This document shows positions 1 through 64,000 of a stretch of 64,000 bases of DNA, in pieces. Location: the NCBI GenBank assembly GCA_021849125.1, contig JAJZTG010000001.1:96422-160421 (forward strand), read 5' to 3'. Numbering within the stretch: the first letter of the stretch is position 1; the number at the start of each line of letters is the position of its first letter. A program made the translations under genes and the position numbers. This stretch comes from a bacterium. GTDB taxonomy: Bacteria > Patescibacteriota > Minisyncoccia > Phycocordibacterales > Phycocordibacteraceae. The notes below the pieces were generated by a model that saw nothing but the letters and a program-made list of their open reading frames with translations, ran no database searches and was not told where the DNA came from.

Positions 1-1
1 C

Positions 2-1330
2 GTTCAGAACGGAGTGTGCGAAAACGACGCCGATGACTTGCTTGACGTGTGGCTCATTCGTGGCGACTTTCTTCTCACGCTTTTCGACAGCCATACCTTT
101 ACACACATCGTCGGTAATCCGCCTTACATTCGACAGGAGATGGTGCCGAATGCGCTCATGGCGGAATACCGCCGTCGATTTGAGACGATCTATGACCGCG
201 CAGACATCTATGTGCCGTTTATCGAGTACTCACTCAAGCTGCTCGACGAAGGAGGAGCGCTCGGTTTCATCTGCGCCGATCGCTGGATGAAAAACCGCTA
301 TGGAGGTCCGCTCCGCGATCTCGTGGCGAGAGAGTACCACCTACGTACCTACGTCGATATGATCAATACGGACGCCTTCCACTCGGAGGTGATCGCGTAC
401 CCGGCCATTACGGTGATTGCTCGCGAACCATCCGGTCCGACGCGCATCGCCAAACAGCCGAAAATAGACGTAAAGACTCTCGCACAATTGTCACGAGCGC
501 TCACGCAGGACGAACTGCATGACAAAATTCTCGAGACGACTGTATCTGCTGGCGGGCCATGGACGCTCGACGAGTCGGATGCGCTTACGCTGATACGCCG
601 TCTCGAATCGGAACTCCCCGCACTCGAAGATGCGGGCTGCCGGGTGGGTATTGGTGTCGCTACTGGTGCGGACAGTGTCTTTATTGCACCGTTCGACACA
701 CTCAACGTCGAGTCGGACCGAAAACTTCCACTCGCCATGACCAAAGATATCCAAAGTGGAGAGATAGAGTGGAGGGGTCTCGGCGTGATAAATCCTTTCG
801 ATGAAAGCGGCAAGCTCGTGTCGCTCTCAGACTATCCGAAGTTGCGCGATTATCTCGAGCTTCACAGCGATACAATCAGAAAACGTCATGTATCAAAGAA
901 GAATCCGAATGGTTGGTACAGGACCATCGACCGCATTTATCCAGAGCTCGTTGCAAGACCAAAGCTCCTTATTCCGGACATCAAAGGTGATGCTCATATA
1001 GTGTATGAAGAGGGTCGGTTCTACCCACACCACAATCTTTATCACATTACCTCGGAGAGTTGGGACCTCCGTGCACTCAAATCTGTGCTTTCCTCAGGTA
1101 TCGCACGTCTTTTCATCGAAGCGTACTCAACACGTATGCACGGCAACTGTCTTCGTTTCCAGGCACAGTATCTGCGACGCATCCGCATCCCCCGATGGAC
1201 TGACGTGCCGAAGGACCTTCGACACCAATTGCGTGACGCGGCTGAAAAGAATGATACGGCCTCGCGCGAAGACGCTGTCTCTCGGCTCTACTCCCTAAGC
1301 ACCAAAGAGCGTGATATCATCAGGTCGTAA
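2..1330 (+). CDS. N6-adenine DNA methyltransferase, gamma-class (TaqI/Eco57I-like), 5'-truncated by window edge
   Basis: The frame is open from base 2, and the listed ORF begins at a GTG. It carries the motif IV NPPY ([11 protein letters not shown]) preceded by a GDFLL motif, followed by a long C-terminal region consistent with a target-recognition domain. Its stop codon overlaps the start of the next gene (TAATG). Confidence 0.8.
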
Positions 1331-2067
1331 TGGCCCTGAATTTAGCGAAATACGAAGAGCGTGCAAAGCGTGCAGTTAAGCTCTTTTGGGGCAATCGTGC
1401 GGCCGCTGCGCGCCAGCAGAAAGCAAACGGGGTTGTCGATCAAGGTACACGCGGAGCAGTCACGGCAGGCAAAAACATGGACGGCTTTGCCGAACTAATG
1501 GCCCAGGTGGTAAGAGCCAACGGACTTGAGCATGCGACCATAATTCACGGTGGACGTCTCGTTACTCTGCCTGGCTATTTCCGTCCTACTAAGCAATGGG
1601 ATTTCCTCGTAATCAATGAGGGACGGCTCGTTGCGGCGATTGAGTTCAAGTCGCAAGTAGGGTCTTTCGGCAACAATTTCAATAATCGCACTGAAGAAGC
1701 TATTGGTACGGCCCATGATTTATGGACGGCGTACCGTGAAGGCGCATTCGGAGAACATCCAAAGCCGTTTGTCGGATGGCTAATGCTTCTTGAGGATGCC
1801 GCCGGTTCTCGGCGCCCAGTTAACGATAATTCGCCGCACTTCCCTCTGGCTAATGACTTTGAAAATTCCTCTTATGCCGATCGATATAACGTGCTGTGTA
1901 AAAAGCTTGTGCAAGAAGGACTTTACACGTCAGCTTCAATTATGCTCTCGCCGAAATCTGCCAAACGGACAGGAGAGTATTCAAATCTGAGCGACCTAAC
2001 GAGCATAGACACTTTCGTCGCCACACTAGCAAGTCACATCGCAGGCGAAGCTGCGCGATCAAAGTGA
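1330..2067 (+). CDS. putative type II restriction endonuclease, partner of the upstream methyltransferase; possibly XhoI/PaeR7I-like
   Basis: This 245-aa ORF is translationally coupled to the methyltransferase through the TAATG overlap. Its size and the M-then-R gene order match the PaeR7I/XhoI systems as I remember them. The family assignment is inferred from context, not from recognised catalytic motifs. Confidence 0.5.
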
Positions 2068-2177
2068 AGCTGGGATTGTTCTGCACCCCTCCTTCTGAGC
2101 ATACGGCTCTTGACGACTTCGCGTCAGGTGGTAGCAACTCTCGTCCAAAGCATCCACAGATTGGACCACTAGACATC

Positions 2178-2756
2178 CTATTGGGTGATCTTGGTTGGTT
2201 TCAAAAACCGCTCAGCAATGTATTCAAGGTAATTGCGAACAAGATAGAAATCCTGCATTGGGTTAAGTTCAAGTTTTGTCGCATCGCCTGCATCCGACCA
2301 GATCACAATATCAATTTCACCGTTGAGACTTAGTGCCTGAGGTTCACATGCATTTGAGGGCCTGTCGTGTTTGAAGGTTGGATGTTTTACAATGTCGTTT
2401 GCAATGTCAACGACCCGCTTAATGTTTTCAGCGTAATAAGCGTCCACTGCTTTGGCGTCGCTCAGCATCTTGCGTAAGATACTTAACGCCTCAAGCATAG
2501 TACGCAACAATGCATACATAGCGAATGCGTATGACCATGATTTGCGCATGTAATACATCACCTCGCTGTTAGTCGGGTTTTCTTTTTTAAAAAACTCGGT
2601 GTAGCTGTCGCTAAGCGACATCATCTGGTGATACGCGTAGAGGTAGTACGAAAGTGCCACATCGGCCGTATGTTTTGATTTTTGGTCTGGGAATTTGTAT
2701 CCAGCGTAAAACTCTAGAAATTGCGGGACGCTATATTTTTGGACGAGATCTTCCAT
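2178..2756 (-). CDS. hypothetical protein; second gene of the AT-rich two-gene operon
   Basis: 192-aa ORF tightly coupled to 2759..3265, with low GC and no motif I can recognise. It is divergently oriented to the KAP NTPase, with 77 bp between the two start codons. Confidence 0.5.
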   Translation of the reverse strand: MEDLVQKYSVPQFLEFYAGYKFPDQKSKHTADVALSYYLYAYHQMMSLSDSYTEFFKKENPTNSEVMYYMRKSWSYAFAMYALLRTMLEALSILRKMLSDAKAVDAYYAENIKRVVDIANDIVKHPTFKHDRPSNACEPQALSLNGEIDIVIWSDAGDATKLELNPMQDFYLVRNYLEYIAERFLKPTKITQ

Positions 2757-2758
2757 AT

Positions 2759-3265
2759 CTATCGCACCCCAATCACTTTCCTAAATTCGTTTGCCACGTG
2801 TTCTCGTTTTGGAGGAAAATCGTTTTTGTATCTCGTCACCAATTCACTCCATTTCTTTGTATCGGGACGCTCGCCGTCCAATCGTGCCTCGTACGCAAAC
2901 TCGTGGAACATAGTTTTATATTCCTCGGCGAGCTTGGCCATATCATCAGACAAACTTTTGGAGAGATAATGCCGGTTCCGTAGATAGTGGCCAATAAAAT
3001 AGTTGAAGGCCTCACTTGCTTTTACACGCCGTCGCATTTCCGCCTCTTTTGAGGCATCATCCTGGATCGGCGAAACAAGTTCACCCACGATCCGATCCAA
3101 ACGCTCCATTCTTTTCATCATTTCGTCGAGTACTTCAGCACGTTTTGCGTACAATCCAGATTCTTTGATTGATCGAACTTGCGTACGATAGTTCATCAAG
3201 CCATTTATTAGAGCGGCAGCTGCGCCAGACCCGAGCACAGATATTGAGAATGTGACCCAGTCCAT
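2759..3265 (-). CDS. hypothetical membrane-anchored protein; first gene of an AT-rich two-gene operon
   Basis: 168 aa with an N-terminal hydrophobic helix (WVTFSISVLGSGAAAALINGLM) followed by a charged, helical soluble part. GC is visibly lower than in the neighbouring genes. It lies 2 nt upstream of the next minus-strand ORF. Confidence 0.5.
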   Translation of the reverse strand: MDWVTFSISVLGSGAAAALINGLMNYRTQVRSIKESGLYAKRAEVLDEMMKRMERLDRIVGELVSPIQDDASKEAEMRRRVKASEAFNYFIGHYLRNRHYLSKSLSDDMAKLAEEYKTMFHEFAYEARLDGERPDTKKWSELVTRYKNDFPPKREHVANEFRKVIGVR

Positions 3266-3342
3266 GGGTGATATTTTACCTCATTCTAAAGCGACTCCCC
3301 CACGGGCTGTCATTCAAGTGAACAAAGGTCTAAAATACAGTT

Positions 3343-6300
3343 GTGGAATCACCACTGCACATCCAGAAGTATCATGCCCGCCTCAAGGAAGTGTTTACTG
3401 ATTTGAGAGTGATTACTGCGAATCTTTCGGTGCTAATCAAAGCGGTTTTTCTTGGCATTCTGGTCGCTGAGATTTGGCGTCTCTCGCTCGTTGCCGCAGG
3501 AAAGGCTAATGGATGGATATTTTCAAACAACTATGAGTCCTGGGCTATTGGCATTTGCATAGCGGGAATCGCGATACTAGTCTCGTATCTTATAGCAAGA
3601 GACGTTCCTGCAGATTTCAAGAAGATTGTCGCGAGCGGCCGTATAGACGTATTTATTGCGATAAGTCTTGGTGCGTGGCTGAGCGTCGCGTGGAGCGGCT
3701 TCTTTTCAGATTGGTATACGGCTTTTGTGGCGTCGTCGAGCATTCCCCAGCTACTGACGATAATCTCCGGGCCGTTCATTCTGGCCGTTCTTATTGTGGC
3801 GAGATCTGTCGTTCGGAGGGAGAAGAAGGTTGACTCATCCTTTATAGTTGATCTCGAGCTAAACGACAAAGAGAAAGACTTGCTTGGTTTTGGCGATAAG
3901 GCGAGCAATTTCGCAGAGCGTGTCTTCAACGGCGGTTCGCCAGACAGCTTCGTATTCGGTGTCGATGCTCCATGGGGGATCGGTAAGTCGACCTTCATAA
4001 ACTTTTGCCAACAGTACTGGAGGGAGAAACATGGACACGAGATTGTAGTCTACAAATTCAGCCCGCTCCAGCACTCCGGAACAAACGACCTGCTCGACGT
4101 GTTTATTGATGGGCTCATTCAGGCAATCCAAAAGGATTCTTTTGTACCCGAGATTAAACCGCTCATCTCAAGCTACTCTCGCCTACTGAAAGAGGTCAGT
4201 CGATTTTCAATATTCGGCCTTGCTTTGCCCAGTTTCTCTACCAACTACACCGCCAAGGATGCATGCGATGATCTGACTGTTGTCCTTCGAAATTTCCATA
4301 AGAAAATAATAATCGTCGTCGACGATTTAGATCGAATCAGTTTCGATGAAATGAAGAGTATTCTCTTCGTGATCAGGAAAAGCTTCATGTTTCCGAACAT
4401 CTCATATGTCATCTGTTATGACACCGACAACATCAGCGCTCTCGAAGCAGAGACCCAGGACACGGAAAAAATAAGCGAGTTCCTAGAGAAATTCGTCAAT
4501 ATAAAAATCAGCCTCTATCTTGATCGGAAGGACTTGGTTAAGTACATCTCAGAAAATATCAGTGAGGCTCTTTCTGCGAGCACAGTGGATCCTATCTTGG
4601 TAGGACAAGCAATCGGAGGATTGAAGGATATATATAACTCGTCGATCTATCACAAGTACCTTCCATTCATCGGTGACGTCAGGAAGCTCAAGCGTCTCAT
4701 CAATACAGTGACGTTGTTCGAGCTCCAAACAACTGATTTCAAGAACACGGATTTCGACAAACGTGACTTGATCAACCTGTTGCTTATCTATATCCATTAT
4801 CCCAATGTCTTTCGAAAAATATACGACACCGAAACCGATGGAGGACGCGGATTCTTCTCTCTGGTAATTCCACACGAGGATGGATATCCAGACGAAGAGC
4901 CGGGTGCCCCTCGAAGAAACTCCCTTAGCGATTCGGAGTATAAAAATTCAAAATACTATCACGAGTATCTCAAAGAGCTCCCTGAAGGCGGTAGGCAACG
5001 CTTCCTATTGGACCAAGTGTTCAATGTAGACGTTAGATTGAAAGGCACTGGCGATAATCATTTCGCTACCCGAGACAGGTACGCTCAGATCGACAATGTA
5101 CCCGAGGACGTGCGGACATCTCTGGCCTGTTTCAATGGGGGCTGGACGAATGGCAGGAATCTAGAGACTTATCTTGACCTGATTGTTAAGCTCGCGAAAC
5201 CCGAAGAGAGTGGGCAGCATCGCTTCTACACTCGCTGGAAGGACGAGATCATTTCCGGCTCGAAAACCCTTAAAGAGGTATTTACTGACGCCAGATTTGC
5301 ATATGATAAGAGTGAAGCGCCGCGCGAGAAGCTTTGGAGAATCTTCGTCAATAATGCTAGAGACCTTAAAAAGGCGACGGCCGCATCCGTGATTTCGCAT
5401 CTGATTGAAAGTATGCCCGATTACTCGTTGCTTGAGATAAAGGAGATTGGTCTGGGTCTACGCCATAGCTTGGATTACTTTCTAACCCGTCTACTGAACG
5501 ACGCGGGCTGGACTGATCCGGCCGGTAAGCATTCCAATAACACGGAGAAACACATAAAAGAGATCGCCGAATGGGTGTTTGGTGAGAGCGCGCATTCAGA
5601 CAAAAGCATTCTCGACAGACTCTCTGCGCCCGAGCGTGGTGTATTAGGCCTATACGATTTGATGGTATTTCGACTTTCGTGCAGCGCGGATCGTGGAGGC
5701 GATATCTTTGATCTTACTCGGGCGGTCGCTCAGCACGCCAACCCCAACGCGCCCATTCAAGGCGATACACGCGACATTGCTCGTGAGGAAATGCGAGAGA
5801 TGTCTCAGAAAGTCTTCCAGATATTTAAGACACAGTACATTGATCCTAAAATAAATATCTTTGATAAAGTTGCAGCGCTGCAGATTTCTGATTTCGCCGG
5901 GAAGTACGCTACTTATCTGGCACAGAAAGTCACCGACGGAATTGTCCAACAATCTGACATAGACAAGAAAGTTGTTGAAATGAAGACTCGCATCACGAGC
6001 TTCATTCTCTACCAACTTGGGAATAACGAGATCAGTCATGGGGTTGGGTGCGGGTATTACGATCCATCTGGAACGAAGGATGGGCACGGAATCAGGAAGC
6101 TCATGAATGAATATCTCTTTGGGCTATGCTTTGACCCGTCGAAACCAGAGAACGCACAGTATTTGGTGGACTATCTGTTTAGGAATTTCGCTAATGCAAT
6201 CGCATCAGCGCGCGAGGATGGTCGAAAATACATACCGAGCATCAACGAGTTTACGAAAGTCCTCGACAAGGTTGGTCTCGCTGGCTATTGGCAGAACCAC

Positions 6301-6465
6301 GGGGCAACTATCAAGGCCCTGAAACTAGAGGATCTTGAAAAGATCGTCTTTGTCGGGAATGACGAAGCTTCGTATCGGGAATATGTGCCCTTGGTTTTTA
6401 AGGTGCTAGATGACAATCTGGCTGAGGTGCAAGCGGCGGCGGCAAAGGTTCTTGCGGCACAGTAA
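3343..6465 (+). CDS. KAP-family P-loop NTPase with four N-terminal transmembrane helices and a ~500-aa C-terminal extension
   Basis: Walker A FGVDAPWGIGKSTFIN and the KAP-type Walker B IIIVVDDLDRISF. Four hydrophobic segments fall in the first ~165 aa. The C-terminus is alpha-helical and ends in an alanine-rich stretch that looks HEAT-like. Confidence 0.8.
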   Translation: MESPLHIQKYHARLKEVFTDLRVITANLSVLIKAVFLGILVAEIWRLSLVAAGKANGWIFSNNYESWAIGICIAGIAILVSYLIARDVPADFKKIVASGRIDVFIAISLGAWLSVAWSGFFSDWYTAFVASSSIPQLLTIISGPFILAVLIVARSVVRREKKVDSSFIVDLELNDKEKDLLGFGDKASNFAERVFNGGSPDSFVFGVDAPWGIGKSTFINFCQQYWREKHGHEIVVYKFSPLQHSGTNDLLDVFIDGLIQAIQKDSFVPEIKPLISSYSRLLKEVSRFSIFGLALPSFSTNYTAKDACDDLTVVLRNFHKKIIIVVDDLDRISFDEMKSILFVIRKSFMFPNISYVICYDTDNISALEAETQDTEKISEFLEKFVNIKISLYLDRKDLVKYISENISEALSASTVDPILVGQAIGGLKDIYNSSIYHKYLPFIGDVRKLKRLINTVTLFELQTTDFKNTDFDKRDLINLLLIYIHYPNVFRKIYDTETDGGRGFFSLVIPHEDGYPDEEPGAPRRNSLSDSEYKNSKYYHEYLKELPEGGRQRFLLDQVFNVDVRLKGTGDNHFATRDRYAQIDNVPEDVRTSLACFNGGWTNGRNLETYLDLIVKLAKPEESGQHRFYTRWKDEIISGSKTLKEVFTDARFAYDKSEAPREKLWRIFVNNARDLKKATAASVISHLIESMPDYSLLEIKEIGLGLRHSLDYFLTRLLNDAGWTDPAGKHSNNTEKHIKEIAEWVFGESAHSDKSILDRLSAPERGVLGLYDLMVFRLSCSADRGGDIFDLTRAVAQHANPNAPIQGDTRDIAREEMREMSQKVFQIFKTQYIDPKINIFDKVAALQISDFAGKYATYLAQKVTDGIVQQSDIDKKVVEMKTRITSFILYQLGNNEISHGVGCGYYDPSGTKDGHGIRKLMNEYLFGLCFDPSKPENAQYLVDYLFRNFANAIASAREDGRKYIPSINEFTKVLDKVGLAGYWQNHGATIKALKLEDLEKIVFVGNDEASYREYVPLVFKVLDDNLAEVQAAAAKVLAAQ

Positions 6466-6477
6466 AGAGATTTCCCA

Positions 6478-6500
6478 AGTCATAAGAAATTTACTGCACT
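6478..6500. repeat. perfect 10-bp inverted repeat (tttactgcac tag gtgcagtaaa) just after the KAP gene stop
   Basis: Read directly from the sequence. There is no downstream T-run, so it is either a terminator-like hairpin or a protein-binding or recombination site. Confidence 0.4.
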
Positions 6501-6664
6501 AGGTGCAGTAAACTCTCTCTATGCATAAAACTCACGGTCGAAAAGCTAGCAAATAAGCCATTGCGCAAAAGTTTTAGGGCAAAATCATAATTCCGTCGTA
6601 CACGTATCGTACTTTTGCCAAGATTGTGGAATACATTTGCTCGCTTCTGTGCGATTGTCTATAC

Positions 6665-7297
6665 ATGAGCGCAAAAGATAAACGAGAGCTGGATCGGATG
6701 CTTCGAGGTGTTGGCAGAGCCATGGATCAGGCGAGAATCGACGGTCCGTTTATTAAGGCAGAAGAGAACAAGGCACTCGGTATTGCGTATACGATCAAGG
6801 ATGTGTATGTCGGAGAGGTCGCCATCAGACGTAGTGCGAACGCATGGTGGATGAATGATCAAAAAGTCGCCTTGATCATAGAGGCCATGAAAGAGGGCCA
6901 TACTGTCAACACGGCGTGTCTGTATGCTGAAATCTCCCGTGCTCAATGGGAGTACTTCAATAAAATCCATCCAGAATTTGAGGCGGTCATCGAGATGTGC
7001 GAGCAATATCAGCTCGTACGTGCTATGGACACGGTGAACCGCAACCTTAACGATCCCAAGATGGCCAGGTGGCTTCTTGAGCGACGGCACCCTAAATTCA
7101 AAACACGGCTCACGCTCGACGACGTCCTCGGTCGACAGATCCCGAGTTTGATTACGAATCTCGCGTTTCAGGACGAAAACGAAACCCCAGAGGCGATTGC
7201 AGCAAAGCTTACACAACTCGCAGAAACGATTCTTTCGGAAAACGAGGCGCGCAAGCGTGGGCTTGTAGTGCCGAATTCAAAAGCACTTTCCGATTAG
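6665..7297 (+). CDS. phage terminase small subunit-like HTH protein (Terminase_2-like)
   Basis: The C-terminal region contains MARWLLERRHPKFKTR, which resembles the W-L-L-E-R-R motif of phage TerS (P27-family) proteins as I remember it. No large terminase is nearby. The start is placed at the internal ATG at 6665. Confidence 0.45.
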   Translation: MSAKDKRELDRMLRGVGRAMDQARIDGPFIKAEENKALGIAYTIKDVYVGEVAIRRSANAWWMNDQKVALIIEAMKEGHTVNTACLYAEISRAQWEYFNKIHPEFEAVIEMCEQYQLVRAMDTVNRNLNDPKMARWLLERRHPKFKTRLTLDDVLGRQIPSLITNLAFQDENETPEAIAAKLTQLAETILSENEARKRGLVVPNSKALSD

Positions 7298-7309
7298 AAG
7301 TAACTTTTC

Positions 7310-7870
7310 TTACTTAACTACCACCCATTCGCTCGCGGACCAGCCAGCTTCCCCGACCTTGTCTGAGTCGGCTTCGGCCGCCCCCTTGGTGACGCGCACT
7401 TTCGTCAGAGTCATGCTTGTGTCGATGACCCTTACCTCCGAGCCGTTATGGACACAGAACAGCCCTTCTTTGGTCAGGTCTAGAATGCCCAGGTAGTCCT
7501 TGGCAAGAAGCGCCTTTGTGTATTCGTCGTACACGGCCTTCGTAGGCGCGAGGCAAAGCGCTTGGGTTGGGTCATCATTGCCTGGAAGTCGAAGATACGC
7601 ATCTTGCCCGAGCGTCCGCGCTTCGCTTGGTCCAGCGTTTCTTTGTGTCGTAGCTGTAGCGTTCTCGGTGGCGCTGTTGATGGAACTGAGTACTGCTCCG
7701 AACAAGAAGAGGCCGACAAAGAGGCTGAAAACAGGATGGCGATGTGGCCAGCTTCGCAAATCAGATTGGCAATAAGGGCACTTCTTTGCAGCGGAGGGAA
7801 TATCCTTACTGCAATGTGGGCACGATTTTGTCTCTGCAGAGTTCTGAGTCATGGGAATTATGCGATCCAA
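7310..7870 (-). CDS. membrane protein with an N-terminal zinc ribbon (CPHC...CPYC) and a single TM helix
   Basis: Two CxxC pairs near the N-terminus, then the hydrophobic stretch VFSLFVGLFLFGAVL, then a soluble C-terminal domain. Confidence 0.5.
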   Translation of the reverse strand: MDRIIPMTQNSAETKSCPHCSKDIPSAAKKCPYCQSDLRSWPHRHPVFSLFVGLFLFGAVLSSINSATENATATTQRNAGPSEARTLGQDAYLRLPGNDDPTQALCLAPTKAVYDEYTKALLAKDYLGILDLTKEGLFCVHNGSEVRVIDTSMTLTKVRVTKGAAEADSDKVGEAGWSASEWVVVK

Positions 7871-7883
7871 TAATTCCCGTGCA

Positions 7884-8078
7884 GGACGCAGAAACCCGCC
7901 ACGGGCAATGAGGTTTCCCCCAAGGGCGGATCACGCCGAACCCCGTGACGGGTTTCTGCGCGTGATCCGACTTGAAGACCATGCCGCGGCCGGAGCCTTC
8001 GGTTTAGGTCCCGCCCCTCACGGGGCGCATATTCGTGTGTAGCACATGTTCATGATAGCCCAGAGCGGCTATCATCGG
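7884..8078 (+). ncRNA. structured RNA / regulatory leader with mutually exclusive hairpins
   Basis: Bases 7887-7905 are complementary to 7942-7960 (19 bp, one mismatch). Bases 7927-7936 are complementary to 7960-7969 (10 bp), and that second 3' arm abuts the 3' arm of the first hairpin. Further GC hairpins follow (cgcccctcacggggcg and tgatagcc..ggctatca). All of this sits upstream of the gene starting at 8129. Confidence 0.35.
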
Positions 8079-8128
8079 AACCCCTATCACTGACTTGCAG
8101 AAAAGCCAAGGAGGCATAGCATTTTGGT

Positions 8129-8899
8129 ATGAACGCTCACGAGGCTAGCACCTCGGTTTTTACAAGTGACCGTGATGTCATTGCGGAGATTGAGCGCATT
8201 TTGCCGCAGCCACTGGTCGATTCTCTGAAGGAGCGCATTTTACAGGACAGGGTGTACGATCCTGCCCATGCCGAAGCGTTCAGTCTCCTAAAGGAGGCAT
8301 TTCGTAAGATTGGTTTTCGAGTAAATAGAAAAACACTCGCCACAAAGCTAAGAGATTTTCAACGCGCCCTCGAGAGATTCGACGACGAGCTCATTTCAAA
8401 CTTTGCGTACGAACCACACCAAAAGCTATATGCTGTCCATCCAAGTCGTCGAAATGGCGTGGCTTTAATGCGTGAGCTTCGGCAGTCTTACGATCTGTTT
8501 GCAAAAACATACCGTCTTCTACTGAGCGAGGCTACAACTGCGTTCCATTCGTCAGTTGTGGAAGAGTCCGTCGAGCTCCAGAATCTCACAATCAGATTCT
8601 CGAATGAAGAGGGTGCAATCTATGTTGGTGAGAGTCGTTGCCAACTCCCGCCGTTCAAAAATGGCCACTATCTTTGCAGAGTCATGTTTACTAAACCGCC
8701 CAAAGTGCCAGTCGACTGGTCAGACGTGGCCAACGAAATGTTCGGCAAGGATCCCATAAGACGGGCAGAACGTCTTCGGTTAGAAAGAAAAGTTAGAGAT
8801 GCAATGTATGCAGTAAATCGAATCGTTGGGAAATTGAATACCCCCGATAAGTTATTTACCTGGAAAGACAAGACAATTATTCGAAACTATGGCCGATAA
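8129..8899 (+). CDS. hypothetical protein
   Basis: 256-aa ORF inside the low-GC mobile region with no motif I can recognise. Confidence 0.5.
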   Translation: MNAHEASTSVFTSDRDVIAEIERILPQPLVDSLKERILQDRVYDPAHAEAFSLLKEAFRKIGFRVNRKTLATKLRDFQRALERFDDELISNFAYEPHQKLYAVHPSRRNGVALMRELRQSYDLFAKTYRLLLSEATTAFHSSVVEESVELQNLTIRFSNEEGAIYVGESRCQLPPFKNGHYLCRVMFTKPPKVPVDWSDVANEMFGKDPIRRAERLRLERKVRDAMYAVNRIVGKLNTPDKLFTWKDKTIIRNYGR

Positions 8900-9049
8900 C
8901 TCTCAGGTGATTCACCTCTGAATTCTTTAGGCTGTCGCCAGCTCGTTTCTTTTTGAAGGAGTCATGAACGCTCCTGGTAAAACCCTCTGCTTTCTTGGCA
9001 GGTGCTCTTAGAGCGTTCATCCCTGTCAAGAAAGGAGCGGGCTTTACTC

Positions 9050-9229
9050 ATGGCAAGCCAGCAACTAGCACAGAAATTCAAAGATGCGATTGCAGAAGAT
9101 TTCGACAAAGAAGTCTCTCTCGACGACGCTAGCCGGATGCTCTCAGATCTGGTTGGTTATTTTGACCTGCTTGCGAAGTTGCGGCACCAAATAACGGATC
9201 AAAATCATGGATCAAAGAAATCAAATTGA
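9050..9229 (+). CDS. small hypothetical protein
   Basis: Internal ATG within ORF 9002..9229 (MASQQLAQKF...), lying in the mobile-element context. Confidence 0.3.
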   Translation: MASQQLAQKFKDAIAEDFDKEVSLDDASRMLSDLVGYFDLLAKLRHQITDQNHGSKKSN

Positions 9230-9964
9230 GGCAGTATTGAGGCTACATCTTAACGAAAGAGTTATCGCATTCCACCCAATATACGCAAAAATCTTGGGAG
9301 GAATTGAGGAGGCCATATTCTTTCAGCAGATTTGTTTTTGGAGCGATAAAGGTAAACGTGATGATGGTGCTATATACAAAACGTCTAAGGATATCGAGGA
9401 GGAGACAACGCTTAGCGATCGGGTACAGCGCCGCGTGAAGAAAAAATTCAGGAGCTCGGACTGCTTGAGATTTGGCTTGAGAAGGTCGGAGGCGGTCCTG
9501 TATGCCACTACCGCGTGCACTGGGATGTCCTGCGAAAATGCCTAAAGGATTTCTACCAACTGTCGGAATCCTCTATATATTCAGAAACTACTCCAAGAAA
9601 AAAGAATGCGGTTTCTTCAAAGCAAGAAACCGCAACCACCTCCTCCCGGGGGAAATTCAATGCCACGAACGTAAGGATGACCAGATATAAAAATCCTGCC
9701 GTGCAAGAAATCGTTGAGACGTTCGTGAGACAGTGCGAGAAAAATATGGGCATTGCCCCAGTAATCGGTGCAGACGACTTCCGCATGGCTTCTTATGCTC
9801 TCAACCGCGGAGGGCTTTCAAAGGAAATGGTGTTTGAGATGATTGATGATTGGTTCGCGCAGCCGACAAAGGATGGCGACATATTGCATCTCACCAGAGC
9901 CATCTCAAAGAGCAGAATCAATACCTATCGAGGAGAGAACGTTAACAGGTTCAAGAGATCTTAA
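9207..9964 (+). pseudogene. winged-HTH (replication-initiator-like?) gene split by a -1 frameshift at an A6 tract; pseudogene, homopolymer error or recoding
   Basis: ORF 9207..9545 reads ...LSDRVQRRVKKK across aag aaa aaa at 9438-9446. The -1 frame continues without a stop from 9416 as IQELGLLEIWLEKVGGGPVCHYRVHWDVL..., and runs into ORF 9515..9964. One extra A would fuse the two into a protein of roughly 250 aa. Confidence 0.4.
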
Positions 9965-10161
9965 TTAACTTTATGGAAACAAAAAACGAAAAAGGACGGG
10001 TGCTATCAGCAAGTGAACGACTGCGAGAAGACTTGGAGTATGCAATCGGCAGATTCGTCGAAAAACTAAAGAGAGAGATTGGAGTTCGTTAAGACTTGCA
10101 TTCCCGTCCCACGAAGGTACTATCCCGACCCCCGGGGATTACGGGACATAAAAACGGACCT

Positions 10162-11733
10162 ATGGAAAAAGCCATCATCTACACACGCGTTTCGTCGAAA
10201 GAGCAGGAAGAAACCGGCTACTCGCTCGATGCGCAGGAGCAGTTCCTAAAGGAATACGCTCAAAAGCTTGGGCTCCCGGTTGCCAAAATCTACAAGGTCA
10301 CCGAGTCCGCGAGTAAATGGCAACTGCGCAAGACGCTCGACGCCATGCTCGAATACGCTGTTGAGCACGATGTGAAAGTTATCCTTGGTGAGAAGATCGA
10401 TCGACTGACCCGCAGTCTCAAGGACGCCGCAATCATCGATGACTGGGTGCACGACGAGGACGGGCGTCAGGTGCACTTCGTCAAAGAACACTTCATCGTC
10501 AGCAAGGAAACGCGTGCGCACGATAACTTCGTGTGGGACATGAAGGTCGCTGTGGCGCGCTTCTACACAAACAATCTCTCGGAGGAAGTTAAGAAGGGTC
10601 AGAAGCAGAAGATTGCCGAGGGATGGTTGCCGACCAAGCCACCACTCGGTTACAAGACCGTCGGCGAAAAAGGAAAGAAGATCCACATGATCGATGACGA
10701 CAAGGCTCCGTTCGTGCGACGTATGTTCGAGATGTATTCGAGCGGTAACTACTCTGTCATCTCTCTTGCGGATGCAATGTATCGCGACGGGCTTCGGAAT
10801 CGCGCCAACAAGAAGGTTGGCAAGAGCCGCATGTACGACATGCTGCGCGATCCGTTCTACTACGGCGCGATGCAATGGAAGGGTCAGGTGTTTGCAGCCA
10901 AGCACGAGCCACTCATTTCCAAAGAACTCTTCGACCGCGTACAGGCGCTCTTAGCGCGACCGTTCAATCAACTCCAAATGCAGAAACACCTACCGGTGTT
11001 CAAGGCGAAGATGCGCTGTGGCGCGTGCGGCGGCTCGGTAACGTGGGAGACGCACAAGGGCTACTGGTACGGCCACTGCAACGGTTACAAGCGCAAGGAC
11101 ATGAAGGCAAAATGCGAAAGCCGCCACATCTTCCTGCGTCAGGACAGGATCGAGGAACTCATGTTCCCGTTGTTCGAAAAAGCTACACCCAAAGGCGCAC
11201 ATGTGATCGAAGTGCTGAAGGAGGCATTGAAGGAAAGCCACGCGGAAGAAGTCGACCGATTCGATGCGCAGCTCACAAGTCTCAACCTGACGATCGACCG
11301 ATCTCAACGACGACTCGAAACGATCTACGAGGACAAGCTAGATGGCAAGATTTCGGCGGAAATGTATGAAAGCTTGGCCAAGCGCTATTCCAGCGAGAAA
11401 GAGGCTGCTACGGGCGAAATTTCGCGCCTGAACCGGGGTAACAAGCGCTACTACGAGGCTGGGTATGCCATTCACGAGCTCGCTCTCCAGGCAGCGGCCA
11501 TTTACAGCGACGAAAAGACGACGAACGAGGATCGTCGGATGCTCCTGAGCTATGTTTTTTCGAACATCGAGCTAAACGGCGAAGAACCTAAGTTTTTCTA
11601 CACGCCAGCGTTCGATTTCGTGGTGAATTGGGTACCCAAGCTAAATTTGATTTTAGAACTCGAAAATAGCTTGGAAACTAAAAGACGAAATGGCGCTTTC
11701 GCGCCATCTCATCCTGTTCTGCTCCGCGGGTAG
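10162..11733 (+). CDS. large serine recombinase (integrase)
   Basis: N-terminal resolvase catalytic domain with IIYTRVSSKEQ (catalytic Ser). A recombinase domain follows, then a zinc ribbon CGACGG...HCNGYKRK and a coiled-coil C-terminus. The stop codon at 11731-11733 overlaps the tRNA 3' end. Confidence 0.9.
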   Translation: MEKAIIYTRVSSKEQEETGYSLDAQEQFLKEYAQKLGLPVAKIYKVTESASKWQLRKTLDAMLEYAVEHDVKVILGEKIDRLTRSLKDAAIIDDWVHDEDGRQVHFVKEHFIVSKETRAHDNFVWDMKVAVARFYTNNLSEEVKKGQKQKIAEGWLPTKPPLGYKTVGEKGKKIHMIDDDKAPFVRRMFEMYSSGNYSVISLADAMYRDGLRNRANKKVGKSRMYDMLRDPFYYGAMQWKGQVFAAKHEPLISKELFDRVQALLARPFNQLQMQKHLPVFKAKMRCGACGGSVTWETHKGYWYGHCNGYKRKDMKAKCESRHIFLRQDRIEELMFPLFEKATPKGAHVIEVLKEALKESHAEEVDRFDAQLTSLNLTIDRSQRRLETIYEDKLDGKISAEMYESLAKRYSSEKEAATGEISRLNRGNKRYYEAGYAIHELALQAAAIYSDEKTTNEDRRMLLSYVFSNIELNGEEPKFFYTPAFDFVVNWVPKLNLILELENSLETKRRNGAFAPSHPVLLRG

Positions 11734-11759
11734 GATTCGAACCTACGACCAACTCGTTA

Positions 11760-12363
11760 CACGTTCTCTCTTGTTACCAAGAGCGTGGACTATATCATCA
11801 CCCGTATCTGCGTCATGCAGATCGAGGGTGCGAGGCGCTTCCCCAGCCCCAGTTTTGGACTCAAAACTCGTTTGAATTCAAAACTGGAGCTGGGTACTCC
11901 CTTGCGGGATAGTCTCTAGACCTTCTCATCTTCCGATGAGCTTGGCTCGGGATTGCCCACAGCATTTCCTCTGTTAGGGGTTCCCCGAATTCACCTCGTG
12001 TTCGACCTAAATCTCTTTAGGAAGCTGCGTAATGCCTGCGTGCAATTCGCGGTGACAGTTCGCACAAACAAGAACGCATTTATCGATTTCTTCTTTGATC
12101 TTTTCCCAAGATCTCGTGAGACCTTTCGTCGAGAGACCGAAGTCTTTCTGGCTCGGATCTTTGTGATGAAAATCGAGTGCTCCTGAATAACGACTGTATC
12201 CGCACATAACGCACTTCCCGCCCTTGTATTCGCGCGCCATTTCTCGAAGCTTCTTTCGACGCTCCGAAACGGCTTTACGCAAGTACTCGGCACGGTCGGC
12301 ATAAGTCCTTTTCTCTTTTGGCATACTCATTTAAGTATACCACTCGGGTTTTGGACTTGAACC
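11760..12363 (-). mobile_element. group I self-splicing intron carrying an HNH homing endonuclease ORF
   Basis: R element AGAGACUA (plus-strand 11910-11919), S element GAUAUAGUCC (11788-11797), and a P9 hairpin CUCUUG-GUAA-CAAGAG just before the 3' splice site. The 5' exon ends in U and the intron ends in G. The HNH ORF lies in the same orientation, about 35 nt inside the intron. Confidence 0.65.
12007..12330 (-). CDS. HNH homing endonuclease (intron-encoded)
   Basis: 107 aa with CVMCGY ... DFHHKD ... LVCANCHRELH, the classic HNH Cys/His arrangement. Confidence 0.8.
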   Translation of the reverse strand: MSMPKEKRTYADRAEYLRKAVSERRKKLREMAREYKGGKCVMCGYSRYSGALDFHHKDPSQKDFGLSTKGLTRSWEKIKEEIDKCVLVCANCHRELHAGITQLPKEI

Positions 12364-12387
12364 ACAGCGAGCCGCTCTACCACTGAG

Positions 12388-12543
12388 CTACCGCGGAATG
12401 TATTTTCCTTCCGCGGCAGCTCAGGTCTGAGCTACCACCGAAGGGGCCGAGCGAAATATGAAAGTATTCTTTGCATATTTCCGAGGCCCCGAACGGGAGC
12501 AAGCAGTTGCGAAGCAATCTGCTTACCGCGGAATGTATTTTGT
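12388..12543. repeat. 18-bp direct repeat (taccgcggaatgtatttt) at 12388-12406 and 12526-12543, bracketing a GC-rich hairpin cluster
   Basis: The first copy covers the tRNA 5' end plus its immediate upstream sequence. The segment between the copies contains a long near-perfect hairpin (12447-12495). Confidence 0.5.
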
Positions 12544-12877
12544 TTTCAATACTTCTGCCCCGAAGGGCAGGTATTCGCATTCTAACCGAAAATCAGGATG
12601 CCGCAACGGTATGAAAACAGCCGCCCGGATGGGCGGCTGGCGATGAGGTGCTGTTTTAGCTCGATAGCGGCAGGTCTAGAAAATACGATGCCGATACCAT
12701 GAACAGCCCGGGGAATTGCTCAACTACTTCCGGTGGAAGTTTTTGAAGCTCCTCCCAGACCGAGGCCTGGGTAACTCCTCCTGCAGATGCTTCGCAAGCT
12801 TGTGTGATTTCGTTTTTCTCAACAGACATTGCAAACCTTTCTTCAATCAGTTAAAGAACATTCTCAAATGCAAAACC

Positions 12878-12916
12878 GGTGCGGAGACCGCATCGGTTCT
12901 ACTTTTTTATTATAGC
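12878..12916. terminator. bidirectional rho-independent terminator
   Basis: Hairpin ccggtgcgg-aga-ccgcatcgg flanked by an A-run on one side and a T-run on the other, lying 3' of the SET-domain gene. Confidence 0.5.
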
Positions 12917-12936
12917 ACGGAAAAGAATCCGCGCAA

Positions 12937-13347
12937 TCAGGCCTTCTGATGCTTCGCACAACGACAACCGAAAGGCTTGATGTGCTCGTCGAAATATTCT
13001 TCCCCGTAATCGTAGGTAAGCTCTTCGCCCGGCTTGATGCCCTTGATCGCATCGATCCAGACGCGGCCCTTTACGATATTCGGTTCGCAGTTGGGCTTGC
13101 AAGAATGATTGATGTAGCGAGCAAAGTTGTCGCGCTGGGTGCCGTCGATCGTCTTCCGGCTGTTTACCTCGAAGAGGTACTTGCTCTTGCTCGTGTATTC
13201 CTCTTCCTTGGAAATCTCGCGGCCGAAGTACTCGATGATCCGCTCCCCTTTCTTGAATGCGCGCGTCGCGAAAAGACCCAAACCTGCGCTTGAGCGCCCC
13301 ACGCGAAGCCCCTCCGGACACACCGGTTTCTTTTTCGTATCTGCCAT
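12937..13347 (-). CDS. SET-domain protein (putative protein-lysine methyltransferase)
   Basis: RYINHSCKPNC and GEELTYDYG motifs, plus a C-terminal Cys cluster (post-SET-like). Confidence 0.8.
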   Translation of the reverse strand: MADTKKKPVCPEGLRVGRSSAGLGLFATRAFKKGERIIEYFGREISKEEEYTSKSKYLFEVNSRKTIDGTQRDNFARYINHSCKPNCEPNIVKGRVWIDAIKGIKPGEELTYDYGEEYFDEHIKPFGCRCAKHQKA

Positions 13348-13356
13348 ATATCTTGC

Positions 13357-13746
13357 TTAGCTTTCAGTAGTAATGCCGTCGAAGTGCTCTTCGCGCTCGT
13401 CATCCTTGGTCGGCTGCACGGTGCCGTCCTTGTGCTCAGGCGGCGAGTAGAGCGTGTAGAGCTTCAGGTCCTCCTCGCCGGTATTGATGACGTTGTGGTG
13501 CGTCCCTTCCGGGATAACGACCGCGTCATCGGCTTTGACCGCATGCTCGATACCGTCGAGGATGACCGTCGCCGTACCAGCTTCGAAGCGGATGAACTGG
13601 TCAAGGTGGTGCACTTCCTCGCCGATCTCCTCGCCGGGCTTAAGTGCCATGAGAACGAGCTGGCTGTGTTTAGACGTGTAAAGGACGCGACGATAATCCG
13701 TGTTTTCGAGCGTCGCTTGCTCGATGTTGGTGAGATAGCCTTTCAT
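13357..13746 (-). CDS. cupin-domain protein
   Basis: Two His-containing cupin motifs (GEEIGEEVHHLDQF and IPEGTHHNVIN). Confidence 0.65.
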   Translation of the reverse strand: MKGYLTNIEQATLENTDYRRVLYTSKHSQLVLMALKPGEEIGEEVHHLDQFIRFEAGTATVILDGIEHAVKADDAVVIPEGTHHNVINTGEEDLKLYTLYSPPEHKDGTVQPTKDDEREEHFDGITTES

Positions 13747-13760
13747 ATACGGAAACTATA

Positions 13761-14423
13761 TCACGTACCCGGATGCGATCGTGGCCACTCGGCAAAGGAG
13801 CCCGCCTTCCGCTCCATGGAGTCAGCCGAGCGTACGTGCCGCCAGTTCCCTTTCGGTACGAGGTCGTAGTGCGGCGCAACGCTGATCGCATCGACGATGT
13901 CGTACAGATCCCGTTCGGCGGTGATCCACTCGGTACCGAAACGGCTCATGCGCATCGGCCGGCTGTAACACTCAAGCGTCTTCTCGCCCGAGGGCAAGAA
14001 CCACTCGTTGAAATACGAAAGCGCAAGCTCACGCGGCGTGCGGTAGATCGGGTCGCGAAAACGTAGGACCGCATGATTGGTCTTGCTTACCGCACCCCAG
14101 GCACCCCCACGCTTGTAGAGCGCGATCACGTGGTCGGTATCGCCCTTCCCCATCCTCGCGGAGAGGTCCATGATCAAGGGTGGTTCGCCGTGTATCCAAA
14201 GCGCCGTCGCAGCGAGGAGCGCTCCTTCGATGCAGTGCGCCTTCTGTTCACGCAAAACGCCGCGCGGACTCCGATAGGTCGGTCCTTCCTTTTCCCAGTT
14301 CATCGGGAGCGCATCGAGAAAATCCTGTATCGCGCTCGGTGTCGAAAGCCGAGAGAGCAGCTCATACTCCTCTTCGGAGAGGCCGGACCTCGCGCGAGTG
14401 AGACGGTCCATACGTATCAGCAT
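13761..14423 (-). CDS. hypothetical protein, possibly of the transglutaminase-like cysteine peptidase fold
   Basis: AHCIEGALLAATAL followed by DTDHVIALY gives a Cys/His/Asp spacing reminiscent of the transglutaminase core. This is weak evidence. Confidence 0.35.
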   Translation of the reverse strand: MLIRMDRLTRARSGLSEEEYELLSRLSTPSAIQDFLDALPMNWEKEGPTYRSPRGVLREQKAHCIEGALLAATALWIHGEPPLIMDLSARMGKGDTDHVIALYKRGGAWGAVSKTNHAVLRFRDPIYRTPRELALSYFNEWFLPSGEKTLECYSRPMRMSRFGTEWITAERDLYDIVDAISVAPHYDLVPKGNWRHVRSADSMERKAGSFAEWPRSHPGT

Positions 14424-14495
14424 ACCCCACGAAACACCACGCGCCCGGCTAAAGCCGGGCGCGTGGTGTTTAAACTGATTCGGTATTCCGTAGGA

Positions 14496-15053
14496 TTACC
14501 TGAGCGCAAGACGACCGCTCTGCTTCGCGACGATCGCAGCGAGTTCCGCTTGGGTCTTCGGCATGTGGTTTATATCCACATGACCGACGACGCGGAAGGT
14601 CACCCCATTGCAGACGCCGAGTACGGTAGCTGCGTCGACTTTCTTACCATCGTAACGACGGTAGGTCGGCGTAGCGTCGAGAAGGACGTCGACACGGTCG
14701 GTAAAGCGGGAGTGCATGGTATCCGCGATGACGCGATAACCGATGTGCTCCTCCACTACGCCGAAACCGCAGCTGCCATCCGACGATACACCGGAGCCAT
14801 CAAGCTCGATGATCGTACCGAACGGGAGCGTATCGGCAAGGTCGCGCGACCGAGCAGCGACGATTTCCGGGTTCGAGTACGCACCGGAGGCGGTCTCAAA
14901 CGGATTTTCGTCGGTCTGTTCCGGAACAGCGCTATAGGCGGTAACGGTCACCGCGTGTCCGAGGCGCTCCAGAGCCGGTGCAGCTTCTGCTACCGAGGCC
15001 GATGCGCCCGTGGACAAAAGGAAAAGGCCCATAAGGGCTCCTAACATAGACAT
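14496..15053 (-). CDS. secreted 3D-domain (MltA/YuiC-like) protein
   Basis: Signal peptide MSMLGALMGLFLLSTGASA, then VTVTAYS...TASG motifs with conserved Asp residues. The start is trimmed to the internal Met to avoid overlap with uppP. Confidence 0.55.
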   Translation of the reverse strand: MSMLGALMGLFLLSTGASASVAEAAPALERLGHAVTVTAYSAVPEQTDENPFETASGAYSNPEIVAARSRDLADTLPFGTIIELDGSGVSSDGSCGFGVVEEHIGYRVIADTMHSRFTDRVDVLLDATPTYRRYDGKKVDAATVLGVCNGVTFRVVGHVDINHMPKTQAELAAIVAKQSGRLALR

Positions 15054-15136
15054 TGGTGTTTTATTACCGAAACAGTCAATAACTGCCTCGTTGTTTACAA
15101 CCCTAACATATTGACAATATTCTGTCAATAGGTCCA

Positions 15137-15934
15137 ATGGGCACGTGCTATCATTCCTTTGTGACCATTCTCGACAGCATTTTGCTCGGTATCGTCGAAG
15201 GAGCCACGGAATTCCTACCTGTTTCGTCGACCGGCCACCTGATTCTCGCCTCTTCCCTCCTCGGGATAGCCCAAACCGACTTCACCAAGACCTTCGAGAT
15301 CGCTATCCAGCTCGGGGCGATCCTCGCCGTGGTCGTGCTCTACTGGCGCACCATCTTCGATTTCGAGCTTATTAAGAAACTTATTGCCGCCTTTCTCCCG
15401 ACAGCCGTTATCGGCCTCACCCTCTACCACCTCGTGAAGACCTATCTCCTCGGGAACGTGCTCGTGGTCATCGCATCGCTTTTCGTGGGTGGCGTCATCT
15501 TCATCTTCTTCGAACGCTGGTACGGTACCAAAGAAAACACAGCCCTTCCTGATACTCCGATAACCTACCGTCAGGCTTTCTTGATCGGCCTTTTCCAATC
15601 GATCGCGGTCATCCCGGGGGTTTCTCGGAGCGGCGCCACGATCCTGGGCGGCCTCGCCCTCGGCATCGCGCGTCCCGCGATCGTTGAGTTCTCGTTCCTC
15701 CTTGCCGTACCGACCATGGCAGCTGCGACCGGTCTCGACCTCCTCAAGACCGGCATGGCCTTTACCGCGCATGAGTGGCTCCTCCTTTCGGTCGGCTTCG
15801 TCGTCTCTTTCGCGGTAGCGATACCGGTCATCCGCTGGCTCCTCGCTTATGTGCGTAATCACAGCTTCACGAGTTTCGGTGTCTACCGTATCGTCATCGC
15901 GCTCGTCTTCGCAGCCTTCCTGTTCCACATCTGA
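15137..15934 (+). CDS. uppP: undecaprenyl-diphosphatase
   Basis: GIVEGATEFLPVSSTGH and the second conserved PGVSRSGATI motif, in a multi-TM protein. Confidence 0.9.
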   Translation: MGTCYHSFVTILDSILLGIVEGATEFLPVSSTGHLILASSLLGIAQTDFTKTFEIAIQLGAILAVVVLYWRTIFDFELIKKLIAAFLPTAVIGLTLYHLVKTYLLGNVLVVIASLFVGGVIFIFFERWYGTKENTALPDTPITYRQAFLIGLFQSIAVIPGVSRSGATILGGLALGIARPAIVEFSFLLAVPTMAAATGLDLLKTGMAFTAHEWLLLSVGFVVSFAVAIPVIRWLLAYVRNHSFTSFGVYRIVIALVFAAFLFHI

Positions 15935-15939
15935 CGTCC

Positions 15940-17721
15940 ATGCGTTTCCTTGAATACACGACGCTCTTCCCTCCCGCCACAGTCGCACTTCTTCTTGCGG
16001 GCGGGCTCTTCTCGACCTCATCCGTCCCTTACCTTGTCGCGATCGGTATCGGCATCCTCGGCGTCCTCGTCTCGGCGCTGCGCGACCTTCGTGAGCACAG
16101 CTGGGCGCTCGACTATATCGCGCTCCTTGCGATGGTGGTCGCGGTCTTTTCCGATGAGTGGCTCGCGGGGGCGGTTATCGCGCTCATGTACACGGGCGGC
16201 GAGGCGCTCGAAGCCTACGCCTCGCACCGCGCAGAAGCATCGCTCGCCGCGCTTCTTGCGCGCATCCCGAAAACCGCGCTCGTGAAGCATGGTGACACGA
16301 CCGAGGAAGTACCGCTTGCCGAGGTGCCAAACAAAGCGACCATCGTGATACGCGGCGGCGAGCTGGTACCGCTCGACGGCTATCTCGCTTCTCCGGAGGC
16401 CACTCTTAATCTCGCGAACCTCACGGGTGAACCGCTTCCTGAAACGGTCACCGAGGGCGCCGTGGTGAAGAGCGGTAGCGTGAACGCCGGTCCAGCGTTT
16501 GAGCTCCGCGTTTCCGGCACGCTTGCGACCTCTACCTACGCGAAGATCGTGGACCTCGTGAAGGACGCCGCGCGCGACCAGTCGCCGTTCGTCCGCCTTG
16601 CCGCAAAAGCAAACCTTCCCTTCACCCTGCTCACCCTTCTCATATCGGGCGCTGTGTACCTCATGACCGGCGACATCACGCGCGTACTCGCCGTGCTTGT
16701 CATCGCGACACCCTGCCCGCTTCTTATCGCTGCTCCCGTCGCCTTCATCGGCGGCCTTTCGCGCGCTGCGGGGAAAAACATCATCGTAAAGACGCCCGCC
16801 GCACTTGAGACCGTTTCCGGCACGACGACCATCTTTTTTGATAAAACCGGCACGCTGACGCTCGGCGAGCCACAACTCACCGAGATCGTACCGCTCACTG
16901 CAAACCTCACCGAATCTCAAGCGCTCTCGCTCGCTGCTGCGCTTGAATTCCACTCCATCCATCCGCTCGCGCGCGCGATCGTCGCTACCGCACGCGAGCG
17001 CCATTTCACGCCTGCTCCGGCGCACGAATCAGAGGAAACGCTCGGTACCGGCATCGCCGGCACGATCGCCGGAGAACGCTACTCGATCGGTCAGGCACCC
17101 AACCAGCATCGGAAAGAAAGCGGTATCTCGCTCTTGCTTGTGCGTGGCGATGAACCGATCGCTCTCTTCCATTTTTCAGATGTCCTCAAAGAGCACGCGA
17201 AGGCCCTGCTCACTGATCTCGCACACGCGGGCTACAAGGTCGCGGTACTGACCGGCGACAGCCAGGCACATGCCGAAGAAATTTTCACTGGCCTCGACAT
17301 CACTATTCATGCAGACTGCACACCCGAGGAGAAATTCGACATCGTTGCCAGGGCGCGCAAAGAGGGTGAGATCGTCGCGATGGTCGGCGACGGCTTGAAT
17401 GACGCCCCGGCTTTGGCAAAAGCCGACATCGGCATCGTCTTCTCCGGTACGGAAAACAGCGCCTCGATCGAAGCTGCCGATGTCGCCATCTTGGGACATG
17501 ACGTCAAACTCATCCGTGAGCTTTTCGCGCTTTCGCACCGTTCGGTGAAGATCGCTGGCGAGAGCGTCTATACCGGTATCGCGCTCTCGGTCGTCGGCAT
17601 GCTCGCTGCCGCGTTCGGCTTCATTGCCCCGGTCGAAGGTGCGATCCTGCAGGAAGGCATCGACGTGACCGTCATCGTGAACGCGCTCAGGAGCGCACTG
17701 CGTCCGCGGAGCGAGGCGTAG
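15940..17721 (+). CDS. P-type cation-transporting ATPase (P1B-like, compact, no N-terminal metal-binding domain)
   Basis: DKTGTLT phosphorylation motif, VGDGLNDAPAL hinge motif and TPCPL in a TM helix. Only 593 aa. Confidence 0.75.
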   Translation: MRFLEYTTLFPPATVALLLAGGLFSTSSVPYLVAIGIGILGVLVSALRDLREHSWALDYIALLAMVVAVFSDEWLAGAVIALMYTGGEALEAYASHRAEASLAALLARIPKTALVKHGDTTEEVPLAEVPNKATIVIRGGELVPLDGYLASPEATLNLANLTGEPLPETVTEGAVVKSGSVNAGPAFELRVSGTLATSTYAKIVDLVKDAARDQSPFVRLAAKANLPFTLLTLLISGAVYLMTGDITRVLAVLVIATPCPLLIAAPVAFIGGLSRAAGKNIIVKTPAALETVSGTTTIFFDKTGTLTLGEPQLTEIVPLTANLTESQALSLAAALEFHSIHPLARAIVATARERHFTPAPAHESEETLGTGIAGTIAGERYSIGQAPNQHRKESGISLLLVRGDEPIALFHFSDVLKEHAKALLTDLAHAGYKVAVLTGDSQAHAEEIFTGLDITIHADCTPEEKFDIVARARKEGEIVAMVGDGLNDAPALAKADIGIVFSGTENSASIEAADVAILGHDVKLIRELFALSHRSVKIAGESVYTGIALSVVGMLAAAFGFIAPVEGAILQEGIDVTVIVNALRSALRPRSEA

Positions 17722-17740
17722 GCGTGGTATCGTACTAAAA

Positions 17741-17857
17741 ATGGACCCTGTTTTTCTTATCACGATCATCGCTTTCCTCGTCTCCGTATTCGTCGGTGGC
17801 GCGCTAGTCGGCGCACTTGCAGCCCATTTCTACGAAAAGAAGCACCTTAATCGCTAA
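17741..17857 (+). CDS. possible 38-aa single-TM peptide downstream of the P-type ATPase
   Basis: MDPVFLITIIAFLVSVFVGGALVGALAAHFYEKKHLNR. There is no clear Shine-Dalgarno sequence, and it overlaps the helicase stop on the other strand. Confidence 0.25.
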   Translation: MDPVFLITIIAFLVSVFVGGALVGALAAHFYEKKHLNR

Positions 17858-19509
17858 CGCGGAAGCCGCGCGAGACGGATCTGCTCGAATGAATACTTTC
17901 CGCCGAGCGCGCGGAAGACCGGCGTGAGGCGATCATTCGTGTCAGCGGCGAGCGCTTCGCGGATCTCATCCGCTGCATCGCGCGGAAGGAGATGAGCGTA
18001 GTCGGCATTTGCGAGCTTCCCTATCTCGGCGAGCTCCTCAAGATGCTTCACGATCGTCGAGGGCGTAAGGCCGCGCGCTTTCGCTGCCGCTTCGAGCGTC
18101 TTTGCGTCGCGCACGGCCTGCAGCGTTTCTGCGAGGCGTCCCGGCATCCCGGTCTCGCGCTTGTCCGGTGACGCCACCTCGCTCTCCTTCACCCAGGCAC
18201 CGCCCATCGCTTTTACGAACTTCTTTTGGAGCGCTTCGCGCTCCTCATCCTGCATGTCGGCAAACGTTTCCTGCACGGCGTCGCTTGCCGAACGGAAGTC
18301 GCGATCTTTCTTCAGGATCTCCGGGTGCACTTCGAGCGCTCGCTCGTTTAGCCCGAGGAGGTGCAGCCCCGAGAGCCGACGCACGCGACTGAGCGCCACG
18401 TACCCCTGCCCGTACTCGAACGCACGCGAGAGGTCGATGACCGCCGCGTCCATGCTCATGCCCTGGCTCTTGTGTACGGTCATCGCATAGGCGAGCCGAA
18501 GCGGCACCTGCGAGATGCTCGCCTTCACCTTTCCCTGCTCCTCAAGCTGCCACTCCATGGGCTCAGCCGTGACGCGGAATCCTTCCTTGGTCTCGACGAT
18601 GGGCAGCCCTTCGCTATCAAAGGCGATCACCGTACCGAGCGTACCGTTCACAAACTTCGCTTGCGGCGAATTCTTCGTGAACATCACACGCGCACCTTCT
18701 TTAAGCTCAAGTGACTCCGGCGAGAGACAGCCACGCTTCAATCCTTCGACGAGCGTATCCTTGCCTTTAGAATTCATGCGGAAAAGCATCGCCTTGCCGG
18801 GAAGCTTTTCGAGCGCGTCAGCATTGATACGATCGACGTCGGCATTGTGCGAGTAAAGCTTCGGCGCGTCTTCGGGCGGCGCTTCGGTTTTTACCCGGCG
18901 GAACGCGAGATGCTCCTCGTGCACGGCACCGACCGTACCCGTGCGGATTGCTGAGAGGACCTCGAGGAAATCCATGTCGTCCTGGCGATGCTGCTCGGTC
19001 AGGTAGCAGATGAGCGGGTTCAACTCGCGCCAGACGAGCGAAGCGTACGCGAACACGGCCTCTCCTTCACGCGAGATTGGCGGCAGCTGGAAGAAATCAC
19101 CCACGAGGATGACGGTGAGACCGCCGAACGGCCGCTCGCTCCGGCGCACTTCGCGACAAACCGCGTCAGCCATCTCAAGGGTCGCCGCCGAGAGCATCGA
19201 CACCTCTTCGATGATGAGCACTTTCGCCTTGTTGATGCGACGTGCAACGTGCTCTTTGGTGGCGATGCGGTCGATGTCGGCCGGAGAAAGTGACGAACTC
19301 ACGCCGATACCGCTCCAGGAGTGAAGCGTCATCCCGCCCACATGCGTCGCCGCGATGCCGGTCGCCGCGGTGATCGACGGCTCGATACCGGAAGCGCGCA
19401 ACCAATCGACGAAGGCGTTTACCGTATGCGTCTTGCCGCTTCCCGGCTCTCCGGTGAGAAAGACGTTCGCGCCGGTCTTGAGGACCGTGAGAGCTTCTCC
19501 TTGAGTCAT
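17854..19509 (-). CDS. SF1B ATP-dependent DNA helicase (RecD/Pif1-like) with a C-terminal helical extension
   Basis: Walker A LTGEPGSGKTH, Walker B LIIEEVSM and motif V TVHKSQGMS. The start is taken at MTQGEALTVL, which abuts the upstream ORF. Confidence 0.7.
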   Translation of the reverse strand: MTQGEALTVLKTGANVFLTGEPGSGKTHTVNAFVDWLRASGIEPSITAATGIAATHVGGMTLHSWSGIGVSSSLSPADIDRIATKEHVARRINKAKVLIIEEVSMLSAATLEMADAVCREVRRSERPFGGLTVILVGDFFQLPPISREGEAVFAYASLVWRELNPLICYLTEQHRQDDMDFLEVLSAIRTGTVGAVHEEHLAFRRVKTEAPPEDAPKLYSHNADVDRINADALEKLPGKAMLFRMNSKGKDTLVEGLKRGCLSPESLELKEGARVMFTKNSPQAKFVNGTLGTVIAFDSEGLPIVETKEGFRVTAEPMEWQLEEQGKVKASISQVPLRLAYAMTVHKSQGMSMDAAVIDLSRAFEYGQGYVALSRVRRLSGLHLLGLNERALEVHPEILKKDRDFRSASDAVQETFADMQDEEREALQKKFVKAMGGAWVKESEVASPDKRETGMPGRLAETLQAVRDAKTLEAAAKARGLTPSTIVKHLEELAEIGKLANADYAHLLPRDAADEIREALAADTNDRLTPVFRALGGKYSFEQIRLARLPR

Positions 19510-19994
19510 CCCCCGATTGTAGCAGCTCTCGAAAGCAGACGGACAGCAATGGCCGAAACGATGAACGCGAAGAGGAAGACGAGCATGCCGGTAAAGCAGG
19601 GGGTGGTCCATGGAGCTGCTCCGGGAGTGCAGCTCACCGAGGCACCGCCGATGAGCTTGTAGTACTGCATCGTCTCAAGCGTGACGACTGAAAGCGCGAA
19701 TACCGAACAGCCAGCGAGGAAATTGCGCAGATACCGCTCGCTGCGCGTGCTTGCGCTCTGCCAAAGCCGTACCGACCAGAAGACCGCGGCAACAAAGCCG
19801 AGTGAGCCGAAGAAACACGGCGTGAGAAACGGGTTCGGTACCGTACAACCCTCGATACGAAAGATGGTTCCATAGAGCGCGTTGAAATTCGCGAATTGCG
19901 AAAAGAGGTTCGTCCACGCGAACACCATCCCTCCGAAAAGAAGAGCTACCTGTAAGAAAAGAAGTGAGCGTATACGTGTGGTCATATCATTCAT
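19506..19994 (-). CDS. polytopic membrane protein with two conserved Cys pairs (DsbB/VKOR-like?)
   Basis: Four hydrophobic segments. C-x9-C and C-x10-C pairs sit in predicted loops (CTVPNPFLTPC and CTPGAAPWTTPC). Confidence 0.45.
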   Translation of the reverse strand: MNDMTTRIRSLLFLQVALLFGGMVFAWTNLFSQFANFNALYGTIFRIEGCTVPNPFLTPCFFGSLGFVAAVFWSVRLWQSASTRSERYLRNFLAGCSVFALSVVTLETMQYYKLIGGASVSCTPGAAPWTTPCFTGMLVFLFAFIVSAIAVRLLSRAATIGG

Positions 19995-21189
19995 ACCGCA
20001 ACGCGACCGCCGGCTCCTTACGGCTCGCCGCGCGTGCCGGTAGGAAGCCTGCCACGATGCCCGTGACGAAGGTGATGGTAAGGATCACGAAAAGCTGGAA
20101 GTAGTCGACGGTCGCAAAGCTGAAGAGACCCGGGAAACCAGAGCGTGCCGCCCCGAGACCGATAAGGAAACTGAGCCCGAGTCCGAAGAAGATGCCGAGC
20201 AGGCCTCCAAAGATCCCGATGATGCCTGACTCGATCAGGAAGAGCGAGAGGATCGCGTCCTCTGATGCGCCGACGGCCTTCATGATGCCGATCTGCTTGG
20301 TCCGCTCGAGTACCGACGTGTACATGGTGTTCATGATGCCGACCGCGCCGACCAGAAGCGAGACGAGCGCGATGATGACGAGCACGAGCTCGACGCCTTG
20401 TACGATATTGCCGACGATCTCGGTCGTCCGGCTCGGCGTAAGGATCGTGAACTCGGTGACCTCTTTCTGTTTCTCAAGCTCGAAACGGATCTGCCGCGCG
20501 ACGAGCTCGACGTTCTCTCCGGGAGCAACCTTCACGATAGCCGAGAGCACGCCGGGCGTCGTGCCAGAGATGAGGTGGAATACGTTCCAAGACATATAGA
20601 ATGAATTGTCGTCCGTCTGCTCGCCCATGCGCTCGAGGATACCCACGACACGGAACCGTTTCGACTGCAGGATGACCTCATCGCCGACCCGCACCCGATT
20701 CTTAAAGAGCTCATGGGCCGCCAAGTAGCCAAGCACTACTTCGTTCGCATCCCCGTCGACCGGCCAGCTGCCGTTCTCAAGTTTCGCGCCACGCGACTCC
20801 TCGAAGATCTTCTGCAGCCGATCGATACGGGAAGCATGGACGAAGACGCTCTTCTTCTCCCCTTTGAACTCGGCGTTCAAGGCCCCCGCATCGACCGGCA
20901 TCGACATCGCGACCCCTGGTATGCGCTCAAGGTCCATGATGTCGGCATAGGCGAACTTCTTCCCGCCGAAGAGGTCGGTCACGATGCTCGTTTCTTTGCC
21001 GGGTATCACGACGAGCAGATCGCTCCCGAACATCTGCAGCTGACGATTGATGACGTTCTGTATCCCACCCGAAAGTGCCAAGATCACGACCACGAGCATG
21101 ATGCCGAAGACGATGCCGACGATCGTGAGCCAGCTTCGAAGCGGGCGATAGCGGATCCCTTTGAACGTGAGGAGGAGGAAGTCTTTCAT
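19987..21189 (-). CDS. ABC transporter permease, MacB/FtsX family
   Basis: N-terminal TM helix, a large periplasmic domain and a C-terminal FtsX four-helix region. The start is at MKDFLLLTFKGIRY. Confidence 0.85.
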   Translation of the reverse strand: MKDFLLLTFKGIRYRPLRSWLTIVGIVFGIMLVVVILALSGGIQNVINRQLQMFGSDLLVVIPGKETSIVTDLFGGKKFAYADIMDLERIPGVAMSMPVDAGALNAEFKGEKKSVFVHASRIDRLQKIFEESRGAKLENGSWPVDGDANEVVLGYLAAHELFKNRVRVGDEVILQSKRFRVVGILERMGEQTDDNSFYMSWNVFHLISGTTPGVLSAIVKVAPGENVELVARQIRFELEKQKEVTEFTILTPSRTTEIVGNIVQGVELVLVIIALVSLLVGAVGIMNTMYTSVLERTKQIGIMKAVGASEDAILSLFLIESGIIGIFGGLLGIFFGLGLSFLIGLGAARSGFPGLFSFATVDYFQLFVILTITFVTGIVAGFLPARAASRKEPAVALRYE

Positions 21190-21190
21190 A

Positions 21191-22063
21191 TCATTCGGTA
21201 TAGGTCTCGACGTGTTCGAGGTACCCAGGGATCGTCTTCCCGTCCTTGAGCGTGATGACCTGGTCGGCGCGCTTCGCGATGTCAGCATCATGCGTCACGA
21301 TGATGAGCGTCCTCCCCTCCTCCCGATTGAGCTTGATGAGCATGTCGAGGATCTTGTCACCCGTGACCGAATCGAGGTTGCCGGTCGGCTCGTCGCCGAT
21401 GAGGATCTCCGGGTTGTTCGCGAGCGCACGCAAGAGCGCGACACGCTGCTGTTCACCACCCGAAAGCTCGGTGGGCCGGTGATCCATGCGCTTCCCGAGG
21501 CCGATATCGCCGAAGTGCTTCACGATACGCTCGCGCTTCATCCCGTTCTTCGTCATCGAGAAGATGAGCGGCAGGAGCACGTTGTCATAGGCCGTGAGCC
21601 ACGGGATGAGGTTGTACTGTTGGAAGACGAAGCCGAACTTCTTCGAACGCAGGAGCGCACGCTCGTCTTCCGAGAGCGCTGATACGTCCTTCCCCTCGAG
21701 CCGGATGAGGCCTTTCGTCGGCCGGTCGAGAAATCCGATCATGTTAAGGAGCGTGCTCTTACCCGAGCCGCTCGCGCCGATGATCACGGTAAAATCCCCG
21801 GGCCAGATATGGATATTGATCCCGCGCAAGACCTCGGTCGTCACGTCACCGTCATGGAAGACTTTCCAGACGTCATGGAGGTGGATCATCGGCTCCCCTT
21901 GGAACTTCTCGGGGTCGGTCTTGAAACGTGCCGCGCAGGTCTTGCTACAGAAAAAGAAGTTCTTCTTGGCGACGTGCTCTTCAAAGACCTTCGGGAGGTC
22001 CGTGAGATCCATTCCACATACCGGGTCGCGACGCTCTTGAGGTGTCTCGACCATAGGCATCAC
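21191..22063 (-). CDS. ABC transporter ATP-binding protein (MacB/LolD-like) with an N-terminal YHS/TRASH metal-binding domain
   Basis: GASGSGKST Walker A, LSGGEQQRVALLRAL signature and LIIVTHD motif. The N-terminal ~50 aa contain PVCGMDL...FFCSKTCAARFKTDPEKF, a YHS-type motif. Confidence 0.85.
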   Translation of the reverse strand: MMPMVETPQERRDPVCGMDLTDLPKVFEEHVAKKNFFFCSKTCAARFKTDPEKFQGEPMIHLHDVWKVFHDGDVTTEVLRGINIHIWPGDFTVIIGASGSGKSTLLNMIGFLDRPTKGLIRLEGKDVSALSEDERALLRSKKFGFVFQQYNLIPWLTAYDNVLLPLIFSMTKNGMKRERIVKHFGDIGLGKRMDHRPTELSGGEQQRVALLRALANNPEILIGDEPTGNLDSVTGDKILDMLIKLNREEGRTLIIVTHDADIAKRADQVITLKDGKTIPGYLEHVETYTE

Positions 22064-23631
22064 TCCGCCGAAACCACGACCGTTTGCCCTTCCGAAAGTC
22101 CGCTTGTCACTTCCGTGTAATCGCCATCGGTAATGCCGGTCGTGATATCGACCTTCTGTAGCGAGTCGTCCGAAACCGCTTTCGTAAGACCCGGAGAAAG
22201 CACCTTTACGTAGGTTATCTTACCGTCGGTGTAGAGTGCGAGATTCGGTACGCGCAACACGTCGTTTTTCTTCGTAGAGAGGATCGTGGCATCAGCGCTC
22301 ATGCCTGGACGGACGGGAGCGCCAGCAGGATCAAAGAAGATATTCACGCGGTAGTACTTATCCTCGGTCTTAAGGATCTCCTCTGTATCGACCGATACCA
22401 CTGTCCCCGAGAACTCGCGGTCCGGAAACGCGTCAAGCGTGACCCGTACAACATTGCCATCCGTCTCGCGCACCTTGCCGATCTCGAGTTCCGATACGTC
22501 GGCCTGGAGCTTGAAGCCGGTCGTGATGAGCGAGACCGCCGAGCTCCCCGGACGGAAGATCTCGCCGACTTCATATAAAATCTTGGAAATCTTCCCCGCC
22601 GAGGGCGCATAGAGTGTCGATTTCTCTATCTTCTCTTCCACGGCAGCAAGCTGCCCTTGCGCTTCTTGCACGCGTGCTTCGGCGATCGCGATGTCCTCAG
22701 GACGCGCCGGGGCACGCTCTGCCGCAAGCTCGTTCTCATAGAGCGTCACGTTCGCGACGGCGAGCTTGTATTTCTCCTCTGCCGTAAGAAGGTTCGCCGT
22801 CGCCGTGCTTATGTTCGTCCGCGCGGTCGAGAGATCCGTCTTGTACGCATCGATCGTGGCCTGCGAGATGCTCGCGTTTGCCGTGAGCGTATTGATGACG
22901 GGCGAAAGCGTATTCAGGAACGTCGAAACCTGCGCGGTGTTCGCTTTGGCTGCCCGCACGTAAAGCGCAAGATCGCTCGTCGGCACGAGCGAGAGAAGCG
23001 AGTCGCTCCAGGTAACGAGTACCGATTCGAGAGCGAGACGCTCTGCATTGAGGTCGGCCCGGACGCTGCTCCCTGCAGCGATGTCGCTACTCAGCATCGG
23101 GCTGCTCGTCCGGGGATTATCGAAATATTGATCCGTCTTCGCGCGTATCGCGTCGTCGGACTTGGTATAGGCATCCTTGATCTTATCGATGAGACCCCCT
23201 TTCGCCTCGCTCAGGCTCACCTGCGCCGAAGCGAGCTTCGACTCCGAGATGCTGATGTCTTCGGCCGTTGCTCCTGCTCGCAGTTTCGCGAGATCGCCTT
23301 CGCGCTGGGCGACGACAGCCTTAAGCTGCTTCGCTTCGATATCGAGATCGCGCGTCTCGAGCTTCATGAGACGTTGCCCGCTCCCGACCAGTTCGCCGTC
23401 GCGCGCGTAGACCGCCTGTACCGTGCCCGAAAATGGGAACTCGAGCGAGAATTCCTTTTGAGCGACCACTTCGCTTCGCACCTTTATCGCCTCCTGTATG
23501 TCTCCGCGTTCGACCGCGAAATAGAGAAACGGCTGCGGTGGCGCTTTCAGGTAGCGTTCATAGACCCAAAACGCAGTGAGTGCGACTCCGGCGACCACGA
23601 GCGCGAGGATGTAGTATGAAATTTTTCGCAT
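22060..23631 (-). CDS. HlyD-family periplasmic adaptor (membrane fusion protein)
   Basis: N-terminal TM anchor, a long coiled coil and beta-barrel/lipoyl-like segments. Its stop overlaps the ABC ATPase start. Confidence 0.8.
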   Translation of the reverse strand: MRKISYYILALVVAGVALTAFWVYERYLKAPPQPFLYFAVERGDIQEAIKVRSEVVAQKEFSLEFPFSGTVQAVYARDGELVGSGQRLMKLETRDLDIEAKQLKAVVAQREGDLAKLRAGATAEDISISESKLASAQVSLSEAKGGLIDKIKDAYTKSDDAIRAKTDQYFDNPRTSSPMLSSDIAAGSSVRADLNAERLALESVLVTWSDSLLSLVPTSDLALYVRAAKANTAQVSTFLNTLSPVINTLTANASISQATIDAYKTDLSTARTNISTATANLLTAEEKYKLAVANVTLYENELAAERAPARPEDIAIAEARVQEAQGQLAAVEEKIEKSTLYAPSAGKISKILYEVGEIFRPGSSAVSLITTGFKLQADVSELEIGKVRETDGNVVRVTLDAFPDREFSGTVVSVDTEEILKTEDKYYRVNIFFDPAGAPVRPGMSADATILSTKKNDVLRVPNLALYTDGKITYVKVLSPGLTKAVSDDSLQKVDITTGITDGDYTEVTSGLSEGQTVVVSAE

Positions 23632-23818
23632 AGGCTACTCACTTCATTGTAACGCTTCTGCGCCTCGAAAAAGCGCTTAATGAACAGGCTCCTATTTCTT
23701 TTTGTCCTTCTTCGGTTTCTTGACCTCCTTCTTGTCCCGATGATTTCCTTTCGCCATATAGGCAAAGTATACCAGCCGCTTAGCGTGCACGGCGACCGGA
23801 GCAGGTATACTGGAAGCC

Positions 23819-25480
23819 ATGACTATCGACGAACTGCAGAAAACGCTCGCGAACGCGATCAAGGGCGACGTGACTAGCAATACAGGAGACCGCACGAAAG
23901 CATCGCGCGACACCTCCCTCTTCACGCGCATGCCAGAGCTCGTCGCCTATCCTAAAGACCAGGACGACGTACGCACGCTCGTCGCCACGGTCGCACATGC
24001 AAAAGCGGACGGTATGCCCATCTCGCTTGCCGCACGCGCAGCCGGTACCGACATGTCTGGCGGACCGCTTACGACCGGTGTCGTCATCTCGTTCACCAAA
24101 TATATGAATCACATGGGCGAGGTGGGCGATGGACACGCAGTGACCGAACCGGGCGTCTACTATCGCGACTTCGAGAAAGCGACCCTGAAGGAAGGACTTA
24201 TCCTCCCTTCCTATCCCGCAAGCCGTGAGCTCGCGGCCATGGGCGGCATCGTCGCGAACAACTCGGGCGGCGAACGCACGCTCGAGTACGGCAAGACCGA
24301 GCGCTATGTCGAAGAGCTCGAGGTCGTGCTTGCGGACGGCTCGGGGGCGACGTTCGGCGCGCTCTCGCGATCCGAGCTCGAAGAGAAGAAGAAGCTCGAC
24401 ACTACCGAAGGACGCATCTACCGCGAGATGGACGCGCTCCTTGCCGAGAACGCGGAGCTCATCGAGGCTCATCGCCCGCAAGTCTCGAAGAATTCGGCCG
24501 GGTACGCGCTCTGGAGCGTTCGCGACAAGGCGACCGGCGTCTTCAATCTCGCGAAGCTCATCTGCGGCAGCCAAGGCACGCTTGCGCTCTGGACCAAAGC
24601 AAAGCTTGCGCTCGTCGCGCCCAAGCCTCGCCGCGCGATGCTCGTCATCTTCCTCTCCGATCTCGACGTCCTCCCTGAGATCGTCCGACGTGTCTTGCCG
24701 CACACACCGGAATCTTTCGAAAGTTATGACGACCACACCTTCTCGCTCGCGATCAAGTTCTTGCCAGAGATGCTCGGCCAGATGGGATTCTTCCGCGCGG
24801 TACGGCTCGGCCTGAGCTTCATCCCTGAAGTGTTCATGGCTGCGACTGGCGGCGTCCCGAAGATGATCCTCATGGCAGAATTTTCGGCAGACACGCTCGA
24901 CGAGGCTGATCGACGAGCGCGCGAAGCGAAACAAGCGCTCGCTGACCTGAACGTCCGTTCTAAGATCGAACGTGACGAGAAAGCATCGGAAAAATTCTGG
25001 ATCGTGCGCCGTGAAAGCTTTGCGCTTCTCCGTAAGAATCTCCACGGCATGTATGCCTCACCTTTTATCGATGACTTCGTCGTTCCGCCCGAGAGTTACC
25101 CCGAGTTCCTGCCGAAATTAAACGCGCTCCTTGCCGAGTACTCTTCGCACTTCATCTACACGATCGCGGGCCATATCGGAAATGGCAACTTCCACATCAT
25201 CCCGCTCATGGACCTATCGAAACCGGAAAGTCGTCAGGTCATCCTTGATCTCGCACCGAAGGTGTATGAACTCGTCATACAAGAAGGCGGGACGACGACC
25301 GGCGAACATAACGACGGCATCATCCGGACGCCGTACCTCCCGATGCTCTTCGGAGACGAGATGATGGCACTCTTTGCGAAGACCAAGATGATCTTCGATC
25401 CCGAGAATATCCTCAATCCGGGCAAGAAAGTCGGCGGCACCTTCGACGACATCAAGCGCGACATGATCACCTCGATCTGA
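23819..25480 (+). CDS. FAD-linked oxidase (GlcD / D-lactate dehydrogenase family)
   Basis: PCMH-type FAD-binding region (LAAMGGIVANNSGGERTLEYGKT) and a C-terminal FAD-oxidase domain. Confidence 0.85.
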   Translation: MTIDELQKTLANAIKGDVTSNTGDRTKASRDTSLFTRMPELVAYPKDQDDVRTLVATVAHAKADGMPISLAARAAGTDMSGGPLTTGVVISFTKYMNHMGEVGDGHAVTEPGVYYRDFEKATLKEGLILPSYPASRELAAMGGIVANNSGGERTLEYGKTERYVEELEVVLADGSGATFGALSRSELEEKKKLDTTEGRIYREMDALLAENAELIEAHRPQVSKNSAGYALWSVRDKATGVFNLAKLICGSQGTLALWTKAKLALVAPKPRRAMLVIFLSDLDVLPEIVRRVLPHTPESFESYDDHTFSLAIKFLPEMLGQMGFFRAVRLGLSFIPEVFMAATGGVPKMILMAEFSADTLDEADRRAREAKQALADLNVRSKIERDEKASEKFWIVRRESFALLRKNLHGMYASPFIDDFVVPPESYPEFLPKLNALLAEYSSHFIYTIAGHIGNGNFHIIPLMDLSKPESRQVILDLAPKVYELVIQEGGTTTGEHNDGIIRTPYLPMLFGDEMMALFAKTKMIFDPENILNPGKKVGGTFDDIKRDMITSI

Positions 25481-25631
25481 TAATTCTGTCGTACGCGCGG
25501 TTATCCCCAGACCTCTTGCGATAATTCATATTTTCTGGCATACTGCAATTACTCGCAGTATCCGAGCTCCGCTCCGCTCCAAAAGACGGCACGTGCTAAG
25601 TTTCGGCGAGATTAACCGGTTAGATCTACAC

Positions 25632-25973
25632 ATGGATTCACAGCAAGCATCAGTTCAGGGAAACAAGCTTTACGTAGGCGGTATTCCCTATCGCTCGACA
25701 GAAGACGATCTCAAGAAGGCCTTTAGCGAGGCTGGTAATGTCGTTTCTGCAAGCATCATCAGCGACCGTATGACGGGCCGCTCGCGCGGCTTCGGCTTCG
25801 TCGAGATGGCTACCGAGGCGGAAGCTCAGGCAGCTATCGACCGCTGGGACGGCAAGGATCTCGATGGACGCACGCTCTCGGTCTCCTTCGCACGCCCGCA
25901 GGGTGATCGTCCTCCGCGCCGCGAAGGCGGTTTCGGCGGCGGCGATCGCGGCGGCTTCAGCCGCGGCTACTAA
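25632..25973 (+). CDS. RRM-type RNA-binding protein with an RGG tail
   Basis: RNP-2 KLYVGGIPY and RNP-1 RGFGFVEM, with a C-terminal GGFGGGDRGGFSRGY tail. Confidence 0.85.
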   Translation: MDSQQASVQGNKLYVGGIPYRSTEDDLKKAFSEAGNVVSASIISDRMTGRSRGFGFVEMATEAEAQAAIDRWDGKDLDGRTLSVSFARPQGDRPPRREGGFGGGDRGGFSRGY

Positions 25974-25983
25974 GCCGAACGAG

Positions 25984-26020
25984 AAAATCGCCCGCGCTTT
26001 TGCGCGGGCGATTTTCTTTT
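25984..26020 (+). terminator. rho-independent terminator
   Basis: aaaatcgcccgcgc-tttt-gcgcgggcgatttt followed by cttttat. Confidence 0.7.
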
Positions 26021-26036
26021 ATGCTAGCTTCTACTC

Positions 26037-26840
26037 ATGACCCGAGACGAGACTTGGCTCCTCGACGAGAAATACGAAGGCGATGCTTCCGCACCAGGCT
26101 TCGCCGCTGACTGCGCACGCCTCGCAAAAGGCGAGCCTCTGGCCTATGTGATCGGTTCACAACCGTTCCTCGGTCTCACCATCCATCTCGACTCGCACCC
26201 CTTGATCCCACGCGTAGAAACCGAGTGGTGGGTGGAACAACTTCTCGAAAAAGCGAGTGACACGATTTCGGAGACTTTGCGCAGTGCGACGACGCGAGCA
26301 GGAGGAAATTCCGTGCTCCGAAATCGTGTCACTCGCGAACCTCTTGGTTTTCTCGACCTCTGTGCCGGCTCGGGCGCCATCGGCTGCGCGCTCCTCGCGC
26401 GACTGTCCGAGGCGCATGTCTCCTTCGGCGAGATCGACCCGTCCCACGAAGCGACTATTTTGAAAAACATCCGCGAGAACGGCCTCGACGAATCCCGCGC
26501 CGCCGTGCGCATCGGCGATCTCTTCGCACCCTTTGCCGGCCTGCGCTTCGATGTCATCGCGGCGAACCCGCCCTATATCCCGAGCGGCCGCGCGCTCGAT
26601 GCGAGCGTCGCTGAGCACGAGCCGGGCCTCGCCCTCTTTGCCGAAGAAGACGGCCTCGCACTCATCCGCCGGCTCGCCGCAAAGCTCGCCGACCACCTCG
26701 CTCCGGGCGGAGAGGCCTGGGTCGAGGTCGACAGCGAGCACGCGCAAGCAGCCGCCGACCTTTTCAAGGCACGCGGACTCTCAGTCGGGATACACACTGA
26801 CCAATACGGTCGCCCCCGTGTATTGCTAATCACTTCTTAG
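26037..26840 (+). CDS. prmC: release-factor glutamine N5-methyltransferase
   Basis: NPPYIPSG motif and SAM-binding DLCAGSGAIG, in the HemK-family arrangement. Confidence 0.85.
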   Translation: MTRDETWLLDEKYEGDASAPGFAADCARLAKGEPLAYVIGSQPFLGLTIHLDSHPLIPRVETEWWVEQLLEKASDTISETLRSATTRAGGNSVLRNRVTREPLGFLDLCAGSGAIGCALLARLSEAHVSFGEIDPSHEATILKNIRENGLDESRAAVRIGDLFAPFAGLRFDVIAANPPYIPSGRALDASVAEHEPGLALFAEEDGLALIRRLAAKLADHLAPGGEAWVEVDSEHAQAAADLFKARGLSVGIHTDQYGRPRVLLITS

Positions 26841-26843
26841 CAA

Positions 26844-27362
26844 TCAGGAGGGTTCCGGCTCGTCGTAAGTACAGAGGAAATCTGTCGCGACCATTGGCTG
26901 GAATTTTCCGCTTATCGTATCTATCTTCCATACTCTGGTTGGCACAATGTTCACAGAAGTGGTGTTGTAATACTCTTCGGTATTTACAAGCGCCACGACA
27001 GAAGACTCCGGGGGCCCGTCGTAGGTATTCTTTTCTTTATACCTGCATTTATACCAAATGAGCGTCAAGCCACTATTAGCGGGAGGTTCGCTGACGGTGT
27101 CAATTATTGTCCTTATGATATTTCCATCATTACTCACAGATGAGCGCACGGACCAAGCTTCTTGTATGTTATTTTCCCGAACAATAAATAAATCATAATT
27201 TTCATTTGCGCGTGTACTCCCAATATTCGTCACGCCTTTTAATTCTTCAGTAAACGTAAAGGTCGTTCCAATCCATTTTGACCGCGGCGTAGCCGTATGC
27301 CAATACATTGCTGCTCCAATCAACACGATCGCGATAAACGCAAAAAGGAGTGTTTTATTCAT
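26844..27362 (-). CDS. hypothetical secreted protein (lower GC)
   Basis: N-terminal signal/TM sequence MNKTLLFAFIAIVLIGAAM, with no motifs I can recognise. Confidence 0.45.
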   Translation of the reverse strand: MNKTLLFAFIAIVLIGAAMYWHTATPRSKWIGTTFTFTEELKGVTNIGSTRANENYDLFIVRENNIQEAWSVRSSVSNDGNIIRTIIDTVSEPPANSGLTLIWYKCRYKEKNTYDGPPESSVVALVNTEEYYNTTSVNIVPTRVWKIDTISGKFQPMVATDFLCTYDEPEPS

Positions 27363-27451
27363 GGTTCGAATTATATTTTATATTAAATAATTATACACTA
27401 TTCGTCATTCGTCGATACGACCACGCGTAAATTTACTGTATCCTATAGAGA

Positions 27452-27736
27452 ATGACCGACCAGCCGCTCCGCCCCTTCTCGCCGCCGAGCGAGGTCTTCG
27501 CGCAGCTGCACCTGCCGGGTGCTATCTCGGCGGGTGCCGTGACGACTTGGGCGCTCTACGCCGTCTTTGCCTTCTGGGCGATCTATACGCTCGTCGCGAT
27601 CTACCATTGGCTCAAATATTCCCACGCCTCGTGGGTCGCGTTCCCCGCTATCGCCCTGCATCTTTTCATATCGATAGCGCTCATGTCCTACACGCTCTCC
27701 GGCAACGCGTTCTTCCTCACTGCCTATCTGCCATGA
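27452..27736 (+). CDS. small membrane protein
   Basis: 94 aa with two or three hydrophobic helices. Its stop overlaps the next start (ATGA). Confidence 0.45.
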   Translation: MTDQPLRPFSPPSEVFAQLHLPGAISAGAVTTWALYAVFAFWAIYTLVAIYHWLKYSHASWVAFPAIALHLFISIALMSYTLSGNAFFLTAYLP

Positions 27737-28269
27737 AAGAATTCGAACTAGAGCCGGGCGAAGAAGTCGTCCTCCAGACGCGGAAGCACTGGCTCCTCTT
27801 CGTGGCCGAGCTCCTCCCCTACGCGATCCTCATCGTCATCCCCTTCGCCCTCCCCAAGCTGCTCGCGCTCGCGCCGCCGATCGCCCCCTACGCGACCCTC
27901 ATCGACTACCACGCGACGATCGGCCGGGTCCTGCTCGGCGTCTGGCTGCTCATCATGTGGACCGGCGCATGGAACGCGTTCACTCGCTATTTCCTGAACG
28001 CATGGATACTCACCAACAAGCGCATCGTCGATATCAAGCAGCGCGGCTATTTCAACCGTGAGGTGTCGAGCCTGTTCCTCTCGCGCGTCCAGGACGTGAC
28101 GACCGACGTCACTGGCGTCGTGTCCTCCCTCCTGAACATCGGCACTATCCAGGTGCAGACGGCCAGCGAAGACGTCGAATTCGTCATGCATGGCATCCCC
28201 CGTCCTGAGCAGATGCGCAATGTCATCCTCCGTTACGCTCAACTCGAATCAAAGGGAACCGGCGTATAG
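27733..28269 (+). CDS. membrane protein with a bacterial PH domain (YdbT/YdbS-like)
   Basis: Two TM helices followed by a bPH_2-like soluble domain. It is translationally coupled to the upstream small membrane protein. Confidence 0.55.
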   Translation: MKEFELEPGEEVVLQTRKHWLLFVAELLPYAILIVIPFALPKLLALAPPIAPYATLIDYHATIGRVLLGVWLLIMWTGAWNAFTRYFLNAWILTNKRIVDIKQRGYFNREVSSLFLSRVQDVTTDVTGVVSSLLNIGTIQVQTASEDVEFVMHGIPRPEQMRNVILRYAQLESKGTGV

Positions 28270-28419
28270 ATAAAAAAGAGGAGCCCCGAAGGACTCCGTG
28301 AAAGAGCGGCTGCGACCCGCTAAAGGGAGAAACAATGAACTCGCCCATGTATGGTGCTCCCCGGCGGTGTTTTTGTCAATCCCGTGCGCACAACAGTTCG
28401 CGCATGATACCATCACACT

Positions 28420-29688
28420 ATGTCTGAACCGCTCTCGACCGAACCGTACAAAGGCGTGCGCGATTTCTTCCCCGCCGATTGGGCGAGGATGACCGCGATA
28501 TTCGACACGCTCCGGCAGACGCTCGCCACCTGGGGCTATGAAGAGTACAACGCCTCGCCGCTTGAGCGCGCCGAGCTCTACGAAGCGAAGACCTCAGAAG
28601 AGATCGTCGGCGAGCAGACCTACACCTTCACCGACCGCGGCGACCGGAGAGTGACGCTCCGCCCCGAGATGACGCCGACCCTTGCCCGCATGGTCGCGGC
28701 GAAGCGCCGCGAGCTCCCCTTCCCGCTCCGCTGGTTCTCGATCCCGAACGTGTTCCGCTATGAGCGCCCGCAGCGCGGACGCTTGCGCGAGCACTACCAG
28801 CTCAACGTCGACCTGGTCGGCGTCGCCTCAGGCGAGGCCGACCTCGAGGCTATCATGCTCGCCTCGGCGCTCCTCGAAGCCTTCGGTGCGAAGGAGAGCG
28901 ATTTCCGCATCCGCATAAATTCCCGCGCGCTCCTTACCGCCGCATGCGCTGCAGCGGGTCTTACGGGAGAATCTACACGTGCCTACCTGCGCCTCCTCGA
29001 CAAGAAGGCGAAGATGCCACCCGAGGAATTCGCTGCTGCACAGACGGCAATCTGCGTAAAAGATCTGCTCACGATCATCGAAGACGCCGGTTCGGCTCCG
29101 GAGGTCGCGCGCGAGAAGAAGGCGGTCCTGGATATCCTCGAAGCGCTTACGAAACGCGGCGTCGCGAACGCCGTTTTCGATCCGACGCTTACGCGCGGCT
29201 TCGACTACTACACCGGTCTCGTCTTCGAGATCTATGACACGAACCCGGCGAACCCGCGTTCCCTCTTCGGCGGCGGACGCTTCGATCGCTTGGTCGCGCT
29301 CTTCGGCGGCGATCCCATTCCAGCCATAGGTTTCGGGATGGGCGATGTGACGCTTGCGGACTTCCTCGAGACCCATAACCTCACCCCGAAGAGCGATACG
29401 GGCCGGCCTCAACTTTATCTCGGCACGCCTACGCCAGGCGACATCCCGGGCGCGCAAACGTTCGCTGCAGAACTTCGAAAGCAAGGCGGCCGCGTCTTCG
29501 TAAACCTCTCCGAAAAGTCGCTTGGTGACCAGATCAAGGACGCAGTGAAGCGCTCCATCCCTCTTTTCATAGCCTACGGCGCAAACGAAGCGACGAGCCA
29601 GACCGTCCGCATGAAAGTATTGGCGACCGGCGAAGAAGTCGGGTTGCCGGTATCCGAACTGCCCGTGCATCTTAAAGCAGGAAGCTAG
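28420..29688 (+). CDS. hisS: histidyl-tRNA synthetase
   Basis: Class II aminoacyl-tRNA synthetase motifs, including VRDFFPADWARMTAIFDTLRQTLATWGYEEY at the HisRS N-terminus, motif 2 FRYERPQRGRLREHYQ, and a C-terminal anticodon-binding domain. Confidence 0.9.
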   Translation: MSEPLSTEPYKGVRDFFPADWARMTAIFDTLRQTLATWGYEEYNASPLERAELYEAKTSEEIVGEQTYTFTDRGDRRVTLRPEMTPTLARMVAAKRRELPFPLRWFSIPNVFRYERPQRGRLREHYQLNVDLVGVASGEADLEAIMLASALLEAFGAKESDFRIRINSRALLTAACAAAGLTGESTRAYLRLLDKKAKMPPEEFAAAQTAICVKDLLTIIEDAGSAPEVAREKKAVLDILEALTKRGVANAVFDPTLTRGFDYYTGLVFEIYDTNPANPRSLFGGGRFDRLVALFGGDPIPAIGFGMGDVTLADFLETHNLTPKSDTGRPQLYLGTPTPGDIPGAQTFAAELRKQGGRVFVNLSEKSLGDQIKDAVKRSIPLFIAYGANEATSQTVRMKVLATGEEVGLPVSELPVHLKAGS

Positions 29689-29690
29689 CC

Positions 29691-30272
29691 ATGCGTGCGA
29701 TCACTTTCGACATCGAATCGATCTCGGACTCCGTCGTACGCGGGCACATCGACGTGAACGAACAAGAGCTCATCGTCGTCGCGATCCATGACTCCCTTAC
29801 CGGCGAGTACACTTCTTATGCCAAAGAAGAGCTTCATCATCTCTGGCACGTCCTCGAACACGCCGATCTTCTCATCGGCTACAATTCCGATTCGTTCGAT
29901 ATTCCGCTCTTGAACCGGTACTATCCGGGCGACCTTACCCAGATACCATCGCTCGATCTGCTTGTAGAAGTACAGAAAGCACTCGGGCGTCGCTTGCGTC
30001 TCCAGGCGCTCGCTGAAGCGACCTTAGGCAAAGGCAAATCCGGTGATGGCCTCAAGGCCGGCGAGTGGTGGCGCGAAGGTAAGCACGACCTTGTTCGCAA
30101 ATACTGCGTCGACGACGTGCGTATCACTCGCGAACTCTACGAATACGCCGTCACACATGGCAAGCTCAAGTACAAGGACCTCCGCGACATCCGCGACGTG
30201 AAGATCGATACCTCTGACTGGCACGATCGCCATCACGAACTCCCTTCCCTCACCCACGCCTTGCCGCTTTGA
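29691..30272 (+). CDS. DEDD-family 3'-5' exonuclease (DnaQ/RNase H-like fold)
   Basis: Exo I FDIES, Exo II GYNSDSFDIPLL and Exo III YCVDDV. It starts 3 nt after the hisS stop. Confidence 0.65.
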   Translation: MRAITFDIESISDSVVRGHIDVNEQELIVVAIHDSLTGEYTSYAKEELHHLWHVLEHADLLIGYNSDSFDIPLLNRYYPGDLTQIPSLDLLVEVQKALGRRLRLQALAEATLGKGKSGDGLKAGEWWREGKHDLVRKYCVDDVRITRELYEYAVTHGKLKYKDLRDIRDVKIDTSDWHDRHHELPSLTHALPL

Positions 30273-30347
30273 GTATTTCCTCTTCATTGAGAGACATGCG
30301 CAGGACTCACCCTCCTGCGCATTCTTGTTTTTGCTACAATAGGAGAT

Positions 30348-31025
30348 ATGAAATCTTCGTACACCATTCCGATCGCAATCGTGCTCGGCGGCGTTATCGT
30401 CGCGCTTGCAGTTTACTTCTCTGTCTCCCGCCCGCCCTCTACCCCTTCGGGAAAAGGAAATCCGGCCGCTGTCCGCCCCATCGGCGTCAATGACCACATT
30501 CTCGGCAACCCGGCCGCGAAAGTAGTGATCATCGAGTATGCCGACTTCGACTGCACCTACTGCAAGGGCTTTTCCGATACCTTGCACCAGATTGTGGCAG
30601 ATGAAGGATTGGATGGTGAAATTGCCTGGGCCTTCCGCCATTTCCCTCTAATCGAGATCCATGAAAACGCGCTCCGCCATGCAGAAGCCGCTGAATGCGC
30701 CGCACAAGCGGGAGGCAATGACGCGTTCTGGAAGTTTAGCGATGCGCTGTTCGCCGCTCAGCCAGCCGACCCTACGAAGTACGGCGTATACGCGGAAAAG
30801 GCCGGGGTACCCGGAGAAGCGTTCGCGTCGTGCTACGCAAACGCTTCGACTACCGTCTATGCACGAGTGATGGCCGATCGGCAGAACGCGCTCGATGCAG
30901 GCGCGATCGGCACCCCGTACACGCTTATCGTCGTACCAGGTAAAGCGCCGACTATCATTAGCGGCACCTACCCGTATGAAGCGATACAGTCGATGATCAG
31001 CGACGCGCTCAAGGAAGCGCGGTAA
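30348..31025 (+). CDS. DsbA-like thiol:disulfide oxidoreductase, membrane-anchored
   Basis: N-terminal TM helix and a thioredoxin-fold active site EYADFDCTYCKGF. Confidence 0.75.
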   Translation: MKSSYTIPIAIVLGGVIVALAVYFSVSRPPSTPSGKGNPAAVRPIGVNDHILGNPAAKVVIIEYADFDCTYCKGFSDTLHQIVADEGLDGEIAWAFRHFPLIEIHENALRHAEAAECAAQAGGNDAFWKFSDALFAAQPADPTKYGVYAEKAGVPGEAFASCYANASTTVYARVMADRQNALDAGAIGTPYTLIVVPGKAPTIISGTYPYEAIQSMISDALKEAR

Positions 31026-31027
31026 TG

Positions 31028-33838
31028 CTACTGCTCATCAAAAAGAGCGAGAAGCGCATCGTACTCAGAAGGTGCTCCGCGGCGCCACTGCCCCGAGAGA
31101 AGTTCGCGTACGACCGCGTCCATATCCGCGAGCGCTATCTCTTGCTCTTCCTTCCCGGTGATGACCGGCACGCGCTTCATGCCGTTTGTCGATATGCCGA
31201 GAAGGACCGCCTCGCTTGCTGGCTCGCCGTTCTCCTTAAGCATCCCTGCATAAAGCGCCAATTGACGCGCGTAACCTTCGTCTTTGGCTGAAATATTCGA
31301 CCCGGTCTTGAAGTCGGCGACCACCGTCTTGCCGCCATCCGAAAAGACAGCGTCTATCTTCCCCGCAAGCATGACCGGCGTGCCATCCACTTCCCGCACG
31401 AGCGAGAAGCTCTTTTCGATATGGAGCGGCGTTCCGAGCCCGGCGATCTGCGGTAAGACGGCACTGAGTGCCTCGCGCGCCTCCTTGCGAAGCTTCTCGA
31501 AAGTCGCATCGCGCGGAAGAAGCGACCGCGTGAAGACCCGTTCAAGCGCAGCATACGCCTCGTCTTCCGAGAGGCCGGAGAGTGCCGCGGCAAGCGCTGC
31601 ATGGATCGCATTGCCGTAGACCAAAGGCGGCACCGGCGGTTCCTTGATCCGGAGCACCCGTCGCGCAAAGAAGGTCGAGGGCGATTCGAGATATTCGTTT
31701 ATAGCCGAGGGCGACAAGCCTTCGGTCTTGAGGTAGTACTCGACGAGCGAGCGGATCTTTTCGGGTGCTGTCACGCGTGTGTGCGGTATCGGAAGCGTGT
31801 CGCTTTCTACCTCGGTCTCGGAAAGGTTCGTCGGTAGCAGGCTCGTAAGGAGACGGTCGCGGCCTTCGGCGCTCGCGCGCGCGTACGAGAGATACGCGTG
31901 ATCCTTTGCACGGGTAAGTGCCACATAGAAAAGGCGTCGTGCGTCATCAAGCGTCTGAGCCTCTGCAAACGGCGAGGGGATGAGTGCGGTGCGTCCGCCC
32001 TTCTCCCACGCATTCTCAGTACAGTCGGGGATGATGACATGACGGAACTCCATGCCTTTCGCCTTGTGTACGGTGATGACCGTAAGGAACCCTTCCCGCT
32101 CGGTCACCGAGACTTTTACGGGAGAGAGCCCATGCTCGCGAGCGCGCTCGAGCGCTGCGAACGCCTCTCTGAACGTCACTGCCTCGCTTGCGAGCGCCGC
32201 GGACTCGAGATGCATCATGAGCGCGCGCACGAGCGTGATGTCGTCGAGATGTTCGGCATGCGAGAGGAGATAGTCGCGTGCGCCGCTTTCGGTAAAAGCG
32301 TATGAAAAACAGGCGATCGGCGTTGTCGTGCGGCTCTCTTCGATAAGCCGTGCAAGCGTCTGAGCTGTTGCCGGATAGGCCTCAGCGAGACGCCCGAGAA
32401 GTTCCCTGTCACTTGCGGTGCGCAACAGCATGAGGATGTCAGGGAGCGGGATTCCCCACCACGGCGCAAGGAGCGCTTCGCGGAGACTCCCGAGCGCGGT
32501 CGGGTCGGCGATATAGCGCATGAGCGCCACGATCATGCGCATAACCGGGCGGTCGGTAAGCGAGAGGTCGCCGGCACGCAGGACCGGAAGTCCGCGCGCG
32601 GAAAGCGCCTGGGCGAAGAGGTCGCCTGTGTCATTAGTGCGCGTAATGACGGCGATCTCATGCGGCAATGCGCCTTCCTTGAGAAGCGACTCGATCAAAA
32701 TCGCGACTTTCGCGCGTTCATCAAGCGGATCGAGAGCCACGACGAGCGAGACTTTCTCGCCTTCCCCGCTGCGCGAAGCGGCAAGCGGCGCATGCTCTCC
32801 TGTTGAGGCGACCACCTCGTGTGCCGTGTCGAGAATGTGCTGATACGAGCGGAAGGAGGACGTCAGGCTGATCGTGACCGCGCGCGGGAAAAGCTCGGTA
32901 AAGGTCTTGAATGCGCCGAGATCAGCGCCCTGGAAACGGTAGATCGCCTGCTTCTCATCGCCCACGACAAAGAGGTTCGGATGATCGTCGTACGCGAAGA
33001 GCTCGAGCAGGCGATGCTGAAGCGCGTTTGCGTCCTGGTGCTCATCAGCCAGGAGATACTGGTAGCGCTCCTGCAGGTCGCTCCGGAGCCCCTCGTCAGC
33101 GGCAATACGCGCGATCACGCCGCCGAGTATGTCAGCGAAATCGGCAAGACCTCGTTCGCTTTTGAGCGCCTCATACCGTTCGAAAACGCGTGCCGCTTCT
33201 TCGACCCGGTCGAACCTGGCGACTTTTCCCTGCCCTGCTTTGGTGAGTTCGCCTTTGTGCTCGCCGCTCTTGTACTGAAGCGACTCGTCAGCCGCAAGCG
33301 TCTGAGCTGCTTCTTTGCCCCACGCACGGTACGCGTCGATCGAGACATCTTCGCGCTTAAGCGTATCGTAAAGGGCACCGAGATCGCGCAGATAGGTGTA
33401 TGGGGCCTTTGCTGGTCGGAGCAGATCGAGATCCGTCGTATCGATCGCTTCGCGCAAAAGAAGCGTTTTCTCCACGTCGCCCATGAGACGACGATCGGCA
33501 TCTTCGACGAACGCCTCCGGATACTCCGCGCGCACGAGCTCCGCGAAACCATGGAAGGTGGTAATGGTGACCTTGCGTGCCGTCTCTTCGCCAATCAGGC
33601 TGCTGAGCCGGCGACGCATCGTGCGAGCCGCCGAGTCGGTAAAGGTGAGTGCGAGGATCGCGTCGGGACGCGCCTGAGTAGCGCGCAAGATGTTCGCGAT
33701 ACGGAGCGTGAGGATATGCGTCTTCCCGGTGCCCGGACCTGCAAGCACCATCACCGGCCCTTCGACCGTATCGACTGCCTGCTTCTGCTCCTTGGTGAGC
33801 TTCGCGTATGCTTCGTCGAATGCAGAGGTAGTTGCCAC
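31028..33838 (-). CDS. UvrD/PcrA-family helicase fused to a C-terminal RecB-type PD-(D/E)xK nuclease (AddA/AdnB-like)
   Basis: Motif I LAGPGTGKTH plus UvrD motifs II-VI. The C-terminus carries GKIDAVFSDGGKTVVADFKTGSN, which matches the RecB nuclease GxIDxxF...DYK motif. Confidence 0.85.
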   Translation of the reverse strand: MATTSAFDEAYAKLTKEQKQAVDTVEGPVMVLAGPGTGKTHILTLRIANILRATQARPDAILALTFTDSAARTMRRRLSSLIGEETARKVTITTFHGFAELVRAEYPEAFVEDADRRLMGDVEKTLLLREAIDTTDLDLLRPAKAPYTYLRDLGALYDTLKREDVSIDAYRAWGKEAAQTLAADESLQYKSGEHKGELTKAGQGKVARFDRVEEAARVFERYEALKSERGLADFADILGGVIARIAADEGLRSDLQERYQYLLADEHQDANALQHRLLELFAYDDHPNLFVVGDEKQAIYRFQGADLGAFKTFTELFPRAVTISLTSSFRSYQHILDTAHEVVASTGEHAPLAASRSGEGEKVSLVVALDPLDERAKVAILIESLLKEGALPHEIAVITRTNDTGDLFAQALSARGLPVLRAGDLSLTDRPVMRMIVALMRYIADPTALGSLREALLAPWWGIPLPDILMLLRTASDRELLGRLAEAYPATAQTLARLIEESRTTTPIACFSYAFTESGARDYLLSHAEHLDDITLVRALMMHLESAALASEAVTFREAFAALERAREHGLSPVKVSVTEREGFLTVITVHKAKGMEFRHVIIPDCTENAWEKGGRTALIPSPFAEAQTLDDARRLFYVALTRAKDHAYLSYARASAEGRDRLLTSLLPTNLSETEVESDTLPIPHTRVTAPEKIRSLVEYYLKTEGLSPSAINEYLESPSTFFARRVLRIKEPPVPPLVYGNAIHAALAAALSGLSEDEAYAALERVFTRSLLPRDATFEKLRKEAREALSAVLPQIAGLGTPLHIEKSFSLVREVDGTPVMLAGKIDAVFSDGGKTVVADFKTGSNISAKDEGYARQLALYAGMLKENGEPASEAVLLGISTNGMKRVPVITGKEEQEIALADMDAVVRELLSGQWRRGAPSEYDALLALFDEQ

Positions 33839-34011
33839 AGTACCGTCAAGTGTAACGTACCCCTATGGGTTATGCACTTATGACATCTTGCACGGATCGT
33901 CGTACAGGCGTACGATGCATCAGTCCTCAAGCATTCCCGTCATTTGCGTGCGGCTCTGCCGCCAGCGGCTGACGCGAGCGCTCGAGGCCTTTATTCATTT
34001 CAGACGTATCC

Positions 34012-36102
34012 ATGGAGCTTTCACTCGTTCCCGTACTTACCGTTTTCATCCTGCTTGCCCTTTCTGGCGCAGCCTATTTCGCGGCCAACAAGACCGGCAT
34101 CCCGCATACGGTCATCTTGGTCGTACTCGGCGTCTTCCTCATACCGCTTTCCCATGTCTCCGGATTCGGCTACCTCGATACGTTCCGTCTCACTCCCGAA
34201 CTCCTCTTCTACATATTCCTGCCGACCCTGATCTTCGAATCAGCGTTCAACATGAACATCCGGCGCCTTTCTGCCGACGCCGTACCGGTGGCGATCCTTT
34301 CGATCGTAAGCTTGCTGGTCTCCGCGTTTGTCGTGGCGGGCGCTATCTGGCTCATCCTGCCCTTGGTCGGTCTACCGCTCTCTTTCCCGATCGCCTTCGT
34401 CTTCGGCGCGCTCATCTCCGCTACCGACCCGGTGGCCGTGCTCGCGCTCTTCAAGGAATATGGAGCGCCGCGCCGACTCGCGATGATCTTCGAGGGCGAG
34501 AGTCTTTTCAACGACGGCACGTCCTTCGCGCTCTTCCTTATCGCCATCGAGATCGCGGTCAAAGGCACCTTCAGCACCGGTACGCTCCTCGAAGGTACGC
34601 TCTCATTCGTCCTCATGATCGTCGGCGGCGCCCTGTTCGGACTTATCCTTGGCGGACTCTTTTCGAAGGCGATCGGCTATGCGAAAAGCAACGAGTCGGT
34701 CGCGATCACGCTCATGCTGGTGCTTGCGCACACTACCTTCCTTCTCTCGGAATTCGTCTCGGAGCATGTGGTCATCGCCGGTTTCCCGGTCCACCTCTCT
34801 TCGATCATCGCGACCACCATCGCCGCGATGGTGGTCGGCAATTACGGCCGCGCGAAACTCCCACAGCATGCAGAAGCGTTTATCGAGCACTTCTGGGGTC
34901 AGATCGCCTTCTTCGCGAACTCGTTGGTCTTTATCCTGATCGGCACTCTCGCGGTTTCCTTGCCGCTCAACTCTCACGGCCTCATCTTGCCGATCCTTCT
35001 CGTGATCCTCATCGTGGTCGTGGCGCGAGCGCTTTCGATCTATCCGGTCGTCGGGGCTTGGAACCGCCTCGCTGAGCCTTTCGGCGCTATCCCGCTTGCC
35101 TGGCAGCACCTGCTTGCTTGGGGGAGCCTCCGAGGCGCGCTCGCGGTCACGATGGCCCTTCTCATCCCTACCGATTGGATGATCTCGACCCCGGTGTACA
35201 CGGGCTCAGTGCACGACGTGCTTCTTGCCTTCACGACTGGCTGTATCTTCGCCACGCTTTTCGTGAAAGCGACCACGATCGGCCCCATGATGCGCCACCT
35301 CAAGGTAGACCGCCTCAACCCGCTCGAGCAAGCAGAGCACGATGTCGCAAGAGCGCACATCTATGCGAACGTCACCGCGCACATCGACTCATTCGGCACG
35401 AAAGGATATCTGCCTAAGGCAGTCGCCAAGAACCTCCATGATCGCTACGCGGAACGTTTTGCCGAGTCGAAGACCGCGTGCGACGAAGCATGCCTTCAAA
35501 CCGGGCTCGGTAACGCTGCGCTTCGCATCTGGGCGATCGGTGTCGAGAAGCAGGCCCTCTCGACGCTCTACCGCTATGGCGAGATCGATGAGCCGGTGTA
35601 CAAGCGCATCCTCGATAAGCTCACCATCCGTCTGGAGCACGCAGAGGCCGGCTACTCGTCTTCGGAGATCCATCTGGCATTCGATCGGGATATTTTCGAA
35701 TGGTTCGCCCTCCAGGCGCGCCGCGTGCTCCGCACAAAGATGAATCCGTCTGAACCGCGCACGTCCTACATGTACTACCGCGCTCTCTCGATCCTTGCGA
35801 GCAAGGCTATCAAGGAACTCCAAACGCTCAAGAAGATGCACGATCCGGTCTTCCCGGCAGCGCTTATCGAGGAGACGATCGCGGTCTACGAAACCTTCCG
35901 CGGACATACGCTTGAGACCCTCCGCGCAGTCGAAAAAACAAACGCCGAGCTCGCAAGCGAGCTCTCCAGAGATCTTGCCGGACGCGCCGTCCTCAAGGTC
36001 GAAGAGCGCATCCTCGACGAATTCTACGATCGTGAAGCCGTCACCCCGAAAGTCTATCTCGGATTGCGTACCGAACTCGCTGAGGAAGCCACGCGGGCAT
36101 AA
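34012..36102 (+). CDS. Na+/H+ antiporter, CPA1 (NhaP) family, with a C-terminal cytoplasmic domain
   Basis: Twelve or more TM segments, the CPA1 signature SATDPVAVLALF, and a long hydrophilic C-terminal tail. Confidence 0.85.
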   Translation: MELSLVPVLTVFILLALSGAAYFAANKTGIPHTVILVVLGVFLIPLSHVSGFGYLDTFRLTPELLFYIFLPTLIFESAFNMNIRRLSADAVPVAILSIVSLLVSAFVVAGAIWLILPLVGLPLSFPIAFVFGALISATDPVAVLALFKEYGAPRRLAMIFEGESLFNDGTSFALFLIAIEIAVKGTFSTGTLLEGTLSFVLMIVGGALFGLILGGLFSKAIGYAKSNESVAITLMLVLAHTTFLLSEFVSEHVVIAGFPVHLSSIIATTIAAMVVGNYGRAKLPQHAEAFIEHFWGQIAFFANSLVFILIGTLAVSLPLNSHGLILPILLVILIVVVARALSIYPVVGAWNRLAEPFGAIPLAWQHLLAWGSLRGALAVTMALLIPTDWMISTPVYTGSVHDVLLAFTTGCIFATLFVKATTIGPMMRHLKVDRLNPLEQAEHDVARAHIYANVTAHIDSFGTKGYLPKAVAKNLHDRYAERFAESKTACDEACLQTGLGNAALRIWAIGVEKQALSTLYRYGEIDEPVYKRILDKLTIRLEHAEAGYSSSEIHLAFDRDIFEWFALQARRVLRTKMNPSEPRTSYMYYRALSILASKAIKELQTLKKMHDPVFPAALIEETIAVYETFRGHTLETLRAVEKTNAELASELSRDLAGRAVLKVEERILDEFYDREAVTPKVYLGLRTELAEEATRA

Positions 36103-36114
36103 AGCGCCGAAAAA

Positions 36115-36150
36115 AGAAAAAGGACGCGAAATGCGTCCTTTTTCTTTTTT
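36115..36150. terminator. bidirectional rho-independent terminator between nhaP and rpoD
   Basis: aaaaaggacgcgaaatgcgtccttttt followed by cttttttt. Confidence 0.7.
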
Positions 36151-36250
36151 CGAGTGATTAGTATGACTTCAGGTGGCGTGCCTTGTCGTGCGCAACATTG
36201 TTTACTTATGAACGAAGTGAATTAGTAAACAAGAAGTTCACATGATAAGG

Positions 36251-37540
36251 CTAATAGCTCTTCAAATGCCGTGCCTTATCATGAGTGCGGATCTTCTCCA
36301 AGGCTTTCGCTTCGATCTGGCGGATACGCTCGCGCGTGACGCCGAACTCCTTCCCTACCTCCTCGAGCGTATGATAGACGCCGTCCATGAGGCCATGACG
36401 CATCTCGAGGATCTTGCGCTCCTTCGGCGAGAGGTCGTTCAGAATCTCGCGTACCTGCTCGGAAAGGATACGCTCCGACGACTCCTGTACCGGGGATGGG
36501 ATCTTCTCGTCCGGGATGAAGTCCCCGAGCGTCGATTTTTCGTCGTCATCCGAACCGATCGGGTTCTCAAGCGAGAGCGTGTCCTGATTGATCTTCTCGA
36601 TCTGATAGATCTTCTCGGGTTCGACACCCATCTCTACCGCGATCTCTTCCGGCTGCGGGTCGCGGCCCAAGGCCTGAGCGAGACGGCGCGAGACCTGCTT
36701 GTACTTGGCGATGGTCTCCACCATGTGGACCGGGATGCGGATCGTGCGTGACTGGTCTGCAAGCGCACGCGTGATCGCCTGGCGGATCCACCAGGTCGCG
36801 TACGTCGAGAACTTGTAGCCTTTCTTCCAGTCGAACTTATCGACTGCGCGGAAAAGACCCAGGTTCCCTTCCTGGATGAGGTCGAGAAGCGTGAGATCAG
36901 GTGAACGGCCCACGTACTTCTTCGCGATCGAGACCACGAGGCGGAGGTTGCTCCTGGCGAGGATGTTACGCGCTTCGGCGTCGCCCTTCTCGATACGCTT
37001 CGCCAGCTCGCGCTCTTCCGCAGCGGTCAGAAGCGGATACTGACCGATCTCGCGGAGGTAGATCTGGATCGAGTCGTAGTTCGTCGAGTGCCGATCCTTG
37101 ATGTTGCGGGTCGCGAGGTATTCATCGGCACCGTCTTCGAGCATGCCACCCTCGAGAACATCGACACCGGCGGTCGCGAGACGCTCATAGAGCGACTCGA
37201 GGAAGCTCACGTCCTCCTCGATATGAGGGAACGACTTCAGGATCTCGTTGTACGTGACATAACCGCGCTCCTTACCTTTCTCGATCAGCTGTTCGGCTGA
37301 CATCGCTTTCTGCGAAAGCGCTTTCGCTTTTGCTCCCTTCTTCGCAGGGGCGCGCTTCACGACCTTCTTCTTCGGTGCGGCTTTCTTCGCGGTCGTACGC
37401 TTTACCGGTTTCTTCACCGGCTTCTTTATCGGCTTCTTCTTGGGTACAGCCTTCTTCACCGGCTTCTTTGCCGGCTTCGCTTTTTTGGTCGCGCTCGTAC
37501 GCGAAACGTTCTTCTTCTTTTTAGAAACGGTTTTTGCCAT
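36251..37540 (-). CDS. rpoD: RNA polymerase sigma-70 factor RpoD with a lysine-rich N-terminal extension
   Basis: Region 1.2/2 [24 protein letters not shown] and the region 4 HTH ([24 protein letters not shown]). The N-terminal ~70 aa are K/A/P-rich. Confidence 0.9.
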
Positions 37541-37576
37541 ACATGGAAATAAGTAAAAGTATGAAGTTGGTAGCCT

Positions 37577-39262
37577 CTACTTTCCAAGCACAGCAAGACG
37601 CAAGGAAAGCTTCGCACAGACTGTCTGTTCCCGTTCTATCGCGGCTGAGTCCCCTGTCATCTCAGCTCTCCGTAAATTCGTTACTGCTTCTTGGTACGCC
37701 TCGCGGATAACCGCTTCTTCAAAGGCGAGAAGAAGCTCGTCTGCAGCGCTTTCCGCGGGTTCCGTGCCTAACATCTTTTCCATCTGGAACAAGACCGGCT
37801 CCGGAGGCACCTCGCTTGGCAGCTCGGCGGCTTCAGTAACCCTACAGTACCCCGATTTGACACGCTCCGCAAGCGGGGTTCCGGGATAGACGTGGAGAAT
37901 GGCTAGGACTTGTTCGCCGCGCACATCGCTCAGTTTCCGCCGCTCAACAGCTGTTGGCGGGAGCATCTTCTCGTTCCGCGGCGCGGTCTCTTGAGTCCTG
38001 GCTACCGACTTAAGCGATTCCCGGACCGCCTCACTGCTTAGATTGAGCGCGCGCGCAGTCGCCTGTATGAAATGGTCTCGTTCCATCGCGCTCGGTACGG
38101 AAGCCAAAAGCGGCAGAACGATTGCTTCAGCCGCACGAAGAAGCCGGTGCGGATCGGCATGCTCTCCCGAGAGCTGTGCGAGGAAAAAATCGACGATAGG
38201 TCGCGCATCCTTCACGCGCCGGATGAATTCAGCCGCATCCTCGTTCACGAGATCGGCTGGGTCCTTGCCTTTCGGGAGTTCGGCCGCTTTCACGCGGAGA
38301 CCTTGTCGAAGCGCGAGCTCCGCAGAACGTGCGGTCGCCTTGAGTCCTGCCGGGTCGGCGTCGAGGACAAGCATAAGGTTCTCGCTGTAGCGCTTCATGA
38401 GCGAAAGATGCTTTTCGGAAAGTGCGGTACCCGAGAGCGCGATCGCGTTCGTGAATCCCGCCTGATGCGAGAGAAGCACATCGAGCTGCCCTTCGACCAG
38501 CATCGCGAAACGTCGTACACGGATCGCGTCCTTCGCGCGGTCCATGCCGAAAAGGACTTCTGATTTGTAGAAAAGCTCCGTCTCGGGCGAGTTCAGATAC
38601 TTCGCCTGCTCGTCGGCAGCGAGCGTGCGGCCAGTGAAGGCGACGACCCGGCCAGCCGTATCGCGTATCGGGAACATGAGCCGGTTCCGGAAACGGTCGT
38701 AGTAGGTGCCGGGCTTCCCGTCGGCTTCTTTCACGAGACCCGCCGCAAGAAGCTCGGGGACGGTAAACCCTTCGGCCGTAAGCGCTTCAAGAAGCGCTCG
38801 CCAGGAGTCAGGTGCGTACCCGAGTCCCCACTCCTTGATCGACTCTTTCGAGAGTCCACGCTTAAGAGCATACGCCTCGGCCGGACTTCCCGGGAGTTGG
38901 GTCGCATACCACGCGCTTGCGCGCGCCATCGCGTCACGCAAACGATCGCGCTTCTCGTTCGCTTCCCTATTGCCATGATATTCCTCGATGGGCACGCCTG
39001 CTTTCTCAGCGAGCAGCTTCAACGCGCCTTTGAAATCGACCCCTTCGACCTTCTCGATGAACGAGAAGCCGTCTCCGCCCTCGCCGCACCCGAAGCAGTG
39101 CCAGCTCCCGCGCTCGGGCGACACATGGAAACTCGAGGTCTTCTCCTTGTGGAACGGGCAGAGACCGACCATCGACTTCCCCGCGCGCGTAAGCTTCACG
39201 TACGGACCCACTATGTCCGTAATCGAGAGTTTGTTCTTTATCTCCTGTACCGTGTCGACTGC
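37577..39262 (-). CDS. dnaG: DNA primase
   Basis: Zinc-binding CPFHKEKTSSFHVSPERGSWHCFGCG followed by a Toprim domain. It sits immediately upstream of rpoD in the same orientation. The start is trimmed to MAVDTVQEI. Confidence 0.9.
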   Translation of the reverse strand, partial: AVDTVQEIKNKLSITDIVGPYVKLTRAGKSMVGLCPFHKEKTSSFHVSPERGSWHCFGCGEGGDGFSFIEKVEGVDFKGALKLLAEKAGVPIEEYHGNREANEKRDRLRDAMARASAWYATQLPGSPAEAYALKRGLSKESIKEWGLGYAPDSWRALLEALTAEGFTVPELLAAGLVKEADGKPGTYYDRFRNRLMFPIRDTAGRVVAFTGRTLAADEQAKYLNSPETELFYKSEVLFGMDRAKDAIRVRRFAMLVEGQLDVLLSHQAGFTNAIALSGTALSEKHLSLMKRYSENLMLVLDADPAGLKATARSAELALRQGLRVKAAELPKGKDPADLVNEDAAEFIRRVKDARPIVDFFLAQLSGEHADPHRLLRAAEAIVLPLLASVPSAMERDHFIQATARALNLSSEAVRESLKSVARTQETAPRNEKMLPPTAVERRKLSDVRGEQVLAILHVYPGTPLAERVKSGYCRVTEAAELPSEVPPEPVLFQMEKMLGTEPAESAADELLLAFEEAVIREAYQEAVTNLRRAEMTGDSAAIEREQTVCAKLSLRLAVLGK

Positions 39263-39355
39263 CATTTGCTTCCATTCTACCCTGCCGCAAAATATTTTGA
39301 CAAAATAAATTACCATGTTACTATAGCCATAGATTCCACTGCGGGAGATTGCAAA

Positions 39356-39601
39356 ATGATAGAAGATTTCGAGATTGGCGAACCTGTTGAGGTCGCGATT
39401 ACCGACACAGTATGGGTTAAAGCATTCGTAGACGACTACAGCGAGACAAGGATTTTTGTCCGTCTTGAAACCCCGACGATACTGGTCGAACGGACTATCC
39501 TAAAGAGAATGTTCCGTAAGGACACTGTTACGGAGAAATCGACTCTGATTACTAAGATGAGCTTTGGCCTTGGAAACGGTTTAGTTCGTCATCGAACGTA
39601 A
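39356..39601 (+). CDS. small hypothetical protein (81 aa)
   Basis: GGGAG lies 8 nt upstream of the ATG, and a terminator hairpin follows the stop. The region is lower in GC. Confidence 0.35.
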   Translation: MIEDFEIGEPVEVAITDTVWVKAFVDDYSETRIFVRLETPTILVERTILKRMFRKDTVTEKSTLITKMSFGLGNGLVRHRT

Positions 39602-39799
39602 TCGAAGTATACGGCGCGGAGGAATCCGCGTCTTTTCTTTTTATATTCCCTCCCCCAAGCGAGCAGGTATCAGAATCGGACAGTTGCGGAGGCGTTCATG
39701 CATGGTCTTTTGGTATTGCCGGAGACGCAGCGTGTGTAAGTCCGACTTACACACGCTAGACTTGCACACGCTGCGATGCCAAAAGATGAACGCTGGAGC

Positions 39800-39832
39800 A
39801 TAAGAAAACGGCCCGCTGGGGCCGTTTTCTGC
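39800..39832 (-). terminator. rho-independent terminator of rpoC (bidirectional hairpin)
   Basis: aaaacggccc-gctg-gggccgtttt, with A and T runs on both sides. Confidence 0.7.
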
Positions 39833-39861
39833 TGTCCGATTTCGATACCTGCGAGTGCCCC

Positions 39862-42800
39862 TTAGAGCGCGCGCGGCGTACGCGGCGCAAACGAGGTCGT
39901 CTCGGTCGGTTCCGGCACCGGGCGTTCCGCTTGCAGCTTCTCGATCGACGAGAACTTCTTGCTGCCAGCAAAACCGGTACCTGCCGGGATGAGGCGGCCG
40001 AGGATGACGTTCTCCTTGAGACCGCGGAGACGATCCATCGATCCACGCAAGGATGCGTTGATGAGGATCTTCGTGGTCTGCTCGAAGGATGCGGCCGAGA
40101 GGAACGAGCGGCGCGAGAGCGCGCTCTCCTTGATACCGAGCACGATCTCCTTGGCATGCGGCGGCATCTTGCCTGCGTCTTCCGCTTCCTTCACTGCCTT
40201 CGCGAACTCCCAATCCTCGACGACGTCGCCCACCGAGTATTCGGTGTCGCCCGTCTCAGTGATCTTCACGCGCGAGAACATCTGCTTCACGACCACTTCG
40301 AGGTGCTTGCGCGAGACCGGCGCACCCTGAAGCTCGTAGATCTTCGATGCTTCGGTAATGATGTACTCCTGCGTCGCAGCGCGACCGGCGTACTCGAAGA
40401 GATCGTCGAGATCGGCCGAACCATCCGTGAGGATCTGGCCCTTCACCACCGTGTCGCCCGCCTTTACCAAAGGTACGCGCGGGTACGGGGCGAGGTATTC
40501 GTAAGCCGAACCGTCCTTCTTACCCTGCCCTGCTTCCGGAGCGACGACGAGCACCTTCTCGCGGCCTTCATCCTTGATCTCGACGACGACGCCGTCTGAC
40601 TTGGAGATGACCGCCGGGTTCTTCGGCGAGCGCTTTTCGAAGACTTCTTCCACGCGCGGGAGACCGCTCGTGATATCGCCGCCGACCGATGCCACGCCGC
40701 CGGCATGGAACGTACGCATGGTGAGCTGGGTACCCGGCTCGCCGATAGCCTGTGCGGCGACCGTACCGACTGCTTCGCCGAGGTCCACGAGCTCGCGCGA
40801 GGTGAGGTCCATACCGTAGCAGGTCTGGCAGATACCGTAGCGCGTCTCGCATGACATCGGGGAACGTGCGACCACCGAGGTGACCGACTCCGTCGCATCG
40901 AGCGCTTCAGCGTCTGCGATCGAGAGGTAGTGCCCCTTCTTGAAGAGCGTCACGCTGTCCTTGTCTTTCACGTCTTCCGCGAGCACGCGGCCGCGGAGCG
41001 CTTCGGCGTAGTTTACCTGGACGCCGGACGCCGAGATGCGGTTGATCTTCACGCCGCGGGAGGTACCGCAGTCCTTCTCCGTGATGATGGAGTCCTGCGC
41101 GACGTCGAAGAGGCGGCGCGTGAGGTAGCCGGCCTTCGCGGTACCGAGCGCGGTATCAGCGAGACCTTTGCGCGAACCGTGGGTGGACATGAAGTACTCG
41201 ATCGGATTCAAACCCTCGGCCATCGAGGAGATGATCGGCACCTCGATCGTCTGACCGGACGTGTCCTGGATGAGACCTTTCATGCCGACCATCTGCGAGA
41301 GGTTACCCATCGAACCGCGAGCGCCGGACTTGATGATGTCGTAGACCGGACTCATCGAGTCGAGGGTCGCTTCGATCACCTTTTCCACATCCTGCTTAGC
41401 GCCCTGCCAGGTCTCGATCGCCATGCGGCGCTTCTCTTCCGCAGAGAGGAGCCCTTCGCGGAAATCGCCTTCGATCTTCGCGACTTTCTCCTGTGCGTCG
41501 GCAATGATGCGCTTCTTGTCCTCAGAGACCTCGATGTCGCCGATCGACCAAGTGATGCCGGAGCGGGTCGCATACGTAAAGCCGAAGTGCTTCACGCGGT
41601 TGATGATGCCCGGGACCGCGTCGATACCATAGCGGCTGATGCTGTCGTTCACGATGCGGCCGAGCGCCTTCTTGGTGACCGCTTCGTTCATGAACGGATA
41701 ATCCGTCGGGAGCACCGTATTGAAGAGAAGGCGGCCGACCGTAGTCTCGAAGGTCTTGCCTTCGAACTGCTCGTACTTGACCTTCTCCGCAACCGGAAGC
41801 ACGTGGATCTTCGCGCGCATGTCGATCGCGCCGTAGTCGAACGCGAGGATCGCGGCGTTCGGGGATGCGAAGTACTCGCCTTCACCCTTAGCGCCCGGGA
41901 TGTCGCGCGTGAGCCAGTAGATACCGAGCGCGATGTCGTGGCTGGTCGCGACGACCGGCGCGCCGGAACCCGGCTTAAGGACGTTCTTGTTGGCGCTCAT
42001 GATGTTTGCCGCCTCCCACTGTGCCTCTTCCGAGAGCGGGACGTGCACGGCCATCTGGTCGCCGTCGAAGTCCGCGTTGAAGGCCGGGCAGACGAGCGGG
42101 TGGAGCTGGATCGCGTCGCCTTCGATGAGCTGCGGGCGGAATGCCTGGATACCCTGGCGGTGAAGCGTCGGGGCGCGGTTCAAGAGGACGTACTTGCCCT
42201 GGATCGCTTCTTCGAGGATCTCCCACACCTCCGGTACGCCATCTTCGATGAGACGTCCGGCACCGCGGATGTTGAACGCGAGCTCGCGCTCGAGGAGTCC
42301 GGCGATGACGAACGGACGGAAGAGCTCGAGGGCCATATGCTTCGGCAGACCGCACTCGTCGAGCTCGAGGTCCGGACCGACGACGATTACGGAACGTCCC
42401 GAGTAGTCGACGCGCTTACCGAGAAGGTTCTGGCGGAAGTAGCCCTGCTTACCCTTGAGGTAATCAGCGAGCGACTTCAAGGGGCGACGCTGTGCGGCCG
42501 TCATAGCACCTGCCGAAGCGCCGCTCTTACGGATTGAGTTGTCGAGCAAAGCATCGACGGCTTCCTGAAGGATGCGCTTCTCGTTACGAAGGATGACCTC
42601 TGGCGCGTGGATGTCGATGAGCTTCTTCAAGCGGTTGTTGCGGTTGATGACGCGACGATAGAGGTCGTTCACGTCGGAGGTCGCATGGCGACCGCCTTCA
42701 AGCGCGACCATCGGGCGGAGTGCCGGCGGGATGACCGGGATACGCGTGAGGAACATCCATTCCGGACGGACCTCCGAGCCGATCATGGCTGCGATGAGCG

Positions 42801-43575
42801 AGAGGCGCTTCGCGAGCTTCTCGCGCTCAGCGGCACCGGCCGTCTGATAGCGCTCTTCAAGCGACTTCTCGAGCGCCTTCAAGTCGAGCGCACGGAAGAG
42901 GTCGTAAATGGCCTCGGCGCCGATCTTCGCTTCGAAGAGACCGCCGTACTTCACCGAGAAGCGGTGGTACTCGAGCTCGTCGAGGATACGGCCGATGACG
43001 AGACCTTCGATCTCGTTCTTCGTGGTGGTCATCTTCTCCTTCAAGGCGTCGCGTTCCTTGTCGGAATTGAGCGACTTGTACTTGCTCTTGTACTCGCTAT
43101 CGAGCTCGGCAAGAAGACGCTTCTTCTCGTCTTCCGCGATCTTGGTCACGATGTAGCCGGCGAAGTAGACGACCTTCTCGAGTTCGGCTGCGGACACGCC
43201 GAGGAGGAGTGCCATGCGGCTCGGGACCGAGCGGAGGAACCAGATGTGCGCGACCGGAGTGCAGAGCTCGATGTGGCCCATGCGCTCGCGGCGGACGATC
43301 GAGCGCGTGATCTCGACGCCACACTTGTCACAGACGATGCCCTTGTAGCGGATGCCCTTGTACTTGCCACAGTAACACTCGTAGTCCTTTTCCGGACCGA
43401 AGATCTTCTCGTCGAAAAGACCGTGCTTCTCCGAGCGCTGGGTGCGGTAGTTGATCGTCTCCGGCTTCGTGACCTCTCCTGAAGACCAGGCGAGGATGCG
43501 CTCCGGCGAAGCGAGCGTCAGGCGTAGCGCGTTCCAGGTGTCGCGCGAAGGAAGTTTGCGGGGGGTGAATGCCAT
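39862..43575 (-). CDS. rpoC: DNA-directed RNA polymerase subunit beta'
   Basis: NADFDGDQMAVH catalytic motif, an N-terminal zinc-binding Cys cluster, and a full-length 1237-aa protein. Confidence 0.97.
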   Translation of the reverse strand: MAFTPRKLPSRDTWNALRLTLASPERILAWSSGEVTKPETINYRTQRSEKHGLFDEKIFGPEKDYECYCGKYKGIRYKGIVCDKCGVEITRSIVRRERMGHIELCTPVAHIWFLRSVPSRMALLLGVSAAELEKVVYFAGYIVTKIAEDEKKRLLAELDSEYKSKYKSLNSDKERDALKEKMTTTKNEIEGLVIGRILDELEYHRFSVKYGGLFEAKIGAEAIYDLFRALDLKALEKSLEERYQTAGAAEREKLAKRLSLIAAMIGSEVRPEWMFLTRIPVIPPALRPMVALEGGRHATSDVNDLYRRVINRNNRLKKLIDIHAPEVILRNEKRILQEAVDALLDNSIRKSGASAGAMTAAQRRPLKSLADYLKGKQGYFRQNLLGKRVDYSGRSVIVVGPDLELDECGLPKHMALELFRPFVIAGLLERELAFNIRGAGRLIEDGVPEVWEILEEAIQGKYVLLNRAPTLHRQGIQAFRPQLIEGDAIQLHPLVCPAFNADFDGDQMAVHVPLSEEAQWEAANIMSANKNVLKPGSGAPVVATSHDIALGIYWLTRDIPGAKGEGEYFASPNAAILAFDYGAIDMRAKIHVLPVAEKVKYEQFEGKTFETTVGRLLFNTVLPTDYPFMNEAVTKKALGRIVNDSISRYGIDAVPGIINRVKHFGFTYATRSGITWSIGDIEVSEDKKRIIADAQEKVAKIEGDFREGLLSAEEKRRMAIETWQGAKQDVEKVIEATLDSMSPVYDIIKSGARGSMGNLSQMVGMKGLIQDTSGQTIEVPIISSMAEGLNPIEYFMSTHGSRKGLADTALGTAKAGYLTRRLFDVAQDSIITEKDCGTSRGVKINRISASGVQVNYAEALRGRVLAEDVKDKDSVTLFKKGHYLSIADAEALDATESVTSVVARSPMSCETRYGICQTCYGMDLTSRELVDLGEAVGTVAAQAIGEPGTQLTMRTFHAGGVASVGGDITSGLPRVEEVFEKRSPKNPAVISKSDGVVVEIKDEGREKVLVVAPEAGQGKKDGSAYEYLAPYPRVPLVKAGDTVVKGQILTDGSADLDDLFEYAGRAATQEYIITEASKIYELQGAPVSRKHLEVVVKQMFSRVKITETGDTEYSVGDVVEDWEFAKAVKEAEDAGKMPPHAKEIVLGIKESALSRRSFLSAASFEQTTKILINASLRGSMDRLRGLKENVILGRLIPAGTGFAGSKKFSSIEKLQAERPVPEPTETTSFAPRTPRAL

Positions 43576-43601
43576 AGTGATTTTAGAAAATGAATAATGC
43601 G

Positions 43602-46784
<3,183 letters not shown>

Positions 46785-46930
46785 GTGGTGTCGCTTCTTA
46801 AGTTATATAAATGCAGACGAACGGACACAGTCCGCTTTCGCTACGTGCGTTTTCGTATTTGCTCCCTATGTGAGTGCCCCGCGCCCTCCGTTACTCACTC
46901 GTATCTGATGTAGCCCTAGTGTACCAGAAG

Positions 46931-46962
46931 CCCCGGTCCGGGCGCAAGCGCCCGGACCGGGG
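46931..46962 (-). terminator. perfect GC-rich hairpin between trmD and rpoB (terminator or attenuator)
   Basis: ccccggtccgggcgc-aag-cgcccggaccgggg. Confidence 0.5.
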
Positions 46963-47006
46963 CTGGGGACAAGATAAAACGACCCTCACTTCCCTGTATA
47001 AGGAAA

Positions 47007-47663
47007 TTATTTAGAGCTACGCCATGCGTCGATCTTCGCGTGATGCCCGGTCTGGAGCACTTTCGGCACGCGGTACTTCTTGCTTTTGTGTTCGATGGTT
47101 TCGGGTCGGGTGTACACCGCACTACTTGCGATGCGGCGCTCCTCGACCGATGCGTCTTTCCCGAGAACGCCAGGCAAGCGGCGCGTGACCGCATCGACGA
47201 TCGCCATCGCGGGCACCTCAGCGCCCGTGTAGGTCGCCTCCCCTACCGCGTACTCTTTCACTGGAGCGATCGTCTTCAGCATCTTCTTCGCGCGCTCGTC
47301 GATACCTTCGTAGCGGCCGCACACGAGCACGATGTCGTCATACTTCGCGAGCTTGTCGGCTTCTTTGTTATCAAATGCTTTGCCTGAGGGTGAAAACCAG
47401 ATGATGATGGGCTTCCTCGGTTTCTTGCTCCTGGTCTTCAAAGACTTCTCTACCGCGCGTACTACCGGGAGTGCGGTCATAACCATCCCCGGGCCGCCGC
47501 CGTACGGACGCTCGTCTATCTTGCCCCACTTGTTGTCGACGAAATCGCGTGGCGTCTCATACGTGATCTTGATCTTCTTCTCCTTGCGGGCACGACCGAT
47601 GATCGACGCCGAAAGGTACGCGTCGCACGCTTCTTCGAAGAGGGTGACGAGGTGGAAGGTCAC
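47007..47663 (-). CDS. trmD: tRNA (guanine37-N1)-methyltransferase
   Basis: YGGGPGMVM motif and the SPOUT-fold arrangement. Confidence 0.9.
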   Translation of the reverse strand: MTFHLVTLFEEACDAYLSASIIGRARKEKKIKITYETPRDFVDNKWGKIDERPYGGGPGMVMTALPVVRAVEKSLKTRSKKPRKPIIIWFSPSGKAFDNKEADKLAKYDDIVLVCGRYEGIDERAKKMLKTIAPVKEYAVGEATYTGAEVPAMAIVDAVTRRLPGVLGKDASVEERRIASSAVYTRPETIEHKSKKYRVPKVLQTGHHAKIDAWRSSK

Positions 47664-47665
47664 GT

Positions 47666-47944
47666 TTACTCAGCGACTGGCTCGGGCGCACGTAAGCCAC
47701 CCATCGGCTCATTGATCTTCAGGTTCACGCGGGCGTTCCCCTTCATGCCGATGACGCGCAGGAGGATGCGGAGTGCCTCGGCGGTCTTGCCGCTCTTGCC
47801 GATAATCTTGCCCATATCGTCCGGATGGACGGTGAGCGTGAGGAGAACGCCCATCGGGTCGATGGTGCGGGTCGTCTCGACTGCCTCCGGATGATCGACG
47901 AGCGCCTTCACGGCGTCTTCAAGAAATATCTGATCTGGTTCCAT
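47666..47944 (-). CDS. KH-domain RNA-binding protein (KhpA/YlqC-like)
   Basis: GKIIGKSGKTAEALR KH motif, with classic placement between rpsP and trmD. Confidence 0.8.
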   Translation of the reverse strand: MEPDQIFLEDAVKALVDHPEAVETTRTIDPMGVLLTLTVHPDDMGKIIGKSGKTAEALRILLRVIGMKGNARVNLKINEPMGGLRAPEPVAE

Positions 47945-47994
47945 ATGAAAAAGAGTAGCATAAACCCCGCGCTCGGCGGGGTTTATGGTGTTGG

Positions 47995-48483
47995 TTATGC
48001 TGCGGCCGATGCCTCTTCTGCAGGAGCTTCTTCAGCGTTCTCGGCCGGAGCCTCCGCTGCAGGTTCCTCTGCCGGAACCGCTTCTGCTTCAACCTCTGCT
48101 TCGGTCGGTGCTTCTACCGGGGTTTCTTCCGGAGCCGGAGCTGCTGCTGCAGCTGCCTCAGCCGCTGCGGCTTCAGCAGCCGCCTTTTCTGCGGCGATAG
48201 CTGCCTCGCTCTTGATCGGCGACTTCTTCGGAAGGACGTTCACCTTCTTGCCGGCAATGATGCCCTTCGAGATAAGGAGGTTACGGATCGAGTCGGTCGG
48301 CTGTGCGCCCTTCTCTATCCATGCCTTTACGCTCTCCTCGTTCAAGATGAGTGCCTTAGTCTTCGGGTTGTAGGTGCCGAGACGCTCGACGACATTGCCT
48401 GCCTGTGCGGCACGTGCCTTCTCGAGGACGGAAATGCGAAAAGCCGGATCACCCGTGCGGCCAATGCGCTGGAATCGAATCAT
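47995..48483 (-). CDS. rpsP: 30S ribosomal protein S16 with a ~70-aa Ala/Glu/Pro-rich C-terminal tail
   Basis: The N-terminus MIRFQRIGRTGDPAFRISV matches S16. The C-terminal half is low-complexity (AAEAAAAEAAAAAAPAPEE...). Confidence 0.85.
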   Translation of the reverse strand: MIRFQRIGRTGDPAFRISVLEKARAAQAGNVVERLGTYNPKTKALILNEESVKAWIEKGAQPTDSIRNLLISKGIIAGKKVNVLPKKSPIKSEAAIAAEKAAAEAAAAEAAAAAAPAPEETPVEAPTEAEVEAEAVPAEEPAAEAPAENAEEAPAEEASAAA

Positions 48484-48570
48484 CAACATGTAGGCGAAGA
48501 TTACCAGACTCGCCCTAAAACCGCAAATAAACGGCATAGCACGCTGGGAAGAATCTGCTACAGTAGCGAT

Positions 48571-50517
48571 ATGTCACCAGAAACGCTCCACGAGGGGCCC
48601 ATCACCATAACGCGCAAAGGCATGGGCTTCTTCTCAGTCGAGGGCACCGAGGAAGACCTCCTCATCCCCGTTGACCACACGAACCACGCCCTCTCGGGCG
48701 ACATCGTGAAAGTCGCCTCGACCGGCATGTATCGCGACCCTATGGGCCGCATGCCGCCGCGCGCCTCGGGTAAGGTCGTCGGGATCGTCTCACGCGCTCG
48801 CGAGACGTTCGTCGGCACCATCTACGAGGAGGGCGGCAAAGTGATGCTCTCGCCTGACTACAAGAAAATGCACGTACCCGTCGAGGTCCGGGATGCAGCG
48901 GGCGCGACACAGGGCGACAAGGTCGTCGTACGGATGCGCGGTTGGGAGGAGACCTCGCCGTACCCGTGGGGCACGGTCGATGAGATCATCGGCCGCTCCG
49001 GCGAGCACGATGTCGAGATGCGCGCGCTTGCGCTCGGCCAAGGATTCTCGCCGGTCTTCCCTCCTGCCGTCCTTGCCGAAGTGAAACGACTCGAGACCGA
49101 GGGCAGGCGTATGCTCGCCGAAGAAGCAGAAAAAGAGGGTCGGCGTGATTTCCGAAAAGTCACTACCTGTACCATCGACCCATTCGACGCGAAGGATTTC
49201 GACGACGCTCTTTCGGTGCGCGAATTGCCCGATGGCAACGTCGAGGTCGGCATCCATATCGCCGACGTCTCGTTCTTCGTGAAGCCCGGCAACGCGCTTG
49301 ATACCGAGGCGCGCGAACGCGCGACCTCGGTCTACCTCGTTGACCGCACGATCCCGATGCTTCCCGAGATCCTTTCGACCGACCTCTGTTCCCTGAATCC
49401 GAACCAGGACCGTCTTGCCGTCTCGGCCGTTTTCACACTCGATCGCGAGGCGAACATCATTGATGAATGGTTCGGCGAGACGGTGATCCACTCCGACAAG
49501 CGCTTCACCTACGAAGAGGCCCAGGGCGTACTCGACGCGGGTGAAGGCGTGCTTCATCAAGAGCTTGCTACCCTGCTCGCGCTCTCGCAGAAGATCCGCG
49601 CGCGCCGCAAGGCAAAGGGTGCCGTCGATTTCGATACGCCTGAAGTGAAGATCGAGCTCGACGCGAGCGGTAAGCCGGTCGCGATCCGCTTGAAGGAACG
49701 CAAAGCGACGAACCTCATGATCGAGGACTTCATGCTCCTTGCAAACGAAGCGGTGGCGAAGCATCTCTCAGAGCTCACGAAAAACGGTGGGGCGCACTTC
49801 GCGTCGCTCTACCGCATCCACGACGAGCCGGACACGGACCGCATCGGCAACCTCGCAAACCTCCTGCGCGTCTTGGGCTACCACCTGAAGACCTCGCCGA
49901 CCGGTAAGGTTTCCGGCACCGAGCTCAATCGTCTCCTTGCAGAGGTGGCCGGTACGCCCGAGGAATACCTGGTGAAGACCGCAACCCTGCGCTCGATGAG
50001 CAAAGCCGTCTACGCGACTCGCAATATCGGCCACTACGGGCTCGCCTTCGATTTCTATACGCACTTCACTTCCCCGATCCGCCGCTATCCTGACCTCGTG
50101 ATCCACCGCCTCGTGAAGGCACATGCTGGCGGCGATCCGATCACGCCCGCAGAGATGCAGGCCTTCGACCGGCTCGCCGCGCACGCCTCTGAGCGCGAAG
50201 TCGCGGCAGCCGATGCCGAGCGCTCCTCAGTCAAGATGAAGCAGGTAGAGTTCCTCGCTGATCGCATCGGCGAAGAGTTCGACGCGGTCATCTCTGGTGT
50301 CACCGATCGCGGCGTCTATGTCGAGGAACAGACGACGCATGCTGACGGCATGATTCTCATCAGGAACCTAGGCGACGATTATTTCGAATACGACGAGAAG
50401 CGCTACCAGGTCATCGGCCGTCGCACCAAGAAGGCCTACCGCCTGGGTGACCCCATCCGAGTCAAATTGATGGCAGCTCGTGTTGCAGAAAAAGAGTTAG
50501 ATTTTGTGCCTGCTTAA
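48571..50517 (+). CDS. rnr: ribonuclease R (RNB-family 3'-5' exoribonuclease)
   Basis: N-terminal cold-shock-like domains, an RNB catalytic domain (CTIDPFDAKDFDDALS) and a C-terminal S1 domain. Confidence 0.9.
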   Translation: MSPETLHEGPITITRKGMGFFSVEGTEEDLLIPVDHTNHALSGDIVKVASTGMYRDPMGRMPPRASGKVVGIVSRARETFVGTIYEEGGKVMLSPDYKKMHVPVEVRDAAGATQGDKVVVRMRGWEETSPYPWGTVDEIIGRSGEHDVEMRALALGQGFSPVFPPAVLAEVKRLETEGRRMLAEEAEKEGRRDFRKVTTCTIDPFDAKDFDDALSVRELPDGNVEVGIHIADVSFFVKPGNALDTEARERATSVYLVDRTIPMLPEILSTDLCSLNPNQDRLAVSAVFTLDREANIIDEWFGETVIHSDKRFTYEEAQGVLDAGEGVLHQELATLLALSQKIRARRKAKGAVDFDTPEVKIELDASGKPVAIRLKERKATNLMIEDFMLLANEAVAKHLSELTKNGGAHFASLYRIHDEPDTDRIGNLANLLRVLGYHLKTSPTGKVSGTELNRLLAEVAGTPEEYLVKTATLRSMSKAVYATRNIGHYGLAFDFYTHFTSPIRRYPDLVIHRLVKAHAGGDPITPAEMQAFDRLAAHASEREVAAADAERSSVKMKQVEFLADRIGEEFDAVISGVTDRGVYVEEQTTHADGMILIRNLGDDYFEYDEKRYQVIGRRTKKAYRLGDPIRVKLMAARVAEKELDFVPA

Positions 50518-50595
50518 GCCGCCCGCCACCACACCAACCAGGTTGGTGTGGTGGCGGGCGTCGCCGAGAAGGAGCTCGATTTCGTCCCGGCATAA
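50518..50595 (+). repeat. 39-bp perfect palindrome followed by an in-frame, synonymously recoded duplicate of the last 11 rnr codons plus a second stop
   Basis: The palindrome is 50521-50559. Bases 50560-50595 encode VAEKELDFVPA*, identical to the rnr C-terminus, but 9 of 11 codons differ. The whole 26-codon extension is in frame with rnr. Confidence 0.6.
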
Positions 50596-50602
50596 AATAA
50601 AA

Positions 50603-50650
50603 CAGCAAGGCGTGACCTTGCTGTCGCATACGTTTGATACGGTTTTGTTG
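50603..50650. terminator. bidirectional terminator hairpin
   Basis: cagcaagg-cgtga-ccttgctg, with T-rich sequence on the plus strand and an A-rich run on the other side. Confidence 0.55.
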
Positions 50651-50651
50651 T

Positions 50652-50939
50652 TTACTGTGGCCGGTAAGCTTTGAGCGCATCCCTTTCAGTGCGCGTGTTC
50701 AATGACTTGAGGAATGTCATCACATCGTTCGTCTGGTCCTCTGGGACTTGCCGCGAGGCAGAAGCCATGTTGGAGCCGAATATAGTAACAACGACTCCTT
50801 CATAGACCTCTTGACCGCCGTCCTCGCCACCGGAAACTTTCTCTACCGTCATAAAACAGGTCGATACTGTAGCTCCCACGGGACTCCTAGCGGTTACGCC
50901 TACACAAAAACTGCCTTCTAAAGAACTCTTTCCGCTCAT
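50652..50939 (-). CDS. hypothetical small protein
   Basis: 95-aa ORF downstream of smc with its own terminator and no recognisable motif. Confidence 0.3.
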   Translation of the reverse strand: MSGKSSLEGSFCVGVTARSPVGATVSTCFMTVEKVSGGEDGGQEVYEGVVVTIFGSNMASASRQVPEDQTNDVMTFLKSLNTRTERDALKAYRPQ

Positions 50940-50994
50940 CTCCTTCTCCTTCCTTTTTCAGTTGTTGGAGTGTGGGGACTATATCACAAGCCTT

Positions 50995-53202
50995 TTATTT
51001 CGCTACCTGCACCGCTTCGTCGAACTTTACGGAAAGGAGTTTCGAGACGCCGTCATTACCCATCGTGACGCCATAGAGGATGGAGGCGCGGCTCATGGTC
51101 TCGCGGTTGTGCGTGATGACGATGAGCTGCGAGCGCTTCGCGAGGTTGTCGATCATGTCGCCATAGCGGCGGCTGTTCGCTTCGTCGAGTGCCGCATCGG
51201 TCTCGTCGAGGATGAGGAACGGCGGCGGGTTCACCTGGCTCATCGCGAAGATAAGCGCGATCGAGGTAAGCGCGCGCTCGCCGCCTGAAAGCTGCATGAG
51301 AGAGCGGACCTTCTTCTTCGGAAGATTCACGGCGATCTCGATACCCGGACGTGCCTTTTCTTTCGGCTCACCGAGCATCTCTTCTTCATCCTCTTCAGGT
51401 TCTTCCTCCGCTTCAAGCGCGAGTCGCGCGCCGCCGCCGCCGAACATGAGCGCGAAGTACTCGCTGAAGGATGCGTTCACTTTCGCGAGTCCATCGGAGA
51501 AATGCTTCGCCAGCTCCTCATCGAGGTCGTCGATGAGCGTTCTGAGGCTCGCTGCAGATTTCGCGAGGTCTTCGAGCTCGTTTGCAAGGAACGCTTCGCG
51601 CTGTTTCGTCTCGACGTACTCCTGACGCACATCCTCGCCGGTGCCGCCCGCTTCCTCGAGACGGATCTCGATACGATCGAGCGCGCGCTTGCGCTCCTCC
51701 TGCACGTGCCGATCTTCTTCGGGGAGTGCCGTGAGCGGCTCGTAGGTGACCGCTGCCATGCCGGCCAAGGTTGCCGCTTCAGCCTTCGCGCGATCAAGCT
51801 CGCCCGCGAGAAGCTCGAGCTCGCGTTCCTTTGCCGAGCATGCGGCAAGCACGCCTTCTTCATGCGCTTTCGTCTGTGCGAGCTCAAGAATACGACGGCG
51901 CATCTCACGGCCGGTCTCGTCGTGGGCAGTGAGCGCCTCGCGCGCACGCGAAAGCGCCGAACGAGCCTCTTCAAGCTCACCTGCGAGCGCCTTCTCTTTC
52001 GCGAGAAGTTCCGTGTGCTGGTTCCCGAGCGCATACGCTTCTCGTTCCTCTTCGGCAAGGAGGTCATCCGTCGGGGCGACGAAGCGCGAGACGAAAAGCT
52101 TGATAAGGTCGCCTACAGCGGAGAGCGTCGCACGGATCGCCTCGGGTGTCGTCGCTTCCGCGATCTGCTTCTCGACTTCTTTCGCAAGCGTCGCGAGGTC
52201 TTCGCGCGGCACTTTGGCGTACGGTTCACGCGCAACCTTCTGACTACGTTCCTTTGCGGCAGCAAGCGCACCTTCGACGCGACCGATCTCACGTGCAAGC
52301 TGTTCACGCTCGCCATTCAGCCGTTCGACTTCCCGCTCGGCCTTACGCACGTGATCAAGACGTTTGATACCTTCCGCATCGGTCGTAACGCGCTCTTCGA
52401 TGCTCGCGAGCTCGGCGGAAGCGACTGCAAGACGTTCGGTCGCCGCGTGCTTCGCCGCGGCGTTCGTCTCTTTCGTATGTGCGAGGTAGCAGTCCTCGAT
52501 CGCGAAGTACGTCTGTGCGAGACTCGTGAGCTCGACGCGCAAACCGTCGGCACGCTCAAGCTTCTCGACCTGCTTCTCGAGGAAACGCAGGTGCGGTGAG
52601 ATCTCGCGACGAAGCGCATTTACCTCCGTGATATTCTCATCCGTCTTCTCAAGCTTCCGGATCGCTTCCTGTTTCTTGAACTCGAAGAGCTTGAGTCCGA
52701 GCGCGTCCTCAAGCATCGCTCTGCGGTCCCGCGGCGAAGCGAGGAGAATGCGGTCCGCCTCGCCTTGAGAGATGATATGGTGCCCGGTCTCGCCGATGTT
52801 CGCCCCGGCAAGAAGCTCCTCGATGTCGCGCAAGCGGACACGCGAACCGTTGATCGAGTATTCGCTCGTGCCATCGCGGAAGACGGCGCGTTCGATCGCA
52901 ACCTCGTCGAAGTCGATCTTGAACGGGCGATTGCCGCCTACGGGCGTATTGCTGAACACGATCGTCACGGCTGCACGGTTTGCCCGCGGTACCATGTGCG
53001 ATCCGCCCCAGATGAGGTCCTCCGCGCGCTTCCCGCGCATGCTCTTCATCGACTGCTCGCCGAGCGCGAAACGGAACGCCTCGGCGACATTCGACTTACC
53101 GGAGCCATTGGGGCCGACGATAGCGGTCGTCGCGCTCCCGAACTCGAGCGCGGTCTTCTTGGCAAACGATTTGAACCCGACGATCTCCAGTCGCTTCAAC
53201 AT
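50995..53202 (-). CDS. smc: SMC-family chromosome partition ATPase (short, apparently hinge-less)
   Basis: N-terminal head FKSFAKKT...GPNGSGKSN, C-terminal LSGGERALTSIALIFA signature and D-loop LILDETDAALD. Only 735 aa, with an alanine-rich coiled coil and no obvious hinge. Confidence 0.75.
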   Translation of the reverse strand: MLKRLEIVGFKSFAKKTALEFGSATTAIVGPNGSGKSNVAEAFRFALGEQSMKSMRGKRAEDLIWGGSHMVPRANRAAVTIVFSNTPVGGNRPFKIDFDEVAIERAVFRDGTSEYSINGSRVRLRDIEELLAGANIGETGHHIISQGEADRILLASPRDRRAMLEDALGLKLFEFKKQEAIRKLEKTDENITEVNALRREISPHLRFLEKQVEKLERADGLRVELTSLAQTYFAIEDCYLAHTKETNAAAKHAATERLAVASAELASIEERVTTDAEGIKRLDHVRKAEREVERLNGEREQLAREIGRVEGALAAAKERSQKVAREPYAKVPREDLATLAKEVEKQIAEATTPEAIRATLSAVGDLIKLFVSRFVAPTDDLLAEEEREAYALGNQHTELLAKEKALAGELEEARSALSRAREALTAHDETGREMRRRILELAQTKAHEEGVLAACSAKERELELLAGELDRAKAEAATLAGMAAVTYEPLTALPEEDRHVQEERKRALDRIEIRLEEAGGTGEDVRQEYVETKQREAFLANELEDLAKSAASLRTLIDDLDEELAKHFSDGLAKVNASFSEYFALMFGGGGARLALEAEEEPEEDEEEMLGEPKEKARPGIEIAVNLPKKKVRSLMQLSGGERALTSIALIFAMSQVNPPPFLILDETDAALDEANSRRYGDMIDNLAKRSQLIVITHNRETMSRASILYGVTMGNDGVSKLLSVKFDEAVQVAK

Positions 53203-53269
53203 TATCTTTCAGTATAACGTATGAAAGCCCGCATATGCGGGCTTTTGCGTATCTGGAGGCCTCATCCTC

Positions 53270-53959
53270 TCACCAGCCGGACTTTTCAAGCGCTGCCGTA
53301 GCGGCTGCCTGCTCCGCTTCCTGTTTGCTCTTCCCTTCTCCACGCGCGACTTCTTTCTCACCGAGGAAGACGCCGACCGTGAAGCGCTTGTCGTGATCCG
53401 GCCCGATTTCGCCCAAGGTCTCGTACGAAGGGGTAATGCCGCGTTTCTCTTGTGCAGCTTCCTGGAAACGACTCTTCGCATCCTGGTACGCGCGTCGCGC
53501 TATGACATCGTCTATCTTGTTGAAAATGTTTTTGGCGATGAATGCTTCAGCGGCAGCGTAACCCGCATCAAGATAGATGGCGCCAATGATCGCTTCGAAT
53601 GCGTCTGCGAGGATCACCTCACGCGCGCGGCCCGTATCTTTCGCCTCACCCTTCGAAAGAAGGAGGAAGTCTCCGACACCGAGCGCCTGCGAGCTTTCCG
53701 AAAGCGAGATGGTATTCACGAGCGCAGCCCGGTAGCTCGTAAGCTCGCCTTCGGGCTTTGCTGGAAACTTATTGAAAAGGAAATCCGTGACCGCGAGCTC
53801 GAGGACCGCATCGCCCAAGAACTCGAGACGTTCGTTGTGACGCCCTGCGTATTCGCGGTGCTCGTTCAGGTACGAACGATGCGTCAGAGCCTCAGTGATA
53901 AGGCTCTTATCGGAAAAGACGTGACCGAGAGTATGTTCGAGTGGTGAGAAATCAGGCAT
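53270..53959 (-). CDS. rnc: ribonuclease III
   Basis: ERLEFLGDAVLE catalytic signature and a C-terminal dsRBD. The start is trimmed to MPDFSPLEH. Confidence 0.9.
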   Translation of the reverse strand: MPDFSPLEHTLGHVFSDKSLITEALTHRSYLNEHREYAGRHNERLEFLGDAVLELAVTDFLFNKFPAKPEGELTSYRAALVNTISLSESSQALGVGDFLLLSKGEAKDTGRAREVILADAFEAIIGAIYLDAGYAAAEAFIAKNIFNKIDDVIARRAYQDAKSRFQEAAQEKRGITPSYETLGEIGPDHDKRFTVGVFLGEKEVARGEGKSKQEAEQAAATAALEKSGW

Positions 53960-54851
53960 GCTTGCTCGCGTCGTCGAGGAGCTTTTGGACTGCCGCGGTG
54001 ACGATGGGGAGCATATCATCATAGAAATTCAGGTCAATGATGTCCTGGAGACGGAACCATTTCGCATCGTCGAGACCGCCGCTCTTCTTGAGCGTGAGCG
54101 GTTCGAAGGAGCTCGAGGCAAGGAAGAACCAGACATGCTTCCTGACCTTCCCTTTTTCAGGATGTGAGGCGACGTACTCGTTCTCGCCGACCTGATCCTC
54201 GACCTTCGCATCAAGCCCGAGCTCTTCCTTGATGACCCGCGTAACGCCCGCTTGCGGCGTCGGATCCTCTTCGATATGCCCCTTTGAGAGAGTCCACCGT
54301 CCGAAGACATCGTGCACGAGCGCGAGATAGTACTGACCGTCGTGTTTGGCATAGACGATCGCGCCGCCCATCTTCTCAAGCGGAAGTTCTTCGCGCTTCA
54401 CCTTCTTCTTGCCCTGCTCATCCTTGCCTGGCTCGCCGAGCTCCTTGTAGACGGCACCGAGGACGCCGTTTACGAACCGGCCGGAGGAGTCGCCCCCGAA
54501 GGTCTTCGCGAGCTCGATCGCTTCATTGATGGCGACTTTGGCGGGCACTTGCGTACGATCGGCGAAGAGAAGCTCGTACAAGCCGATGCGCAATATGTTG
54601 CGATCGACGGGCGCGATGCGATCGAGCGGCCACTCAGGCGCAGCTTTCTCGATGACGAGGTCGACATCGGCTTTTTTGGCAAGTACGCCATCGAGGAGTT
54701 GTTCCATGAACGTGCGATCGACATCGTCCCCGCCGAACTCAGCAACGTTGCGTGCGAGGATGTCCTTCACTTGCTCTACGGGTGCGCCCGTAGAGTCCCA
54801 TTCGAAGAGGGTCTGTAGCGTGATAGAACGTGCGAGATGTCGATTAGCCAT
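53952..54851 (-). CDS. nusB: NusB antitermination factor fused to a C-terminal Nudix hydrolase domain
   Basis: The NusB core KVAINEAIELAKTFGGDSSGRFVNGVLG is followed by a Nudix box GHIEEDPTPQAGVTRVIKEELGL. Confidence 0.75.
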   Translation of the reverse strand: MANRHLARSITLQTLFEWDSTGAPVEQVKDILARNVAEFGGDDVDRTFMEQLLDGVLAKKADVDLVIEKAAPEWPLDRIAPVDRNILRIGLYELLFADRTQVPAKVAINEAIELAKTFGGDSSGRFVNGVLGAVYKELGEPGKDEQGKKKVKREELPLEKMGGAIVYAKHDGQYYLALVHDVFGRWTLSKGHIEEDPTPQAGVTRVIKEELGLDAKVEDQVGENEYVASHPEKGKVRKHVWFFLASSSFEPLTLKKSGGLDDAKWFRLQDIIDLNFYDDMLPIVTAAVQKLLDDASKHA

Positions 54852-54936
54852 GGAAAGATCTTTTATGTACCTGCGTAGTATAGCAAACAACACGGCCGCG
54901 CAAAGCGCGGCCGTGTTGTTTCTGTGTGTAAAAAGG

Positions 54937-55278
54937 TTATTCGCCCTTCGCTTCCTTCTTCGCTTCGCTGTGCTGCGGCTTCTCGAGCGCAGCAGCTGCT
55001 TTTACTTCTGCGTTCGCATGCGTTTCGTGTGCATGCTCGTGCGCGTGTTCGTGGGTATGCTCGTGGATATGAGCGGCCTTCACCTTCGGTAGAGCGACGC
55101 GAACCTCGCGTGCCGGAGCGATCTGCTTGCCGCGGTACATGCCGGTCGCCTCATCGAGACGGTGCGGAAGACGGACATTGCCGCTCTCCTTGTCGACGAC
55201 GGTCGTCGTCGCCTTGAGCGCGTGGTGCGACCGGCGGTTGCCGGTGTGTCCTCGGGTATGGCGCATTCGTACTGACAT
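54937..55278 (-). CDS. rpmF: 50S ribosomal protein L32 with a His-rich C-terminal extension
   Basis: [33 protein letters not shown]...GMYRGKQI aligns with bL32 (E. coli [33 protein letters not shown]...GYYRGRKV). The tail is [19 protein letters not shown]. Confidence 0.75.
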
Positions 55279-55372
55279 GCCCACTACCCTATCACGAGGA
55301 GTATAAAAGGTAAAGCGCCGCTCCCGGCGGCGCTTCTCGACGAGGCTTATCATAAAGCCTCTATGGTTTCAT

Positions 55373-55660
55373 TCAGTGTAGTTCTGGCCCTGGACAATGC
55401 ATGGCTTGCTCGGTCAATATTTCACCGAGAAACCTGCGACACTTCAGGGTGTAATACCCGTTATAAAAACTCAGCCTGCCCGCATTCGGACAAGCGCGCT
55501 CATCCTTAATGCAGCAACTGAAGTCAGCGTTGCCGAGCGCCTTGACCGTAGGAGTCAAACCGCCGTCTATCGTCATTTCAGCGACAGCACGCTGTCCGAT
55601 GGCACCAACTCCTGTTACTACAGGCGTATTAGCCGGAAGACTACATCCACCTTTTTTCAT
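55373..55660 (-). CDS. small Cys-rich hypothetical protein (95 aa)
   Basis: AGGAG lies 9 nt upstream of the ATG, and a hairpin terminator follows the stop. Six Cys residues (C6, C49, C50, C57, C74, C89). Confidence 0.45.
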   Translation of the reverse strand: MKKGGCSLPANTPVVTGVGAIGQRAVAEMTIDGGLTPTVKALGNADFSCCIKDERACPNAGRLSFYNGYYTLKCRRFLGEILTEQAMHCPGPELH

Positions 55661-55751
55661 TTTCTGGATCTCCTAAATTACCAGATGGTTCGTTTGCACC
55701 CTCCCCAGCAAAGCCCCTCTTCACTGGGCGGCACAAGCTGCCTTTATACCA

Positions 55752-56345
55752 CTATTCATTCTCTGCGGCAATATGTGTGAACGACCGGCGGTGGACAGCG
55801 CAAAGGCCATGTTCTGCGAGCGCTTCGTAATGCGCTTTGGTTCCATATCCTTTATGAGCGTCAAAACCATACTCAGGAAAGTCTTTGGCGAGCTCAAGCA
55901 TGAGCCGATCGCGGGTTACTTTCGCAGCAACTGAAGCAAGCGAGATGATCGGCACGAGTGCATCGCCGTGAATGATGGTTTCCTGCGCATATACAGCAGG
56001 GGCACGGAGCGAGCCGTCGAGCTTGATGAGTACGTTTGCCGGATCCGGTGCGAGCTTCCCCACTACCCGATCAAGCGCACGCTGTACGGCCGTAACGATC
56101 CCCGCTTCGTCGATCACGGAAGCATCTTCATATTCGACCGCGAAGCGCATGTCGCCCTGCTCCACACGTCTTTCAAGAAGCACAAAAAGTTCCTCGCGTT
56201 TCTTCTCGGTAAGCTTCTTCGAGTCGCGCACGCCGGGAAACTCGAGCTCCACGTCGAACCCCTCCGGCACCAAGATGGCACCCACTGCGACCGGCCCTGC
56301 CAGGGGTCCTCGCCCTGCTTCGTCTACCCCCAATAGGAAGCTCAT
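55752..56345 (-). CDS. rnhB: ribonuclease HII
   Basis: LGVDEAGRGPLAGPV N-terminal motif and RNase HII length. Confidence 0.85.
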   Translation of the reverse strand: MSFLLGVDEAGRGPLAGPVAVGAILVPEGFDVELEFPGVRDSKKLTEKKREELFVLLERRVEQGDMRFAVEYEDASVIDEAGIVTAVQRALDRVVGKLAPDPANVLIKLDGSLRAPAVYAQETIIHGDALVPIISLASVAAKVTRDRLMLELAKDFPEYGFDAHKGYGTKAHYEALAEHGLCAVHRRSFTHIAAENE

Positions 56346-56455
56346 GAGGAAAGTATACCCCCACACCAATCGTCGTCATGTTCCTGACAAAGCATTTTCT
56401 CTTGGGAACGGCGTGTTTTATGCGGCGATTGGTGTGGGGGTATATACTGAGACCC

Positions 56456-59400
56456 ATGGCGAGCCGTTTCGTACACCTTCATACCCACTCTCACTACAGC
56501 TTCCTCCAGGCGCTTCCGAAAGTGAAAGAGCTCGTTGAGAAAGCAAAAGCGGCAGGCTTGGATACGATCGCGCTTACTGACGCTGGCAACATGCATGGTG
56601 CGATCGACTTCTATAAGAGCGCCACGAAAGCGGGCGTAAAGCCTATCCTTGGCGTCGATGCCTACCTTGCGCCGCGTTCGCGCTTCGAAAAGGACCCGGC
56701 TCTCGACGCAAAACGTTCACGTATCGTCCTCCTTGCAGAAAATTTCGAAGGCTACCAGAATCTTCTCGCCCTTGTCACCAAATCGTGGACGGAAGGATTC
56801 TTCGAGCGCCCGCGCATCGATAAGGAACTCTTGCAGGTCCACGCGAAGGGACTCATCGCGATCCTCCCCTCTTTCTCGAGCGATACCTCACTTCTCCTAC
56901 GCGCTGGGAATCGCGAAGGGGCGCATGCGGCGCTCGCTGAGTTCAAGTCGATCTTCGGCGACGGCAATCTCTTCCTCGAAATCACGCATCACCCGCACGT
57001 CGAGGGTCACGAAGCGCTCATGAAGAAGGTCATCTCCTTTTCGAAGGAGACTAATACTCCGCTTGTCGCGCAGCAGGACGTCTACTACCTCGACCCGGGA
57101 GACCGAGAAGCCACTGAGATCCTGCGGCGCATAGGCCAAGGCGGTCGCGGCAGGAACGAGCAGGAAGACTTCTCGTTCACGACCGAAGCGCAGATGCTCG
57201 AGCTTTTCAAAGACCTTCCCGAGGCGATCGACAATACACGCACGATTGCCGACCGCTGCAACGTCGAGCTCACGATCGGCGAATTCGTCTTCCCGAAATT
57301 CACGCTTCCGGAAGGCGTGACCGCTGACGAGGAGCTCCGCCGCCTCTGTCTCGAAGGCATCGCCGCACGCGGACTTGAGGGCAAACAGGACGTACTCGAC
57401 CGCCTCGAGTACGAGCTTGGCATCATCAAGTTCAAGGGCTACGCCGCCTACTTCCTCGTCGTGTACGATCTCATCCGCTTCGCACGCAAGGAAGGCATCT
57501 ACTTCAACATCCGCGGTTCGGTCGCTGGCAGTATGACGACGTATCTTCTCCAGATCACGAAGATCGATCCGCTCATCTACAAGATCCCGTTTGAACGCTT
57601 CTTGAACCCTGAGCGCCCCTCGGCACCGGATATCGATATGGACTTCGCCGATAATCGCCGCGACGAGGTGATCGATTATGCACGCCGGACCTATGGCGAC
57701 GACCACGTCGCGCAGATCGGTACCTTCGGGACCATGCTCGCGCGTGCGGCGGTGCGAGACGTCGCGCGCGCCTTGGGCCACGCCTACTCGACCGGCGACC
57801 GGATCGCGAAGCTCATCCCGCAGGGCTCGCAAGGCTTCCCGATCGATATCAACAAGGCGCTCGAGCTCGAGGAGGACCTCCAGGCGCTCTACGACGAAGA
57901 CGAGGACGTGCACGAGATCATCGACGTCGCACGCCGTATCGAGGGCTGCGTACGGCACGTCGGCGTGCACGCTGCAGGCGTCGTGATCTCCCCCACCCCG
58001 CTTATCGAATGGGCGCCTCTGCAGCCGGACCCGAAAGGCGGCAAGCTCATCACGCAGTACGACATGTACTCGGTCGGCGAAGATGGCGTCGGTCTTACGA
58101 AGTTCGACTTCCTCGGCATCAAGAACCTTGCGATCCTCGCGGACGCGATCGCGCGCGTGAAAGCGACGTGCGGCATCGACCTCGATATCGAGACCATCCC
58201 GCTCGACGATGAGAAAACCTTCGCGATGCTCGCGAAGGGCGATACGGAAGGCACCTTCCAGCTGAACGGCTCGGGCATGACCCGCTGGCTCAAGGAACTG
58301 AAGCCCACCACCATCCACGACATCAACGCCATGGTCGCGCTCTATCGTCCTGGTCCGATGCAGTTCATCCCCGACTACATCGCCCGCAAACGGAACCCGC
58401 GCCTCATCACCTACCTCGACCCGGCGATGGAACCGATCCTTGCGCAAACTTACGGCATCCTCGTGTACCAGGATGACCTCCTTATCATGGCCAACCAGTT
58501 TGCCGGTTACAGCTGGGGCGAGGTCGACAAGTTCCGCAAGGCCGTCGGTAAGAAGATCCCCGAGGAGATGCAGAAGCAGAAGGACAAGTTCATCAACGGT
58601 TGCGTCGAACACTCCGGCTGGCCGCTTTCGAAAGCGCAGAAAGTCTGGGAATGGATCGAACCGTTTGCAGCGTACGGCTTCAACAAGGCGCACTCTGCTT
58701 CCTATGGCCGCGTCGCCTACCAGACCGCGTACCTCAAAGCGAACTATCCGGTCGAATACCTTGCTGCGCTTTTGACCGCCGATGCGGGCGACACGGAAAA
58801 GATCGCGGTCTTCGTCGCGGAAGCGAAGCGGCTCGGCATCCCGGTCCTCCCGCCGGACGTGAACGAGAGCGGGACAGACTTCACTACCGTGCGTCACGAC
58901 CTGCCCGCGCAAGGTCCGCATGCGTCCGAGCCGGATGTCTCGCAGGCCGACGGGCCGAGAGTAGCGGATTTTTCAGCAGAAAAATACCGCGCTTCCGTCG
59001 AGGACGCTGCGGACCTTACCGCCCCGAACGCGATCCGTTTCGGTCTCTCATCCATCAAGAACTTCGGCGAAGGCATCTCTGCCGCCATCATCGAGGAACG
59101 CGAGACACATGGCCCGTACGTCTCGATTGCCGACTTCCTCTCGCGCGTCGGCTCGAAGAACCTGAACAGGAAGAGTCTCGAGTCCTTGGTGAAGTGCGGC
59201 GCGCTCGACTCGCTTTCGCCTGACGAAGGCGGACGCGGGACGCTCTTCACGAACATCGAAGCCCTGCTCACCTTCCACCGCGAAGCGACCGCCGTCGCGC
59301 CTCAAGATTCACTCTTCGGCGCGCTCATGGCTCCGCCGCCTCTGGTCATCCCGCAAGGAGAGCCGACCTCCCTTCTCGACAAGCTCGCCTGGGAAAAAGA

Positions 59401-59749
59401 GCTCCTCGGTATCTATGTCTCCGGACACCCGCTTGACGCGCATAAGGCGACCACCGAAAAGGCATACCTCACCATAGAAAAAATCAAAGCGGAGCCGCAA
59501 GCGGGGCTGCCGTTCATCTTGCCGGTCCTCATTTCTGTCGTCCGCCCTATCCTTACGAAAAGCGGTGAGAAGATGGCCTTCGTCACCGTCGAAGATACGA
59601 CCGATACGATCGAGACCGTCATCTTCACCAAGCTCTTCAAGGAACACGCGGCACTCCTTACGCCCGGCACCTGCGTCCTTACCAAAGGACATGTTTCCGT
59701 GAGAAATGGCGAGACCTCGCTTGCGATTGACGCGATAAAGGCACTCTGA
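56456..59749 (+). CDS. dnaE: DNA polymerase III alpha subunit
   Basis: PHP domain HLHTHSHYSFLQA, polymerase core motifs and an OB fold near the C-terminus. The start is taken at MASRFVHLHTHS. Confidence 0.95.
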   Translation: MASRFVHLHTHSHYSFLQALPKVKELVEKAKAAGLDTIALTDAGNMHGAIDFYKSATKAGVKPILGVDAYLAPRSRFEKDPALDAKRSRIVLLAENFEGYQNLLALVTKSWTEGFFERPRIDKELLQVHAKGLIAILPSFSSDTSLLLRAGNREGAHAALAEFKSIFGDGNLFLEITHHPHVEGHEALMKKVISFSKETNTPLVAQQDVYYLDPGDREATEILRRIGQGGRGRNEQEDFSFTTEAQMLELFKDLPEAIDNTRTIADRCNVELTIGEFVFPKFTLPEGVTADEELRRLCLEGIAARGLEGKQDVLDRLEYELGIIKFKGYAAYFLVVYDLIRFARKEGIYFNIRGSVAGSMTTYLLQITKIDPLIYKIPFERFLNPERPSAPDIDMDFADNRRDEVIDYARRTYGDDHVAQIGTFGTMLARAAVRDVARALGHAYSTGDRIAKLIPQGSQGFPIDINKALELEEDLQALYDEDEDVHEIIDVARRIEGCVRHVGVHAAGVVISPTPLIEWAPLQPDPKGGKLITQYDMYSVGEDGVGLTKFDFLGIKNLAILADAIARVKATCGIDLDIETIPLDDEKTFAMLAKGDTEGTFQLNGSGMTRWLKELKPTTIHDINAMVALYRPGPMQFIPDYIARKRNPRLITYLDPAMEPILAQTYGILVYQDDLLIMANQFAGYSWGEVDKFRKAVGKKIPEEMQKQKDKFINGCVEHSGWPLSKAQKVWEWIEPFAAYGFNKAHSASYGRVAYQTAYLKANYPVEYLAALLTADAGDTEKIAVFVAEAKRLGIPVLPPDVNESGTDFTTVRHDLPAQGPHASEPDVSQADGPRVADFSAEKYRASVEDAADLTAPNAIRFGLSSIKNFGEGISAAIIEERETHGPYVSIADFLSRVGSKNLNRKSLESLVKCGALDSLSPDEGGRGTLFTNIEALLTFHREATAVAPQDSLFGALMAPPPLVIPQGEPTSLLDKLAWEKELLGIYVSGHPLDAHKATTEKAYLTIEKIKAEPQAGLPFILPVLISVVRPILTKSGEKMAFVTVEDTTDTIETVIFTKLFKEHAALLTPGTCVLTKGHVSVRNGETSLAIDAIKAL

Positions 59750-59774
59750 TTTCCGTACCGTTTGCACGACCTTC

Positions 59775-59992
59775 CGCAGTTGACCATCCTCCTGCGAGTG
59801 CTACCATGAAAATCACGGAGATTGCTTCGGCCACCAACCGGAGGCGAGAGAATCGCGCGGAAGCCTAATCCGAAAATCGAATACAAAGCGCCCGCGGGAA
59901 GCTGCGGGAAGCCGGGTGGAACCGCGGTTTAAGATCGCCCTGGTGAGAACGGAACGGATCGTTCCGCTTTCGCCAGGGCGTTTTTATTTTTT
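59775..59992 (+). promoter_or_regulatory. T-box riboswitch leader of thrS
   Basis: T-box core GGGTGGAACCGCGG at 59914-59927. The terminator hairpin cgccctgg...ccagggcg (59936-59980) is followed by TTTTTATTTTTT. A candidate Thr specifier ACC-A lies at 59833-59836. Confidence 0.7.
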
Positions 59993-60009
59993 AAAAATCA
60001 GTACTCACC

Positions 60010-61749
60010 ATGAATCCTCTTGAAGCAAAACGCCACACGCTCGCTCACCTGCTCGCCCAGGCAGTGCTTGAACACTACCCGAACGCCAAGCTCACGCTCG
60101 GACCTGCGGTCGACAACGGCTTCTACTACGATGTCGACTTCGGCGCTGACAAGGTTTCCGATGCCGACCTTTCGAAGCTTGAGGCGACGATGAAAAAACA
60201 CTTGCCCGAATGGACGGCATTTGCACATAAAGAGGTCTCCGGAGATGAGGCGCGTAGCGCCTTTGGCGACAATCCGTACAAAAGTGAGCTTATCGATGAG
60301 ATTTCAGGACGCGGCGAGCCGATCACCCTGTACACTTGCGGCGGCTTCACCGACCTCTGCCGCGGCGGCCATGCCGAGCATCCGGCTCAAGAGATCGCAC
60401 CGGATTCGTTCACGCTCGACCGTGTCGCGGGTGCGTACTGGCGAGGCGACGAGAAGAACAAGATGCTCGCCCGCATCTACGGCCTCGCTTTCGACACTAA
60501 AGAGGAACTCGGTGCCTACATCACGCAGCGCGAAGAGGCGCGCAAACGCGATCATCGGAAGATCGGTAAGGAACTCGACCTCTTCACCTTCTCAGAGCTC
60601 GTCGGTTCCGGCCTCCCTCTTTGGACCCCTAAAGGGGCCCTCATGCGCCATGAGCTCGATGCGTACGTGTGGGAACTTCGCAGCAAGCACGGATACCAGC
60701 GCGTGACGATCCCTCATATCACGAAGCGCGACCTTTACGAGACTTCCGGCCACTGGCAAAAGTTCGCTGACGAGCTTTTCCGCATCGAGACACGCGAAGG
60801 CAAGGAGTACGCCCTCAAGCCTATGAACTGCCCGCATCACACGCAGATTTTCGCGCGCACGCCGCACTCGTACAAGGAGATGCCGCAACGCTACGCCGAA
60901 ACCACGATGGTCTACCGCGACGAGCAGTCCGGCGAGCTTGGCGGGCTCACCCGCGTGCTCTCTATCACGCAGGACGACAGCCATGTCTTCTGCCGCCATA
61001 ACCAGGTCCGCGATGAATTCTTCAGGATCTGGGACATCATCGATACCTTCTACGGCACGTTCGGCTTCAAACTCCGCGTCCGTCTTTCCTTCCATGATCC
61101 GAAGACGCCGGAGAAATATCTCGGCACGCCGGAGATCTGGCAGAATGCCGAAGATGCGCTTCGCGAGATTGCGAAGGAGCGCAACGCCGATCACTTCGAG
61201 GCGCCGGGCGAGGCGGCGATGTACGGTCCGAAACTCGACTTCATGGCGACCGACTCGCTCGGTCGCGAGCATCAGGTTGCGACCATCCAGCTCGACATGA
61301 ACCTGCCGGAACGCTTCGATCTCTCGTGCATAAACGAGGAAGGCCAGAAGGAGCGCATCGTCATGATCCACTGCGCGGTCATGGGTTCGATCGAACGCTT
61401 CTCTGCCGTGATGCTTGAGCACACCGGCGGCAATCTCCCCGTCTGGCTCGCGCCGGTCCAAGCACGCATCCTGCCGATCTCGGAGAAACACGTCGCGTAT
61501 GCGGGTCAAGTCCGCGAGATGCTCACCGCCGCAGGCGTGCGAGCGGATGTCGATATGACCGATGAATCCCTTGGTAAGAAGATCCGGAACGCGAAGGGCG
61601 AGAAGATCCCGTACCTGCTCGTCGTCGGAGACGCGGAAGCACAAGCTCAGACGGTCGCTGCTGAAAGCCGCGATCATGGCAAGCTTGAGGCGATGAGCGC
61701 GGTCGCCTTCACCGAGCACATCACCAAGGAGATACGCGAACGGGCATAA
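60010..61749 (+). CDS. thrS: threonyl-tRNA synthetase (lacks the N-terminal TGS domain)
   Basis: Begins in the N2 editing domain (HTLAHLL), then a class II catalytic core and a C-terminal anticodon-binding domain. 579 aa. Confidence 0.95.
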   Translation: MNPLEAKRHTLAHLLAQAVLEHYPNAKLTLGPAVDNGFYYDVDFGADKVSDADLSKLEATMKKHLPEWTAFAHKEVSGDEARSAFGDNPYKSELIDEISGRGEPITLYTCGGFTDLCRGGHAEHPAQEIAPDSFTLDRVAGAYWRGDEKNKMLARIYGLAFDTKEELGAYITQREEARKRDHRKIGKELDLFTFSELVGSGLPLWTPKGALMRHELDAYVWELRSKHGYQRVTIPHITKRDLYETSGHWQKFADELFRIETREGKEYALKPMNCPHHTQIFARTPHSYKEMPQRYAETTMVYRDEQSGELGGLTRVLSITQDDSHVFCRHNQVRDEFFRIWDIIDTFYGTFGFKLRVRLSFHDPKTPEKYLGTPEIWQNAEDALREIAKERNADHFEAPGEAAMYGPKLDFMATDSLGREHQVATIQLDMNLPERFDLSCINEEGQKERIVMIHCAVMGSIERFSAVMLEHTGGNLPVWLAPVQARILPISEKHVAYAGQVREMLTAAGVRADVDMTDESLGKKIRNAKGEKIPYLLVVGDAEAQAQTVAAESRDHGKLEAMSAVAFTEHITKEIRERA

Positions 61750-61802
61750 ACGAAAGAAAACGCCGCGGCCTTGAGGCCGCGGCGTTTTCTTTCGTCTGAA
61801 GC

Positions 61803-63335
61803 TTATGCGCCGATTACGCCAAGCGCGCGGGTAAGCGCGAGCTTCGCACCCGTAAGCGTATCCGTATAGCTCGCGTCGATCGCGGTCGCAAGCGAGGTCA
61901 CGAGTTTCTCCAAGGTCGGCGTATCAAAGCGGGCCGAAAGGCGCGAGAGCTTCTCATCGCACATCGAGCCCTCAATACGCGAGCGGTACGTGTCATCGAG
62001 GAGGCACGCCACCGACGACACGAGGTGTTCCGGCTTTCCGCCATTCTTCACATGATCGCGAAGTCCTGCGAAGACGGCCAGGCGATCCCCCGCGATAAGC
62101 GCCGCAGTGAGGTCATGCGTGTTCATGGGCGCGCTTTCGTTCTCTGCCGTAGCAGGTGCGGTGGTCGCTTCTTCGACAGTAGCGAGGAGGGGTCGTGCTG
62201 CCGGTTCGACTCCTTGTTCTTGCGGTACCACCGGTGCCGTAGCAGCTGCGGATACCGCCTGCTCGCGCGAGAGACCCTTGACGATGTCATCGATAGAAAG
62301 GACATCGCCATGCGCGAACGACTTGAAGCCGTCAAACGACGAATAGCTGCGCGGGATCATCTGGTCGATCTCATCATGTGACAAGGCCGGCTGCGGTGCC
62401 GGGATGTACACGGGCTCAGGTACAGGAACCTCAGCAAACGCGGGCTTCGGCAGGATGACTTCGGATCTTATCTCGACCTTCGGGTGCGTATTCAGGAGCG
62501 CCGCAACGCGTGCCCCGAAATCACGCACCGAGCGCTTGAAGAACGGCGTAGCACTGAAACGAAGGAGGTACGCGAGCGCGACCGACCAGCCGATAAGCAT
62601 GATCCAGTAGAGCGTCGTACCGACAGGACCCAAGTCAAGACCGGTGTACGGGATCTGCGAAAGGTAGAGGTAGGCAAGCGGCTGTACCGCGATATGCGGA
62701 AGCCGTGTAAGCGTGATAGATGTTCCGCTCGCGCCACCACCTCCGTATGTAGGAGGAGGACCGCCTGCGCCGCCGCCAGTCGGCGGAGGGCCGCCCGCAC
62801 CGCCCCCGGTCGGAGGTGGTGTCGTTGGGGTGGGCGTAGGGGTCGGAGTCGGGGTCGGGGTTGGTGTAGGAGTCGGCTCCGGCGTAGGCGTTGGGGTCGG
62901 AGTCGGGGTTGGGGTTGGGGTTGGGGTTGGTTCCGGAGTCGGTGTTGGGGTCGGAGTCGGGGTTGGGGTTGGTTCCGGAGTCGGTGTTGGGGTCGGAGTC
63001 GGGGTTGGCGACGTTACAACCGTCGGTGGCGGCAGAACTGCAACTACCGGCGGAGGTATTACCGGGATAGGAAGCGGTGCCAGAGGCGGCGGCAAGACCG
63101 GTGCAGGTGCCGGAGCTGGGGCGATTACTAGGGCTGGCGCCGGAGCAATTACAGGCGCAGGAGCCGGAACGATCGTGCAGCACGGAGCAAATGCTACCTG
63201 CGCGAATACCTGCGAGGGTGTTACGAGACCGGTTACGATTGCCAAAGAAACGCCGATCGCAGCCGTCGCGAGCATGGTCAAAAAGCCGACGAAGACAGGT
63301 CGACGTGCTGCAAGAGTATTCATGCTGCGAATCAT
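61803..63335 (-). CDS. Pro/Thr-repeat cell-surface protein
   Basis: Signal/TM N-terminus, Pro/Ala/Val-rich segment, a long (PT)n/(PTPE) linker, two [10 protein letters not shown] repeats, a second TM helix and a C-terminal domain. Confidence 0.6.
62805..63010. repeat. tandem DNA repeats encoding the PT-rich linker
   Basis: Reiterated ggggtcggagtcggggttggggttgg units. Confidence 0.8.
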
Positions 63336-63431
63336 ATAGTTTTAAGAAAAATGCACGATGCCGCAATGCGGCGTACAAAAAGGAGCGGAAATCGGCAGTC
63401 GTACAAATTTCGCACGACTGCCGGACCGCTC

Positions 63432-63995
63432 TCACTTGGAAGGAGGGTTCCACGTCTCGCGGAAGAACTCTTGCGGGATCGTGTATTCCTGCCGATACCC
63501 GGAACCCGACTTCGTTTCGAGCTTATCCCAAGAATCCGGTCGGATCAGGTACGTGGGTGGCGTTTTCTTGTCCGCCTTTACGCACACTGCGATACCGCCT
63601 TTCGTGGCCGCACGCGGGAAGACAACCGTCACCTTGGTGGCAAGGTACGCCCCCTGTGCATCACGATCGGCATGCAGCCGGTAAAAGGAAGACTCGAAGT
63701 ACGCGAACGGTTTCCCTTCTGGAAAATGTACGTTCATGTACTCGAGAATGTCCTTGTGCCAGGGGTGCCGGCAGCCTGGGCCGCAATAACCGGACCAAGG
63801 CGTCTGCCGCTCCCGCTCGATCACTCCTCGACAGTCGAAACTGTTGATCGGTTTTCCACGGGCCATCACGTATCGTACGGTACGATCCTTGCCTGGCGGC
63901 ACCGTGAGGTGCACAGCTACGCAATCCGTTGACACATTCGAAGCGGTCGGTTGCGGCGACACCGCTGGCACCGGAGCTGCTTTTGCTATCGGCAC
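63432..63995 (-). CDS. hypothetical Cys-containing protein, possibly 5'-truncated at the window edge
   Basis: 187-aa ORF whose first Met lies 5 nt from the window end. No motifs I can recognise. Confidence 0.45.
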   Translation of the reverse strand: MPIAKAAPVPAVSPQPTASNVSTDCVAVHLTVPPGKDRTVRYVMARGKPINSFDCRGVIERERQTPWSGYCGPGCRHPWHKDILEYMNVHFPEGKPFAYFESSFYRLHADRDAQGAYLATKVTVVFPRAATKGGIAVCVKADKKTPPTYLIRPDSWDKLETKSGSGYRQEYTIPQEFFRETWNPPSK

Positions 63996-64000
63996 TGCTG

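What the first reader, a model, noticed from the sequence alone, without database searches (positions are those of the whole stretch)
11722..12397. tRNA split by a group I intron with an HNH homing endonuclease, with an integrase abutting its 3' end
The two tRNA halves lie 604 nt apart on the minus strand and together make a canonical cloverleaf. The acceptor stem UCCGCGG/CCGCGGA pairs over 7 bp, the anticodon stem GCUCG/CGAGU over 5 bp, and the D-arm and T-arm are standard. The intervening RNA carries the group I R (AGAGACUA) and S (GAUAUAGUCC) elements, a GNRA-capped P9 hairpin at the 3' splice site, and a same-strand HNH ORF. Identity elements U1-A72, G73 and loop CUGUUAA point to tRNA-Asn(GUU), with the intron after position 35. 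Group I introns in bacterial tRNAs are known mainly for Leu, fMet, Ile and Arg genes, so an Asn(GUU) insertion would be unusual. The same tRNA is also the attachment point of the serine-recombinase element.
Basis: partly seen in the sequence, partly recalled or inferred. Interest (0 to 1): 0.75.

Follow-up and report, generated by a model that had tools for sequence, protein, structure and literature searches.

The report
Intron-split tRNA-Asn beside a serine integrase
This is a real asparagine tRNA gene of a candidate-phyla-radiation (Patescibacteria) bacterium, interrupted in its anticodon loop by a self-splicing group I intron that carries an HNH homing endonuclease; a 2026 paper already described this arrangement for the phylum, so it is a correct but ordinary find, with a mobile-element integrase parked at the tRNA's 3' end.

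Summary
On the minus strand, exons 12397-12364 and 11759-11722 flank a 604-nt intron. Rfam scores it as a group I intron (62.6 bits, E 1.7e-13). The intron carries a Pfam-positive HNH ORF.

Four tests favour tRNA-Asn(GUU) spliced after U35 (35/36) over Thr(UGU) at 33/34:
- Relatives ending AUG allow only 35/36.
- An invariant guide sequence GCAG puts the G-U wobble on U35.
- U1-A72 and G73 are invariant, and the spliced tRNA matches an intron-less tRNA-Asn at 66/73.
- In vitro splicing at 35/36 is published for such Patescibacteria tRNA-Asn introns.

The HNH ORF sits in the P1 loop. Its last codons are the guide sequence and P2.

Nakagawa et al. 2026 (PMC13011429) already describe this kind, including HNH-bearing cases and the ARAGORN Thr miscall. 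This locus is therefore a new member of a known kind.

A large serine recombinase gene does end 12 nt inside the tRNA 3' end. The same arrangement recurs in 17 of 80 related loci, which supports the tRNA as an integration site. The crossover point and the element's far end were not found.

The parts
12364..12397 (-). tRNA-Asn 5' exon: acceptor 5' strand, D arm, anticodon stem 5' strand, and loop C32 U33 G34 U35
   Evidence: Read directly. Cloverleaf after in-silico splicing. Acceptor-stem covariation across the intron in 53 relatives.
11760..12363 (-). Group I intron, 604 nt, IA-like, ending in G at 11760
   Evidence: Rfam RF00028 at 62.6 bits, E 1.7e-13. In a 51-sequence core alignment, 29 of 44 predicted pairs show compensatory changes. 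P3 covaries.
11722..11759 (-). tRNA-Asn 3' exon: U36 A37 A38, anticodon stem 3' strand, variable loop, T arm, acceptor 3' strand, G73. CCA is not encoded (next bases are CAG).
12364..12368 (-). P1 5' strand: exon G31 C32 U33 G34 U35, with the 5' splice site after U35
   Evidence: Complementary to the guide sequence GCAGC with U35-G wobble. A compact P1 is seen in the ORF-less relative L017.
12024..12033 (-). Internal guide region AUUAC-GCAGC. GCAG (12028-12025) pairs with exon CUGU in P1. UUA (12032-12030) can pair with 3' exon UAA in P10. The region lies inside the last codons of the HNH ORF.
   Evidence: GCAG[CU][CU]U[CU]N present at this position in 51 of 53 relatives. Alignment columns 9-13 are invariant.
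12007..12330 (-). HNH homing-endonuclease ORF in the P1 loop. It is 107 aa from ATG 12330; the probable true start is ATG 12324 (105 aa), as in most homologues.
   Evidence: Pfam HNH. PHROG HNH endonuclease families down to E 7.5e-32. More than 3,400 homologues, named ones all Patescibacteria. 65 of 80 related loci have it inside a split tRNA.
12320..12341 (-). Conserved hairpin GGUAUACU-UAAAUG-AGUAUGCC that holds the HNH start codon in its 3' strand. The likely role, limiting translation of the endonuclease, is inferred.
   Evidence: Present in most relatives with covarying third and seventh pairs (U-G, C-G or U-A; C-G or A-U), read.
12006..12021 (-). P2 hairpin CCUAAA-GAGA-UUUAGG; the HNH stop codon UAG (12009-12007) lies in its 3' strand
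   Evidence: Each of four pairs changed on both sides in 15-25 of 51 sequences.
11992..11998 (-). P3 5' strand CGAGGUG; it pairs with 11837-11831
   Evidence: Pair counts show CG/UA and GC/AU covariation.
11925..11991 (-). P4-P5-P6 domain
   Evidence: Rfam alignment. P4 switches GGGG/CCCG to CUGG/CAGC, and P5 and P6 covary.
11910..11917 (-). R element AGAGACUA, containing the P7 5' strand
   Evidence: Invariant in 51 sequences.
11842..11909 (-). Two hairpins between the P7 5' strand and the P3 3' strand (P7.1 at 11909-11898, long P7.2 at 11894-11842). This insertion is typical of subgroup IA.
   Evidence: 24-nt inverted repeat I2. The P7.1 hairpin is conserved in the alignment. Subgroup IA is reported for this intron class.
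11831..11837 (-). P3 3' strand CGCCUCG
11799..11830 (-). P8 hairpin
   Evidence: covarying stem.
11787..11796 (-). S element GAUAUAGUCC, containing the P7 3' strand
   Evidence: Invariant.
11768..11783 (-). P9 hairpin CUCUUG-GUAA-CAAGAG, followed by GAACGUG ending in the terminal G
11680..11707 (-). Terminator-like hairpin AUGGCGC-GAAA-GCGCCAU plus U run after the tRNA. On the other strand it encodes part of the recombinase tail.
   Evidence: Read. The same hairpin type at the same spacing occurs in other recombinase-bearing loci.
10096..11733 (+). Large serine recombinase gene, convergent with the tRNA. The first in-frame start codon after the upstream stop is TTG 10096; the probable start is ATG 10162 (523 aa, as called on L082). 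The stop codon is 11731-11733, so the last 12 nt overlap the tRNA 3' end.
   Evidence: Resolvase, Recombinase and Zn_ribbon_recom domains. CcrB- and XisF-like, below their cut-offs. Same arrangement in relatives.
1..11733 (.). Low-GC island (44-55% against 55-63% beyond 13000) ending at the tRNA. It holds an Eco57I-like methylase and XhoI nuclease, a KAP NTPase, a small-terminase-like ORF, a replication-initiator-like ORF, a LOOT RNA hit and the recombinase. It continues about 0.4-1.2 kb beyond the window start.

Best explanation
The locus is the tRNA-Asn(GUU) gene of a Patescibacteria (Paceibacteria/Minisyncoccia-like) bacterium. A mobile IA-type group I intron interrupts it between anticodon positions 35 and 36.

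The proposed mechanism has five steps.

1. The gene is transcribed as one precursor.
2. The guide sequence GCAG, about 335 nt into the intron, pairs with exon C32-U35 to form P1, with a U35-G wobble.
3. An exogenous guanosine attacks after U35.
4. The terminal G (11760) then docks and the exons are joined, giving the anticodon loop CUGUUAA. CCA must be added enzymatically because it is not encoded.
5. The HNH ORF occupies the P1 loop and reads through the guide sequence into P2, where its stop codon lies. Its product is inferred to cut intron-less tRNA-Asn genes so that repair copies the intron in (homing). A conserved hairpin over its start codon probably keeps its expression low.

Separately, a mobile island of at least 12 kb carrying a large serine recombinase has inserted at or next to the tRNA 3' end. 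The recombinase gene reads into the tRNA, so the attachment junction lies in or just beyond the tRNA 3' part.

Shown here: the anatomy, the covariation, the family distribution and the recurrence of the arrangement. Shown by others for homologues: self-splicing at 35/36. Inferred: splicing of this copy, endonuclease activity and target, and the recombinase crossover point.
For: Group I intron:
- Rfam hit above the gathering score over the full model.
- P2, P3, P4, P5, P6, P8 and P9 covary in 51 related cores, and P7 is invariant.

Functional tRNA:
- 54 relatives all give Asn(GUU) after splicing at 35/36.
- In the 53 scored, acceptor stems are perfect with compensating changes, and U1, A72 and G73 are invariant.

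Splice site at 35/36:
- 26 of 54 related introns end AUG, so a 33/34 site would leave A rather than G as the last intron base.
- The guide GCAG is invariant and places the wobble on U35, while U33 would face an A.
- The ORF-less relative L017 shows a compact P1, GGCUGU-9 nt-GCAGCU.
- The spliced sequence is 66/73 identical to the intron-less tRNA-Asn(GUU) of L015.

HNH:
- Pfam and PHROG hits.
- CxxC...HH...CxxCH residues are intact (read).
- The family is tied to tRNA-Asn genes in 80 of 80 loci examined, either inside the intron or free-standing beside the gene.

Host phylum:
- The flanking formyltransferase is 70-77% identical to Minisyncoccia, Paceibacterota and Kaiserbacteria proteins.

Recombinase and island:
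- Domains, GC drop and cargo.
- 17 of 80 related loci have a recombinase gene just downstream, always convergent. In at least eight more of them its stop lies 10-14 nt (45 nt in L004) inside the tRNA, although the proteins are only 21-45% identical.
- IMG/VR relatives abut other tRNA genes in the same way.
- Nine recombinase-less relatives carry a direct repeat of the tRNA 3' end starting at T-loop G57/A58.
Against: - No transcript or splicing data exist for this copy.
- P1 is short (4-5 bp) and invariant, so it has no covariation support of its own. Its sequence is also constrained by the overlapping codons.
- The P10 part (UUA) varies among relatives.
- Endonuclease activity and target are untested, and NCBIfam has no model for the protein.
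- For the island, no second copy of the tRNA 3' end exists in the window or at the GC boundary upstream of it. No empty site was recovered. The island may also be composite.
- Whether this is the only tRNA-Asn gene of the genome could not be checked.
Confidence: 0.88

Rival explanations
1. It is a tRNA-Thr(UGU) gene with the intron after U33 (33/34), as ARAGORN reports.
For: ARAGORN -i calls Thr(UGU) i(33,604). The alternative also has U before and G after the intron and folds into the same cloverleaf.
Against: - In 26 of 54 homologous introns the 33/34 reading would end the intron in A.
- The invariant guide GCAG pairs U33 with A, not in a G-U wobble.
- U1-A72 and G73 match tRNA-Asn; bacterial tRNA-Thr usually starts with G1 and has A73 or U73 (established knowledge).
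- The spliced sequence is 66/73 identical to an intron-less tRNA-Asn(GUU).
- The same miscall is documented, and sequenced splicing products of such tRNA-Asn introns show 35/36.
Confidence: 0.03
2. The two halves are remnants of a dead tRNA gene, and the HNH gene and ribozyme-like sequence between them are unrelated or no longer functional.
For: No expression data exist. Partial copies of tRNA ends do occur around this gene and its relatives.
Against: - The full group I core is intact, with all conserved elements.
- Exons have no mismatches in any stem.
- The arrangement is kept in 65 of 80 related species-level genomes with compensatory changes in the acceptor stem and the intron helices, which implies selection for function.
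- The HNH ORF is intact and 64-91% identical to its relatives in the 80 related genome loci.
Confidence: 0.04
3. The recombinase gene merely lies next to the tRNA. The island entered elsewhere or by another route, and the tRNA is not its attachment site.
For: - No att repeat or tRNA remnant was found at the island's other end.
- Serine integrases usually target sites inside protein genes (general knowledge; mycobacteriophage literature listed).
- The island carries defence genes that may have arrived separately.
Against: - Recombinases only 21-45% identical, in hosts of different Patescibacteria classes, keep the same convergent orientation. In most loci where the ORF end could be read they also keep the same reading register into the tRNA (tails ending LLRG-stop).
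- Ten contigs break within 0-326 nt (nine within 140 nt) after the tRNA 3' end, and none begins within 400 nt before its 5' end.
- T-loop-anchored direct repeats occur in other relatives.
Confidence: 0.25

Closest known systems
Group I introns at position 35/36 of tRNA-Asn(GUU) in Patescibacteria (Nakagawa, Amikura, Omae, Suzuki, mSystems 2026; PMC13011429)
   Same: Same phylum, same tRNA, same insertion site, same HNH (PF01844) endonuclease family in the long versions, same failure or miscall by annotation tools, and the IA-type extra hairpins.
   Different: This genome is a draft MAG outside the paper's set of 95 complete genomes. The paper found only four HNH-bearing cases and inferred limited mobility. 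Here the HNH family has more than 3,400 clustered relatives and at least 410 species-level genomes. The paper does not mention integrases.
Classical bacterial tRNA group I introns: tRNA-Leu(UAA) 34/35, tRNA-fMet 33/34 (with a PD-(D/E)XK endonuclease in Synechocystis), tRNA-Arg(CCU) and tRNA-Ile(CAU) 36/37
   Same: A self-splicing intron in the anticodon loop, P1 built from loop nucleotides, and occasional intron-encoded homing endonuclease (and established knowledge).
   Different: Those are mostly subgroup IC, sit at other loop positions, and carry other endonuclease families.
Phage T4-type IA introns with homing endonuclease ORFs (td, nrdB, sunY)
   Same: IA architecture with P7.1/P7.2, an ORF looped out of a peripheral element, and a start codon held in a hairpin. 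This comparison is from established knowledge and was not tested here.
   Different: Those interrupt protein-coding genes and place their ORFs in other loops (for example P6). Here the ORF is in the P1 loop and its 3' end is the guide sequence and P2.
Large serine recombinases / integrases (phiC31, Bxb1, A118 Int, CcrB, XisF)
   Same: Resolvase catalytic domain, Recombinase domain and zinc ribbon. The best NCBIfam resemblance is to CcrB and XisF, below their cut-offs.
   Different: Known members mostly use sites in protein-coding genes. Here, and in 17 of 80 relatives, the gene converges on and overlaps a tRNA 3' end.

Membership tests
Group I intron (Rfam RF00028) | Match to the covariance model at or above the curated gathering score | tested here: met
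   62.6 bits against 50, E 1.7e-13, model positions 1-253 of 253.
Group I intron (Rfam RF00028) | Conserved core helices P3-P9 supported by compensatory changes | tested here: met
   29 of 44 RNAalifold pairs have both-side changes in 51 sequences. P3 and P9 were counted separately. P7 is invariant, so it is uninformative.
Group I intron (Rfam RF00028) | [quoted passage not shown] | tested here: met
   U35 pairs with the G of the invariant GCAG. The last intron base is G at 11760. The pairing is read from sequence and has no covariation, because both strands are invariant.
Group I intron (Rfam RF00028) | Guanosine-dependent self-splicing | not testable with these tools
Subgroup IA | Extra hairpins P7.1/P7.2 between P7 and the P3 3' strand | tested here: met
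   Two hairpins at 11909-11898 and 11894-11842.
Subgroup IA | Assignment by subgroup-specific covariance models | not tested
   Those models are not available here. The paper assigns 25 of 28 introns at 35/36 to IA.
tRNA-Asn(GUU) | Canonical cloverleaf with anticodon GUU after exon joining | tested here: met
   ARAGORN on the spliced sequence gives tRNA-Asn(gtt). The same holds for 54 relatives.
tRNA-Asn(GUU) | Similarity to intron-less tRNA-Asn genes, with G73 and U1-A72 | tested here: met
   66/73, 59/72 and 60/72 identical to the intron-less tRNA-Asn of L015, L040 and L045. U1, A72 and G73 are invariant in 53 loci.
tRNA-Asn(GUU) | Charging with asparagine (or aspartate followed by amidation) | not testable with these tools
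   No biochemical data.
Patescibacteria 35/36 tRNA intron class (PMC13011429) | Host belongs to Patescibacteria | tested here: met
   The flanking formyltransferase is 70-77% identical to Minisyncoccia, Paceibacterota and Kaiserbacteria proteins. Named HNH relatives are Patescibacteria.
Patescibacteria 35/36 tRNA intron class (PMC13011429) | Intron between anticodon positions 35 and 36 | tested here: met
   Three sequence tests done here, plus published product sequencing for such introns.
HNH homing endonuclease | HNH (beta-beta-alpha-metal) motif with catalytic His and zinc-binding Cys pairs | tested here: met
   Pfam PF01844 at 23.2 bits against 21.4. PHROG HNH families down to E 7.5e-32. 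Motif CVMCG...DFHHKD...VCANCHRELH read.
HNH homing endonuclease | Encoded within a self-splicing intron, or adjacent to its target gene | tested here: met
   It lies in the P1 loop here. 65 of 80 relatives are inside a split tRNA, and others are free-standing beside tRNA-Asn genes.
HNH homing endonuclease | Cleaves or nicks the intron-less allele at or near the insertion site | not testable with these tools
   No assay. The closest solved structures are only weak matches (E 0.016 and above).
Large serine recombinase (integrase) | N-terminal resolvase catalytic domain, Recombinase domain and zinc ribbon | tested here: met
   86.5, 66.1 and 29.7 bits, all above their cut-offs. The serine-containing motif YTRVSSKEQ was read.
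Large serine recombinase (integrase) | Defined attL and attR flanking the element, or attB and attP | tested here: inconclusive
   One junction is fixed by the overlap with the tRNA, and this recurs in relatives. No second site was found. The viral scan with this protein alone found nothing.

The most novel reading that the evidence does not exclude
In Patescibacteria the tRNA-Asn gene may be a double hotspot.

Besides the homing intron, a clade of large serine recombinases appears to integrate at tRNA genes. This is unusual, because tRNA targeting is the hallmark of tyrosine integrases. The evidence so far is as follows.

- The recombinase reading frame runs through a conserved terminator hairpin into the tRNA acceptor strand, giving tails that end LLRG-stop.
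- Relatives in viral contigs abut tRNA-Gln, Pro, Ser and Trp genes.
- About 160-180-nt fold-back insertions sit behind tRNA-Asn in other species. Each holds a terminator, an inverted copy of the T arm and acceptor, a spacer, and a direct repeat starting at T-loop G57/A58.

Those insertions could be miniature non-autonomous elements or scars of the same recombination system. The mirror-image 135-nt module in front of this window's tRNA (12407-12541) could be a 5' counterpart.
Probability: 0.3. Interest if true: 0.55.

Novelty: new member of a known kind. Interest (0 to 1): 0.3.

Why it matters
For the main feature the value is practical rather than conceptual.

- Standard tRNA finders miss or misname this gene, so the MAG would be scored as lacking tRNA-Asn or as having an extra tRNA-Thr. 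The published remedy applies here.
- The HNH-bearing form of the intron looks far more common than the four cases in complete genomes suggested. There are at least 410 species-level genomes, and free-standing copies sit beside intron-less and ORF-less alleles. This bears on the published inference that tRNA introns of this phylum are rarely mobile.
- The recurrent serine recombinase reading into the tRNA 3' end, if confirmed as site-specific integration, would add tRNA targeting to the repertoire of large serine integrases. It would also give a defined landing site in organisms that have almost no genetic tools.

Tried and rejected
- Default ARAGORN on the window found no tRNA. Intron mode was needed.
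- A permissive Rfam search of 11500-12800 gave only the intron plus chance microRNA-model hits on hairpins.
- A search for a second copy of the tRNA 3' end found none. I tried the window with a 22-mer and up to 3 mismatches, then the 8.7 kb upstream of the window by blastn-short, Smith-Waterman and permissive sliding alignment. A by-eye resemblance at the GC boundary (L082 about 8150-8190) scored 9.5. That is below unrelated places (12.5), so I rejected it.
- Exact look-ups of the SET-domain and HNH proteins for strain variants with an empty site returned only the same arrangement, or contigs that break inside the recombinase gene or the intron.
- A viral-contig scan with the recombinase alone found nothing. 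With an alignment it found relatives of about 30% identity next to other tRNAs. Repeat searches in three of those loci gave no att repeats.
- PDB sequence search for the HNH protein gave only marginal hits. NCBIfam has no model for it.
- An HMM of the 3' fold-back modules of relatives does not match the window, so the window's 5' module is not detectably homologous to them. A shared 8-mer, AACTGCTT, is judged coincidental because it is a stem strand here and a loop there.
- An intron 5' segment (CGAGU) that could pair with the anticodon-stem 5' strand is not conserved in relatives, so I dropped it as a structural element.
- Literature searches for serine recombinases at tRNA genes in this phylum found nothing specific.


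Full report
**What is in the sequence.** On the minus strand the window reads TCCGCGGTAGCTCAGTGGTAGAGCGGCTCGCTGT (12397-12364), then 604 nt, then TAACGAGTTGGTCGTAGGTTCGAATCCTACCCGCGGAG (11759-11722). ARAGORN in default mode finds no tRNA anywhere in the 64 kb. With introns allowed it reports one gene at these coordinates with a 604-nt intron. Both possible exon joins fold into a flawless cloverleaf. Rfam's group I intron model matches 12054-11767 on the minus strand over its whole length, at 62.6 bits against a gathering score of 50 and E 1.7e-13. The ORF 12330-12007 on the same strand passes Pfam's HNH threshold and matches several phage HNH endonuclease families.

**Host.** The window is identical to an ENA contig and to a contig of assembly GCA_027321305.1. 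The formyltransferase gene just outside the window is 70-77% identical to proteins named Minisyncoccia, Paceibacterota, Pacebacteria or Kaiserbacteria. The HNH protein has more than 3,400 clustered relatives, and the named ones are Patescibacteria. The host is a member of the candidate phyla radiation.

**The two halves are one working gene.** A scan of one genome per species found at least 410 genomes encoding a relative of the HNH protein, and I kept the best 80 loci. In 65 of them ARAGORN finds the ORF inside a split tRNA. For 54 I could normalise the exon boundaries, and all give tRNA-Asn(GUU) when joined after U35. In 52 of the 53 scored (L016's three mismatches stem from a 5' boundary set one base too far upstream) the acceptor stem, whose strands lie 516-640 nt apart, is perfectly paired. 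It takes many different sequences, for example UCCGCGG/CCGCGGA, UCGGGCG/CGCCCGA, UCCGUGG/CCACGGA and UCCCCGG/CCGGGGA. U1, A72 and G73 never change. This is the pattern of a gene under selection, not of a pseudogene fragment beside an unrelated ORF.

**The intron core.** I aligned 51 cores, running from the guide sequence to the tRNA end. RNAalifold recovers P2, P4, P5, P6, P7, a hairpin after P7, P8 and the T arm, and 29 of its 44 pairs show changes on both sides. P3, which RNAalifold cannot draw because it is knotted with P7, covaries when counted directly (CG to UA and GC to AU). P9 covaries too. Two hairpins lie between the P7 5' strand and the P3 3' strand (11909-11898 and 11894-11842). 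These are the P7.1/P7.2 insertion typical of subgroup IA, the subgroup reported for this intron class.

**Asn at 35/36 or Thr at 33/34?** The ambiguity arises because GU follows the exon's CU and GU also precedes the terminal G. Four tests point the same way.

- Of 54 related introns, 26 end in AUG. There the 33/34 reading would make the last intron base an A, which a group I intron does not use.
- The sequence GCAG (12028-12025) is at the same place in 51 of 53 relatives. It pairs with exon C32 U33 G34 U35 so that U35 faces G, the obligatory wobble, and U33 faces A. In the window G31 adds a fifth pair. The three bases UUA just upstream can pair with the first three bases of the 3' exon (P10), although that part varies among relatives.
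- An ORF-less relative (L017) has the same guide only nine bases after the splice site, GGCUGU|AAGUUAGUUGCAGCU. This is a textbook P1 hairpin.
- The spliced sequence is 66/73 identical to an intron-less tRNA-Asn(GUU) found beside a free-standing copy of the same HNH gene in L015.

**Where the ORF sits.** Comparison with L017 shows that the HNH ORF fills the loop of P1.

- Its last eight codons (I T Q L P K E I) are the guide sequence and the 5' strand and loop of P2. Its stop codon UAG (12009-12007) lies in the 3' strand of P2.
- Free-standing copies end differently. This fits an endonuclease gene that invaded the P1 loop and now reads into ribozyme sequence.
- Most relatives start at the second ATG (12324).
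- That start codon lies in the 3' strand of a conserved hairpin, GGUAUACU...AGUAUGCC (12341-12320). Its third and seventh pairs covary among relatives. I infer that it restrains translation, as known for other intron-encoded endonucleases. This was not tested.

**Comparison with what is known.** Nakagawa et al. (mSystems 2026, PMC13011429; preprint July 2025) analysed 95 complete Patescibacteria genomes. They report the following:

- 15 tRNA-Asn(GUU) genes with group I introns at 35/36;
- ARAGORN and tFind often call these Thr(UGU) at 33/34;
- precise self-splicing in vitro, and loss of ligation when the terminal G is mutated;
- assignment of these introns to subgroup IA;
- four tRNA-Asn introns that carry HNH (PF01844) genes.

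The window's locus meets every feature of that class that I could test, so it is a further member.

One point goes beyond the paper. It inferred limited mobility because few tRNA introns carry endonuclease genes, and it noted that draft genomes might change this. Here the HNH-bearing form is abundant. The same HNH family also occurs free-standing beside intron-less tRNA-Asn genes (L015, L040, L045) and beside tRNA-Asn genes with ORF-less introns (L017, L021, L048, L061, L068, L069).

**The recombinase and the island.** ORF 10096/10162-11733 on the plus strand has the three domains of a large serine recombinase. It resembles CcrB and XisF below their family cut-offs. It converges on the tRNA, and its last 12 nt, including the stop codon, are the complement of the T-stem and acceptor 3' strand.

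Everything from the window start to this gene has lower GC than the rest (44-55% against 55-63% beyond 13000). The cargo is:

- an Eco57I-like methylase with an XhoI nuclease, and a KAP NTPase;
- ORFs resembling a small terminase subunit and a replication initiator;
- a LOOT RNA hit.

The ENA contig shows that the low-GC stretch begins about 0.4-1.2 kb before the window. Beyond it come ordinary genes: diacylglycerol kinase, PAP2, a PolX-like gene, a phosphoribosyltransferase, S30AE and formyltransferase.

**Is the tRNA the attachment site?** The comparative evidence is in favour.

- In 17 of the 80 related loci a large serine recombinase gene lies directly downstream of the tRNA, always convergent.
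- Where the ORF end could be read, the stop codon falls 10-14 nt inside the tRNA in eight further loci (45 nt in L004). This holds even though the proteins are only 21-45% identical to the window's and the hosts span several Patescibacteria classes. The tails align as E-[LP]-x13-[AS]F-x5-P-x-LLRG-stop, the last residues being dictated by the tRNA complement.
- Ten contigs end within 0-326 nt (nine within 140 nt) after the tRNA 3' end. None begins within 400 nt before its 5' end.
- Relatives of the recombinase in viral contigs (about 30% identity) abut convergent tRNA-Gln, Pro, Ser and Trp genes.
- Nine loci without a recombinase carry a 160-180-nt insertion behind the tRNA that ends in a direct repeat of the tRNA 3' end. 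The repeat starts at G57/A58 of the T loop and usually runs to an encoded CCA, followed by a second terminator. That is what a displaced original 3' end looks like after site-specific insertion in the T loop.

Against this, I found no second att site, tRNA remnant or empty site in this genome. The island may also be composite. I rate the attachment-site reading at about 0.7. The exact crossover is unknown.

**Other things seen.**

- Just upstream of the tRNA (12541-12407, minus strand) an exact 18-nt direct repeat (nine leader bases plus tRNA bases 1-9) flanks 117 nt. This segment contains a degenerate direct copy and an inverted copy of the tRNA 5' end.
- The segment folds into a three-way junction closed by a stem identical to the tRNA acceptor stem (-66.6 kcal/mol, z = -7.2). 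No Rfam family matches it.
- Three relatives have other partial upstream copies of the 5' exon.
- The arrangement mirrors the 3' insertions of other species, but an HMM of those does not match it. I leave it unexplained.

**Verdict.** The finding is correct and its interpretation is sound. The main feature is a new member of a kind described in 2025-2026, so its interest is modest. The recombinase-tRNA association and the small fold-back insertions are the parts that may be new and worth a follow-up.

Noticed in passing
window 12407-12541 (minus strand): An exact 18-nt direct repeat AAAATACATTCCGCGGTA (leader plus tRNA bases 1-9) lies at 12541-12524 and 12406-12389. It flanks 117 nt that hold a degenerate direct copy (TTCGGTGGTAGCTCAG) and an inverted copy (CTGAGCTGCCGCGGAA) of the tRNA 5' end. 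The segment folds as a three-way junction closed by an acceptor-like stem (MFE -66.6, z -7.2). There is no Rfam match. The inverted copy could also pair with the real tRNA 5' end over 16 bp.
   Followed up: partly
L003, L022, L073 (upstream of their tRNA-Asn genes): Other species also carry partial upstream copies of the 5' exon, 68-149 nt before the real gene. L022 has a 26-nt exact repeat. L003 has a copy interrupted in the D loop by about 70 nt. The closest relative, L002, has none.
   Followed up: partly
L005, L007, L009, L016, L024, L028, L037, L049, L054 (downstream of tRNA-Asn); weaker HMM hits in L003, L055, L061, L069: These loci carry 160-180-nt (103 nt in L054) fold-back insertions behind the tRNA. 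Each holds a terminator, an inverted copy of the acceptor and T-arm 3' strands split by a covarying hairpin (loop AACUGCUU in four of the five loci that have it), a spacer, and then a direct repeat of the tRNA 3' end from T-loop G57/A58 to GGAGCCA with a second terminator. One weaker hit lies near a tRNA-Ala gene.
   Followed up: partly
L015, L040, L045, L017, L021, L048, L061, L068, L069: The same HNH family occurs free-standing next to intron-less tRNA-Asn genes or next to tRNA-Asn genes whose intron lacks an ORF. Their C-termini differ from the intron-borne form. L040 also has a degenerate 5' exon copy upstream of the HNH gene.
   Followed up: partly
L090, L091, L100, L101, L109, L111, L112, L114, L118, L127, L146 (IMG/VR contigs): Recombinases 24-31% identical (best aligned segment) to the window's lie with a convergent tRNA gene (Gln, Pro, Ser, Trp) downstream, directly abutting in several (18 nt from the aligned end in L090/L091) and up to 2.6 kb away in others. 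This suggests a tRNA-associated clade of large serine recombinases.
   Followed up: partly
window 7895-8010 (minus strand): Rfam LOOT RNA hit just above its gathering score (48.9 against 46.4 bits). It lies inside the low-GC island, immediately upstream of the zinc-ribbon ORF 7870-7310.
   Followed up: no
window 14-6465: Defence-type cargo in the island: an Eco57I-like methylase (cut by the window start) with an XhoI-family nuclease, two small ORFs without matches, and a 1040-aa KAP-family P-loop NTPase.
   Followed up: partly
window 6626-7297 and 9207-9545: ORFs with PHROG matches to a small terminase subunit (E 9e-11) and to replication initiator O-like / DnaD-like proteins (E 1e-17). These suggest a phage-satellite-like or plasmid-like origin for part of the island.
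   Followed up: no
window 11860 and about 11180: Public assemblies break here. One ENA contig ends at 11860, inside the long P7.2 palindrome of the intron. The GCA_027321305.1 contig ends inside the recombinase gene. The NCBI annotation calls only a 77-aa fragment of the HNH ORF and no tRNA.
   Followed up: partly
window 11719-11722: The tRNA gene does not encode CCA (G73 is followed by CAG). Many relatives, and the displaced 3' end copies, encode GCCA.
   Followed up: no
window 12937-13347 (minus strand): A 136-aa SET-domain protein gene lies directly upstream of the tRNA, followed by a cupin gene and an uncharacterised 220-aa ORF. SET next to tRNA-Asn recurs in L002 and L052.
   Followed up: no

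What the first reader, a model, noticed from the sequence alone, without database searches (positions are those of the whole stretch)
50473..50595. rnr C-terminus encoded twice in frame with different codons, flanking a 39-bp perfect palindrome
rnr ends ...AARVAEKELDFVPA* with AT-rich codons. Directly after the stop the frame continues as AAR-HHTNQVGVVAG-VAEKELDFVPA*. The HHTNQVGVVAG insert is exactly the perfect palindrome, and the repeated 11-residue end uses GC-rich synonymous codons. Identical peptide with divergent codons implies selection on the protein sequence of both copies, or a gene-conversion or insertion event that supplied a replacement 3' end. The palindrome may be a miniature inserted element or a terminator that was later domesticated.
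Basis: seen in the sequence. Interest (0 to 1): 0.55.

Follow-up and report, generated by a model that had tools for sequence, protein, structure and literature searches.

The report
Imported gene end, stranded original, palindrome
In this uncultured CPR (Kaiserbacteria-like) bacterium, the last ~20 codons of the RNase R gene were overwritten by a foreign, differently coded copy that sits next to a small perfect palindrome, and the original gene end is stranded untranslated just downstream; related genomes carry the same kind of scar at this and other housekeeping genes.

Summary
A second, GC-rich copy of the same 14 residues follows in frame, split by a 41-bp perfect palindrome (50520-50560).

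The downstream copy is the resident gene end. It is 90% identical to the functional end of the closest relative (96% aa). The upstream copy (from ~50458) drops to 63% identity and best matches the equivalent patches in two distant relatives. All 13 nucleotide differences between the copies are synonymous, so they diverged as working genes in different lineages and were joined by horizontal transfer.

Readthrough is not supported: in 2 of 4 genomes with this architecture the orphan is out of frame.

The rnr-smc gap is an insertion hot spot, ranging from 0-2 nt to over 2 kb. Nine loci carry orphan rnr ends, with hicAB, a RAYT-like transposase flanked by similar palindromes, or only a hairpin in between. 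Orphan ends also occur at smc, trmD and a sigma-factor gene in this window.

The palindrome keeps perfect pairing through 7 two-sided changes. It is probably a REP-like hairpin element, but it is single-copy in these 64 kb. How the insertion happened is inferred, not shown.

The parts
48571..50517 (+). Functional rnr (RNase R/II family, 648 aa).
   Evidence: ORF list. Pfam RNB 8e-110, plus CSD2, OB_RNB and S1. Called as a gene in GCA_027321305.1.
50458..50517 (+). Imported AT-rich replacement 3' end (RVKLMAARVAEKELDFVPA*), the surrogate end now used by the gene.
   Evidence: Identity to the nearest relative L085 falls from 88.7% to 62.7% at about 50458. GC3 is 0.18-0.25 against 0.77 for the gene. 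Best matches are the equivalent patches in L002 and L084, at 29/33. The patch brings a T-to-M change relative to L085.
50518..50526 (+). GCCGCCCGC (AAR codons), the conserved point where every orphan copy begins. Here it directly abuts the TAA.
   Evidence: The same 9-mer follows the stop in L002 and L084, and a decayed version follows it in L024. It starts the orphan copies in L006, L021 and L032.
50520..50560 (.). 41-bp perfect palindrome (20-nt arms, 1-nt centre), a REP-like hairpin element.
   Evidence: The RNA fold of 50500-50630 gives -70.9 kcal/mol, z = -7.95. In 4 genomes the 13-14 core pairs are 100% paired, with 7 pairs changed on both sides.
50527..50559 (+). 33 nt that are extra relative to an uninterrupted gene end (the 'HHTNQVGVVAG' stretch). 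They interrupt the orphan between its AAR and VAEKELDF parts.
   Evidence: Comparison with the uninterrupted ends of L085 and about 120 homologues. L002 and L084 have an insert of the same length but different sequence.
50560..50595 (+). Displaced resident 3' end of rnr (the orphan, VAEKELDFVPA*). It lies after the functional stop, so it is not part of the called ORF.
   Evidence: 27/30 nt (90%) identical to the functional end of L085, the same as the gene-wide identity. It is the best match among all loci. GC3 is 0.82, like the host gene.
50601..50625 (-). Terminator-like hairpin with a T-run on the minus strand (end of the smc-side transcript).
50596..50994 (.). About 400 nt of lineage-specific, apparently non-coding filler between the orphan and the smc stop. 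It contains a called 95-aa ORF (50652-50939, minus strand) that is doubtful.
   Evidence: GC3 is about 0.5 in all six frames, against 0.73-0.77 in neighbouring genes. No Pfam or NCBIfam hit. No similarity to relatives. In several relatives rnr and smc are only 0-3 nt apart.
50995..53202 (-). Convergent smc-like gene, the other border of the insertion hot spot.
   Evidence: SMC_N, AAA_23. Its C-terminus GVSKLLSVKFDEAVQVAK* was read. Orphan copies of this gene end occur in relatives.

Best explanation
The structure is a scar of horizontal DNA insertion into the end of an essential-type gene, at a recurrent hot spot: the gap between the convergent rnr and smc genes of Kaiserbacteria-like CPR bacteria.

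A short foreign segment from an AT-richer relative now forms the last ~20 codons and the stop of rnr (50458-50517). The resident end was pushed downstream. It survives as an untranslated orphan (50518-50526 plus 50560-50595), interrupted by a 33-nt insert that completes a 41-bp perfect palindrome.

Shown here: which copy is resident and which is imported; that the architecture recurs in independent genomes; that the same gap carries cargo (hicAB, a RAYT-like transposase, others) flanked by orphan gene ends in relatives; and that the palindrome's pairing is maintained.

Inferred: the segment entered by recombination after DNA uptake. The left crossover would lie in the conserved LGDPIRVKL-coding region, and the right junction at the GC-rich AAR 'core' just 3' of the palindrome. 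The donor would already have carried a surrogate end, hairpin and orphan array. Such arrays would originally arise by Campbell-type or illegitimate integration of DNA that carries its own copy of the gene end, followed by loss of cargo.

Only pairs of copies with very different codons persist, because similar direct repeats would recombine and delete the insert.

The palindrome is most likely a REP-like hairpin related to those that flank the RAYT-like gene in the same gap in relatives. It has no demonstrated role. It would also form a very stable stem-loop 3 nt after the rnr stop in the mRNA.

The confidence of 0.6 is for the whole statement. By part: about 0.9 that copy 2 is resident and copy 1 imported; about 0.5 that the palindrome is REP-like; about 0.4 for the recombination route.
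For: 1. Resident versus imported. Window versus L085 (96% aa) is 88.7% nt identical up to 50457 and 62.7% in 50458-50508. The orphan is 90% identical to L085's functional end.

2. Copy 1 is closest to the corresponding patches of L002 and L084 (29/33). Together with TAA+GCCGCCCGC it is about 93% identical to L002, although the genes are only 73% identical. L002 and L084 have 72% identical gene bodies but an approximately 94% identical module with sharp borders.

3. All 13 differences between the copies are synonymous, which means they diverged as functional orthologues.

4. Recurrence. Orphan rnr ends are found in the window, L002, L006, L012, L013, L021 (3 copies), L024 (3 copies), L032 and L084. 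The rnr-smc gap ranges from 0-3 nt to over 2 kb.

5. Cargo between copies. hicA/hicB occurs in L021, L032 and L084. A Y1_Tnp/RAYT-like gene flanked by 29-33-nt perfect palindromes occurs in L006, L012 and L013, and also in L011. An aspartyl-protease-like ORF occurs in L024.

6. Not rnr-specific. There are smc orphans (L006, L008/L022, L009, L084), trmD orphans (L008/L022, L021), and a sigma-factor gene in this window (36158-36286, minus strand) with the same polarity: an AT-rich functional end and a GC-rich orphan.

7. Palindrome. There are two sequence families at the identical site and of nearly equal length. The core is 100% paired, 7 pairs changed on both sides, and there is one compensated change within a family.

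8. Natural competence has been shown experimentally only in Saccharibacteria, another CPR lineage (PMC10633639).
Against: - No recombinase, integrase or transposase lies between the copies or elsewhere in the 64-kb window (for RAYT only).
- The two junctions in the window do not share an identical core (GCAGCTCGT versus GCCGCCCGC).
- No natural donor genome with this exact AT-rich end as its own end was found. The metagenome scan gave only L084, which is itself a recipient.
- The palindrome is single-copy in 64 kb, perfect rather than imperfect, and lacks a GTAG-type motif, so REP membership is unproven.
- The surrogate end and the hairpin co-occur in 4 of 4 'empty' sites. This could mean they move as one dedicated element rather than by general recombination.
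- In some cargo-bearing relatives (for example L032), the downstream copy rather than the upstream one looks foreign, so polarity is not uniform.
- Only one close relative (L085, a 2.4-kb contig) anchors the 'resident' assignment.
Confidence: 0.6

Rival explanations
1. Dedicated mobile mini-element. The unit [spare gene end + stop + GCCGCCCGC + perfect palindrome] is itself a non-autonomous element. A trans-acting enzyme, for example a RAYT-like HUH Y1 transposase or an unidentified recombinase that recognises the hairpin, inserts it at the GCCCGC of the AAR codons. It carries a spare gene end so that insertion is harmless.
For: - The surrogate end and hairpin co-occur in all four 'empty' sites: the window, L002, L084 and L024.
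- In L002 the 27-nt palindrome is flanked by a perfect 6-nt direct repeat, GCCCGC.
- The unit is about 94% identical between genomes whose rnr genes are 72% identical.
- RAYT-like genes with palindromes of the same geometry sit in the same gap in four relatives.
- Palindromy is strictly maintained.
Against: - The flanks are not a direct repeat in the window (GCCCGC versus GCGGGC) or in L084.
- The unit and the palindrome each occur once in 64 kb.
- The sigma, smc and trmD cases have unrelated spacers without this hairpin, so a single element family cannot explain them all.
- The left border of imported DNA differs between genomes: about 50458 in the window, but at the AAR codons in L002 and L084.
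Confidence: 0.15
2. Integrase-type site-specific integration. A larger integrative cassette with an attP that mimics the rnr end integrated here, as phage e14 does in E. coli icd. Its cargo was later deleted, leaving attL, a recombinase-site-like palindrome and attR.
For: - The topology (a functional element-derived end and an orphan resident end) is that of icd/icdC around e14 (PMC13626634).
- All orphan copies begin at the same conserved GCCGCCCGC.
- There are tandem arrays with several orphans in L021, L024 and L084.
- A 27-29-bp palindrome has the dimensions of a simple recombinase site.
Against: - No integrase was found in any cassette examined. The cargo ORFs scanned against Pfam or NCBIfam matched only HicA, an UPF0150-like family (read here as the HicB antitoxin), an aspartyl protease and Y1_Tnp, or nothing.
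- The left borders of the orphans vary from 11 to about 24 codons.
- The copy that looks foreign is upstream in some loci and downstream in others, which suggests variable crossover points.
- Three different genes would need three different site specificities.
Confidence: 0.12
3. Damage then repair. A palindromic element first inserted in frame into the working rnr gene, adding 11 residues to the S1 domain. A foreign gene end acquired upstream was then selected because it restored a normal C-terminus.
For: - The hairpin insert is 33 nt, which is in frame, in both the window and L002.
- No homologue among 120 has such an insertion in its functional protein, which is consistent with the insertion being deleterious.
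- The hairpin never occurs without a surrogate end.
Against: - It requires the same illegitimate junction (TAA directly before GCCGCCCGC) to arise repeatedly, or else a single origin followed by spread, which collapses into the main explanation.
- The orphans in L084 and L024 are out of frame.
Confidence: 0.08
4. Both copies are expressed. Stop-codon readthrough or alternative termination would give RNase R with a 26-residue extension that repeats the last strand, and selection would keep both peptide copies identical.
For: The second copy is in frame and identical in peptide in the window, and in frame in L002.
Against: - The frame is broken by 1 nt in L084 and differs in L024.
- The orphan peptides differ from the functional ends in L002, L012 and L032.
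- The stop is TAA.
- The orphan's similarity to L085 is explained by recent displacement.
- The arginine codon next to the hairpin has become GGC (Gly).
Confidence: 0.03
5. Assembly or chimeric-binning artefact joining reads from two strains.
For: The sequence comes from a metagenome-assembled genome. Two alleles of one gene end lying side by side could in principle arise from strain mixing.
Against: - The same architecture is found in three other independent assemblies from different projects (L002, L024, L084).
- The identical protein is carried on 3 contigs.
- The junctions are clean, and the palindrome sits between the copies rather than at a contig edge.
Confidence: 0.02

Closest known systems
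Prophage e14 / phage 21 integration into the 3' end of E. coli icd (icd plus the icdC pseudogene)
   Same: The inserted DNA supplies a replacement C-terminal coding segment that differs mainly by synonymous changes. The resident 3' end is left as an untranslated fragment on the far side. Recombination between the two copies gives chimeric but functional genes (PMC13626634).
   Different: e14 is a 15-kb prophage with its own integrase and a defined att core. Here only about 100 nt lie between and around the copies, there is no recombinase, there is no shared core in the window, and the same thing happens at several genes.
C-terminal duplications next to homing-endonuclease genes in fungal mitochondrial genes (atp6, cob)
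   Same: Partial C-terminal duplicates of conserved genes lie just downstream of the intact gene, associated with mobile ORFs (PMC6279837). The foreign copy keeps the host gene intact.
   Different: Those are linked to GIY-YIG or LAGLIDADG endonuclease ORFs and to homing by double-strand-break repair. No endonuclease ORF was recognised here or in the relatives' cassettes.
REP / REPIN sequences and their RAYT (REP-associated tyrosine transposase)
   Same: A short extragenic palindrome sits right after a stop codon between convergent genes. Relatives have a Y1_Tnp/RAYT-like gene flanked by two palindromes of the same size and geometry in this very gap. The sequence differs between lineages while the structure is kept, as expected for RAYT-REP co-evolution (PMC3116915).
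   Different: REPs are imperfect palindromes present in tens to hundreds of copies. This one is perfect and single-copy in 64 kb, and no RAYT is in the window. The RAYT-like hit in relatives is below NCBIfam's cut-off (41.5 bits against 80).
C-terminal displacement and orphan modules in Rhs/CdiA toxin loci (from my own knowledge, not checked here)
   Same: Incoming DNA replaces the 3' end of a gene by recombining in a conserved upstream segment. Earlier ends accumulate downstream as orphans that retain a piece of the conserved segment, forming arrays.
   Different: There the new ends encode different toxins and are selected for diversity. Here the ends encode the same housekeeping peptide, and the variable part is the cargo or nothing.
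SCCmec-type tandem elements at the 3' end of rlmH (orfX), and 'minimal mobile elements' of Neisseria (from my own knowledge, not checked here)
   Same: A hot spot bordered by conserved genes. Cassettes without their own mobility genes are exchanged or stacked, and direct repeats containing the last codons of the bordering gene separate them.
   Different: SCC uses Ccr serine recombinases and an identical 15-18-nt site. Minimal mobile elements leave no orphan gene ends.

Membership tests
Gene-end-reconstituting integrative element (e14/icd type) | The gene's 3' end is present twice, flanking the inserted DNA. The copy fused to the gene is foreign and the distal copy is resident. | tested here: met
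   identity to L085 is 62.7% for copy 1 and 90% for copy 2.
Gene-end-reconstituting integrative element (e14/icd type) | An integrase or recombinase is encoded by the inserted DNA. | tested here: not met
   There is no ORF between the copies in the window. Cargo in relatives is hicAB, an aspartyl-protease-like ORF, Y1_Tnp-like genes and unknowns.
Gene-end-reconstituting integrative element (e14/icd type) | An identical att core at both junctions. | tested here: inconclusive
   The window has GCAGCTCGT versus GCCGCCCGC, which are not identical. L002, L006, L021 and L032 share GCCGCCCG at both copies, but these are also simply the preferred AAR codons.
REP / REPIN (RAYT-mobilised palindromes) | A short palindromic sequence able to form a hairpin. 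| tested here: met
REP / REPIN (RAYT-mobilised palindromes) | Extragenic location. | tested here: met
   It begins 3 nt after the functional TAA, inside a non-translated orphan.
REP / REPIN (RAYT-mobilised palindromes) | Many dispersed copies in the same genome. | tested here: not met
   One copy in 64 kb with up to 3 mismatches. Single arms occur only at this site. The rest of the genome could not be searched.
REP / REPIN (RAYT-mobilised palindromes) | A cognate RAYT gene flanked by the same palindromes. | tested here: inconclusive
   There is none in the window (tblastn). RAYT-like genes flanked by palindromes of the same geometry but different sequence lie in the same gap in L006, L011, L012 and L013.
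Intrinsic (Rho-independent) terminator | A GC-rich stem followed by a U/T tract. | tested here: not met
   The stem is present, but GTCGCCGAGAAGG follows it and the scan does not call it. Other hairpins in the window carry A/T tails.
Programmed readthrough / dual C-terminus | The downstream coding segment is kept in frame and conserved across relatives. | tested here: not met
   It is in frame in the window and L002, but out of frame in L084 (an extra A) and L024.
MITE (terminal inverted repeats plus target-site duplication, multicopy) | A direct target-site duplication flanking the inverted repeats. | tested here: inconclusive
   L002 has GCCCGC on both sides. L084 has GCCCGC/GCGCGC. The window has GCCCGC/GCGGGC, which is an inverted rather than a direct repeat.
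Rickettsia-type palindromic elements inserted in frame in expressed ORFs | The element is translated as part of a functional protein. | tested here: not met
   It lies after the stop. None of 120 homologues has an insertion between AAR and (I/V)AEKELDF.

The most novel reading that the evidence does not exclude
Kaiserbacteria-like CPR bacteria may harbour a previously undescribed class of gene-end-mimicking cassettes. These would be small DNA units, sometimes only a perfect ~30-bp palindrome and sometimes carrying hicAB or a RAYT-like gene, that insert into the last codons of conserved housekeeping genes (rnr, smc, trmD, a sigma factor). They would bring a recoded spare copy of those codons, so that insertion into compact genomes with almost no intergenic space is harmless. 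They would be moved by an enzyme acting in trans on the hairpin, possibly the RAYT-like HUH transposase.
Probability: 0.15. Interest if true: 0.75.

Novelty: new variant of a known kind. Interest (0 to 1): 0.5.

Why it matters
CPR bacteria have tiny, tightly packed genomes; rnr and smc stop codons can be 0-3 nt apart. How they gain and lose accessory genes is poorly understood.

This locus suggests one route. DNA enters at the ends of conserved convergent genes and keeps those genes intact by supplying its own copy of the last codons. The stranded orphan ends then record past insertions, including which end is foreign.

Such orphans could be used for three things:
- mapping insertion hot spots and horizontal transfer in uncultured lineages;
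- explaining mosaic 3' ends and odd codon usage at gene termini;
- avoiding mis-annotation of readthrough or frameshifted genes.

If a dedicated hairpin-guided mechanism exists, it would be a new kind of mobile element. It might also offer a site-specific insertion tool for organisms that have only recently become genetically tractable.

Tried and rejected
- **Synthetic recoding or refactoring.** Rejected. The source is a natural CPR metagenome-assembled genome, and relatives show the same architecture.
- **Palindrome as a multicopy repeat in the window.** There is only one copy, and single arms occur only here.
- **Viral collection scan for the AT-rich end.** No hits.
- **Viral collection scan for the hairpin.** Two hits in an unrelated AT-rich phage, judged to be chance.
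- **Metagenome scan for the AT-rich end.** One locus, L084, which is another recipient rather than a donor.
- **Phage and plasmid BLAST of the module.** No match.
- **Rfam.** Only sub-threshold miRNA-hairpin noise on the palindrome.
- **Integron attC reading.** Considered, but the R''/R' box order does not fit.
- **dif/Xer-site reading.** Considered, but nothing resembling dif was seen by eye.
- **The 95-aa ORF downstream as cargo.** It has no coding signature and no family hit.
- **The L084 direct repeat GGTATCCAAGACTT flanking hicAB as a general cassette border.** It is specific to L084.
- **Small CGACCG-centred hairpins as a common cassette motif.** Not general.
- **Four more relatives fetched to find further hairpin modules.** None was found. 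They show either a tight rnr-smc junction or cargo without orphans.
Full report
**1. What is in the sequence**

The 648-aa ORF at 48571-50517 is an RNase R/II-family gene (Pfam RNB 8e-110, CSD2, OB_RNB, S1). It ends ...RVKLMAARVAEKELDFVPA-TAA.

The frame then continues GCC GCC CGC (AAR), 33 nt reading HHTNQVGVVAG, then GTC GCC GAG AAG GAG CTC GAT TTC GTC CCG GCA TAA, which is VAEKELDFVPA* again and ends at 50595.

A perfect palindrome with 20-nt arms occupies 50520-50539 and 50541-50560. It is unique in the window, even allowing 3 mismatches or searching for single arms.

The two 14-codon copies differ at 13 of 42 nt, in 12 of 14 codons, and always synonymously. None of 200,000 random placements of 13 substitutions is fully synonymous.

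GC3 is 0.18 for the upstream copy, 0.82 for the downstream copy and 0.77 for the gene. The only correction is that the palindrome is 41 bp and includes part of the AAR codons.

**2. Source, and whether it could be an artefact**

The identical protein is carried on contig DAHVJR010000005.1 of GCA_027321305.1 and on two other contigs. The relatives are Candidatus Kaiserbacteria/Paceibacteria MAGs.

The same layout (stop, GCCGCCCGC, palindrome, second gene end) appears in three independent assemblies:
- L002 (JANLIU010000046);
- L084 (JGI Ga0209514_10003504, found by a pattern scan);
- L024, in a decayed form.

A misassembly is therefore very unlikely.

**3. Which copy is resident**

The closest relative is P0001 on L085, at 96% aa identity. 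It has a single, GC-rich end.

Window versus L085 is 88.7% identical at the nucleotide level from the start codon to 50457. Identity is only 62.7% in 50458-50508. The downstream orphan (50560-50589) is 90% identical to L085's functional end, the same as the gene-wide figure.

Among all fetched loci, L085 is the best match of the orphan. The equivalent patches of L002 and L084 are the best matches of the upstream copy.

The downstream copy is therefore the resident end. The last ~60 nt of the working gene are imported, and they bring a T-to-M change at the KL(M)AAR position.

Purely synonymous divergence means the two ends evolved as working gene ends in different lineages before being joined. 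It does not mean both are under selection in this genome.

In L084 an extra A after TAA puts the orphan out of frame. In L024 it is also in another frame. So 2 of the 4 sites are out of frame. I take that as no evidence that selection keeps the frame, and it argues against readthrough.

**4. A recurrent hot spot**

In relatives the stop codons of the convergent rnr and smc genes are separated by anything from 0-3 nt (L004, L017, L028, L087-L089) to more than 2 kb.

Extra copies of the rnr end lie downstream of the gene in L002, L006, L012, L013, L021 (three copies), L024 (three copies), L032 and L084. The copies in L002, L006, L021 and L032 begin at the AAR codons GCCGCCCGC. The left border varies, from 11 to about 24 codons.

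Between the copies lie:
- hicA/hicB toxin-antitoxin pairs (L021, L032, L084);
- an aspartyl-protease-like ORF plus a small ORF (L024);
- a Y1_Tnp/RAYT-like gene flanked by two 29-33-nt perfect palindromes of the AGGACATC(C/G)GATGTCCT family (L006, L012, L013; also L011, with a different hairpin and no orphan);
- nothing but a hairpin (the window, L002, L084 and the first interval of L024).

No integrase was seen in any cassette.

The copy that looks foreign by composition is the upstream one in the window but the downstream one in L032. This is what variable crossover points within a short homologous segment would give.

**5. Not specific to rnr**

Orphan copies of the smc end occur in L006, L008/L022, L009 and L084. 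In L008 the functional end has AT-rich codons and the orphan GC-rich ones, as in the window.

trmD ends are duplicated in L008/L022 and triplicated in L021, with two allelic end types swapping roles between genomes.

In the window itself, a scan of all ORFs found one more case. This is the sigma-70-like gene on the minus strand (36251-37576). It ends ...[11 protein letters not shown] in AT-rich codons, is followed by a 60-nt AT-rich spacer, and then by [10 protein letters not shown] in GC-rich codons, with Ser AGC versus TCA.

Imported gene ends with stranded originals are therefore a general feature of these genomes.

**6. The palindrome**

Four genomes have a palindrome at the same place inside the orphan: after GCCGCCCG and before GC(C/G)(C/G)GC plus the rest of the gene end.
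- The window and L024 share arms CCACCACACCAA.
- L002 and L084 share CCCCGTTAGAAAT.

The inserts are nearly the same length, 28-29 nt between the flanks.

On the alignment, the 13-14 core pairs are paired in every sequence. Seven pairs differ on both sides, including one compensated change within the first family. Sliding the partner by 1-3 columns drops pairing from 87% to about 40%. The palindromic form is therefore maintained or regenerated, while the neighbouring flank in L024 has decayed by three transitions.

L002 and L084 share a module that is about 94% identical, with sharp borders, although their rnr genes are 72% identical. This shows horizontal movement of the module.

The hairpin has no T-run and is not called as a terminator. 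Typical terminators in this window have A/T tails.

As RNA it would be a very stable stem-loop 3 nt after the stop. The fold of 50500-50630 gives -70.9 kcal/mol, z = -7.95.

Its geometry matches the palindromes flanking the RAYT-like genes in the same gap in relatives. The most economical reading is a REP-like hairpin, possibly a solo remnant.

REP membership fails on copy number in the 64 kb available, and no RAYT is present in the window. Definitions follow PMC3116915.

**7. Mechanism (inferred)**

I think the window acquired a ~100-nt heterologous segment from an AT-richer relative that already carried a surrogate end, hairpin and orphan array. The segment comprises the surrogate end, the stop, the AAR remnant and the hairpin.

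The left crossover would be in the conserved LGDPIRVKL-coding stretch (about 50446-50458). The right junction would be immediately 3' of the palindrome, so that the recipient's own end became the orphan.

Natural competence has been shown experimentally in another CPR lineage, Saccharibacteria (PMC10633639).

The first formation of such arrays needs either Campbell-type integration of a circular molecule carrying a copy of the gene end, or an illegitimate join. L006 and L084 show complete 'rnr-end ... smc-end' units stacked in the order expected for that. Cargo loss would then leave minimal scars.

Pairs of copies with similar DNA would recombine and delete the insert, so only strongly recoded pairs persist. 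This explains the striking codon difference.

A dedicated hairpin-guided element, an integrase-type cassette with lost cargo, and a damage-then-repair sequence remain possible. I give them lower probabilities.

**8. Comparison with known systems**

The topology is that of e14 in E. coli icd: the gene extends into the element, with the icdC pseudogene at the far end (PMC13626634). It also resembles the C-terminal duplications next to homing-endonuclease ORFs in fungal mitochondria (PMC6279837).

From my own knowledge, it also resembles orphan C-terminal modules in Rhs/CdiA loci and stacked SCC elements at rlmH.

It differs from all of these in several ways. There is no recombinase or endonuclease. 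It is minimal in size. It is associated with strictly perfect palindromes. It occurs at several housekeeping genes in CPR genomes.

I therefore rate it a new variant of a known kind, of moderate interest. The 'selection on both copies' alternative is not.

Noticed in passing
window 36158-36286 (minus strand), downstream end of the gene at 36251-37576: A second case of a C-terminus encoded twice. The sigma-70-like gene ends ...[11 protein letters not shown] in AT-rich codons. A 60-nt AT-rich spacer with an inverted repeat (TTGTTTACT..AGTAAACAA) follows, then [10 protein letters not shown] in GC-rich codons (Ser AGC versus TCA), then a large terminator hairpin at 36108-36152.
   Followed up: partly
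L008/L022 5000-5120, L009 5900-6030, L006 about 3435, L084 about 651 (smc). L008/L022 about 1528 and L021 about 552 and about 760 (trmD): Orphan copies of the 3' ends of smc and trmD lie downstream of the functional genes in relatives. Spacers are sometimes only 26-80 nt and sometimes contain cargo. Two allelic trmD end types swap between the functional and orphan roles in L008 and L021.
   Followed up: partly
L006 3465-4195, L012 5020-5745, L013 5030-5760, L011 4960-5700: A 217-aa Y1_Tnp/RAYT-like gene (Pfam 1e-8; NCBIfam REP_Tyr_transpos 41.5 bits, below the cut-off) lies immediately downstream of rnr. In L006, L012 and L013 it is flanked by 29-33-nt perfect palindromes whose central bases are complementary between the two copies. 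L011 has a different, imperfect hairpin at each end of the gene. L085, the closest relative of the window, has one such palindrome that supplies the rnr stop codon.
   Followed up: partly
window 11767-12054 (minus strand): A group I intron (Rfam RF00028, 62.6 bits) lies in the low-GC left part of the window. The host gene was not examined.
   Followed up: no
window 7895-8010 (minus strand): A LOOT RNA match (Rfam RF03000, 48.9 bits), just above the gathering score.
   Followed up: no
window 1-14000: The first ~14 kb have a clearly lower GC content (0.46-0.53) than the rest (0.56-0.63). This may be a foreign or mobile region.
   Followed up: no
window 39729-39772: An intergenic 29-nt perfect palindrome (AGCGTGTGTAAGTC C GACTTACACACGCT) has the same geometry as the rnr palindrome and is followed by a third partial arm (AGACTTGCACACGCT). 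It may be another REP-like hairpin.
   Followed up: no
window 50596-50994: About 400 nt between the orphan and smc have no coding signature (GC3 about 0.5 in all frames) and no similarity to relatives. The called 95-aa ORF there is doubtful. This may be a relic of lost cargo or a non-coding RNA.
   Followed up: partly
L084 100-113 and 627-640: A 14-nt direct repeat, GGTATCCAAGACTT, flanks the hicAB cassette in L084 only. A third rnr-end copy begins at the edge of that locus.
   Followed up: partly
L021 about 590, L026 about 413, L032 about 1142: A conserved intergenic motif, CATAAGTnTAACGGTCGTTA (a small hairpin centred on CGACCG), lies downstream of trmD in several relatives. Similar small hairpins occur in L021 cassettes. 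Its meaning is unknown.
   Followed up: no
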